Assembly (NCBI GenBank): GCA_035686985.1
Contig: DASRYX010000402.1
Location: 1 to 37,557, forward strand
Length of the DNA: 37,557 nt
Direction: 5' to 3'
Source: Planctomycetaceae bacterium
Lineage (GTDB): Bacteria > Planctomycetota > Planctomycetia > Planctomycetales > Planctomycetaceae
Position 1 is the first letter of the stretch, and each line of letters opens with the position of its first letter. The position numbers and the translations under genes are program-made. The notes under the pieces were generated by a model. It had not been told where the DNA came from and ran no database searches. It worked only from the letters and a program-made list of their open reading frames with translations. This document shows, one piece after another, positions 1 to 37,557 of the stretch.

Positions 1-3000
1 GATTTCATCGCCGCCCGGCGACGCTGGCAACAACTGCTGGCGACGAATCCGTCCGCCAACGAAAACCTGGACTTGTCTCGGAGCGACATCGCCGCGCGGA
101 TCCTCCTGTGCGACATCATCAGCCAGCATCCCGTGGGAGTACCGGAAGCGCTCGCAAAGTTTGCGGAAGAATATCCCGACGACGAAGGCACACTCGCAGG
201 TCGTACCGACCGCTGGACGATCTTGTTGCGCGACCAGTGGGAGCAGGCGCGGCGCTGGCCGCCGCAACAGACATCGGACGATCTGACCACCTACGCCGGC
301 GACAGCACGCGGCAGCACATCGCCCCCCGGTCGATCGATGTCGGCGGCGAATTGTGGTCCGTTGCGTTGCCGAATCCGCGCTTGCCGACCGGACAGAAGA
401 ACGTGGTCTTCCCGCCACCGTTGCCGCTGGCATTTCATCCGGCGGTAGTCGACGACCTCGTCCTCATCAATGACGGCCGCCAGATTCACGCTTGGAATCT
501 GTACTCCGGCAAACCGTACTGGGACGCGAGCCGTGAGGACGGCGATGTCATTTATCCCGTCGTGGCGGATCCCTCGCCGATGATGCCGATTCGCCCCGTC
601 GTGGGACAGGCCCAATGGACGGTGACGGTGGCGAACGGCCGGGTTTACGCCCGCATGGGCTCCGCGGTGACCACGCCCGCGGCGACCGAATTCCGTGACC
701 TCCCCGCTGAGCTGGTTTGTCTCGATATCAGTCAGGGTGAAGGTCAACTGTTGTGGAAGCAGACCGCGGACGACCTCGCGCCGGCGGCCGGTGAGTTGCC
801 GGTCTGGCGCTGGGAAGGCACGCCGATCGTCGAAGGCGGGCGCGTGTATGCAGTGCTGTCACGCCGCCGCCCACAACTGGAATGGTCGATCGCGTGTCTC
901 GATGCCGAATCGGGGTTGATGCTGTGGCAGCGATCGATCGGCATCACCCGCCCGACGCCCCCCGACCACGAAAACCGGGCGAGCAGTCTGTTGCTGACCT
1001 CCGGCGGCGGGCAACTCTATCTCGCGACCGGATGGGGAGCCCTTGTCGCGGTCGATCCGCGCGACGGAACGGTGAACTGGGCGGTGACGTATGAAAGCAA
1101 TGCCGCCATCAATGGGTCGCTGGGCACGGTGCCGCTGCTGTATCACGACGGCCGGTTGTATGCGGTGTTGCTCGATGGCGATCGGCTGGCAAGTCTCGAT
1201 GCCACGACGGGCCGGTTTGTCTGGTCGCGTGATTTAGCGGAGCCCTATCGTGAAATCCTCGGGGTTGCACAGGGGCGACTGATTGTGTCCGGGCGCTCGT
1301 TATACGCCTTCGATGCGGAAACCAAAGAATTCTTGTGGAGCGTGCCCGGTAGCGAACCGGACGACTCGGGTTATGGTCGCGGTGCGCTCGCCGGTGATCA
1401 GGTGTTGTGGACCACGAAAGATGTGTTATGGTTCATCGATCAACGGGATGGCAGGATTTTGCGAGAGCACCCGCTGCAATCGGATCGTGCACCACGTGGC
1501 GGTGGAAATGTGGTGCTCAGTCACGATGTGCTGCTGATCGCCGGTGCGGATCGAGTAACGGCGTACGGTCAATACGCCCGCTTGCAGGAGCAGTTGCAGC
1601 AGCCACTCAGCGATCGCCGTCAGCAGCTTCGCCGTGATTTGAAACTCGCCGAGATTGCCTGGAGCACAGGGAAGACAGCCCGAGCGGAAGTGCTCTGGGA
1701 TCAGGTACGTCGCAATGCTGACAGTGGATCAACGCAAGAGCAACGCCGCGCATCGGCACGTGTCAGCTTGCTGCCGGGACGCCGTCCGCCGCGGGTCGCC
1801 GGCGCGAAGCCGTCGCGTATTGCCGTGACACCCGTGGGTGCGGTGACGAACACCCGATCGATCGAACCAAAGATCGCATCGATCCATTACTGGCGACGCG
1901 TGACGCATCGTCCTGTTGATGATGAAACTCACGCCCGGTTTCCCGCGACGATGCCGGGGGATCGCCCGCTCGGCGTCTTGTTTGACGACCGGACGCTGAG
2001 CTTGTGGGACATCACGAATGAGCGCGAACACGCACTCGCGCAGGCGACCGATCGAGTCGAGTGGGCCGGTCAATCCGCCGAGCGTCTGCTCGTGGTCACG
2101 ACGAACGAGATTCTGATTTTCGATCGTGACACGTTTCAACTCCGGTCGCGCCGACCCCGACGAGAGTCCACACCGGCCACTTGGCGGATTCATCCCCACG
2201 GTTTGCTGATGCTCGCGCCGCCGCACGAAATCGCCCTTTTGGATGTCGACACCGGGGAGTGGCGCTGGCGACGAACCGCTGAGTCCAATGGCTGGCAATC
2301 GCAGATCGGCTGGTCTGCGGACCGCTTGGCGGTTCATCCCCGCGGAGTCGGTGGAGCGGAAATCTGGGATATCGCCACCGGAGCCACGCTGCGACGCGAA
2401 CATCCCCGCACGGCTCCCTGGAAAATGACGCCGGTCTTTACGGGTTACGGCGACGATTATCTGACGGTGACCGAAGATGAGCGGCTTCAGGGCGTTTCCG
2501 TAGATACCGATCGACGCTGGGAGTATGCGGGCGTGCTCTCGCAGACGCACACGCCGCCGTGGGTGTTCCTCGATGGCGACGATGTCGTGGCGGTGATCGA
2601 CGGGACGCGACTCGTCCGGATTGCCCGCAGCTCCGGTTGGCCGCGCTGGTCCACTGTCATCGCCGATGTTCCGCTACGCGTTCCGTCGGAACAGATCGCC
2701 GTCATCGACAAGACCTGTTTCACCGCGGCAGCGGGTGTGCTCCGCGCGACCGATTTTCATGCGGGGAAGACGCGGTGGGTGACCCCGTCGCAAACGTCGC
2801 CATCAATGCCGATGCGTTCCTGGATCAGCGAGGACGCTGCGGTCGTTGCCGCGATTCCGTATCCCGTATCCTCAGCCGAGAATGAGACCCAGACGGCGAT
2901 CGACAGCGTGACGCTCTATTCGACCGCAACCGGCCGGCCCGTACAGACGCTCAAACTGCCGTCACCCACGGCCCGGCTCGATCTTGCCGACATCACGCCC

Positions 3001-3051
3001 CGACGAACCGCGATCCTGACTGATCGTGATCTCATCATTTACGAGCACTGA
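1..3051 (+). CDS. PQQ-like (BamB-type) beta-propeller repeat protein, 5'-partial; the TTG at 73 in the ORF track is probably internal
   Basis: Frame 1 is open from base 1 to the TGA at 3049-3051. Repeated blade motifs of the form h-D-x-x-[ST]G-x-x-x-W (AWNLYSGKPYW, CLDAESGLMLWQ, VAVDPRDGTVNWA, SLDATTGRFVWS, YAFDAETKEFLWS, WFIDQRDGRIL). Helical N-terminal segment. Confidence 0.7.
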   Translation, partial: DFIAARRRWQQLLATNPSANENLDLSRSDIAARILLCDIISQHPVGVPEALAKFAEEYPDDEGTLAGRTDRWTILLRDQWEQARRWPPQQTSDDLTTYAGDSTRQHIAPRSIDVGGELWSVALPNPRLPTGQKNVVFPPPLPLAFHPAVVDDLVLINDGRQIHAWNLYSGKPYWDASREDGDVIYPVVADPSPMMPIRPVVGQAQWTVTVANGRVYARMGSAVTTPAATEFRDLPAELVCLDISQGEGQLLWKQTADDLAPAAGELPVWRWEGTPIVEGGRVYAVLSRRRPQLEWSIACLDAESGLMLWQRSIGITRPTPPDHENRASSLLLTSGGGQLYLATGWGALVAVDPRDGTVNWAVTYESNAAINGSLGTVPLLYHDGRLYAVLLDGDRLASLDATTGRFVWSRDLAEPYREILGVAQGRLIVSGRSLYAFDAETKEFLWSVPGSEPDDSGYGRGALAGDQVLWTTKDVLWFIDQRDGRILREHPLQSDRAPRGGGNVVLSHDVLLIAGADRVTAYGQYARLQEQLQQPLSDRRQQLRRDLKLAEIAWSTGKTARAEVLWDQVRRNADSGSTQEQRRASARVSLLPGRRPPRVAGAKPSRIAVTPVGAVTNTRSIEPKIASIHYWRRVTHRPVDDETHARFPATMPGDRPLGVLFDDRTLSLWDITNEREHALAQATDRVEWAGQSAERLLVVTTNEILIFDRDTFQLRSRRPRRESTPATWRIHPHGLLMLAPPHEIALLDVDTGEWRWRRTAESNGWQSQIGWSADRLAVHPRGVGGAEIWDIATGATLRREHPRTAPWKMTPVFTGYGDDYLTVTEDERLQGVSVDTDRRWEYAGVLSQTHTPPWVFLDGDDVVAVIDGTRLVRIARSSGWPRWSTVIADVPLRVPSEQIAVIDKTCFTAAAGVLRATDFHAGKTRWVTPSQTSPSMPMRSWISEDAAVVAAIPYPVSSAENETQTAIDSVTLYSTATGRPVQTLKLPSPTARLDLADITPRRTAILTDRDLIIYEH

Positions 3052-3076
3052 CTTGTAACAGGCCGCGGTTCAGAAA

Positions 3077-3145
3077 TAGGGTCCGCTGTGCGGACCATGA
3101 TGAACTGTGAACCGTGAATCAAGATGGCCCGCACAGCGGACCCTG
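3077..3145. repeat. REPIN-like inverted repeat doublet, copy 1 (decayed ends)
   Basis: Left arm TAGGGTCCGCTGTGCGGACC (3077-3096), 29-nt spacer, right arm GGCCCGCACAGCGGACCCTG (3126-3145), which is the reverse complement with 2 mismatches. Each arm contains the 7-bp/3-nt-loop mini-hairpin GGTCCGC-TGT-GCGGACC. Lies 26 nt after the stop of the upstream CDS. Confidence 0.85.
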
Positions 3146-3243
3146 CGCGATTGTGCAAAACCATGCCGTGGTCCCTCTCAGCCCCTCGGATTTGTCATTT
3201 TTGCCGCTGAAATCGTCTTTCGGCAAAACATGCAGAAGACGCA

Positions 3244-3271
3244 TTGACATTCGGCAGCCTTTGCAGATAAC
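3244..3271 (+). promoter_or_regulatory. Candidate sigma70-type promoter (TTGACA-N16-GATAAC)
   Basis: TTGACA at 3244-3249 and GATAAC at 3266-3271, in a 517-bp non-coding gap about 300 nt upstream of the TPR gene ATG. Consensus match only; planctomycete promoter rules are poorly known. Confidence 0.3.
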
Positions 3272-3568
3272 ACTCCGCCCACACTCCCGTTCACAAAACA
3301 ATTCGATCTTGCTCGTCCCGCACGACTCGCGTCGCAGCGGAACAACACCCGCGACATCTCCCCGTCGCCGGTCGCGTTTCTCTGTCACCTTGGCGTGAGG
3401 ACGATGGTTGCAGTCTCCCGCAACGCGTGAGCGTTCTCGCTCGCCGCCTTGCTGGTGACTCCAGTCATCGTGCCTTTCGGCTGGTTCTCCAATCCAATCT
3501 TTCATCACGTCTCCAGAAAATCGCACAGGTGCGACGCGATCGCGTCACGCCCTGAGGATCGTCGCGTC

Positions 3569-6100
3569 ATGTCGTCATCCCCGGAAAAATCGACTGCTGC
3601 TCACGGCGCGAAAGCGACCGGGGACGCCGCGCCGAAGGCCGGGATGTCGCGCCGGATGCTGCTGATCGGCGGCGTGTTGTCGGTGGTCGTGCTGCTGGGC
3701 AGCGGTGCCGTGTGGATGCTGAGCGGTCCGCCCGCAGCGACTCCGGAAGAAGAATTCGTCGAAGCGCTCCAGAAGCTTGATGCGAAGGATCTCGAGACGG
3801 CTCGCGACATCGCCAAGCGTCTGCAGGATCTGCAGTTTCATCCGGAAGAGTTTGCGAACGGCGTCGCCTACATCCTCGGAATGGCCGCCTATCAGGAAGC
3901 GGAAGCCGACACCGACCCGGTCTCGGAAACCCGTGCTACGCAGTACACCGTCGCGGCGAGTTTCCTGCGGGAAGCCGGCCAGGCCGACATTCCCGAAGAA
4001 CGTAAGCCGGAATGGAGCTTCGCACTCGGCAAAAGTCTGCTGGCCGGCGGCGAACTCAGCGCGGCCCGTCCCCTGCTGGAAGATGCGTACGAACATCATC
4101 CGACACAGAAGGCCGCGGCGGCGAAGCTGGTTGCCGACCTGTATCTCAATCCGAGCTGGCGTTCCCCTGAACTGCTCGAAAAAGCACTGGTGTTGAACAA
4201 CGCCGCACAACAGGGAACGACGGAAGCCGCGGAACTCGATTTCATCCTGCTGCAGCGAGCGGACATTCTGCTCGCCCTCGGCAAGACGACCGAAGCCGAA
4301 GCCTCGCTTTCCGAGGTCAAAGCGACGGATGTGACACGGTTCGGCTCGATCGTCCTCAAGGGCCGCATGTTGATGCGGGACAACCGCCACGCTGAGGCGA
4401 TCGAAGTTCTGAAGCCGGTCGGTGAATCGACGGAGACCGAATCGATCTACCCGCGGCAGGCGATGTTCCTGATGGGTTACGCCGCCGACATGCTGATTCA
4501 TCAGGGCTCGGTTGCCGACGCCGTGTCGGATCCGCGGCGACTCGAATTCCGCCAGGCCGCGAATGAGTACTTCCAGAAATCGATTGATCGCTTCCCGCTC
4601 TCCGACGAAGGCTTCGCCGCCCAGGTGATGCTCGCCCGGTTGCAGCAGGAAGACGGTGCCCATGAAAAGTCGCTGCGAACCTTCGGCACGGTGCTGCGGG
4701 CGATCAAGCGGGCGGAAGACTTCCACAACCGCTGGATGAGCGTCGAACAATTTCGTCAGCGCACGCTCGCCGCGTGGAATGAGTGGACCCGCCAGGGCCG
4801 CTATCCCGAAGCGATCGCTCTCGCCGAGATGATGATTCCGCTCTTCTCGCGGGACCAGGCGAACGAACTGACCGCCCGTGTGCGTCAACGGGCTGCGGAA
4901 GCTCTCTCCGATGAACTCACACAAGAGCCCTACGGTGAACGGAAGCGTCGCCGTGCGGAAGAGCAGAAGCGCTGGAACGACAGCGGCAAAGCCTTTGCAG
5001 ACCTCGCGGATTCACGGCGGAACGCGGTCAACTTTGCCGCCGCCCTGTGGACGAGTGCCGAGCACTATGCCCGCGGCCATGACTTCACCCGGGCGCTGGC
5101 GAAGTACGACGAGTTCCTCGAACTGGGCATCGCGATTGAGCCGGAGCGCCCGGTGGCGATGGTGCGACGCTGTCAGATGCTGCTGGATCTCGACCGTCCG
5201 CAAGAAGCCCTGGAACAGCTCGACGACCTGCTGCGGACGATGCCCACGAGTCCGTACATTTTCTCCGCACAATGGCTGCGGGGTCAGTGTCTGCTCGAAC
5301 TTGATCATCGTGATGAAGCCGAAGCCGCGTGGCGGACGATGCTCGCGTCTAACGGACTCACCCCCGCGGCGACGGAATGGCGGGATGCATTGCACTCGCT
5401 TGCCAAGCTGCTGACCGACACCGCAGCCCTCGACAAACGCCGGGCTTCAAGCAGCAACGACAGTGAACCCGTTGATCAGGACGCCCTCTGGAACGCGGTT
5501 GCCTTGCGGTCACAGGAAGCGATCCGCCGTTGGGAAGAGTTCCTGAACCGTTATCCGACATCGTCGCAGGTTGCTGAAGCCCGTTACTACTTCGGCAAGG
5601 CGCTACACCTGCAGGCCGACTGGATCGACCGCCAATCGCGAGCCGCGGAAACGGACAATGCCCGGCAGCAGACCCGCAAGCAATACGAACGGACGCTCGA
5701 ACGGGCCATGAACGCGTTCCTGGAAGTCCGCGATGAGCTGACACCGCTCGCGCAGAAGGACGGGCTCAACGATCTCGACGCACAAATCCTGCAAAGCGCG
5801 TGGTTCGAACTGCCGCACGCTCAGCATCAGCTCGGCCGTTACGAAGAAGCCATCGCGTCCTACACCGCCGCGGCGAATCGTTACCCGCAAGACGTTCGCG
5901 TCCTGACCGCTTACGTGCAGATGGCCCAAGCCTACTCGCAGATCGGTAAGCCAATCGAGTCTCGCAGCGTGCTGGAACAGGCCAAGGTCATCATGGATCA
6001 ACAGCAGATTCCTGCGGCTGCGTTCACCGCACCGACGACGAATCTCACTCGTGAAGAGTGGGAACTGTGGCTCGACCGCGTCCGCCAGGTGCAGCAGTAA
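3569..6100 (+). CDS. Membrane-anchored tetratricopeptide-repeat (TPR) protein, 843 aa
   Basis: ATG at 3569 (in frame with the ORF-track TTG at 3449) is preceded by GAGGA. N-terminus has a Lys/Arg-rich stretch then a TM helix (RRMLLIGGVLSVVVLLGSGAVWML), implying N-in topology. The rest is helical-repeat sequence with TPR-like units (e.g. YEEAIASYTAAANRYPQDVRVLTAYVQMAQAYSQIGK). Confidence 0.7.
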   Translation: MSSSPEKSTAAHGAKATGDAAPKAGMSRRMLLIGGVLSVVVLLGSGAVWMLSGPPAATPEEEFVEALQKLDAKDLETARDIAKRLQDLQFHPEEFANGVAYILGMAAYQEAEADTDPVSETRATQYTVAASFLREAGQADIPEERKPEWSFALGKSLLAGGELSAARPLLEDAYEHHPTQKAAAAKLVADLYLNPSWRSPELLEKALVLNNAAQQGTTEAAELDFILLQRADILLALGKTTEAEASLSEVKATDVTRFGSIVLKGRMLMRDNRHAEAIEVLKPVGESTETESIYPRQAMFLMGYAADMLIHQGSVADAVSDPRRLEFRQAANEYFQKSIDRFPLSDEGFAAQVMLARLQQEDGAHEKSLRTFGTVLRAIKRAEDFHNRWMSVEQFRQRTLAAWNEWTRQGRYPEAIALAEMMIPLFSRDQANELTARVRQRAAEALSDELTQEPYGERKRRRAEEQKRWNDSGKAFADLADSRRNAVNFAAALWTSAEHYARGHDFTRALAKYDEFLELGIAIEPERPVAMVRRCQMLLDLDRPQEALEQLDDLLRTMPTSPYIFSAQWLRGQCLLELDHRDEAEAAWRTMLASNGLTPAATEWRDALHSLAKLLTDTAALDKRRASSSNDSEPVDQDALWNAVALRSQEAIRRWEEFLNRYPTSSQVAEARYYFGKALHLQADWIDRQSRAAETDNARQQTRKQYERTLERAMNAFLEVRDELTPLAQKDGLNDLDAQILQSAWFELPHAQHQLGRYEEAIASYTAAANRYPQDVRVLTAYVQMAQAYSQIGKPIESRSVLEQAKVIMDQQQIPAAAFTAPTTNLTREEWELWLDRVRQVQQ

Positions 6101-6126
6101 CTTTCGAACAAAGAAGTCCTGAAGAC

Positions 6127-6576
6127 ATGAACTCGGCAGCGCTCACCATCGACGACTACCTCACCGCGTTTCGCGCGCGGCGGGAAGTCTGTCGGGCGCT
6201 GCTGGAACTGTCGCGAGAACAACAGCAATTGATCGACGCCGACGATTACGACGAGCTCGTCACGGTCCTGCAGATGAAGCAAAACCTTGTCGATGAGCTC
6301 CTTGGCGGCGTCGATGCACCGTGGAAGATGTGGAAGCAACAGCGTGCGGGCTTGCCGGTTGCCGGTCAACACGCGGGTGACGTGTTGCTCGCAGAAACCG
6401 AATCGCTGCTGCTCGCGCTGCTTGATGAAGAACAGATCGGCGTCTCGCGGTTGATGACCCGCCGCGACGTCACCGAACGCGAACTCACTCAGATCACTTC
6501 GGCTCAGCAAATTCAGTCAGCCTATCACTCCACGACGGTCAGCGGATCGCAGTGGGGATTGGACGTCAACTTGTGA
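6127..6576 (+). CDS. FlgN-like flagellar export chaperone family protein (tentative)
   Basis: ATG at 6127, in frame with the ORF-track start at 6058. The 149-aa helical protein has the FlgN-like N-terminal pattern (CRALLELSREQQQLIDADDYDELVTVLQMKQNLVDELL). Sits directly upstream of flagellar genes. Similarity judged by eye only. Confidence 0.4.
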   Translation: MNSAALTIDDYLTAFRARREVCRALLELSREQQQLIDADDYDELVTVLQMKQNLVDELLGGVDAPWKMWKQQRAGLPVAGQHAGDVLLAETESLLLALLDEEQIGVSRLMTRRDVTERELTQITSAQQIQSAYHSTTVSGSQWGLDVNL

Positions 6577-6593
6577 CCGGATCTTTTCGGTCA
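6574..6593 (+). terminator. Weak stem-loop overlapping the stop codon of the FlgN-like gene; possible attenuator/terminator
   Basis: TGACCG (6574-6579) / CGGTCA (6588-6593) with an 8-nt loop, followed by a pyrimidine/T-rich tract (tcccttcgtgtttcgtttccttgtcctt). Confidence 0.25.
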
Positions 6594-6633
6594 TCCCTTC
6601 GTGTTTCGTTTCCTTGTCCTTAGCACAGTAAGA

Positions 6634-8133
6634 ATGGTGCCCCGCATGACTCAGGCGCATCCAGACATCATTCCGTTTCCCGGTCGACCCGCGGTTGCTC
6701 CCGTGGTGGCGATGGTGGAAGCTCCGCCGCCGGTACTGATCGTCAGTGCGGACGGCCCGTTGACCCAGCAGTTGTCGACGGACCTGCGCTCCGCCGGGTT
6801 CACCGTGCAGACGGCGGACACCGTGGACGCGGCGTTGCAGTCGATGCTGACCGCGACTCCCGAAGTGTGCCTGGTCGGACCTCTGTCTGATGGGCAGACC
6901 GCGGGCCAACTCGCCAGCACGATTCAACAACGCGGCTGGGCGACGCAGCTCATCTGCACCGCGACCGACCCGGTGAGCGATGTGCCGTCGCTGCTGTCGT
7001 CGACGATCGGCATCGAACTGCTCGCGGTTCCCTACGCCGCGAATTATCTGTGCCTGACGGTGACCGCCGCGTGTCAGCGTTCGCGTTCCCAGAACGAGAT
7101 CAAGCGGTTGCGTCGCCAGCTGTGCAATCGCAACCTGCGGGACATGGTCGGTCAGAGCCCGGCGATGCAGCAGTTGCGACAATCGGTCCAGCAGATGGCC
7201 GATCACAATGCCGCGGTGTTGCTTGTCGGTGAAGCCGGCAGCGGCATCGAGCTGGTGGCCCAGGGAATTCACGACGCTAGCCGCCGGGCTCACCGTCCGT
7301 TCGTCACGATCGACTGCAGCGTCCACTCGGCGGAAACGCTTGAGCAGGAACTGTTCGGCATCGCGGCTTCGGGTGGCAGCCCGCGGCAACCTGGCCGGTT
7401 CGAACAGGCCGACGGCGGCACACTGTTGCTCGACAACGTGCACTGCATCGCCCTCCCGCTGCAACGCAAGCTGGCGGTTGTCCTCAAGGAACAGAAGTTC
7501 GAACACGATCGCACCGGCGATCGCGTGCGGATTGATGTTCGCGTCGCGTTCGGCACGTCGGTCGACCTCGATGAGCTGATCGCTCGCGGGTTGTTCCGGG
7601 CTGAATTGCAGCAGGAAGCGGCCCAGCACTGCGTGGATGTTCCCGCACTGCGGACCCGTCCGGAAGACATCGCGGCTCTCGCCGAGTATGCCCTGCGGAA
7701 AGTCGCCGCCCGGGAAGGTCTCGCTCCGCGCAGCCTGACGCTCGACGCGTTGCATCTGCTCCAGAGCTACCAATGGCCGGGCAATCTGCGGGAACTCGAA
7801 AGCGTGATCGAACGGGCCTGCATGATGGACAGCAGCCGCCGTCTCACCGCCGCCCAGCTCGAGCCGTGGATGACCGTCACCGCAAACGATGATGTCCCGT
7901 GCGGCCTGACGCTCCAGGAAATGGAACGCCGGCTGATCGAAACCACGTTTGCCCGCTTCGCCGGCAACCGTGAGAAGACCGCGAAGGCCCTGCAGATCGG
8001 AATTCGCACGCTCTCGGGCAAACTGCGGGATTACGGTTACCCGCCGCGCGGGGGCCCGGGGTCCAACGCCAAGCCGTGGGCTCCCACCGCTGTGGCGTTC
8101 GACGAGTCGGCCGTGGAACAACGGGCCGCGTAG
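6634..8133 (+). CDS. NtrC-family (sigma54-activator-like) transcriptional regulator with degenerate receiver and AAA+ motifs plus a Fis-type HTH
   Basis: Central domain matches bEBP signatures (MVGQSPAMQQL, GEAGSGIELVA, GRFEQADGGTLLLDNV, WPGNLRELESVIERA). C-terminal HTH is GNREKTAKALQIGIRTLSGKLRDYG. N-terminal CheY-like domain present. Start ambiguous: GTG 6601, ATG 6634 or ATG 6646. Confidence 0.85.
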   Translation: MVPRMTQAHPDIIPFPGRPAVAPVVAMVEAPPPVLIVSADGPLTQQLSTDLRSAGFTVQTADTVDAALQSMLTATPEVCLVGPLSDGQTAGQLASTIQQRGWATQLICTATDPVSDVPSLLSSTIGIELLAVPYAANYLCLTVTAACQRSRSQNEIKRLRRQLCNRNLRDMVGQSPAMQQLRQSVQQMADHNAAVLLVGEAGSGIELVAQGIHDASRRAHRPFVTIDCSVHSAETLEQELFGIAASGGSPRQPGRFEQADGGTLLLDNVHCIALPLQRKLAVVLKEQKFEHDRTGDRVRIDVRVAFGTSVDLDELIARGLFRAELQQEAAQHCVDVPALRTRPEDIAALAEYALRKVAAREGLAPRSLTLDALHLLQSYQWPGNLRELESVIERACMMDSSRRLTAAQLEPWMTVTANDDVPCGLTLQEMERRLIETTFARFAGNREKTAKALQIGIRTLSGKLRDYGYPPRGGPGSNAKPWAPTAVAFDESAVEQRAA

Positions 8134-8148
8134 TTGTCACGATCACCC

Positions 8149-8175
8149 GCCGGTCGGATGTGTTGTCCGACCGGC
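8149..8175 (+). other. 10-bp perfect stem-loop between the regulator gene and flgB
   Basis: GCCGGTCGGA (8149-8158) pairs with TCCGACCGGC (8166-8175) around a 7-nt loop TGTGTTG. No T-tract follows. Lies 20 nt upstream of the flgB ATG. Confidence 0.6.
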
Positions 8176-8194
8176 ATGGACTTGGGAGAAAGCG

Positions 8195-8665
8195 ATGCTC
8201 TCCGGATTGCTGGGCTCGACGAACACCACGCTGCTCAAGCAGGTCGCGCGGTTCACGGAACGGCGGCAGGAAGTGCTGGCGGGCAACATCGCCAACATCG
8301 ACACGCCGGGCTACCGTCTCCGCGAGATGCCGACGGCTGCGTTTCAGACGGCTCTGCAACGGGCGGTCGCGCAATCGCAAGCTCCCCATCAGGCCGCGCT
8401 GTCACCGGGACTGCAGTCGCCGCTGAGTCCTGGCCTCGGCATGGCGGAACCGCCGAAGCTCGAAGACCTGTTTCCGGATACGTTGTTCAAAGCGGTGACA
8501 CCGTCGGAGCAACCCGGCCTGACGTTCAACGACGCCAACAACCGCAGCGTAGAGCATCAGTTCCTCGAAATGACGAAAAACTCCCTGCGGCAACAATTCG
8601 CGATCCAGGTCCTGCAGGGGCAATACGATCAACTGCAAACCGCGATTTCCGAACGAGTCGGGTGA
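8195..8665 (+). CDS. flgB: Flagellar basal-body rod protein FlgB
   Basis: ATG at 8195 is preceded by GGGAGAA. N-terminus MLSGLLGSTNTTLLKQVARFTERRQEVLAGNIANIDTPGYR carries the rod-protein N-terminal signature (NIAN-x-x-TPGY). C-terminal helix ends ...LQGQYDQLQTAISE. Confidence 0.9.
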   Translation: MLSGLLGSTNTTLLKQVARFTERRQEVLAGNIANIDTPGYRLREMPTAAFQTALQRAVAQSQAPHQAALSPGLQSPLSPGLGMAEPPKLEDLFPDTLFKAVTPSEQPGLTFNDANNRSVEHQFLEMTKNSLRQQFAIQVLQGQYDQLQTAISERVG

Positions 8666-8671
8666 TAGGAG

Positions 8672-8745
8672 GGCAGTTGGCAGTGAGCAATTGGCAGTAG
8701 GAAAGATATTTCTCTTCCACTGCCCACTGCCCACTGCCCACTGCC
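8672..8745. repeat. Heptamer-array inverted repeat (long imperfect hairpin) between flgB and flgC
   Basis: Right arm is 4 perfect tandem copies of CCACTGC (8717-8744). Left arm is GGCAGTT GGCAGTG AGCAATT GGCAGTA GG (8672-8701), a degenerate reverse complement matching about 24 of 29 positions. Loop is about 16 nt and AT-rich. Confidence 0.85.
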
Positions 8746-8758
8746 GAAGGAGCCTTCC

Positions 8759-9169
8759 ATGTTTCGCACACTCGACGTCAGTGCCAGTGGCTTGGCGGCG
8801 CAACGGGTTCGCATTGATACGATCGCCGGCAATATCGCTCACTCGCACACGACGCAAGATGAGCAGGGCAACCCGTCGCCGTTTCAGCGACGGCTGGTCG
8901 TGCTCGAAGCACAGACCGATCAAGTGTCGGCAGCACGCGGTGTCGGCGTGACGGCGAAGGTCGAAGTCGATACGCAGACGCCGCCGCGGAAAGTCCTTGA
9001 TCCGGGCCATCCGCACGCCGACGCCGACGGATATGTCAGCTACCCGAATGTGAATGCGATCACCGAGTTTGTGAACGCGATGGAAGCCTCGCGAGCCTAC
9101 GAGGCCAACATCTCCACGATGCAGGTCACGCGTGACATGATTGAGAACACGTTCCGGCTGCTCGGCTAA
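8759..9169 (+). CDS. flgC: Flagellar basal-body rod protein FlgC
   Basis: AAGGAG lies 6 nt upstream of the ATG. MFRTLDVSASGLAAQRVRIDTIAGNIAH...YPNVNAITEFVNAMEASRAYEANISTMQVTRDMIENTFRLL is a canonical FlgC N- and C-terminal signature. Confidence 0.95.
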   Translation: MFRTLDVSASGLAAQRVRIDTIAGNIAHSHTTQDEQGNPSPFQRRLVVLEAQTDQVSAARGVGVTAKVEVDTQTPPRKVLDPGHPHADADGYVSYPNVNAITEFVNAMEASRAYEANISTMQVTRDMIENTFRLLG

Positions 9170-9198
9170 TTCCGTCTGATAACGCGTGAGGTCACGAC

Positions 9199-9501
9199 AT
9201 GATCAGCCCGTTGTCCTTCAATCCGGCTCTCGGCGGCGTGGCCAGCCCGGCGAGTCCGTCGATCGCGGCCACCGGTGCTCCGGGCAACTTTCAGGAACTG
9301 TTGCTCCAAGCCCTCGAAACCACGAAAGACCTGAACGCTGAGTCGCAGGCCAACGTCCAGCAAAGCCTCCTCGGCGACGAGTTGTCGATGGTGGAAACCT
9401 TTACCGCGATGCGCGAAGCCGACCTGGCTTTGAAGCTGACGATGCAGATTCGAAACAAACTCGTCGACGCCTACAACGAAATTCAGCAGATGCGGTTCTG
9501 A
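9199..9501 (+). CDS. fliE: Flagellar hook-basal body complex protein FliE
   Basis: 100 aa. The C-terminal half (VETFTAMREADLALKLTMQIRNKLVDAYNEIQQMRF) matches the FliE family. Position between flgC and fliF is typical. Confidence 0.9.
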   Translation: MISPLSFNPALGGVASPASPSIAATGAPGNFQELLLQALETTKDLNAESQANVQQSLLGDELSMVETFTAMREADLALKLTMQIRNKLVDAYNEIQQMRF

Positions 9502-9507
9502 TCCCTT

Positions 9508-9574
9508 GTAGGGTGGGCTGTGCCCACCAATGTTTTGATCACCGATTGAAGATGGTGGGCACAGCCCACCCTAC
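9508..9574. repeat. REPIN-like inverted repeat doublet, copy 2 (variant GTGGGC/GCCCAC), between fliE and fliF
   Basis: GTAGGGTGGGCTGTGCCCACC (9508-9528), 25-nt spacer, GGTGGGCACAGCCCACCCTAC (9554-9574), a perfect reverse complement. Right arm ends 14 nt before the fliF ATG. Confidence 0.9.
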
Positions 9575-9588
9575 GAAGAATCGCCGAC

Positions 9589-11184
9589 ATGGACGTTCTG
9601 CAGCGCATCACCCGGCAATTCATGGAGCTCTATCGGAGCATGGCGCCCAGCCAGCGCGCGACGCTGGTCGTTGTGCCGCTGATGGTGCTCGTCGGCTTCG
9701 GATGGTTGCTGCTCCAGCCCAAAAGCGATGGGCTTACCGCGCTGTCGTGGGGCAAGGTCTACACGACCGAGGAACTCATCGCCGCCGAGCAGGCGTTTCT
9801 GCAGGAAGGCCTGAAGGACTTCCGCCGCGAAGGTCAGCGGATCATGGTCCCGGCCGCGGACGTCGACAAGTACAACGCCGCGCTGTTGAAGTTCGATGCC
9901 ATGCCGGCCGATCTCGGCGGTCAACTGCTCAAGCAGTATGAAACGATGGGGCCGTTCAGCACGGAGAAAGAACGGCAGGAACGCAAGGAAGCGATGCTGC
10001 TGCAGGAAGTCCGCCGGGTCATCCGCGCGGTTCCGGAAATCCAGGATGCCCGTGTGGCGATCGCCTCTTCCGGTCGGCGCGGGTTCGGACCGAAAAGTAA
10101 GACGACGGCGAATGTGACGGTCACGCCGCGCAATCGCCGTGAACTCTCTCCGCGACTGGTGAGTTCGATCCAGGCCGCCGTGTCGAGCATGGTGCCCGAT
10201 CTCAAACCGTCGGATGTCACGGTCTTCGATGTCGTCAACGGCGTGAGTTACAAAGGTGACGCGGCCGATGAGCCGTTCGACAGCAAGCTGATCAGCCGCA
10301 CCCGGGAATTCGAGAGCAACTATCAACAGCAGATTCAGCGCGATCTGTCGTACATTCCTGATGTGGGCGTGACGGTCCACGTGGATGTCGACAAGGTGAA
10401 GTCGGAGTTCGTCCGCAGCCAGGTCATTGACCCGAAGAAAACCGCGGCGCTGTTCTCGCAAGAAATGAAGATCAAGGACACGATGCAGCAGCAGCCATCG
10501 CGCGGTGAACCCGGTCAAGTGGCAAACCGGCCCGGCAGTGTCGGCGGCGCTCCCGGCATGGAGCGGAATCGGCAGTTCGCCGATGAAAGCTCGCAGGCCC
10601 TCAACGGCGTGTCCTTTGAAACGTCGGAAAAGGAACTGATTGCCGCGATGCCCAAGGCGGTGCAGGTCAGCGTTGGGATTCCCCGCGACTATTACCGGAG
10701 TGTCGCCGCTCAGCGGAAAGCCGCCGGGGAAACCGAACAGGCGAAACTCGATCCCGCGAAGATCGAGGAAACCGTTCTCGCGAACGTGAAGAAATCGGTG
10801 AAGGCGCTGATCCCCGCCGATTCACCCGCAACCGCGGTCGAGGTCACCTCGGTGGATCATGTGTCCAACATACTGCCCGATGTGAAGCCGAGTGTTGTTG
10901 AATCGCTGAACGTCTGGACGAAGGACTGGGGCGGCACGGTGATGATGGGTGTGATGGCGATCATCGCGCTGATGATGGTCCGGCGATCGATGCCCGCGTT
11001 GCCGGCGGATACCCCCCCGGCGTTTGCTCCGCAAGCCAGCGTGGCGGCAGCGGCGAGCGATGAGTCGAAAGAAGTGGAAGCCCCGCGCGAAGTCACGCAG
11101 CGCGACATGCTGCAGGGACTGGTCCGCGATAACCCCGAAGCCACCGCCGCGATTATCAGCCGCTGGTTACAAGCCGCTAAATGA
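9589..11184 (+). CDS. fliF: Flagellar M-ring (MS-ring) protein FliF
   Basis: 531 aa with an N-terminal TM (LVVVPLMVLVGFGWLLL), a periplasmic ring-building region, a second TM near the C-terminus (GGTVMMGVMAIIALMMV) and a cytoplasmic tail ending ...NPEATAAIISRWL (FliG-binding type). Confidence 0.95.
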   Translation: MDVLQRITRQFMELYRSMAPSQRATLVVVPLMVLVGFGWLLLQPKSDGLTALSWGKVYTTEELIAAEQAFLQEGLKDFRREGQRIMVPAADVDKYNAALLKFDAMPADLGGQLLKQYETMGPFSTEKERQERKEAMLLQEVRRVIRAVPEIQDARVAIASSGRRGFGPKSKTTANVTVTPRNRRELSPRLVSSIQAAVSSMVPDLKPSDVTVFDVVNGVSYKGDAADEPFDSKLISRTREFESNYQQQIQRDLSYIPDVGVTVHVDVDKVKSEFVRSQVIDPKKTAALFSQEMKIKDTMQQQPSRGEPGQVANRPGSVGGAPGMERNRQFADESSQALNGVSFETSEKELIAAMPKAVQVSVGIPRDYYRSVAAQRKAAGETEQAKLDPAKIEETVLANVKKSVKALIPADSPATAVEVTSVDHVSNILPDVKPSVVESLNVWTKDWGGTVMMGVMAIIALMMVRRSMPALPADTPPAFAPQASVAAAASDESKEVEAPREVTQRDMLQGLVRDNPEATAAIISRWLQAAK

Positions 11185-11191
11185 CCAATTT

Positions 11192-11247
11192 GTAGGGTCC
11201 GCTGTGCGGACCATGTGAAGCAAGCCGGCCCGCACAGCGGACCCTAC
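11192..11247. repeat. REPIN-like inverted repeat doublet, copy 3, between fliF and fliG
   Basis: GTAGGGTCCGCTGTGCGGACC (11192-11212), 14-nt spacer, GGCCCGCACAGCGGACCCTAC (11227-11247) with 1 mismatch, the same A/G asymmetry as copy 1. Ends 17 nt before the fliG ATG. Confidence 0.9.
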
Positions 11248-11264
11248 GAGAAGAGCTGTTCCCG

Positions 11265-12260
11265 ATGGATGCCGTTCGGAAAGCTGCGATTCTGCTGTTG
11301 AGCCTCGACAAGCCGCTGGCGGCCGAGGTGCTCAGTCAACTGCCGCGCGAGCAGGTCGAGAAGATCACGCTCGAAATCGCCAAGGTTGATGACGTCACCA
11401 AGGATCAGCAGCAGAGTGTGCTCGACGAGTTCGACGGGAATTTCAAAGAGCTCGTCCCGATCGAGCGCGGCGGGTTGAACTTTGCCAACGAGTTGCTGGA
11501 GCAGTCGCTCGGTAAAGACAACGCCGGGCAGATTCTCGAAAACGTCAAGCAGTCGATGAACTCGGTTCCGTTCGCCTTCCTGCACAAGGCCGGCGCGGAC
11601 AACCTGCTGACGTTCATCTCGGAAGAGCATCCGCAGACGATCGCGCTCATCATGTCGCACCTGCCAGCATCACTCGCCGCGGAAATGCTGAGCGGTCTGG
11701 CGTCCAACAAGCAGCTCGACGTCATCAAGCGCGTCGCCAACATGGAACAGACCAGCCCGGAGGTGATCGCCGATGTCGAACGCAGCCTGCAGGCCCGCAT
11801 GACGAGCACCTTCAGCCAGTCGATGGAAAAGCGCGGCGGCGTCCCGATGGTGGCCCAGATTCTCAACGTCACCGACCGCATGACGAACAAAGGCATTCTG
11901 GAAAGCCTCGAACAGCAGGACGCCGAACTCGCCGATGAGATTCGCCGCCTGATGTTCGTCTTCGACGACCTGTTGAAACTCGACGACAAGGCGATTCGTG
12001 CTTTGCTCAAGGAAGTCGAAAACAACCAGTGGGCGATCGCGCTCAAAGGCGCGTCGGACGAAATTCGCCAGAAAATCTTCGCGAATCTCTCGCAGCGGGC
12101 GGCGGAAACGCTCAAGGAAGAAATGGAGTTCCTCGGCCCGGTGCGTCTCACCGATGTCGAAGGCATCCAGCAGCAGATCGTGGACATCGTCCGGCGACTG
12201 GAAGATGCGGGTGAAATCGCCGTCGCGGGCGGCGGCGGTGGCGACCAGTTCATCTCCTAG
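11265..12260 (+). CDS. fliG: Flagellar motor switch protein FliG
   Basis: 331 aa. Motifs: AAILLLSL...AAEVL, EEHPQTIALIMSHL, MFVFDDL, and the C-terminal charged helix region (SQRAAETLKEEMEFLGPVRLTDVEGIQQQIV). Confidence 0.95.
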   Translation: MDAVRKAAILLLSLDKPLAAEVLSQLPREQVEKITLEIAKVDDVTKDQQQSVLDEFDGNFKELVPIERGGLNFANELLEQSLGKDNAGQILENVKQSMNSVPFAFLHKAGADNLLTFISEEHPQTIALIMSHLPASLAAEMLSGLASNKQLDVIKRVANMEQTSPEVIADVERSLQARMTSTFSQSMEKRGGVPMVAQILNVTDRMTNKGILESLEQQDAELADEIRRLMFVFDDLLKLDDKAIRALLKEVENNQWAIALKGASDEIRQKIFANLSQRAAETLKEEMEFLGPVRLTDVEGIQQQIVDIVRRLEDAGEIAVAGGGGGDQFIS

Positions 12261-12291
12261 TTTTATTCCTAATTGCTGACTGCTGTGATCC

Positions 12292-12999
12292 ATGTCGCTT
12301 GATTCTCCTCGCCTGCTGAAAGCGCATTCCAACCGGCAACCCGGACCGGCGGCGGCGTTTAATTTCGAGGACCTGCGGGCGCAAGCCCTCGCCCAAGTCA
12401 CCGCGGCGCAACAGACCGCACAGGAGACGATTGAAAGCGCCAGGAAGGAAGCCGAGTTGATTCGACAGAAGGCGCATGCGGAAGCCCGCGAAGCCGGTCG
12501 AAAAGAAGGGCTCAGCAACGCGGCCACTTTGATCGAACAGCAGGCGAAGCAGCTCACCGAGCAGCGCTTTGCCGAACAGATGAAGTCGACATTGCCCGTG
12601 CTGACGAAAGTCGCAGCGGCGTTGCAGCAGGAACGTGATGAATGGCTCGTCCGCTGGGAACAGGCGGCGATCGAGCTGGGAGTCGCCATCGCCGCCAAGC
12701 TGGTGCGGACGAATCTGGTCGCGCGACCGGAACTAGCTACCGGGATGATCTCCGAGGCGCTGAAACTCGCCGCAGGGCAACCGCAACTACGAGTCCATCT
12801 GAATCCCACGGACCTGACGCGGTTCGGCGACAAAGCCCAGCAGATCGTGGAAAGCTTATCCGCCTGCGCGTCGCCGGAACTGATTCCAGACCCGTCGTTG
12901 CCGGTGGGGGATTGTCGTCTGGAAACCCGGCACGGCGAGATTGACGCCCGTCTCGATGCCATGCTGCATCGCATTGCCGAAGAACTGTTAGCTGCCTGA
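12292..12999 (+). CDS. fliH: Flagellar assembly protein FliH (FliH/SctL family)
   Basis: 235 aa. Coiled-coil N-half (AQETIESARKEAELIRQKAHAEAREAGRKEG) and a C-terminal FliH-type domain (VHLNPTDL..., GDCRLETRHGEIDARLDAMLHRIAEEL). Immediately follows fliG. Confidence 0.75.
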   Translation: MSLDSPRLLKAHSNRQPGPAAAFNFEDLRAQALAQVTAAQQTAQETIESARKEAELIRQKAHAEAREAGRKEGLSNAATLIEQQAKQLTEQRFAEQMKSTLPVLTKVAAALQQERDEWLVRWEQAAIELGVAIAAKLVRTNLVARPELATGMISEALKLAAGQPQLRVHLNPTDLTRFGDKAQQIVESLSACASPELIPDPSLPVGDCRLETRHGEIDARLDAMLHRIAEELLAA

Positions 13000-13012
13000 C
13001 CCTGTCGTTCCG

Positions 13013-13444
13013 GTGAACGAGATGCCTCCAACCACATCCTTGTCTACAACGCCTACCGCAGACGATCGCACGGCACGGCGAGCGCCGTGGCGGCAACGCC
13101 TCGTCGAGGCCGAACGCGGCATCTCCTGGGGATTGCGCGGCGACAGCACACTGTATGTGTATCTCTTCGTCGATTGCCTCACGATCGCCATCGGTGCCGT
13201 GCTGCGACTGTCGACGTGGCAATGGATCATCGTCGGGCTGGTCGTGACGATGGTGCTCGTGGCAGAGTTGCTGTGTCAGGCGCTGCGCGTGCTCACTACT
13301 GAACTGCAGCGGATCGTGCCCGAATGCCGGTTGACGCCGGTGCTGCACCTCGCCACGGCCGCGGTCACGGCGGCATTGCTCGGTGGATCGGTCGTCGTCG
13401 CCGCGATCTTCTGGCAACGCATTCGCGACCTGTACGGTTTGTGA
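13013..13444 (+). CDS. Small 3-TM membrane protein, DgkA (prokaryotic diacylglycerol kinase)-like but with a degenerate catalytic motif
   Basis: GTG 13013 or ATG 13022. By-eye similarity to DgkA topology: GISWGLRG matches GYSWKGLR of E. coli DgkA, and helix 2 reads VAELLCQALRVL versus VEILNSAIEAVV. Confidence 0.35.
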   Translation: MNEMPPTTSLSTTPTADDRTARRAPWRQRLVEAERGISWGLRGDSTLYVYLFVDCLTIAIGAVLRLSTWQWIIVGLVVTMVLVAELLCQALRVLTTELQRIVPECRLTPVLHLATAAVTAALLGGSVVVAAIFWQRIRDLYGL

Positions 13445-13461
13445 AGCTTGCTTTAATGGAT

Positions 13462-13519
13462 GTAGGGTCCGCTGTGCGGACCAGGACCAAGAAGAGTTGG
13501 TCCGCACAGCGGACCCTAC
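13462..13519. repeat. REPIN-like inverted repeat doublet, copy 4, in a convergent gene gap
   Basis: GTAGGGTCCGCTGTGCGGACC (13462-13482), 16-nt spacer, GGTCCGCACAGCGGACCCTAC (13499-13519), a perfect reverse complement. Lies between the stop of the 13013-13444 gene and the stop of uup (13534); likely serves as a bidirectional terminator-like hairpin. Confidence 0.9.
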
Positions 13520-13533
13520 GTTAATCTGAATGC

Positions 13534-15426
13534 TCACTCCGCGCGGGATTCGAGTTCTTCCCAACGCGCATAGGCTGCGGTGAGAGACTCTTCCAGCCGG
13601 GCCAGCGCTGCATTCACTGCCGTAATCGCGGCAGTGTCCTGCTGGTAGAACGAGGGTTGACCCATCTGCGCGTGCAGGTCGGCCTGCTCGGTTTCCCACG
13701 CCTCGATCTTTCGCGGCAGCTCTTCCAGTTCCCGCTGTTCTTTGAAGTTCAGGCGGCTTCGAGTCGGTGTGGCGACCGGGCGCGTTTCTCCCGCCGATTT
13801 CGCCTTCGCGGCCGCTTCGGCTTGAACGGATGCCGTCTTCTGCAACAGCCAGTCGTCATAGCCACCGGCGTACTCCTTCACGCCATTGTCACCTTCGAAG
13901 ACCAGCGAACTGGTGATCACGTTATTGAGGAACGTCCGATCGTGACTTACCAGCAGCACCGTACCGGGATAGTCGACGACCAGGCTTTCGAGCAGTTCCA
14001 GCGTCTCGGTGTCGAGGTCGTTGGTCGGTTCGTCCAGCACGAGAACATTTGAAGGCTTCGAGAACAGCCGCGCAAGTAGTAACCGGTTTCGCTCCCCCCC
14101 GGACAGGAACCGCACCAGTGTCTTGGACCGTTCCGGCGTGAACAGGAAGTCTTCGAGATAGCCGATGATGTGCCGGCGTTTGCCGTTGATCAGCAGCATG
14201 TCCTGCCCGTGAGCGACGTTCTCAATCACGGTTTCTTCATCATCGAGCTGTGCCCGCAGCTGATCGAAGTAACCGATCTCCAGATTCGTGCCGTGTCGGA
14301 TGGTTCCGGCGGTGGGTGTCAGTTCGCCGAGCAGTAATCGCAACAGCGTGGTTTTGCCGCAGCCGTTCGGGCCGATGATGCCGATCTTGTCGCCGCGGAA
14401 AATCGTCGTGCTGAAGTTCTCGAGAATGGTCCGCCCGGCGATCGCATAGTTCAGGTTGGCGGCTTGAATGACCTTCACGCCACCGCGGTCGGCGTCTTCA
14501 TGCAATTCCACCTGCGCGGAACCAACCCGCTTGCGTCGTGCCTGATATTGCGACCGCAACTCTTTCAGCGCCCGTACGCGGCCTTCATTCCGAGTTCGCC
14601 GCGCCTTGATGCCCGTGCGGATCCATGCTTCCTCGCGGGCCAGCTTCTTGTCAAACAACTCCTGCTGGCGTTCTTCCGCGGCGAGGGCTTCCTCCTTGCG
14701 GATAAGGAAGGTCGCGTAATCGCAGGTCCAGTCGTACAGCTTGCCGCAATCAAGTTCGACGATCCGCGTCGCCAGCTTTTGCAGAAAGGTCCGGTCGTGC
14801 GTGATGAAGATGAACGTGCCTTCGAATCGCTGCAGAAAGTCTTCGAGCCAGTTGATGGCTTCAATATCGAGATGGTTTGTCGGTTCATCCAGCAGCAGGA
14901 TGTCGGGATCGAGGACCAGCGCCTGCGCCAGCAGCACCCGGCGTTTCATCCCCGACGACAGATTCTCGAAGCGCTGCCACGGATCGAGCTGCATCCGCGC
15001 GAGCGTCTGTTCGATCCGCTGTTCCCACTGCCATGCTCGATCGGAGTCGACCGTCGCGGCGAGTGTTTCCAGCTGGTGCCGTTCCTCGACCGTCAATTCC
15101 TCCGCGTGGTGATGCAAACGGAAACTCGCTTCGAGCGCCGGGCCGTGGTCCTCAAACGCCGCCGCGACCATCCCGAAGATCGTGCCCCGCGCATCGACCG
15201 GGACGTCTTGCCGCTGCCGGGTGATACGGATCCCGTTCGCCGTCTCAATCGTTCCGTGGTCGGGCGCGAGTTCGCCGAGCATCAACCGCATCAGGGTCGA
15301 TTTACCGGTCCCGTTGCGGCCGAGCAGGCCGATCCGCTCGCCGCGCTCGACCTGCAGATCGGCGTGTTCCACCAGCGGCGGTTGACCGAATCCAAAACTG
15401 ACATCCCGAAAACTCAGCACCGCCAT
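13534..15426 (-). CDS. uup: ABC-F family ATPase Uup (two ABC cassettes plus a C-terminal coiled-coil domain)
   Basis: 630 aa. Two Walker A sites (GRNGTGKST, GPNGCGKTT) and two signature/Walker B sets (LSSGMKRRVLLAQAL...LLLDEPTNHLD; LSGGERNRLLLARLF...LVLDEPTNDLD). Inter-domain linker WIRTGIKARRTRNEGRVRALKELR closely resembles E. coli Uup as I recall it. Confidence 0.9.
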   Translation of the reverse strand: MAVLSFRDVSFGFGQPPLVEHADLQVERGERIGLLGRNGTGKSTLMRLMLGELAPDHGTIETANGIRITRQRQDVPVDARGTIFGMVAAAFEDHGPALEASFRLHHHAEELTVEERHQLETLAATVDSDRAWQWEQRIEQTLARMQLDPWQRFENLSSGMKRRVLLAQALVLDPDILLLDEPTNHLDIEAINWLEDFLQRFEGTFIFITHDRTFLQKLATRIVELDCGKLYDWTCDYATFLIRKEEALAAEERQQELFDKKLAREEAWIRTGIKARRTRNEGRVRALKELRSQYQARRKRVGSAQVELHEDADRGGVKVIQAANLNYAIAGRTILENFSTTIFRGDKIGIIGPNGCGKTTLLRLLLGELTPTAGTIRHGTNLEIGYFDQLRAQLDDEETVIENVAHGQDMLLINGKRRHIIGYLEDFLFTPERSKTLVRFLSGGERNRLLLARLFSKPSNVLVLDEPTNDLDTETLELLESLVVDYPGTVLLVSHDRTFLNNVITSSLVFEGDNGVKEYAGGYDDWLLQKTASVQAEAAAKAKSAGETRPVATPTRSRLNFKEQRELEELPRKIEAWETEQADLHAQMGQPSFYQQDTAAITAVNAALARLEESLTAAYARWEELESRAE

Positions 15427-15495
15427 CCCGGTTCCATTCCTTTGCGAAGATCGCTTTTCCTATGGGTAACGTACCCGGAGCAGGCGGTGCGTCGC

Positions 15496-15509
15496 AATCC
15501 GCGCGGATT
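15496..15509. promoter_or_regulatory. 14-bp perfect palindrome AATCCGCGCGGATT in the divergent uup / WXG-like intergenic region (candidate operator)
   Basis: Perfect dyad at 15496-15509. Related half-sites are GATCCGCG (about 15525) and GAATCCG (about 15552, inside the promoter spacer). Confidence 0.3.
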
Positions 15510-15535
15510 TCGATGAAAATCAACGATCCGCGTTT

Positions 15536-15565
15536 TTGACGGCAGCTGGTGGAATCCGTTAGATT
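15536..15565 (+). promoter_or_regulatory. Candidate sigma70-type promoter for the 15613-27228 gene string
   Basis: TTGACG (15536-15541), a 17-nt spacer, then TTAGAT (15559-15564), or an 18-nt spacer and TAGATT (15560-15565). Lies about 45 nt upstream of the ATG at 15613, which has a strong GAGGAGG Shine-Dalgarno. Confidence 0.4.
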
Positions 15566-15612
15566 AAAGAGTGTGGCGGCGGGGGCACGTCGATTACCCG
15601 AGAGGAGGCCGC

Positions 15613-15885
15613 ATGTCGCAGGCGATTGTCGATCCGGAGGATCTCCGCCGATTTGCCGGAATGTTACGCGATTTCAATGGCGATCTGCAGTCCAAGCTGA
15701 CGGTCCTTGCCGGACAGCTCAATGCGCTCAGTCAGACCTGGCGCGATCAGGAACACCAGAAGTTCTCCGAAGAATTCACGCAGCATCTCCGCATGGCGGC
15801 CCGGTTCGTCGAAGCGAATGAAGAGCACATTCCGTATCTCCTGAGAAAAGCGGAACGGATCGAAGAATACCTGCAGCAGCACTGA
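15613..15885 (+). CDS. WXG100/ESAT-6-like small helical-hairpin protein (W-R-D turn variant), 90 aa
   Basis: ATG 15613 follows GAGGAGG. MSQAIVDPEDLRRFAGMLRDFNGDLQSKLTVLAGQLNALSQTWRDQEHQKFSEEF... About 90 aa, two predicted helices, central Trp turn followed by xxxF. No signal peptide. Confidence 0.5.
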   Translation: MSQAIVDPEDLRRFAGMLRDFNGDLQSKLTVLAGQLNALSQTWRDQEHQKFSEEFTQHLRMAARFVEANEEHIPYLLRKAERIEEYLQQH

Positions 15886-15981
15886 TCGATTTGATTCCAA
15901 CGCGTTGTTGATACGTCCAGACCTCTCCCGTTTGATATCCATTGCCGACTGCGCGATTCGCGACGTGGGACATTGTCCGCC

Positions 15982-16524
15982 ATGCCGTCCGCCCGAGTGA
16001 CTTCCATCGACGCCATCGTGGCCTTTCGTGCCGCGGTGATTGCGTTTCTGGATCGTGGACCGGCGGCGCTGGGAAGTTTGCGTCAGGAAACGCATCGCAC
16101 GATGATGTGGCTGGAACAGGAACAGCCGCGCTACTGGCAGGAAGAGCTGCGCAAGGGCTACGATCGCATCGCCTCAGCACGCACAGCTTTGGATGCCTGC
16201 CGGATGCGGACGGTCGCCGGTCATCGCTCGGCGTGCATTGAAGAACAGGTCGCGCTGCGGAAAGCGAAAGAACGCGTGGATTACTGCCAGGAGCAGGCCG
16301 ACATCACCCGCCGGTGGGCACTGAGGGCCCGCGAGGAAGCCGATGAATTTCTCGGCAAGATTGCCCCGTTGGACCGGTCCTTCCAGCAGGACGTGCCCAA
16401 CATGGTTGCCGTGCTCGAACGGATGATCCTGGCGATCGAAGCGTATCAGGGCGTGACGGGTGACCTCGAAGGGGATCTTCCCCAGGAGACGACGACGGAC
16501 GTCGAAGCGGAGGATCCGTCGTGA
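15982..16524 (+). CDS. Hypothetical all-helical (coiled-coil) protein with an acidic C-terminal tail, 180 aa
   Basis: ATG 15982 (ORF-track TTG at 15973). Heptad-like Arg/Glu-rich sequence (YWQEELRKGYDRIASARTALDACR..., RKAKERVDYCQEQADITRRWALRAREEADEF). Stop overlaps the next start (GTGA). Confidence 0.6.
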   Translation: MPSARVTSIDAIVAFRAAVIAFLDRGPAALGSLRQETHRTMMWLEQEQPRYWQEELRKGYDRIASARTALDACRMRTVAGHRSACIEEQVALRKAKERVDYCQEQADITRRWALRAREEADEFLGKIAPLDRSFQQDVPNMVAVLERMILAIEAYQGVTGDLEGDLPQETTTDVEAEDPS

Positions 16525-18305
16525 AGTTTTTGGTGCTGATCCTCACCGCAGGGTTGATCTGTTTCGGCAGCGCGGTTGCGGTCTGCGCTGCGGCCGATAC
16601 GCCGCCTTCGAAGAAACTCGATGTCGGATTAGAGAAGAAAATCAACGACGCGCTGACGAAAGCAAAAGACTCACTGCTGAAGACCGGGGCGACTGGACTG
16701 GTTGACAGCGAGGCCTCCATCGTCGCGTACGCGCTTCATAAAGGCGGGCTACCCGCCACGCATCCCAAAATCGCCGGGGCGATCGACGCCATCACGCAGA
16801 AGATTCAGGCCGGGGCATATGGCACCGGCAACGGACCGCCCCATCACGTCTATGAAGCCGCGTGCGATGCCATGCTGCTGGTGGATATCGACCCCGCAGC
16901 GCACCAGGCGAAGCTGAATGTCCTGCGCGATTACATCACGACACGGCAGCGGTCGAACGGGTCCTGGCATTACCCGGCGACCCCGGCGGCGGACAACGTC
17001 GGCGATACCAGCATCACGCAGTTTGCGCTGCTCGGCTTGTGGGCCGTCCGGCGCGCCGATATTGAAGTGGCGCCGGAAGCCTGGGACAAAGCCGCACGCT
17101 GGCTGATCGATACGCAGCTCAGCGACGGTGGCTTTGCGTATCATCCGCAGGAGAAAGAAAAGCCCGAAAACTACAACTCGACAATGTCAATGACGGCGGC
17201 CGGGGCTTCCTCACTGCTGATCATTCAACGCATGCTGTACGGCGACCGGATCATTTCCACGCCGGAAGCGGTGCCGTCCAGCCGCAAGCGGTTCGGCGTG
17301 CTGGAAGCCTTCCCGCAGGAAAACAGCGCGGGGCCGAAAGCGGCAGCTCAACCGGCGAAGAAGATCAGCAATGAAACGCTGGACAAGAGCATTCGCAAAG
17401 CCCACACCTGGCTCAACGGCCACTTCGACCCACGACCGAAGTTCCATTTCTACACGTATGAACTTTACGGTTGCGAACGCGTCGGATCGTTGCTGGAAAC
17501 CGACCGATTCGGCAGTCACCACTGGTACGAAGACGGGGCTCAATCACTCAGTGAGAATCAACGTCCCGACGGCAGCTGGTATGCCACCTCGTCGCCGCGG
17601 GCAATGACGGCGTTCGGCATTTTGTTTCTCACACGCGCGACGCAATCCATCGTCACGCCACGGGTGAAGGTGCGCATGACCGGGGCGGGGCTCCTCGCCG
17701 GGGGACGCGGTTTGCCGGATGATTTATCCAAGGTCGCCATTCAGGACGGGTCCGTCACGCAGCGGAAGAAACTCGGACCGCTTGATGAACTGCTCGCCGA
17801 TCTGGAAAAATCCGCTGTCACCGACGTTCCGGTCAACCCGCAATCGGTGATTGCCACGCTGCAGTTCGATAAGCCGGACGAACTGGTGGGGAAGCTCGAC
17901 CAACTACCCGCGATGTTGAAACATCCCAAACCCGAAGTCCGCCAGGTCGCCGCCTGGGCGCTCGGCCGTTCGGGCGAGCTGCGCATGATCCCGTTGCTGG
18001 TTACGGCGCTCGCTGACACCGATCTGAACGTCGCTGCGGATGCCAGCCTCGCCCTGTGTGTGCTGACACGACAACCGCAGGGCATTGCCAAAGGCGATTC
18101 GGCGACCGATCGCATTTCTCCTGAACCGCCGGAAGTGAACGAGGTGGACATCGACGGCGAAAAGCTTCCCCCCGAGAAGATCGAAGCCGCAAAAGCAGCG
18201 CTCGCGGAATGGCGACGGAGCAGTCAGCAGGCGTGGACACGCTGGTATCTCGCTCATCGTCCGTATGATGAACGCGACGATCGTCAACAGATTCGCAACA
18301 AATAA
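16521..18305 (+). CDS. Secreted prenyltransferase/squalene-cyclase-like (alpha/alpha-toroid repeat) protein with C-terminal HEAT repeats
   Basis: Signal peptide MKFLVLILTAGLICFGSAVAVCAAA. QxxxGxW/QxxDGGF repeats (QRSNGSWHY, QLSDGGFAY, QRPDGSWY). HEAT/PBS-lyase-like C-terminus (HPKPEVRQVAAWALGRSGELRMIPLLVTALADTDLNVAADASLAL). Confidence 0.6.
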   Translation: MKFLVLILTAGLICFGSAVAVCAAADTPPSKKLDVGLEKKINDALTKAKDSLLKTGATGLVDSEASIVAYALHKGGLPATHPKIAGAIDAITQKIQAGAYGTGNGPPHHVYEAACDAMLLVDIDPAAHQAKLNVLRDYITTRQRSNGSWHYPATPAADNVGDTSITQFALLGLWAVRRADIEVAPEAWDKAARWLIDTQLSDGGFAYHPQEKEKPENYNSTMSMTAAGASSLLIIQRMLYGDRIISTPEAVPSSRKRFGVLEAFPQENSAGPKAAAQPAKKISNETLDKSIRKAHTWLNGHFDPRPKFHFYTYELYGCERVGSLLETDRFGSHHWYEDGAQSLSENQRPDGSWYATSSPRAMTAFGILFLTRATQSIVTPRVKVRMTGAGLLAGGRGLPDDLSKVAIQDGSVTQRKKLGPLDELLADLEKSAVTDVPVNPQSVIATLQFDKPDELVGKLDQLPAMLKHPKPEVRQVAAWALGRSGELRMIPLLVTALADTDLNVAADASLALCVLTRQPQGIAKGDSATDRISPEPPEVNEVDIDGEKLPPEKIEAAKAALAEWRRSSQQAWTRWYLAHRPYDERDDRQQIRNK

Positions 18306-18322
18306 CGGACGCCGCACCGCTG

Positions 18323-19228
18323 ATGCCTGCCCCTTCCGATGCTCCGATCCCCGTGCTGCGTGTGACGCAGTACGACCGCGCCGCGGCCGGGGTGATCGCG
18401 GCGTTCGTGGTGCTGGCCGTGATCTGCGTCGCGATTGTGTCGTTGTGGATGTCAACCCGCCCGGTTCCGGTGGCGCTCGCAGTTCCGGTGGAAATCGTCG
18501 ATTTGCCGGGCGGCTTCCTCGACGGCTCGATCGATGAGACACTGCGCGTGGATGCCGCGGGACCGGAAGTGTTTAATGCCTCTCCGGCGGATGAGGTCTC
18601 GACCACGCAGCTCGAAATCGCGGAGTCGCTGGAATCCTCCACATCGATGTCCGACATTGCCGGCGCAGCGGCTCCGACCCAACAGCAGTTCGAAACTGGC
18701 GGCACGAAGAACATCGGACAGAAGGGGAGTGCCAAGGGAACCGGGCCACGACCCTACGGCTTCGGAGGCCCCGGAGCCGGTCTCCCGCGTGAACAGCGCT
18801 GGTTCGTGCGGTTCGACAGCCAGGTCAGTCTGGACGAATACGCTAAGCAACTTGACTTCTTCAAGATCGAACTGGGAGCGCTTCTCCCCGACGGACGGCT
18901 GGCGATCTTGTCGCAGACCGCGCAACCGAAACCGGCACTGCGTTACATCGCCCGCGGTTCGGACGAGCAGCGGCTCTTCATGACGTGGCAGGGCGGCGAG
19001 CGGCGATTCGCGGACGTGCAGCTCTTTGCGAAAGCCGGCGTAACGGTGCCGGGCGATGCGCCGTTGTTTCAGTTCTATCCGAAGGACATCGAGGCCCAAC
19101 TGGCGACGCTGGAGCGCGATTACCGCAACCGCACCGCGCGGGAAATCAAGCGGACCTATTTTGTCGTCATCCCACAAGGCGCGGGATTTGGTTTCCAGGT
19201 GGTCCGTCAGACACTACATCAGCAGTAA
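18323..19228 (+). CDS. Membrane-anchored hypothetical protein (N-terminal TM, low-complexity linker, unknown C-terminal domain)
   Basis: TM helix AAAGVIAAFVVLAVICVAIVSLWM. Ala/Pro/Gly/Ser-rich linker. C-terminal roughly 150 aa (RWFVRFDSQVSLDEYAKQLDFFKIELGALLPDGRL...) has no motif I recognise. Starts 17 nt after the previous stop. Confidence 0.6.
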   Translation: MPAPSDAPIPVLRVTQYDRAAAGVIAAFVVLAVICVAIVSLWMSTRPVPVALAVPVEIVDLPGGFLDGSIDETLRVDAAGPEVFNASPADEVSTTQLEIAESLESSTSMSDIAGAAAPTQQQFETGGTKNIGQKGSAKGTGPRPYGFGGPGAGLPREQRWFVRFDSQVSLDEYAKQLDFFKIELGALLPDGRLAILSQTAQPKPALRYIARGSDEQRLFMTWQGGERRFADVQLFAKAGVTVPGDAPLFQFYPKDIEAQLATLERDYRNRTAREIKRTYFVVIPQGAGFGFQVVRQTLHQQ

Positions 19229-19269
19229 CATCCGCTCATCGCCATTCCATTTCGTAAGTCACCGATTCC

Positions 19270-22200
19270 ATGCCGAGTTTGCAGGTCCTGTTTGCCGACG
19301 GTCGCCGGATCACGAAAACGCTGGAGCGGACATCGCCGCTGACAGTCGGAGCCCAGTCGTTTAACGATGTCTGCATCGCTGAGCCGGGCGTTCCTGCGCT
19401 GGCGTGTCGCATTGGCTGGAACAAGACTGGGTTCGAGCTCACCGCGGCAACGGCGAATGGAATCGAAGTCAACGGGACCGTGGTCGCCCATGCGGTTCTG
19501 CGGAATGACGATCTCATCCGCATCGGCACCGCCGACGCCATCTTTCTCGATGAAACCGCGCCGCCGCCACCGCCGGTGAAAAAGCGTGTGGAGGAACGGA
19601 AGCCGGTCGTCATCGAAGAGTCGGAGCCTTCGTTGTTCGAGGGCCCTGTGCATGTCGAGTCCTCGTCCGCAGAAATCACCGACGAATCCGAAGATCTGCC
19701 GGTGCTCACACGTCGCCGGGCCGACGAGCGCGAAGCCGAAGCACCGCCGCCAGTGGTTGCCGCCCCACGCGATGTCACCGGCGCGGTTCACCGTCCCGGT
19801 GAAGAGCAGGTCTTCAAGTCGCCGTTGATTCTGATTCTGACCACAGTGACCGGCGTCCTGCTGCTCGTGGCGGCGACACTGTATTTCCTGATGGGCCGTG
19901 AATCGCAAACTCGGCTCTTTTCCACCGGAGAGAAAGAACTCGCGTCGGGCCGATACACGCAGGCGATAGAAGCCTTCGAACAGTTCCGTAAACTGTATCC
20001 GCGCAGCCAGCAGCGGCATGCCGCTGAGGTGGGCATCGGCAAAGCCCTCGTGCAGCGTGAATTGTCCGCCGCACCGCCGCGATGGGAAAATGCGTGGAAA
20101 CAGCTGCAAGAACTCGTTAGCGATCAGCGCAAGGCCGCCGACTATGGCGACCTGCGGCCGATTGTACGTGACCTCGCCGAACAGATTGCGGTTGGGTCGG
20201 CGAGTGCTGCCGAAACCGCGGCCGAGGAAAAGCTGCTCACCGTTTCCGCTGAAGCCACGCAATTGATGGAACGATCGACGCCGCCGAACTCACCGGAAGC
20301 GCCGGCGCTCAAGCAGATCCGTGACGCGAGTGATCGAGCGCGAGGGGCGATTGTTCGCCGTCGTGCGCTCGAGGCGGCACTCACGAAGATGACCACATCG
20401 CTGGAAGCGGGCGACGCGATCTCGGCTTTGGCCACGCGGCAGGCCTTGCTCCTGCAGTTTCCTCAGTTCGCGAAAGAGAAGCGATTTGAACCGCTGGTGA
20501 AGCAGGCGCGGGAGATCGCGCTGAAGGCGGTGTCCATCCGCGAAGTGGACCGCGATGCCACCGCCAGCCCGAAGGTGATGATCGCGCCGTCAGTTCTGCC
20601 GGTGGTGCATGCGCGGTCGCGCACCGATGAGTCGTCGCTGGGGCAGGTGGCCTATGTGCTCGCCGCCGACGTCTGCTACGCCGTGGATACCGTGACTGGC
20701 GACGTGGTCTGGCGACGCGCTATCGGACGGAATCCACCCTTCTTTCCGCTGGCCTTGCGGGATCCGAAACCGTGCGTGCTGCTGTATGACGGTCATCGTC
20801 AGCTACTCTTGCTGTGCGATGCGAAGCAGGGCGATGTGATGTGGCAGCAGCCCCTCGAGCACGCCCCGGTCGGTCCGCCGGTCCTGCATGGTGGCCAGGC
20901 TTATCTCGCCACGCGCGGTCGGCGGTTGCTGCGGTTCGAGGTCGCGTCGGGACGGATCTCCACACAGCTGGAATTCCCGCAGGAACTCGCCGCGGCGCCG
21001 GCGTTATCGCCCGACGGCGAATCGCTTCTGATCAGCGGCCAGCGGGGGTTGGTGTATTTCGTGTCAACGCATCCGCTCGCTTGTCAGGCGGTGACATTCA
21101 CCGATCACGCCGAGGGCAGCGTCCGTGTTCCGTTGCTTCCGATGGGGCGCTTGTTCCTGTTCTGTGAGCACGATCAGGCCGACAGTTCGCGGTTGCGGGT
21201 TTACCGCCAGACCGATGTGACAAAGCCGCTCGTGGAAGAAAGTTTTGTGCGGATCCGCGGCGGTGTCTACGATCCCCCGGCGTTACGGGGAGCCCAATTA
21301 GTGGTGCCGACACAAGGCGAACGGCTCGCCGCATTCACCGTGGATGACGAACCGAATCGCACCGCGCTGTCACCCGTCGGCGAGTACCGCGTGCAGGATG
21401 CCTACGGCGGCCCGCTGCATGTGATGCTCGGGCCCGACCAGCAGTTCTGGATGAGCAGCACGGCGTTCCGGCGATTTCAGCTCGGCACCGATAGCATCAA
21501 GATGGATTCGCGCGTTGCCGCCGTCGGCATTACGGCACAGCCGCTGCAAGCCATTGCCGAGACGTTCTTCGTCGGCCGCCGGACGACGACTTCCACCGCG
21601 GTCACGTTTTCCAATCTTGATCGCGAGAAGCTGAGCGGCTCATGGCGAACCGTCGTCGGCGGACGTCCGCTCGCGACATCCGTTGCCGACAACGGGAATC
21701 TGATTCTGGTCAACGATGCCGGCGCGGTATTCCGCTTGTCGCCGTCGCGGCTGCAGCAACCGGGTGTCGAGACGCGGGCCTTCGAAGAAATCGAGTTGCC
21801 CGCGGGTGTCGATCAACCCTTGATGGCCGAGCGGCAACACGACGGCCGCATTGCCGTCATTGCGAATGGATCGTCACCAACATGGTGGATCGTGGAACCG
21901 AATGGCTCACTCGGCAAGCCACAGAAACTCCCGGAGAGTCTGTCGGTTCCACCGGTCCTGCTGGACATCGGCTGGGTGATGGCCCGCCCGGGGCGATTGA
22001 GTGTCGTGCCGACGGCGGGAACGAAAGTCGATGACTGGCGGGCTCCCGCCGACGGCGACGGTTCCGCCACATGGACCGCTTTGCTGCGGTTGTCGGGCAC
22101 GGAACTGCTGCTCGGTGATGCCTCCGGCCGCTGGCGACGACTGCAGGTGCGCACGGGCGATATTCCGCATCTCGCGGAAGTGCAATCGGTCGAACTATCG

Positions 22201-22665
22201 CCGCTACGAAGTCCGCCGCGCGTCGCTGGGGATGTCATCGTCCAACTCGACGAAGAAGGACGCCTGCACCGGCTGGATGCGCAGACGCTCGATGAGAATG
22301 CCCAACGCAGCCTCTCTGCCGACGCGGCCGGCTTTGATCTAGTGCAGAGCGATCTCGTGCTGGCGTGGTCCCCCGGCGCCCTGCACGGCATCCCGATCAA
22401 AGAGTTTCAGGCCGGCGGATGGTCGCTGCCGCTGGACGGGTTGACGGTCGTCGGTCGTCCGTTGGTCCGCGGGGATCGCGTGCGCGTCGCGACTTCCAAC
22501 GGCATCGTGGTCACGCTCGACTGGCGGACGGGGAAAGAACTGCACCGGGAAACGTTGCCGCAGGCGCTGTCCGGCTTGATGACCACGATTGATCAGCACG
22601 ACTATGCGATTGCCCTGGATGGAGCGGTCTTTCGTCTCGCCGATTCGCCGGAGGGTTCGCCATGA
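19270..22665 (+). CDS. FHA-like domain - TM - TPR-like - PQQ/BamB-like beta-propeller protein, 1131 aa
   Basis: N-terminal FHA-like fold (LTVGAQSFNDVCIAEPGV...ANGIEVNGTVVAHAVLRNDDLIRIGTADAIF). Pro/Glu-rich linker. TM LILILTTVTGVLLLVAATLYFLM. TPR-like (GRYTQAIEAFEQFRKLYP). Propeller blades (YAVDTVTGDVVWRRAIG, LLCDAKQGDVMWQQPL). Confidence 0.7.
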   Translation: MPSLQVLFADGRRITKTLERTSPLTVGAQSFNDVCIAEPGVPALACRIGWNKTGFELTAATANGIEVNGTVVAHAVLRNDDLIRIGTADAIFLDETAPPPPPVKKRVEERKPVVIEESEPSLFEGPVHVESSSAEITDESEDLPVLTRRRADEREAEAPPPVVAAPRDVTGAVHRPGEEQVFKSPLILILTTVTGVLLLVAATLYFLMGRESQTRLFSTGEKELASGRYTQAIEAFEQFRKLYPRSQQRHAAEVGIGKALVQRELSAAPPRWENAWKQLQELVSDQRKAADYGDLRPIVRDLAEQIAVGSASAAETAAEEKLLTVSAEATQLMERSTPPNSPEAPALKQIRDASDRARGAIVRRRALEAALTKMTTSLEAGDAISALATRQALLLQFPQFAKEKRFEPLVKQAREIALKAVSIREVDRDATASPKVMIAPSVLPVVHARSRTDESSLGQVAYVLAADVCYAVDTVTGDVVWRRAIGRNPPFFPLALRDPKPCVLLYDGHRQLLLLCDAKQGDVMWQQPLEHAPVGPPVLHGGQAYLATRGRRLLRFEVASGRISTQLEFPQELAAAPALSPDGESLLISGQRGLVYFVSTHPLACQAVTFTDHAEGSVRVPLLPMGRLFLFCEHDQADSSRLRVYRQTDVTKPLVEESFVRIRGGVYDPPALRGAQLVVPTQGERLAAFTVDDEPNRTALSPVGEYRVQDAYGGPLHVMLGPDQQFWMSSTAFRRFQLGTDSIKMDSRVAAVGITAQPLQAIAETFFVGRRTTTSTAVTFSNLDREKLSGSWRTVVGGRPLATSVADNGNLILVNDAGAVFRLSPSRLQQPGVETRAFEEIELPAGVDQPLMAERQHDGRIAVIANGSSPTWWIVEPNGSLGKPQKLPESLSVPPVLLDIGWVMARPGRLSVVPTAGTKVDDWRAPADGDGSATWTALLRLSGTELLLGDASGRWRRLQVRTGDIPHLAEVQSVELSPLRSPPRVAGDVIVQLDEEGRLHRLDAQTLDENAQRSLSADAAGFDLVQSDLVLAWSPGALHGIPIKEFQAGGWSLPLDGLTVVGRPLVRGDRVRVATSNGIVVTLDWRTGKELHRETLPQALSGLMTTIDQHDYAIALDGAVFRLADSPEGSP

Positions 22666-25097
22666 ACTTCGCTGTAGTTTGGCGCGTCAGTCTTCGGTTT
22701 TCCCTAACCGCGATCGCTTTCTGTTTCATTCCTCCTCCGAGCGCTTTCGGTCAGGCCACCCCCAATACAACGGCGGAGGAAGAAACGCCGCTGCCGAAAC
22801 TGATTGACATGCCATTGCCGACGGCGGAGTCGCTGCTGCGGGAACGCCCGCGCGACTGGGTGGTGCTGCTCAATCAGGATGTGCTGGTCGTGGAACCGCT
22901 CTTCCCGCGACCGGATACGCTCAAGCTCCGTCGCGAGCAGTACGACAAAATCGTCAAATCCAAGCCGAGCGAAATCGGCCCCGAAAACCGTACTCGAAAA
23001 ATGTACGAGTACGAGCGGATCAGCGTGACCCTGCTGGACGGGGGCGTCGAGCCGGAATACCTCATCGAAACCAAGCACATCGAAAAAGTCATCTACTTCG
23101 AGGATCTGATTCTGCAGCGAGTGACCAAGCTGCTCGACGAAAAGAATCCCGCCCTCGCTTACGATCTGATCACGATGGTCGACCGGCGACAGCACGACTG
23201 GCCGAACCTCGATCTGCATTATCAGCGCTGCCTTTTCGTGCAGGCGGAACAGCATCAGCAGGCCGGGCGGTATGAAAACGGGCTGGTCGTGCTCGAGCAA
23301 CTGCAGCCACTGGCCCCCGAGTATCCCAACCTCTCGGTTCTACTGGGGCGGACGGTGGAACCGTTAATCGAGACCGCCTTCAACGCCGTCGACGACCGCC
23401 GGGCGCGGCACTTCCTCGCACGACTGATCAAGCTGCAGCCGCAGCATAGCGTCGCCGTGAAATGGCGTGACAAACTGATCGCGCGGGCGACACAGGAACT
23501 GAGCACCGCGCGGAGTGAATCGCAGGCCGGTCATCACGGCGAAGCGGTCAGTCATATCGATCTCGCTGCGCGGGCCTGGCCGGATCTCGCGGGATTGAAG
23601 GATGCCCACAAGCAGTTCGTTGAACGCCACCAGCGCCTGCGCGTCGGCATCTGGCAGCCTGCCGACAATCCCGCCGATCCGTATCCCGGCCGACATGCCG
23701 AACGGCATCACGATCTCGGCACCATTCCGCTGTTCGAGCCGGAACGTGTGGTCGATGGCGTGGTCCGCTATCGTTCGGCCTACTTCGAAACGTGGGAGCC
23801 GCGTGATCTTGGCCGGGAATGGGAATTCTGGTTGCGTCCGCGGCGGGCGGAATGGGAATGCCGTCCCGCAGTCACGACCGGGTTGATTGTGGACGCTTTG
23901 CAACGCCGCTGGGATCCGATGTCGCCCGAGTATGATGACCGCTGGGCGGGGCATGTCGCCGCGGTTTCGGCACCGTCGCCCCAGCAGTTGCGGATGAAGC
24001 TCGAGCGGATTCCACTGCGTCTGGAAGCGTGGTTACGGTCGCCGATTCGACTGGATGAAGCGACCCGGTCGTGGAACACCGATCTCGACCCCGCAGTCTG
24101 GGATAACCCCGCGCAGCAGCGGTTCCGTCGTGTGGAACACACAGATCAGAAGAGTACGTTCGTCCGGTCACGACCTGAGCCGCCTGAGCTGAAGGCGCGG
24201 CACCTGACGGAGATCGTCGAGCAGGCGCTGCCGAACTGGGATCGCGCATTGCAGGCGTTGCTGCGTGGTGAAATCGATATGGTTCCCGCCGTCGAATTTC
24301 GTGATGTCCGCGGGCTGCAGAGCGACTCGCGCTTCTTCACCCTGCAGGCCGCATTGCCGCGGACGCATATCGTGATGTTTCATCCGGAATCGTTGCTGAT
24401 GCGGTCGGCCCCCTTACGCCGGGCGCTGCTGCAGGCCCTGCCGCGGGAAGTTCTTCTCGCGGAGACGGTCCTGGAAGGAGCCGATCGGTCTCTTGGGCGA
24501 TTAAGCACCGGACCGTTTGCATCGACGACCTACGGTTATTCAAAAGATCTGCCGCAGCCGGTGTATGACGTGGTGACGGCGGCGTCGCTGGTCGCCACCG
24601 CAAAGAAAGAGCACGGCGGCACGTTGCCCACCCTGCGGATTGTCGCCCCATCCGAAACGGCGATTCAACGAGCCTTGCCGCGGATGCTGGAGGCCTGGCA
24701 ACGCATCGGCTTGACGGTCGAAGTAGTGAAAGAACCCGGAACGCAATGGGACATGGTTTATCGCTCCCTGCGGGTTGTCGAGCCGTTCGCCGATTTATGG
24801 CCGTTGTTCTCGCCCTCGGGAAATGTCGATCATGCCGCGATTGCACCGTTTCCTCACCCCGTTCGCGAAGAGATGCTGGAACTGGAACGCGCCGTGGACT
24901 GGACAACCGCGATGCGCACGCTGCAGCGTCTGCAGCAGGAATTCCTGACGGAAGCCCGCTATCTCCCGTTGTGGGAAGTCGACGAGTTCCAGGTCTTCCG
25001 CCGCCGGGTCGCGGGATTGAATCCCCGGCCGATGCATCCATATTTCGACTGCGAACGCTGGACGGTGCAATCGTGGTTTCCGATGGAGACCCCGTGA
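22662..25097 (+). CDS. Exported TPR-like / family-5 solute-binding-protein-like protein, 811 aa (tentative)
   Basis: ATGA start/stop overlap with the upstream gene. N-terminal hydrophobic signal/anchor (LRFSLTAIAFCFIPPPSAFGQ). The C-terminal approximately 480 aa resembles SBP_bac_5 by eye (LRVGIWQPADNPADP..., FETWEPRDLGREWEFWLRP, LRRALLQALPREVLLAETVLEG). Confidence 0.45.
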   Translation: MNFAVVWRVSLRFSLTAIAFCFIPPPSAFGQATPNTTAEEETPLPKLIDMPLPTAESLLRERPRDWVVLLNQDVLVVEPLFPRPDTLKLRREQYDKIVKSKPSEIGPENRTRKMYEYERISVTLLDGGVEPEYLIETKHIEKVIYFEDLILQRVTKLLDEKNPALAYDLITMVDRRQHDWPNLDLHYQRCLFVQAEQHQQAGRYENGLVVLEQLQPLAPEYPNLSVLLGRTVEPLIETAFNAVDDRRARHFLARLIKLQPQHSVAVKWRDKLIARATQELSTARSESQAGHHGEAVSHIDLAARAWPDLAGLKDAHKQFVERHQRLRVGIWQPADNPADPYPGRHAERHHDLGTIPLFEPERVVDGVVRYRSAYFETWEPRDLGREWEFWLRPRRAEWECRPAVTTGLIVDALQRRWDPMSPEYDDRWAGHVAAVSAPSPQQLRMKLERIPLRLEAWLRSPIRLDEATRSWNTDLDPAVWDNPAQQRFRRVEHTDQKSTFVRSRPEPPELKARHLTEIVEQALPNWDRALQALLRGEIDMVPAVEFRDVRGLQSDSRFFTLQAALPRTHIVMFHPESLLMRSAPLRRALLQALPREVLLAETVLEGADRSLGRLSTGPFASTTYGYSKDLPQPVYDVVTAASLVATAKKEHGGTLPTLRIVAPSETAIQRALPRMLEAWQRIGLTVEVVKEPGTQWDMVYRSLRVVEPFADLWPLFSPSGNVDHAAIAPFPHPVREEMLELERAVDWTTAMRTLQRLQQEFLTEARYLPLWEVDEFQVFRRRVAGLNPRPMHPYFDCERWTVQSWFPMETP

Positions 25098-26578
25098 TGA
25101 GAATCAACGGAGTTCGTCTGCTGCCAGCGTTAGTCATATGGATCGCAATCGCGTCGTGTTCATCCGCCGACGATGAGCCGTTTCTCACGCCGATCGAGTT
25201 CACACCGTATGCGGTGGCGATCCGCGTCGATTTGCCTGGCGACGATGCGCAGGGAGTGATCGACACCGCAAAGTTCAACACGGAACTTCAGACCGCGGTG
25301 GCACGATTCGCGGGACAGCGTTGGGATATCGATCAGACCATCGGCGCGAATCATCGGTGGGCGCGCGCTTCGGCGTGGCGCTCACTGACGAAGGAAAGCT
25401 TGCCAATTGAACTCGACGCGGTGCAGCGCGAGTTCGTGTACCTGATCCGCATGCAGTGGCAGACGGATTCGCTCCGCGCAGAAGTGCGCTTGTGGGAACC
25501 ACTGCTGAAATCGCTCAGCCCCCTGAGAACCGTAACAGCGCGGGATCCGCGCGCACTGCCGGAATTGATCGCTGTCGCGGTATGGGATCTGTTCCGTCCG
25601 CGCGGTCACTGGCAGAAGATCGATGACGGACAAGCCCGGCTCACCGTCCAGGCGGGCGGACTCGGGCTCGAGGCGGGATTACCGCCGCTGGTTCAGCCCG
25701 GCGAAATCTTCGCCCCGTGGATTGTCATGCGCAAACGGGATCAGTCGGTGGAGCGAATCGTTCCGCAGCCGTGGACGTACTTCATTGCCGAGACGCTCAC
25801 GGAGGGCCGCGGAACGGCGCGGATTGTCAGCGGGATTCGGAATCCGCTGGGACTCAAGCCGCGGGGGCGTGTCGAATTTCTCGCCGTCGCAGCCCGGAGT
25901 TCGTGGCCGGAAACAGAGTTCACGTTCCGCCGCCAATCGTCGCCGCCGGAAGTCCTCGCGGCGCATGAAGTCCAGTGGCATCGCGACGAGTTCCCGCTCG
26001 ATGAAGAGCATCCGCCCGAACTGCAGCGGCAACTCACCGACCGGTTCGGCCGCGTCACCTTGAAGCGCGACGCCGAGTCGCGGCTCCAATGGTTGAGCAT
26101 CAGCAGCGGCAGTCAGCTGCTGGCGCGTCTGCCGGTGGTCCCCGGTGAAGAATCTCACCGCGAGGTGATGTTGCCGGACGACAGCCTGCGGCTGCAGGTC
26201 GAAGGCCAGTTGCAGCTGGTTCAAAGCGATCTGCTGTCGTTCGTCGCGACCCGGACAGCATTGATGGCCATCGCGCGTGCATCCGCCAAGAAGGCCGATT
26301 GGGCGACTGTGGATAGTCGGCTGAAACATCTCGATGCCTTACCGACGCCGCAGAGTTTTCTCGATCGCGTGACGGCGATCCGCGTCACCGCCGTCAATCG
26401 AGCCCGCGAGCGCCGGGACCGCACTTCGGAACAGCGCATTCTCCGCATGACCGACGACACGGCGGAGCTCGTCAAACGCTATCTCACCGACGAAAAGATC
26501 GTGCTGCTCAAAGAGGAACTGGCAGAACTGCGCAAAGCGGATCGTGATGAACCGGAAGCGGGGAAACCGAAATTGTAA
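25097..26578 (+). CDS. Lipoprotein-like exported hypothetical protein, 493 aa
   Basis: The ATG at 25097 shares its A with the upstream TGA (TGATG). MRINGVRLLPALVIWIAIASCSSADD has a lipobox-like IASC. The ORF-track extension back to 24746 overlaps the previous gene and is discounted. C-terminus is coiled-coil/charged. Confidence 0.55.
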   Translation: MRINGVRLLPALVIWIAIASCSSADDEPFLTPIEFTPYAVAIRVDLPGDDAQGVIDTAKFNTELQTAVARFAGQRWDIDQTIGANHRWARASAWRSLTKESLPIELDAVQREFVYLIRMQWQTDSLRAEVRLWEPLLKSLSPLRTVTARDPRALPELIAVAVWDLFRPRGHWQKIDDGQARLTVQAGGLGLEAGLPPLVQPGEIFAPWIVMRKRDQSVERIVPQPWTYFIAETLTEGRGTARIVSGIRNPLGLKPRGRVEFLAVAARSSWPETEFTFRRQSSPPEVLAAHEVQWHRDEFPLDEEHPPELQRQLTDRFGRVTLKRDAESRLQWLSISSGSQLLARLPVVPGEESHREVMLPDDSLRLQVEGQLQLVQSDLLSFVATRTALMAIARASAKKADWATVDSRLKHLDALPTPQSFLDRVTAIRVTAVNRARERRDRTSEQRILRMTDDTAELVKRYLTDEKIVLLKEELAELRKADRDEPEAGKPKL

Positions 26579-26583
26579 ACGCC

Positions 26584-27228
26584 GTGGACAGACTAACGTT
26601 GATGATGCGCCGCGGTGTCACGGCGCTGTTGCTGATCGGGTTCTTTGCGTCGGTTTTGCCGGCGGGAAAATTCAATCGTCAACTCAGCGTCGGTGATGCC
26701 GCCCCCGCATGGGAAGGCTTGCGCGGCGTCGACGGCCAGCTCTACAGTCTCGCAGCTTGGAAAGACGTCCCGGCGGTTGTAGTCGTGTTCTTTGCGAACC
26801 GTTGCCCTGTCGCCGAAGCCTACGAACAACGGCTGCTGCAACTCACGGCGGACTTCCGTGACCGGGGCGTGCGCGTGATCGCCGTCTCGGTCAGTCATCA
26901 CGCCAGTGATCGCTTCGAAAAGATGCAGCAGCGCGCTCATGAACGCCGCTGGACGGTGCCCTACGTGCAGGATCTGACGCAGGACATCGCCAGAAAGTAC
27001 GGCGCGACGACTACCTCGCAGGTCTTCCTGTTGAACGCCGAACGCAAAATTGCCTACATGGGGGCAATCGATGACCAGTGGAAGGATGCAGCGAAGGTCG
27101 AAACGCCTTACCTGCGCGACGCGCTGACCGCCGTTCTGGCCGGTAAGCCCGTGGACATTGCTGAGACCCGCCCGCTCGGCTGCGAGATTGAATATCTCGA
27201 TGCGAAAAAAGCCCGCGCGGACGAGTGA
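26584..27228 (+). CDS. Thioredoxin-fold (AhpC/TSA-redoxin family) protein with an N-terminal anchor and a single-Cys motif
   Basis: GTG 26584, or more likely ATG 26602/26605. TM/signal VTALLLIGFFASVL. VVVFFANRCPVAEAYEQRLL...GVRVIAVSVS...VPYVQDLTQDIARKYGATTTSQVFLLNAERKIAYMGAIDD matches the thioredoxin-family subgroup with an N-x-C-P-x-x motif. Confidence 0.75.
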   Translation: MDRLTLMMRRGVTALLLIGFFASVLPAGKFNRQLSVGDAAPAWEGLRGVDGQLYSLAAWKDVPAVVVVFFANRCPVAEAYEQRLLQLTADFRDRGVRVIAVSVSHHASDRFEKMQQRAHERRWTVPYVQDLTQDIARKYGATTTSQVFLLNAERKIAYMGAIDDQWKDAAKVETPYLRDALTAVLAGKPVDIAETRPLGCEIEYLDAKKARADE

Positions 27229-28050
27229 TCAGACCCGCAGTCCCGCCGCTTGCATCAACCGATCGGTGGCCGTGTACGCTTCCCGCACCCAGGCTTCGAT
27301 CTGACTCGGTTCGGGCGAATACTCCAGTTCGATCGAGATCGCACCGTCGATCTGCAGCACGGCAATCTCGTGGAGATATGGCGCGAAATTGACGACCCCG
27401 CGACCAGGCGGCAGGTCCCCGTGAACTTTGCCGTCGCAATCGGAAATATGGACGTGAATCGCGCGGCCCTTCAATCGCCGCAAGTCCTCCGGAGCGACGT
27501 TGGCCAGACAGAGGTGGGAAACATCGATGTTCGCCGCGACCGCGGGGTGCGCCACGTCATCCAGGAAACGCACCATGTTGTCGACGTTATTGAGCAGCGA
27601 CAGCGCAAACGGTTCAAGCTCGAGCGCGATCTGCAGCCCGAGTTCCGCGGCATAGTCGCCGAGACGACGGCAGCTTTCCACCGCCAGTCGCCACTGATGT
27701 GCCGGCGGAATTACTTCGCGATTCCAGATGTACTCGCCGAGCACCAGCAGCAGATTTCGCCCGCCGAATTCGTACACCATGTCGAGGTACTGCGCACAGC
27801 GGTCGATATGGAACCGCTGCACGCTGGGATTGAAGTCGATCAGTCCCGTGGCGACGCAGCAGACCGAGACGATTGGCAGTTGCAGCCGCTCGCATTCCCG
27901 GCGGATCAGCTGCCGTTCCTGAACCGAGATCTCAAGCGGGTCGGCGAAGATATCGACGGTATCGAAACCGAGGTCCTTCGTCTTCGCCAGGCCCCACGCG
28001 GTTTCCCGACCGGCTTGCGCCCACGCGGAATTGATCAATCCCAGCTGCAT
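27229..28050 (-). CDS. Sugar phosphate isomerase/epimerase (xylose-isomerase-like TIM barrel)
   Basis: 273 aa. MQLGLINSAWAQ...AKTKDLGFDTVDIFADP...LALELEP...HVHISDCDG are typical AP-endonuclease-2/xylose-isomerase-like barrel motifs. Confidence 0.8.
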   Translation of the reverse strand: MQLGLINSAWAQAGRETAWGLAKTKDLGFDTVDIFADPLEISVQERQLIRRECERLQLPIVSVCCVATGLIDFNPSVQRFHIDRCAQYLDMVYEFGGRNLLLVLGEYIWNREVIPPAHQWRLAVESCRRLGDYAAELGLQIALELEPFALSLLNNVDNMVRFLDDVAHPAVAANIDVSHLCLANVAPEDLRRLKGRAIHVHISDCDGKVHGDLPPGRGVVNFAPYLHEIAVLQIDGAISIELEYSPEPSQIEAWVREAYTATDRLMQAAGLRV

Positions 28051-28060
28051 CGGTGCGGTC

Positions 28061-28972
28061 CTACTCCAGCGGCAGGAAAATCAGCGTCCCGGCGAGCATG
28101 TCGGGAACGATGAGCTGCTGGTTCTTGCCGTCGTAGAAGAAGTCGGCGGCGGATTTCAGCCCGTCGATCAGCACCTTGGATTCCTTGGTTTTGCGATCGA
28201 TCTTCACCACTTTGCCTTCGATCCAGCTCGAGGCAAAGAAGTGATCCTTGGTGACGGTCAGGCCGTCGATGCCGCGCGGCCCGTTCGCCACGGTCTGGTA
28301 CTTCCCGTCGTTGTAGCGGACGATCTCGCCGGTGAAGAAGTCGCCGACGAACAGACGTTCCTGCTCTTTCGTGCCGCCGACGGCGACGCCGTTCGGGAAC
28401 CGGATCAACGGATTGCCCGACGGCACGGCGAGGCTGACCTTGCCCTCGAGCGTGATCTTGTAAACGCAGCCTTTATTCGGCAGGGCTTTGGCTTCGGCAC
28501 TATCGAGACCGAACAGCTTGCGCTCCCCGCTGGGGTCGAACATCGGCGTCGGCGTGCTCATTTCGGAAACATAGACGCACTCGCCATCTTTCCCCGGAGC
28601 AACGTCATTCAGGAATTCGATCGGGGCGGGAAAGTCTTTCGCTTCGGCGAGCTTGGTCGCATTGCCTTTCGCATCCACCTTCCAGACGGTCGTTTCGTCG
28701 GCGGTGATGAGATGCTGGCCCACGAAGACGAGGCCTTTGGGCGCATTGAAGCCTTTCGCGAAGACGCTGACTTCTTCGCCGTCGACGGCCACGATCGTTC
28801 CATCACCGGGCTCATCGCCGTTGATCATCGTGACGTAGAGCTTGCCGCCGAAGCCGCGGCAGACGCTTTCGGGGCTCGTGCCCACTTTCACCGACTTGTG
28901 TTCCGCGGCGAAGAGCGTTCCTGTAACACAGAGCAGCGAGGCCAACAGCAACCACGAACGAAGCATGCGCAT
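28061..28972 (-). CDS. Secreted six-bladed beta-propeller protein (SMP-30/gluconolactonase/LRE-like or NHL-like)
   Basis: Start taken at the ATG at 28972-28970, preceded by AGGAG, giving signal peptide MRMLRSWLLLASLLCVTGTLFAAE. Propeller-like repeats (PKGLVFVG..., IRFPNGVAVGG..., GIDGLTV...). The ORF-track start at 29035 would add a non-signal extension. Confidence 0.55.
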   Translation of the reverse strand: MRMLRSWLLLASLLCVTGTLFAAEHKSVKVGTSPESVCRGFGGKLYVTMINGDEPGDGTIVAVDGEEVSVFAKGFNAPKGLVFVGQHLITADETTVWKVDAKGNATKLAEAKDFPAPIEFLNDVAPGKDGECVYVSEMSTPTPMFDPSGERKLFGLDSAEAKALPNKGCVYKITLEGKVSLAVPSGNPLIRFPNGVAVGGTKEQERLFVGDFFTGEIVRYNDGKYQTVANGPRGIDGLTVTKDHFFASSWIEGKVVKIDRKTKESKVLIDGLKSAADFFYDGKNQQLIVPDMLAGTLIFLPLE

Positions 28973-29040
28973 CTCCTGAAGAAAGGTTCGCCGCCACGGT
29001 AGCAGTCGCGTTCGGGCTTCACAAGCGAATGTCACGGGGC

Positions 29041-30612
29041 TTACTCGGCCTCATCCGCGAGGGGCAAGCTGCCGCCGATGGCACAGAGAAACTGCTCGGC
29101 GGCGCTGCGGGGATCAGTGGCCGAACAGATGCCGCTGGAGAGGGCGACGCGGTGCGCACCGGCGATCATCACGTCATCGAGATTCTCCAACCCGATTCCG
29201 CCGATGGCAAACCACGGCAGCGCGATCTCTCGTGCGACTTCATTCACGAATGCCAGACCGGGGAAGTCATCGAACGCCTTGGTTCTCGTGGGAAAGGTCG
29301 GACCGACACCGAGATAGTCGGCTCCGTCGAGCACCGCAACCCGAGCCTGTTGGATTGAGTGCGTGGAGACTCCGATCAGACGCTGCGGGCCGACAATCAC
29401 CCGCGCATCGGCGACCGAGCATTCATCCTGTCCGATGTGCACGCCGTCGGCATCGACCATCGCGGCGATGTCGGGTCGATCATTTACGATGAGCAGCGCG
29501 TCCCGTTCGCGCGTCCACCGGCGGACATCCCGGCAATGCGCGATCAACTGGCGGTCCGTCATCTCTTTTTCGCGCACCTGAATCATGCGGACGCCGGCGG
29601 AGAGGGCTTCGTGAATCACACGCCCGGCGCCGACGGGACAGAGCGCATCGGTCACCAGCAGATAGATGCCCTGATCGCGAAGACGGGATCGATTCGCCTG
29701 TGTCCGCAACACCGCTTTTTCGAGGGTGTAAGCGCGATAGCGCTGCGATTCAAAACGCCGGCCGAGTTCGCCATCCACGATTTTGCCGTACTCTTCGAGT
29801 GACCGCAGCGCCTCCTGCAGCCGTTTGAACGCGGCGGTGAGGACAGCCGTAATCCCGGCACGCTGGTATTCGGCAACTGTCGCGACGTTCGTGCCGACAT
29901 CGCCCTGAGTATCCCGGGCGGCGAGCAGACCGTTTTCCGGTAAGATCGATAACCCTTCGGCGAGCGCATGCCGGATCTGCTTCAGCTCGCGGGTCAGGAA
30001 CTCGTCGTTCAGCACGAAGCGCGCATAATCTTCAATCACCCGCAAAGCTTCCCGCGCGCGGTTGGCGGCAGCGTCGAGTAAACGCCACAGGATCATTGAT
30101 GGCGGGGGCTCACTCGCCGGGAGTTCAACGTCGACGCCTTCGGGGATCGTGATCGGCGAGTCATCCAGATACAGCGGTGTCTCGGGGATCAGCGCCGTCG
30201 GCGTGAGTCCGTGCGTTGCGAGGATGTCGGTCGCCGACGAGGCAATGTGCACGAGACTCCAGAGGAGATGGTCTGTTCCGACTTGAGGGATGCCCGCGAG
30301 CCGCAGCGCGTGGGCCTGGGCTTCGTGCAGCAGCGTCGACGCATCCCGGCTCCACGGGATCAGCGTGGAAAAGGCCGCGATGTCTTCCGGCCATGCGTGT
30401 GATGTCGGCGCGATCTGTTCACGCACGTAATGTGGCGAAACGCCCTGTGCGGAGAGGCGACCGGCGGCACGACCTTCATCAAGCAGCAGCGCCGCGAGCA
30501 GATGCAGGGCATCCACCTCAACGGACTGCGTCCAATTTGCCAGCCGCGCGGCTCGCTCGACGGCACGCCGCGCACCGTCAGTCCATTCTTCAAGGGCGAG
30601 TTCGTCTAGCAT
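29041..30612 (-). CDS. thiE: Thiamine-phosphate synthase (ThiE) fused to an N-terminal Clp_N repeat domain and a helical middle domain, 523 aa
   Basis: C-terminal approximately 210 aa is canonical ThiE (IYLLVTDA...IQVREKE...LIVNDRPDIA...DGVHIGQDE...IGVSTHS...ADYLGVGPTFPTRTK...WFAIGGI). N-terminus has two Clp_N-like repeats (VEVDALHLLAALLLDEG...; VGTDHLLWSLVH...). Confidence 0.85.
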   Translation of the reverse strand: MLDELALEEWTDGARRAVERAARLANWTQSVEVDALHLLAALLLDEGRAAGRLSAQGVSPHYVREQIAPTSHAWPEDIAAFSTLIPWSRDASTLLHEAQAHALRLAGIPQVGTDHLLWSLVHIASSATDILATHGLTPTALIPETPLYLDDSPITIPEGVDVELPASEPPPSMILWRLLDAAANRAREALRVIEDYARFVLNDEFLTRELKQIRHALAEGLSILPENGLLAARDTQGDVGTNVATVAEYQRAGITAVLTAAFKRLQEALRSLEEYGKIVDGELGRRFESQRYRAYTLEKAVLRTQANRSRLRDQGIYLLVTDALCPVGAGRVIHEALSAGVRMIQVREKEMTDRQLIAHCRDVRRWTRERDALLIVNDRPDIAAMVDADGVHIGQDECSVADARVIVGPQRLIGVSTHSIQQARVAVLDGADYLGVGPTFPTRTKAFDDFPGLAFVNEVAREIALPWFAIGGIGLENLDDVMIAGAHRVALSSGICSATDPRSAAEQFLCAIGGSLPLADEAE

Positions 30613-30639
30613 CAGCGCGTCCGTCGACCGGATCGTGGA

Positions 30640-31443
30640 TCATTCGAAGTAGCGGACCGCGTTCTGGAAAATGCGGAGTCCGTCGCCTTCCGCCGAGATC
30701 GCGCGGCGGGTCCATTGCGGATGCTGCGTGCCGAACAGGAAGCGTTCGGGGTGCGGCATCAGTCCCAGGACCCGTCCCGTCGGATCGCCCAGACCGGCGA
30801 GATCGGCGACGGAACCGTTCGGGTTCGCGGGCCAGGCCGGTCCGTAACCGTTCGAGGAACGACTCCACGGAATATACCGCAGCGCGGTCTGACCGCGCTC
30901 TTCCCACCGGGCGACAACCGACGGATCGCGGGCGACGAGCCGGCCTTCGGCGTGAGCCATCGGCATGTCGATTTCATCAATACCGCGCAGGAACACATTC
31001 TTCGTGCTGCCGACCTTGAGTCGCACCCAGCGGGCGTTGTAGCGGCCGTTCTCGTTCCAGGTGAGCGTCGCGGTCGGAGCCGAACGGACTCCGGCGGGCC
31101 AGCTTTCCGCACCGTCGGGCAGGACCCCCGCTTTCACCAGCACCTGGAAACCGTTGCAGATTCCGAGGACAAGTTTGTCTGCGGTGAGGAACTGGGCAAT
31201 CACGTCGGCGAGATGCGCCCGCAACTGGCTGGCAAAGACAACGCCACTGCCGAGATCGTCGCCGTAGCTGAAGCCGCCGGGCACGCAGAGAATCTGCATG
31301 TCGTTCAACAGCGCCGGTTGTTCGAGCAGGCGGAAGAGATGCAGCACTTCGGCCTGTCCGCCCGCCATCTGAAACGCGTGAGCGGTTTCCGGGTCGCAGT
31401 TGGTTCCAGGGGCCCGCAAGACACAGACACGAGGGCTCGGCAT
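30640..31443 (-). CDS. purQ: Phosphoribosylformylglycinamidine synthase subunit PurQ (glutaminase)
   Basis: RVCVLRAPGTNCD...LCVPGGFSYGDDLGSG...LGICNGFQVL...MPMAHAEGR is the class-I glutamine amidotransferase triad context typical of PurQ. The ATG at 31443 is preferred over the TTG at 31449. Confidence 0.9.
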   Translation of the reverse strand: MPSPRVCVLRAPGTNCDPETAHAFQMAGGQAEVLHLFRLLEQPALLNDMQILCVPGGFSYGDDLGSGVVFASQLRAHLADVIAQFLTADKLVLGICNGFQVLVKAGVLPDGAESWPAGVRSAPTATLTWNENGRYNARWVRLKVGSTKNVFLRGIDEIDMPMAHAEGRLVARDPSVVARWEERGQTALRYIPWSRSSNGYGPAWPANPNGSVADLAGLGDPTGRVLGLMPHPERFLFGTQHPQWTRRAISAEGDGLRIFQNAVRYFE

Positions 31444-31824
31444 TCTCAATCCAGCTCAGCAACAGGGGAATGGGACTGCGATTCATCCTATCAGAACCGC
31501 AAAGTTTCCCCAAGAATCGACGTGGTCGACCGCGGAACTCGCCCCCGGTGCCGCTCCGGCGACCTCCGGCGCACGGTCTGTTGCCGATTCGCAACACGTC
31601 GAGCGTCAGAATCGTCAGGACCGCGACAACCTTCAATAGGTATTTCCACCGTTAAAGCTGGCGGAATCCCACCAGCGGTGCGCGACAGGGCGAAGTTTCG
31701 TCCGACGTCGCCGCCGAGTCCGGAGCAATCGTTTTGACTGACGTAGGCTTAAGGTGGTGAGTCAAGTCGCCGAACGGCGGATTTCACCGTCGGTGTTCCT
31801 GCATCCGTTGTAGAACCGCGAATC

Positions 31825-32955
31825 ATGACCACGACCGATATGTTCATCGATATCGCGCAGGTGTTCGCCGAGGATCCGACCGCTCCCGGTTGGGTGCTCG
31901 CCGGTTGCCTCAGCAGCGATGCGCCCTTCACCCACGTGCCGCTTACACGGTTTCCCTTCGTGGTGGGACGCGATCCCGCTTGCGATCTCCAGGTGATGTC
32001 GCGGAACGTTTCCAAGCGGCACGCGGAGATCCTGCACACCACGCATATGGCTCTGGTGCGTGACCTCGGCAGCACGAATGGCACCTTCGTCAACGGGAAC
32101 CGCATTCACGCGCCGACGCCCGTGGGCGAGTATGACCTGATCCAGTTCGCCGATATTGAAATGCGTCTTTGCCGCGAAACTCACGAAGTTTCCGAGAAGA
32201 CGTATGAAGCCGAGTCGCCGGAGCAATTCTGGGAGATCTCGCGGATCTGCAAGGTTCTCAATGAGGGCCAGATCGGCATCGCCTTTCAACCGATCATCAC
32301 CGGTCCGGGACGCCGGACATACGGCTATGAAGCCCTCGTCCGTGCAGAAGTGCCGGGGCTGGAATCGCCTATCGCGCTGTTCGCCTCGGCGACGAAACTC
32401 GGTGTCGAAAAACGTCTCAGCGATCTCTGCCGGGTTGTGGCCCTGCGAACCATTGAAGACTCCGGGGTTCCTGGAACGCTGTTCCTGAACACCCACCCGA
32501 ACGAACCGCTTGACGAAACCATGATCGAGTCGATGCGGGCCCTTCGCGCGGAAAGCGAATGGCGGCCGCTGGTGCTGGAAGTGCATGAGAAGGCCGTCGG
32601 CGAAATCAATGCCTTCTGTCAGTTCAAGAAAGAACTGCACCGATTGGGGATTCTGCTCGCCTTCGACGATTTTGGCGTCGGTCAATCCCGTCTGCTGGAA
32701 CTCGCGAAAGTCCGCCCCGACTTCATCAAATTCGATCGCGAACTGGTGAAGGATCTGGGATCGCCGTCCGCGACACAGTCCGGGATCGTGTCCAGCCTGC
32801 ATAAACACGCGGTCTCGCTCGGGATCGCGACCCTTGCCGAGGGTCTGGAAACGCCGGAATCGATCGCGGCGTGCGATGCCATCGGCTTCGACTATTATCA
32901 GGGCTACGCCTTCGGCCGCCCGCAGAAGATCGCCCACTTCACCGGCCCGGTGTAA
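31825..32955 (+). CDS. FHA domain - EAL domain protein (predicted c-di-GMP phosphodiesterase)
   Basis: Canonical FHA (FVVGRDPACDLQV...VSKRHAEI...DLGSTNGTFVNG). EAL domain has all catalytic motifs (YEALVR, LNTHP N, LEVHE, DDFGVGQS, IKFD, AEGLET, QGYAFGRP). Confidence 0.9.
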   Translation: MTTTDMFIDIAQVFAEDPTAPGWVLAGCLSSDAPFTHVPLTRFPFVVGRDPACDLQVMSRNVSKRHAEILHTTHMALVRDLGSTNGTFVNGNRIHAPTPVGEYDLIQFADIEMRLCRETHEVSEKTYEAESPEQFWEISRICKVLNEGQIGIAFQPIITGPGRRTYGYEALVRAEVPGLESPIALFASATKLGVEKRLSDLCRVVALRTIEDSGVPGTLFLNTHPNEPLDETMIESMRALRAESEWRPLVLEVHEKAVGEINAFCQFKKELHRLGILLAFDDFGVGQSRLLELAKVRPDFIKFDRELVKDLGSPSATQSGIVSSLHKHAVSLGIATLAEGLETPESIAACDAIGFDYYQGYAFGRPQKIAHFTGPV

Positions 32956-32974
32956 CCCGATGTGAATCCTGTGA

Positions 32975-34453
<1,479 letters not shown>

Positions 34454-34490
34454 CCTCGTCGATACCGCTTTGCGGTTTTGCGCTCCGTGC

Positions 34491-34530
34491 AAAAAGAGCC
34501 CCCAGTGATATCACATCACCGGGGGCTTTT
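34491..34530. terminator. Bidirectional rho-independent terminator between convergent eno and the sulfatase gene
   Basis: AAAAAGA - GCCCCCAGTGAT (34498-34509) - loop ATCAC - ATCACCGGGGGC (34515-34526, 1 mismatch) - TTTTC. The A-tract upstream and T-tract downstream allow termination in both directions. Confidence 0.75.
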
Positions 34531-36695
34531 CATTTCACGTTGAGCAGCTGAAGCACGACCTTGTGGATCGTGCCCTTGAAGTCGTTGTTCTTGTCATACG
34601 GTCCGACCAGCCCGCCCGCATCGTGTCCCAGCTGCAGTCCTTCTATCGGCATTTTGAGCAGACCGATTCTGTCGCTCTCCACCGGAGCCTCCTCGTCAAC
34701 TCGCAATCGCAGTTGCCCGCCGGTTGTTAGTTCCGCACGAATCCGTCGCGGTCCGTGCAGCAATCGAGTACGAATGCTGGTCGGTTCGCTGCCGCGCCGG
34801 ATCAGGAACACGATATCGCCGTCTGCCGCAAACAATGAATAACCATGCGCGGTGCCACCTTGAGCGAGAATGACACCACTTGCGGGTTCCATTGTAGTGA
34901 TATCGGCGGTGATGACGATCCCGCGTCCCTCAATCTGCGGAGCACGTTCTTTGGGTAGAGTTGCGCCGAGGCGAAACGTGTACTCCGCGATTAGCGGTAG
35001 CCCGACAACCGGCGCTTTCCAACCACCGAGCGGCAGGACATCGCTCGTTTTCGCATAACGATCCCATCTCGCCGCCAAGTCGCGCACGCGGTCGGGGTGC
35101 TCTTTCGCCAGATCGCGTTGTTCACTGCGGTCGGTGTCGATATCGTACAGTTCCCATGCTTGATCCGCTTTTGCGACGAGTTTCCAACGGCCGTCGCGTA
35201 CGGCGCGGTTGCCTTCGTGTTCCCAGAACAGCGGCTCCTTGCGATCCACCGGATCAGTCGCAAAGGCCGGCCGCAGACTGGCACCGCGCAGCGGCTTGAT
35301 CGACTGTCCGGCAACTTCTGTCGGATAGCTCGCGCCGGCAACATCCACGCACGTTGCCATCAGATCGACCAGATGCCCGGGATCGCGCCGCAACCCGCCG
35401 CGTTGATCGGGCTTGATTCCCGCGGGCCAGTGCACGACGAGCGGCGTCGAGATGCCCCCTTCGTGGACCCAATGCTTGTACTCGCGGAACGGCGTGTTCG
35501 ACACCGCTGCCCACGCTTCGCCGTAGGCGATGTAGGTGTCGGGACCGCCGGCCATCACGCCTTTGCCTTGCCGCACCGGGTAACCATCACGCGTCTGCTT
35601 CGGAACCAGTGTGACCTGCAGTTCTTCAGCCGGCATCGGCGGTAACGTCGGCCTCTCGGCCCGCGCCGGACCGTCTTTGCCACGGCCAATCACTTCCGCA
35701 CAACCGCCGTTGTCCTGCAGGTAGAAGAACAGCGTGTTGTCCAGTTGCCCGGTCGATTTGAGCGTCGCGACCAGCTTCCCGAGCCCCTGGTCCATGCGGT
35801 CGACCATGGCCGCGAAGACTTCCATGTTGCGCTGGTCCCAGTCCCACAACGGCGTCTGATCGATTCCCGCCGGGACGGGTAACACGGTGGTGGCCTCTTT
35901 CGTGATCACGCCGCGTTCCAGCATCCGTTGATAACGCTGTTCGCGGACGGCCTGATATCCCTCGGCATATTTCCCTTTGTACTTGGCGATGTCCGATTCG
36001 TGCGCATGCATGGGCCAGTGCGCCGCGGTGTAAGCCACGTAGAGAAAGAACGGCTTGTCCGCATGCTGGGCGTGATGATCTTTCACGTACCGCACCGCGT
36101 GATCGCTGATGGCGTCAGTGTAATAATACGGTTCCGTTGGACGATACTCCGGATTCCCAAACGCGGAGACCTGCGTGTTGTCACGAGTGAGGAAAGAAGG
36201 ATCCCAGAAGCTGCCGCCGCCGATGATGGTGCCGTAAAACCGATCGAACCCGCGCTGCAGCGGCCAGTTATGTTTGTCGGCTTCGGTCTTTGCGGAGAGC
36301 GCTTTCGTGACATGCCATTTGCCGGTCATGTACGTGCGATAGCCCGCCGGTCGCAGCACCTCGGCGATGGTCACGCAGTTCTTGTTGAGATCGCCGCGGT
36401 AACCGTCATTGCCGCGGTTGTCGGTCATGTGACCCATCCCGGCCTGATGTGGGTACAGTCCCGTCAGCAGCGACGCCCGGGTCGGGCAACAGCGGGCCAT
36501 GTTGTAGAACTGCGTGAACCGCAGTCCGTTGGCCGCGAGTCCGTCGAGTGTCGGCGTATTGATTTCGCTGCCGAAGCAACCGATGTCCGAGTAACCCATG
36601 TCATCGCTCAGAACAATGACAATGTTCGGTTTCGTCGCCGCGTGAGCCGTCGTGGCCAACGTCAGCAGAGCGATCGTGAATAACAGTCGCGTCAT
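34530..36695 (-). CDS. Arylsulfatase (formylglycine-dependent sulfatase) with a C-terminal LamG/concanavalin-like domain
   Basis: Signal peptide MTRLLFTIALLTLATTAHA. PNIVIVLSDDMGYSDIGCFG. C-x-P-x-R motif CCPTRASLLTG. GKWH. C-terminal approximately 190 aa is a beta-rich extra domain. Confidence 0.95.
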   Translation of the reverse strand: MTRLLFTIALLTLATTAHAATKPNIVIVLSDDMGYSDIGCFGSEINTPTLDGLAANGLRFTQFYNMARCCPTRASLLTGLYPHQAGMGHMTDNRGNDGYRGDLNKNCVTIAEVLRPAGYRTYMTGKWHVTKALSAKTEADKHNWPLQRGFDRFYGTIIGGGSFWDPSFLTRDNTQVSAFGNPEYRPTEPYYYTDAISDHAVRYVKDHHAQHADKPFFLYVAYTAAHWPMHAHESDIAKYKGKYAEGYQAVREQRYQRMLERGVITKEATTVLPVPAGIDQTPLWDWDQRNMEVFAAMVDRMDQGLGKLVATLKSTGQLDNTLFFYLQDNGGCAEVIGRGKDGPARAERPTLPPMPAEELQVTLVPKQTRDGYPVRQGKGVMAGGPDTYIAYGEAWAAVSNTPFREYKHWVHEGGISTPLVVHWPAGIKPDQRGGLRRDPGHLVDLMATCVDVAGASYPTEVAGQSIKPLRGASLRPAFATDPVDRKEPLFWEHEGNRAVRDGRWKLVAKADQAWELYDIDTDRSEQRDLAKEHPDRVRDLAARWDRYAKTSDVLPLGGWKAPVVGLPLIAEYTFRLGATLPKERAPQIEGRGIVITADITTMEPASGVILAQGGTAHGYSLFAADGDIVFLIRRGSEPTSIRTRLLHGPRRIRAELTTGGQLRLRVDEEAPVESDRIGLLKMPIEGLQLGHDAGGLVGPYDKNNDFKGTIHKVVLQLLNVK

Positions 36696-36705
36696 GGTGT
36701 ATCTC

Positions 36706-36773
36706 GTAGGTCAGGCTGTGCCTGACGAATCTGTATTTCATGCGGTAACGAAGTCAGGCACAGCCTGACCTAC
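36706..36773. repeat. REPIN-like inverted repeat doublet, copy 5 (variant TCAGGC/GCCTGA), between the hydrolase and sulfatase genes
   Basis: GTAGGTCAGGCTGTGCCTGAC (36706-36726), 26-nt spacer, GTCAGGCACAGCCTGACCTAC (36753-36773), a perfect reverse complement. The right arm overlaps the hydrolase stop codon (36770-36772). The left arm lies 10 nt upstream of the sulfatase ATG (minus strand). Confidence 0.9.
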
Positions 36774-37557
36774 TTCAGGGCTTCGGCGACGAAGTCGAAC
36801 AGCGCTTTTGTGCTCGGATCATCGGGTGTGCCGAGTTCGGCGTTGATGCGGGTGTGGTTGGTTTCTTTCGCGCCGAACACGCGCACCGGAATTTCGGCAT
36901 CTTTGAGAACGGCACCGAGTCGTTGCGCCTGGGCCGCACAGTCGGGGTGATCGGCAACGTGCAGAATCAGAAATGGCGGGATCGATTTGCCTTTCGCCAC
37001 GTGCGTCACTGCCGAGAAATCACGGTGCTTCTCGGCGGTGTTGCCAAATTTCTCGCGATGACCGAACTTGGCCTGCGGCTGATGATGCACACGGCGTCGG
37101 GTCTCGGCCGTTTCGATGATCGCGGGCACATCATAGGTGTCACCATCGACCGGCACGCAGCCTTTGATGAAGTCGAGGGACAGTCCTTCCGCTTTCAGAT
37201 ACCGCTCATCGATACAAATCAGGGCGGCGAGTTGAGCGCCCGCCGAATGACCCATCACCAGCACACGACTCGGATCACCGCCATGCTCGGCGATGTGTTC
37301 ATGAACCCAGTGCAGAGATTTGGCGACATCGCGGATGATCGTGCCCATGTCGACATCGGGCAACAGCCGGTAGTTCGTGGAGACGAACACAAAGCCACGA
37401 TCGACGAACGCCTGTGGTTTGAGCTGCACTTCCTTTTTATCGCCGACCTGCCAGCCGCCGCCGTGAATCCAGAACACGACTGGGAGTTTCTTCGCATCCG
37501 CGGGGGCATAAACATCAAGCACGTGCCGTTCGTGAGCCGGTTCGGCGTACTTGATGT
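36770..37557 (-). CDS. Alpha/beta-hydrolase (esterase/lipase, HGG-type), 5'-partial at the window edge
   Basis: LDVYAP...[12 protein letters not shown] (oxyanion HGGG) and the nucleophile elbow GHSAGA. The frame stays open beyond the ORF-track Met at 37522 to the window end (…[16 protein letters not shown]), so the true start is probably outside the window. Confidence 0.8.

What the first reader, a model, noticed from the sequence alone, without database searches (positions are those of the whole stretch)
15536..27228. Eight tightly coupled genes headed by a WXG100-like protein: candidate undescribed trans-envelope module
Eight same-strand CDSs follow a sigma70-like promoter (TTGACG-N17-TTAGAT) with almost no spacing:
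- 15613: 90-aa WXG100-like protein, no signal peptide.
- 15982: 180-aa all-helical protein with an acidic tail.
- 16521: GTGA stop/start overlap; signal peptide, QxxxGxW toroid repeats and HEAT repeats.
- 18323: 17-nt gap; N-in membrane anchor plus an unknown domain.
- 19270: FHA-like - TM - TPR - propeller, 1131 aa.
- 22662: ATGA overlap; TPR-like plus SBP5-like.
- 25097: TGATG overlap; lipoprotein-like.
- 26584/26602: 5-23 nt gap; anchored thioredoxin-fold protein.

Overlapping stops and starts imply translational coupling and stoichiometric co-production. The predicted topology is two small cytoplasmic helical proteins, one bitopic protein exposing an FHA-like module to the cytoplasm, and five periplasm/envelope-facing proteins. 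Those five are built almost entirely from scaffold folds (TPR, HEAT, propeller, alpha/alpha toroid, SBP-like).

There is no recognisable ATPase, pore, or core of any named secretion or assembly system (T1-T9SS, T7SS EssC/EccC, Bam, Lol, Tol, Bat). I cannot map the set to a described system, so it is the best candidate in this window for something new.
Basis: partly seen in the sequence, partly recalled or inferred. Interest (0 to 1): 0.7.

Follow-up and report, generated by a model that had tools for sequence, protein, structure and literature searches.

The report
Planctomycete envelope operon missing its motor
The eight genes are real, but they join two unrelated modules: a stray pair from a type VII-like secretion system and the envelope-facing parts of an uncharacterised planctomycete system that in most relatives includes a proton-driven ExbB/ExbD motor, which this lineage has lost from the operon.

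Summary
All eight same-strand genes, their overlaps and nearly all the domain calls are confirmed. They are not one WXG100-headed unit.

- **Conserved core.** Across 59 loci from Planctomycetaceae and unclassified Planctomycetota genomes the core is (g3)-g4-ExbB-ExbD-ExbD-g5-g6-g7. The motor genes lie directly upstream of g5 in 33 of 42 informative loci.
- **Missing motor.** In this window only 41 nt separate g4 and g5, and the same is true in its five closest relatives. The "missing engine" is therefore a TolQR/ExbBD-type proton motor that has detached, at least twice independently on a rough tree.
- **Continued constraint.** g4-g7 are as conserved in motor-less loci as in motor-bearing ones, so I infer the motor is supplied in trans.
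- **g1-g2.** This pair belongs to a widespread planctomycetal module. WXG100 sits upstream of g2 in 46 of 62 loci, and an FtsK/SpoIIIE ATPase sits downstream in 44 of 69. The module was noted in 2012 as a mobile T7SS. Here the pair lacks the ATPase and joins g3-g4 only in one sub-lineage.
- **g8.** This gene is also lineage-specific.
- **Structure.** g4 has TonB/TolA-like topology with a C-terminal domain that matches no solved fold. g7 is a lipoprotein with TolB-N/FlgT/LpoB-like domains.

Verdict: a new variant of Ton/Tol/Agl-type motor-coupled envelope systems, function unknown.

The parts
15536..15565 (+). Sigma70-like hexamer pair (TTGACG-N17-TTAGAT) upstream of g1
   Evidence: Present in the sequence. 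Its frequency is not above chance: 1 found against 2.4 expected in shuffles. Function untested.
15613..15885 (+). g1: 90-aa WXG100-family protein of a planctomycetal 'W-R-D' subfamily. No signal peptide.
   Evidence: Pfam WXG100 scores 38.9 bits against a gathering score of 27.3. It matches EsxB of B. anthracis (E 3e-7) and H. pylori HP0062 (E 1e-6) in the PDB. TWRDQE and the C-terminal PYLLRKAERIEEYLQQ are invariant or nearly so in 51 homologues. It is 94-97% identical in protein to relatives while third-codon identity is only 54-61%.
Usual partner of the WXG100 gene.
   Evidence: No Pfam, NCBIfam or PDB sequence match. The family has 1670 representative clusters. WXG100 lies directly upstream in 46 of 62 loci, and an FtsK/SpoIIIE gene lies directly downstream in 44 of 69. 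Eight of the 10 longest relatives scanned carry an Imm33-like domain at E<=1e-5.
16521..18305 (+). g3: exported 594-aa protein with an alpha/alpha-toroid-like region plus HEAT repeats
   Evidence: The GTGA start overlaps the g2 stop. HEAT_2 is above its cut-off; the squalene-cyclase/prenyltransferase hits are weak. An N-terminal signal peptide is read from the sequence. It lies upstream of g4 in 10 of 35 informative loci.
18323..19228 (+). g4: N-in membrane-anchored protein with a disordered linker and a 145-aa C-terminal domain of unknown fold. Topology resembles TonB/TolA. Candidate force transducer.
   Evidence: The AF2 model shows a TM helix at 16-45, a disordered stretch at 57-156, and a C-terminal domain at 157-300 with pLDDT about 88. 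No PDB fold match reaches E<0.1 and the family profile finds no PDB sequence. The family has 608 clusters, all unnamed or 'hypothetical'. g4 sits directly upstream of ExbB in 21 of 36 informative loci. It is the best conserved member of the set.
19229..19269 (+). g4-g5 junction (41 nt): the place where relatives carry ExbB-ExbD-ExbD (about 1.9 kb)
   Evidence: Sequence read. Relatives L003, L004 and L005 show MotA_ExbB + ExbD + ExbD here. Overall, 33 of 42 informative loci carry the trio. No ExbB or ExbD match exists anywhere in the window.
19270..22665 (+). g5: 1131-aa bitopic protein. Cytoplasmic degenerate FHA (YscD-like), a TM helix at about 185-208, a periplasmic TPR region (BamD/YbgF-like), and a BamB-type beta-propeller region.
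   Evidence: Pfam and NCBIfam hits are. Homologues carry PF00498 and PF16697. The canonical pThr-binding Ser and His are replaced (C-R-I-G), and the Arg is absent in the window clade. RPGE(Q/E), SP and GRE flanking the TM are conserved.
22662..25097 (+). g6: exported 811-aa protein with an SBP_bac_5 (family 5 solute-binding) domain
   Evidence: SBP_bac_5 scores 45.3 bits against a cut-off of 32.4, over residues 511-696. The ATGA start overlaps the g5 stop. It follows g5 in 37 of 46 informative loci.
25097..26578 (+). g7: 493-aa lipoprotein with alpha/beta domains like the TolB N-terminal domain, FlgT and LpoB, then beta-sandwiches and a C-terminal helical bundle
   Evidence: The lipobox IAS-C is read from the sequence. 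The AF2 model has mean pLDDT 88.4. Foldseek gives 8z5n_0 from the flagellar LPHT ring (E 1e-7), A. baumannii TolB (E 3e-6), and LpoB, GNA1162 and CsgG at E about 1e-3. It follows g6 in 33 of 41 informative loci.
26584..27228 (+). g8: anchored or exported thioredoxin-fold protein (AhpC-TSA/Redoxin family)
   Evidence: Pfam gives 64.1 and 56.1 bits. It is found after g7 in only 4 of 35 informative loci, so it is a lineage-specific addition. One Cys sits at the active-site position (RCPVAE) and another near the C-terminus.

Best explanation
**The locus is a composite operon with three parts.**

1. **g3-g7** are the non-motor components of an envelope-spanning system so far seen only in Planctomycetaceae and unclassified Planctomycetota genomes. 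Its ancestral gene order is (g3)-g4-ExbB-ExbD1-ExbD2-g5-g6-g7.
2. **g1-g2** are an orphaned substrate/partner pair from the planctomycetal 'solo WXG100 + YueA/EssC-like FtsK ATPase' T7SS-like module. They became attached upstream of g3-g4 in one sub-lineage.
3. **g8** is a lineage-specific redox add-on.

**Proposed mechanism (inferred, not shown).**
- In relatives, an ExbB pentamer with an ExbD1/ExbD2 heterodimer forms a TolQR/ExbBD/AglRQS-type 5:2 proton-driven motor in the inner membrane.
- The motor acts on one or both single-pass proteins. g4 has TonB/TolA-like topology with a new C-terminal domain. g5 has a cytoplasmic FHA-like input domain and a periplasmic TPR plus beta-propeller.
- These reach across the periplasm, through the exported scaffold or binding proteins g3 and g6, to the lipoprotein g7. 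The overall make-up resembles Tol-Pal.

**This lineage.** The three motor genes have been excised from between g4 and g5. The remaining proteins stay under unchanged constraint. They therefore most likely use an ExbB-ExbD-ExbD set encoded elsewhere in the genome.
For: **Shown.**
- Synteny: ExbB-ExbD-ExbD lies directly upstream of g5 in 33 of 42 informative loci. g6 follows g5 in 37 of 46, g7 follows in 33 of 41, and g4 lies upstream in 21 of 36.
- Even a 31%-identical g5 relative lies next to ExbB-ExbD-ExbD.
- The motor proteins in relatives look functional. Both ExbDs keep the transmembrane Asp, and ExbB keeps the G-T and T-T motifs. They belong to the TolQ/ExbB and TolR/ExbD superfamilies.
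- The window and L006-L010 lack the trio at a clean junction of about 10-120 nt (41 nt in the window).
- On a rough NJ tree these motor-less loci are polyphyletic.
- Conservation ranks g4 > g5 = g6 > g7 in both motor-less and motor-bearing pairs, with similar values.
- L007-L009 carry another ExbB-ExbD-ExbD set 3 kb downstream of g8.
- g4: TM helix, disordered linker and a confident globular C-terminal domain.
- g7: lipoprotein with TolB-N/FlgT/LpoB-like domains.
- g5: weak hits to the TPRs of YbgF/CpoB and BamD, plus a BamB-type propeller.
- g1-g2: WXG100 upstream in 46 of 62 loci, an FtsK/SpoIIIE gene downstream in 44 of 69, and g3 downstream in only 3. No FtsK-like ORF is in the window.

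**Literature context.**
- Planctomycetes have solo WXG domains with a distinct YueA-like ATPase (PMC3482391, Table 1 footnote 6).
- New motor-linked force transducers next to tolQ-tolR-tolR exist in PVC bacteria (PMC12204202).
- The canonical Tol-Pal system is largely reduced in Planctomycetes (PMC8871954).
Against: - No physical or functional link between the motor and g3-g7 has been shown. It rests on gene adjacency alone.
- Neither g4 nor g5 has the SHLS/His motif that TonB and TolA use to dock on the motor.
- No protein has an OmpA-like or other peptidoglycan-binding domain, a TonB C-terminal domain, or an outer-membrane barrel.
- The motor genes have been lost from the cluster several times. 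That could equally mean g4-g7 work without a motor.
- g3-g4 and ExbBDD-g5-g6-g7 are unlinked in some genomes (L066, L003).
- g2/g3 start-stop overlap is kept in two clades. A real functional tie between g1-g2 and g3-g4 therefore cannot be excluded.
- Whether this organism has any ExbB/ExbD or FtsK-type ATPase elsewhere is unknown, because only 37.5 kb is available.
Confidence: 0.6

Rival explanations
1. The eight proteins together form a new diderm export route for the WXG100 protein. On this reading g1, helped by g2, is recognised at the FHA-like domain of g5 and passed through an envelope scaffold made of g3-g7.
For: - g1 is a true WXG100-family member under very strong purifying selection.
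- The g2 stop overlaps the g3 start here and in L005.
- g1-g2-g3-g4 stay together in L066-L068.
- T7SS ATPases of Firmicutes also carry degenerate FHA domains (my own knowledge).
Against: - g1-g2 accompany the cluster in only 5 of 33 genome loci, and g3 follows g2 in only 3 of 69 g2 loci.
- Their usual neighbour is an FtsK/SpoIIIE ATPase (44 of 69), which is absent from the window.
- No channel-forming protein is present in the cluster.
- The g3-g7 core exists widely without any WXG100 gene.
Confidence: 0.06
2. The core is a TonB-like uptake system. The motor, through g4 or g5, would energise capture or import of an oligopeptide or glycan ligand bound by the SBP5-like g6.
For: - g6 has a family 5 solute-binding domain above the Pfam cut-off.
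- The motor belongs to the ExbB/ExbD superfamily.
- g4 has TonB-like topology.
Against: - No TonB-dependent receptor or other outer-membrane barrel is in or next to the cluster, and no ABC permease or ATPase partner for the SBP.
- g4 has no TonB C-terminal domain.
- g6 is 811 aa, with about 500 residues of unassigned N-terminal sequence.
Confidence: 0.15
3. g3-g7 are a passive periplasmic scaffold, for example for envelope biogenesis or peptidoglycan regulation. On this reading they need no motor, and adjacency to ExbB-ExbD-ExbD in relatives reflects co-regulation only.
For: - The motor genes were lost from the cluster repeatedly without relaxation of constraint on g4-g7.
- The proteins are built from scaffold folds: TPR, HEAT, propeller, and LpoB/TolB-N-like domains.
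- No SHLS/His docking motif is present.
Against: - ExbD2 ends at or overlaps the g5 start in many loci.
- The trio sits between g4 and g5 in 33 of 42 loci across deep divergence, including a 31%-identical relative. This pattern is typical of subunits of one machine.
Confidence: 0.15

Closest known systems
Tol-Pal system (TolQ-TolR-TolA-TolB-Pal-CpoB)
   Same: - Relatives encode a TolQ-like and TolR-like proton motor.
- g4 and g5 are single-pass inner-membrane proteins reaching into the periplasm.
- g5 has a TPR region with weak YbgF/CpoB similarity and a beta-propeller.
- g7 is a lipoprotein with TolB-N-terminal-like domains.
- All are encoded in one operon.
   Different: - There are two ExbD/TolR paralogues instead of one.
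- The motor proteins score far below the TolQ and TolR equivalog cut-offs.
- There is no TolA domain, no OmpA-like Pal domain, and no SHLS motif.
- The propeller is BamB/PQQ-type and is fused to the anchor.
- Extra parts are present: a cytoplasmic FHA-like domain, an SBP5-like protein and a toroid/HEAT protein.
- In this window the motor genes are absent.
Agl-Glt gliding machinery of Myxococcus (AglR/AglQ/AglS motor with the bitopic TonB-like GltG/GltJ)
   Same: - One TolQ-like plus two TolR-like motor proteins.
- Bitopic partners expose regulatory domains to the cytoplasm (GltJ ZnR/GYF; PMC11135422) and reach periplasmic and outer-membrane TPR, lipoprotein and scaffold partners.
- ExbD2 of relatives even has a cytoplasmic zinc ribbon.
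   Different: - No homology to Glt proteins was detected.
- The cytoplasmic domain is FHA-like, not ZnR/GYF.
- No outer-membrane barrels are present.
- I did not look for, or find, any report of gliding in these planctomycetes.
vWA-type motor-linked force transducers of PVC bacteria (PMC12204202)
   Same: - The concept is the same: a TMH, a disordered linker and a non-TonB globular C-terminal domain, encoded next to tolQ-tolR-tolR with a TPR gene.
- They occur in the same superphylum.
   Different: - The g4 C-terminal domain is not vWA and matches no solved fold.
- g4 lacks the SHLS/His motif.
- The partner genes (g5-g7) are different.
Type VII secretion (WXG100 substrates with an EssC/EccC/YueA FtsK-family ATPase); 'mobile T7SS' of Gram-negative lineages (PMC3482391)
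   Same: - g1 is a WXG100-family protein similar to EsxB and H. pylori HP0062.
- In most related loci g1-g2 are followed by an FtsK/SpoIIIE ATPase.
   Different: - No FtsK-family ATPase is in this window.
- The motif is W-R-D, not W-x-G.
- g2 matches no described T7SS component.
- The pair is fused to an unrelated envelope cluster.
ExbB-ExbD-TonB energy transduction
   Same: - The motor belongs to the same superfamily (in relatives).
- g4 has the TonB layout: an N-in anchor, a long disordered linker and a globular C-terminal domain.
   Different: - No TonB_C domain, no His in the TM helix, and no TonB-dependent receptor nearby.

Membership tests
WXG100 (PF06013), g1 | Profile match above the curated cut-off; about 100 residues | tested here: met
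   38.9 bits against a gathering score of 27.3; 90 aa. PDB EsxB E 3e-7 and HP0062 E 1e-6. It falls below the NCBIfam TIGR03930 cut-off (30.4 against 44.85).
WXG100 (PF06013), g1 | Central W-x-G motif | tested here: not met
   The motif is W-R-D, invariant in 51 homologues (TWRDQE).
Type VII secretion system | FtsK/SpoIIIE-family (EssC/EccC/YueA) ATPase encoded with the WXG100 gene | tested here: not met
   No FtsK-like ORF is in the 37.5-kb window. One is present after g2 in 44 of 69 related metagenome loci.
Type VII secretion system | Export of the WXG100 protein | not testable with these tools
   Needs secretome analysis.
Tol-Pal system | TolQ and TolR motor proteins in the locus | tested here: not met
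   None in the window. Relatives have TolQ-like (64.5 bits against a cut-off of 221) and TolR-like (30-37 bits against 127) proteins. These are superfamily members, not equivalogs.
Tol-Pal system | TolA (TM with SHLS/His, helical domain II, TolA/TonB-type domain III) | tested here: not met
   No TolA or TonB domain hit. No His in the TM helices of g4 or g5. The g4 C-terminal domain has no PDB fold match.
Tol-Pal system | TolB (N-terminal alpha/beta domain plus a six-bladed propeller, periplasmic) | tested here: inconclusive
   TolB-N-like domains are in the lipoprotein g7 (Foldseek TolB E 3e-6, but TM-score about 0.2). A propeller is in g5, but it is BamB/PQQ-type. No single protein has the TolB architecture.
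Tol-Pal system | Pal: lipoprotein with an OmpA-like peptidoglycan-binding domain | tested here: not met
   g7 is a lipoprotein without an OmpA-family hit.
Tol-Pal system | CpoB/YbgF TPR protein | tested here: inconclusive
   g5 residues 216-278 hit TIGR02795 at 26.4 bits against a cut-off of 90.1.
TonB system | TonB C-terminal domain and a TonB-dependent outer-membrane receptor | tested here: not met
   No such Pfam or NCBIfam hit in the cluster or its flanks.
MotA/TolQ/ExbB-type 5:2 motor-coupled envelope systems (broad class) | Conserved operon linkage of the non-motor proteins to ExbB plus ExbD genes | tested here: met
   33 of 42 informative loci of relatives. Not met in this window itself.
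MotA/TolQ/ExbB-type 5:2 motor-coupled envelope systems (broad class) | Physical coupling of a transducer's TM helix to the motor | not testable with these tools
   Needs complex prediction (AF-Multimer or AF3) or biochemistry.
FHA domain (PF00498), g5 N-terminus | Profile match | tested here: inconclusive
   The window protein hits only Yop-YscD_cpl at 18.5 bits against a cut-off of 33.2. Most homologues have PF00498 on record.
FHA domain (PF00498), g5 N-terminus | Phosphothreonine-binding residues (G-R, S-x-x-H, N-G) | tested here: not met
   The family has C-R-I-G in place of S-R-x-H. The Arg after Gly27 is Ala in the window. Only N68-G69 are kept. The canonical motif is taken from my own knowledge.
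SBP_bac_5 (PF00496), g6 | Profile match above the cut-off | tested here: met
   45.3 bits against 32.4. The match covers only profile positions 144-330 of 368. Ligand binding was not tested.
AhpC-TSA/Redoxin, g8 | Profile match; active-site Cys | tested here: met
   64.1 and 56.1 bits. A single Cys sits at the usual position (RCPVAE), with no CxxC.
Known anti-phage defence systems (PADLOC) | Any component match | tested here: not met
   Only one marginal HEAT-repeat hit.

The most novel reading that the evidence does not exclude
The conserved g4-ExbB-ExbD-ExbD-g5-g6-g7 set is the planctomycetal replacement for the largely missing Tol-Pal system. It would be a proton-driven machine that ties the inner membrane to an outer-membrane lipoprotein and peptidoglycan, with cytoplasmic control through the FHA-like domain. 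It would be used for outer-membrane maintenance or constriction in these FtsZ-less bacteria. In this sub-lineage it would additionally have captured a T7SS-type WXG100/partner pair as a cytoplasmic ligand or cargo.
Probability: 0.15. Interest if true: 0.8.

Novelty: new variant of a known kind. Interest (0 to 1): 0.55.

Why it matters
- **More motor-coupled systems are expected.** Proton-driven 5:2 motors (TolQR, ExbBD, AglRQS) are known to power only a few envelope processes. A 2025 survey argued that more motor-coupled systems await discovery.
- **A concrete new candidate.** This cluster has two unusual single-pass partners. One has a C-terminal domain that matches no solved fold. The other joins a cytoplasmic FHA-like domain to a periplasmic TPR and propeller.
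- **An open question it bears on.** The phylum's canonical Tol-Pal system is largely reduced, and its division and envelope biology are poorly understood.
- **A practical point for genome scans.** A cluster that seems to lack an engine may simply have lost it from the operon. Comparison with relatives reveals it.
- **A by-product.** The g2 family is a widespread, unnamed companion of WXG100 and FtsK-type ATPases in planctomycetes.

Tried and rejected
**Searches that gave nothing useful.**
- Exact-sequence contig look-ups for the window's g5 and for the Schlesneria homologue returned nothing.
- PDB sequence searches gave only chance-level hits. This covers g2, g4 and g7 as single sequences and the g2 and g4 family profiles.
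- Foldseek of the g4 model gave no match below E 0.1. The disordered linker in the model may have reduced sensitivity.
It was repeated with 11 sequences.
- Literature searches linking crateriform structures or Planctopirus with Ton or Tol genes found nothing relevant.

**Ideas considered and dropped.**
- Promoter: the hexamers exist but are not above chance.
- Rfam found no RNA family in the window. The repeat search found only short chance-level matches.
- Anti-phage defence system: no PADLOC hits.
- Recent horizontal transfer as the reason for the high conservation of g1: rejected, because third-codon positions are near saturation.
- The upstream 992-aa PQQ protein (73-3051) as a g5 paralogue: only weak propeller-repeat similarity.
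- The FtsK-like hits near the cluster in L043 and L044: these are the ordinary DNA translocase FtsK, not a T7SS ATPase.

Full report
**Observation.**
- g1 15613-15885, 90 aa. A GAGAGGAGG lies 6 nt upstream of the ATG.
- g2 15982-16524.
- g3 16521-18305, with a GTGA overlap onto g2.
- g4 18323-19228, after a 17-nt gap.
- g5 19270-22665, after a 41-nt gap.
- g6 22662-25097, with an ATGA overlap onto g5.
- g7 25097-26578, with a one-base TGATG overlap onto g6.
- g8 26584-27228, after a 5-nt gap.

The next gene is convergent.
- g1: WXG100 above Pfam's cut-off.
- g3: HEAT repeats above the cut-off, plus weak squalene-cyclase/prenyltransferase toroid hits.
- g5: PQQ_2/BamB-type propeller above the cut-off, plus weak YscD/FHA, BamD and YbgF TPR hits.
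- g6: SBP_bac_5 above the cut-off.
- g8: AhpC-TSA/Redoxin.
- g2, g4 and g7: nothing.

The promoter-like hexamers are present but are no more frequent than in shuffled sequence. The flanks show a planctomycete chromosome. Upstream lie a PQQ propeller protein, a TPR protein, a sigma-54 activator, FliF/FliG/FliH and a divergent ABC-F gene. Downstream lie housekeeping genes and a sulfatase.

**What relatives show about g3-g7.**
Homologues of g5 come from Planctomycetaceae and unclassified Planctomycetota MAGs, including Schlesneria. The first neighbourhoods I fetched revealed MotA/ExbB + ExbD + ExbD directly upstream of the g5 homologue.

In L005 (g5 50% identical) the order is WXG100, g2, g3, g4, ExbB, ExbD, ExbD, g5, g6, g7, g8. 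That is the window's order with three extra genes between g4 and g5.

A scan of one genome per species gave 59 loci. I called ORFs and searched them with iteratively built profiles of each protein. I corrected the counts by hand for two loci with a fragmented g5 or an over-extended g6 ORF. Denominators are loci with enough flanking DNA to judge.

| Feature | Loci |
|---|---|
| ExbB-ExbD-ExbD directly upstream of g5 | 33 of 42 |
| g6 after g5 | 37 of 46 |
| g7 after g6 | 33 of 41 |
| g4 upstream of the motor | 21 of 36 |
| g3 upstream of g4 | 10 of 35 |
| g1 and g2 present | 5 of 33 |
| g8 present | 4 of 35 |

Even a 31%-identical g5 relative lies beside a divergently oriented ExbB-ExbD-ExbD. 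The conserved unit is therefore (g3)-g4-ExbB-ExbD-ExbD-g5-g6-g7.

The motor proteins of relatives look functional. Both ExbD paralogues keep the membrane-embedded Asp, and ExbB keeps the conserved Gly-Thr and Thr-Thr motifs. They score as TolQ/ExbB and TolR/ExbD superfamily members, far below every equivalog cut-off.

**The missing motor.**
The window has 41 nt where relatives have about 1.9 kb of motor genes. No ExbB or ExbD match occurs anywhere in the 37.5 kb. The same holds in L006-L009 (g5 70-76% identical), in L010 and in metagenome contig L067, so this is not an assembly artefact.

A rough NJ tree of g5 places the window clade as sister to motor-bearing L005. It places motor-less L010 with motor-bearing L003. 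The trio therefore left the cluster more than once (no bootstrap, indicative only).

Constraint has not relaxed. In motor-less pairs with g5 about 72-82% identical, g4 is 82-94% identical. In motor-bearing pairs with g5 about 79-80% identical, g4 is 84-93% identical. The ranking g4 > g5 = g6 > g7 is the same in both groups.

L007-L009 carry a separate, distantly related ExbB-ExbD-ExbD set 3 kb downstream of g8. The window does not. I infer that the motor-less lineages use a motor encoded in trans. This cannot be checked with 37.5 kb.

**The individual core proteins.**
- **g4.** It belongs to a family of 608 clusters, all unnamed or 'hypothetical'. It is the best conserved member of the set. 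AlphaFold2 with a 31-sequence alignment gives a TM helix (16-45), a disordered stretch (57-156) and a confident alpha/beta C-terminal domain (157-300, pLDDT about 88).
  - This is the layout of TonB and TolA. The C-terminal domain, however, has no Foldseek match in the PDB below E 0.1 and no sequence match.
  - The TM helix lacks the His/SHLS motif.
  - Conserved segments flank the helix: PVLRVTxYD on the cytoplasmic side and VPVELxELPGGxxDGSxDETLRVD on the periplasmic side.
- **g5.** Its FHA-like domain has C-R-I-G where canonical FHA domains have S-R-x-H, and the window clade lacks the Arg after the conserved Gly. As with YscD-type domains, it probably does not bind phosphothreonine (inference). 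The juxtamembrane motifs RPGE(Q/E), SP and GRE are conserved across the family.
- **g7.** It has a lipobox and a confident model (pLDDT 88.4) with alpha/beta domains, beta-sandwiches and a C-terminal helical bundle. The best Foldseek matches are a chain of the flagellar LPHT ring (8z5n_0, E 1e-7) and A. baumannii TolB (E 3e-6). LpoB, GNA1162 and CsgG follow at E about 1e-3. Global TM-scores are low, so the similarity is at domain level.

**What relatives show about g1-g2.**
g1 matches EsxB and H. pylori HP0062, but it carries an invariant TWRDQE instead of W-x-G. It also has a nearly invariant C-terminal PYLLRKAERIEEYLQQ. It is 94-97% identical in protein to relatives whose third-codon identity is only 54-61%. 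This indicates strong purifying selection, not recent transfer.

g2 belongs to a large unnamed family: 1670 representative clusters at E<=1e-3. Eight of the 10 longest relatives scanned carry an Imm33-like domain at E<=1e-5.

I scanned metagenomes with a g2 alignment and obtained 80 loci.
- A g1-type WXG100 gene lies directly upstream in 46 of 62 loci with room for it.
- A large coiled-coil/TM protein with an FtsK_SpoIIIE domain lies directly downstream in 44 of 69.
- g3 follows in only 3 (L066-L068).

The window has no FtsK-like ORF. g1-g2 are thus an ATPase-less copy of a known T7SS-like module that became joined to g3-g4 in one sub-lineage. In L066 the block g1-g2-g3-g4 stands alone without g5-g7. 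In L003 ExbBDD-g5-g6-g7 stands without g3-g4. The locus is modular.

**Most likely mechanism.**
*Shown:* conserved operon linkage of g4, g5, g6 and g7 to a TolQR/ExbBD-type motor with two ExbD paralogues; the predicted topologies; and the domain-level resemblances above.

*Inferred:*
- The ExbB pentamer and ExbD1/ExbD2 heterodimer convert proton flow into force or conformational change in g4 and/or g5.
- These span the periplasm with g3 and g6 and engage the lipoprotein g7.
- The cytoplasmic FHA-like domain of g5, and the zinc ribbon on ExbD2 of relatives, give cytoplasmic control, as the ZnR/GYF domains of GltJ do in the Myxococcus Agl-Glt machine (PMC11135422).

The parts list resembles Tol-Pal most: a motor, an anchored transducer, a TPR, a propeller, and a lipoprotein with TolB-N/LpoB-like domains. 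Canonical Tol-Pal is reported as largely reduced in Planctomycetes (PMC8871954). An envelope-maintenance or constriction role is therefore my preferred guess, at low confidence.

The absence of any outer-membrane barrel argues against a TonB-type import role. The narrow distribution of g1-g2 argues against a WXG100 export role for the whole set.

**Comparison with known systems and novelty.**
The system works like the Ton/Tol/Agl class, but it fails the membership tests for each named system.
- The motor proteins are far below the TolQ, TolR, ExbB and ExbD equivalog cut-offs.
- There is no TolA or TonB domain and no His docking motif.
- There is no OmpA-like Pal.
- There is no TonB-dependent receptor.
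- There is no Glt homology.

It parallels the vWA 'force transducers' next to tolQ-tolR-tolR recently proposed for PVC bacteria (PMC12204202), but with different partner proteins. I found no paper describing this cluster. It matches no defence system.

I rate it a new variant of a known kind. The broad class and both modules' affinities are recognisable. The composition, the g4 C-terminal domain and the function are new or unknown.

**Verdict.**
It is an undescribed envelope module, but it is not headed by WXG100, and it does belong to a recognisable energised class once relatives are examined.
- Interest is moderate (0.55). It gives a concrete, testable candidate for a new motor-coupled envelope machine in a phylum with unusual envelope biology. 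All functional statements rest on synteny and predicted structure.

Noticed in passing
window 15982-16524 (g2); loci L065-L144: g2 defines a large family with no Pfam model (1670 representative clusters). It is normally placed between a 'W-R-D' WXG100 gene and a coiled-coil/TM/FtsK_SpoIIIE ATPase of about 1000 aa or more. Eight of the 10 longest relatives scanned carry a C-terminal Imm33-like domain. It looks like an unnamed conserved component of the planctomycetal T7SS-like module.
   Followed up: partly
window 15613-15885 (g1): All 51 homologues have TWRDQE in place of W-x-G, and a nearly invariant C-terminal P[YF]L[LM]RKAxR[IL][ED]EY[LM]QQ[RK]. This tail could be an ATPase-recognition signal. 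Protein identity is 94-97% while synonymous sites are close to saturation.
   Followed up: partly
L005:9424-10062 (second ExbD of a relative): The second ExbD paralogue has an N-terminal cytoplasmic CxxC...CxxC zinc ribbon ahead of its TM helix. This is unusual for ExbD/TolR proteins. A faint zinc-ribbon Pfam hit is also on record for the L001 homologue.
   Followed up: no
L007 about 20377-22304; L008 about 19603-21665; L009 20277-23363: The window's closest relatives have a separate, distantly related ExbB (314 aa in L009)-ExbD-ExbD set. In L009 it is followed by an unassigned 350-aa protein. It lies about 3 kb downstream of g8 (downstream of g7 in L008, where no g8 was found). The window has different genes there.
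   Followed up: partly
L043:13959-16283 and L044:11985-14378: The ordinary DNA translocase gene ftsK lies about 2.6 kb downstream of g7 in two MAGs. Its 4TM, alpha and gamma domains were confirmed in L043. This is probably coincidental, but it is relevant to a division-related reading.
   Followed up: partly
window 6601-12999: A sigma-54-dependent activator (6601-8133) is followed by FliF (9589-11184), FliG (11265-12260) and FliH (12292-12999). This is the start of a flagellar gene cluster upstream of the finding.
   Followed up: no
window 73-6100: A 992-aa PQQ_2 propeller protein and an 883-aa multi-TPR protein lie side by side. The propeller is only distantly similar to that of g5.
   Followed up: partly
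L069 (JGI metagenome contig Ga0247823_10041411, 3560 nt): This contig is 100% identical to the window across g1 at the DNA level. The same or a nearly identical organism is therefore present in that metagenome.
   Followed up: no
L017, L018, L024, L030, L034, L054 (Schlesneria loci): A paralogous form of the cluster has ExbB-ExbD-ExbD-g5 but no g4, g6 or g7 nearby. Some genomes may therefore hold several versions of the g5-motor pair.
   Followed up: no
window 26584-27228 (g8): This thioredoxin-fold protein has a single Cys at the usual active-site position (RCPVAE) rather than CxxC. A second Cys lies in a C-terminal GCEIEY motif.
   Followed up: no
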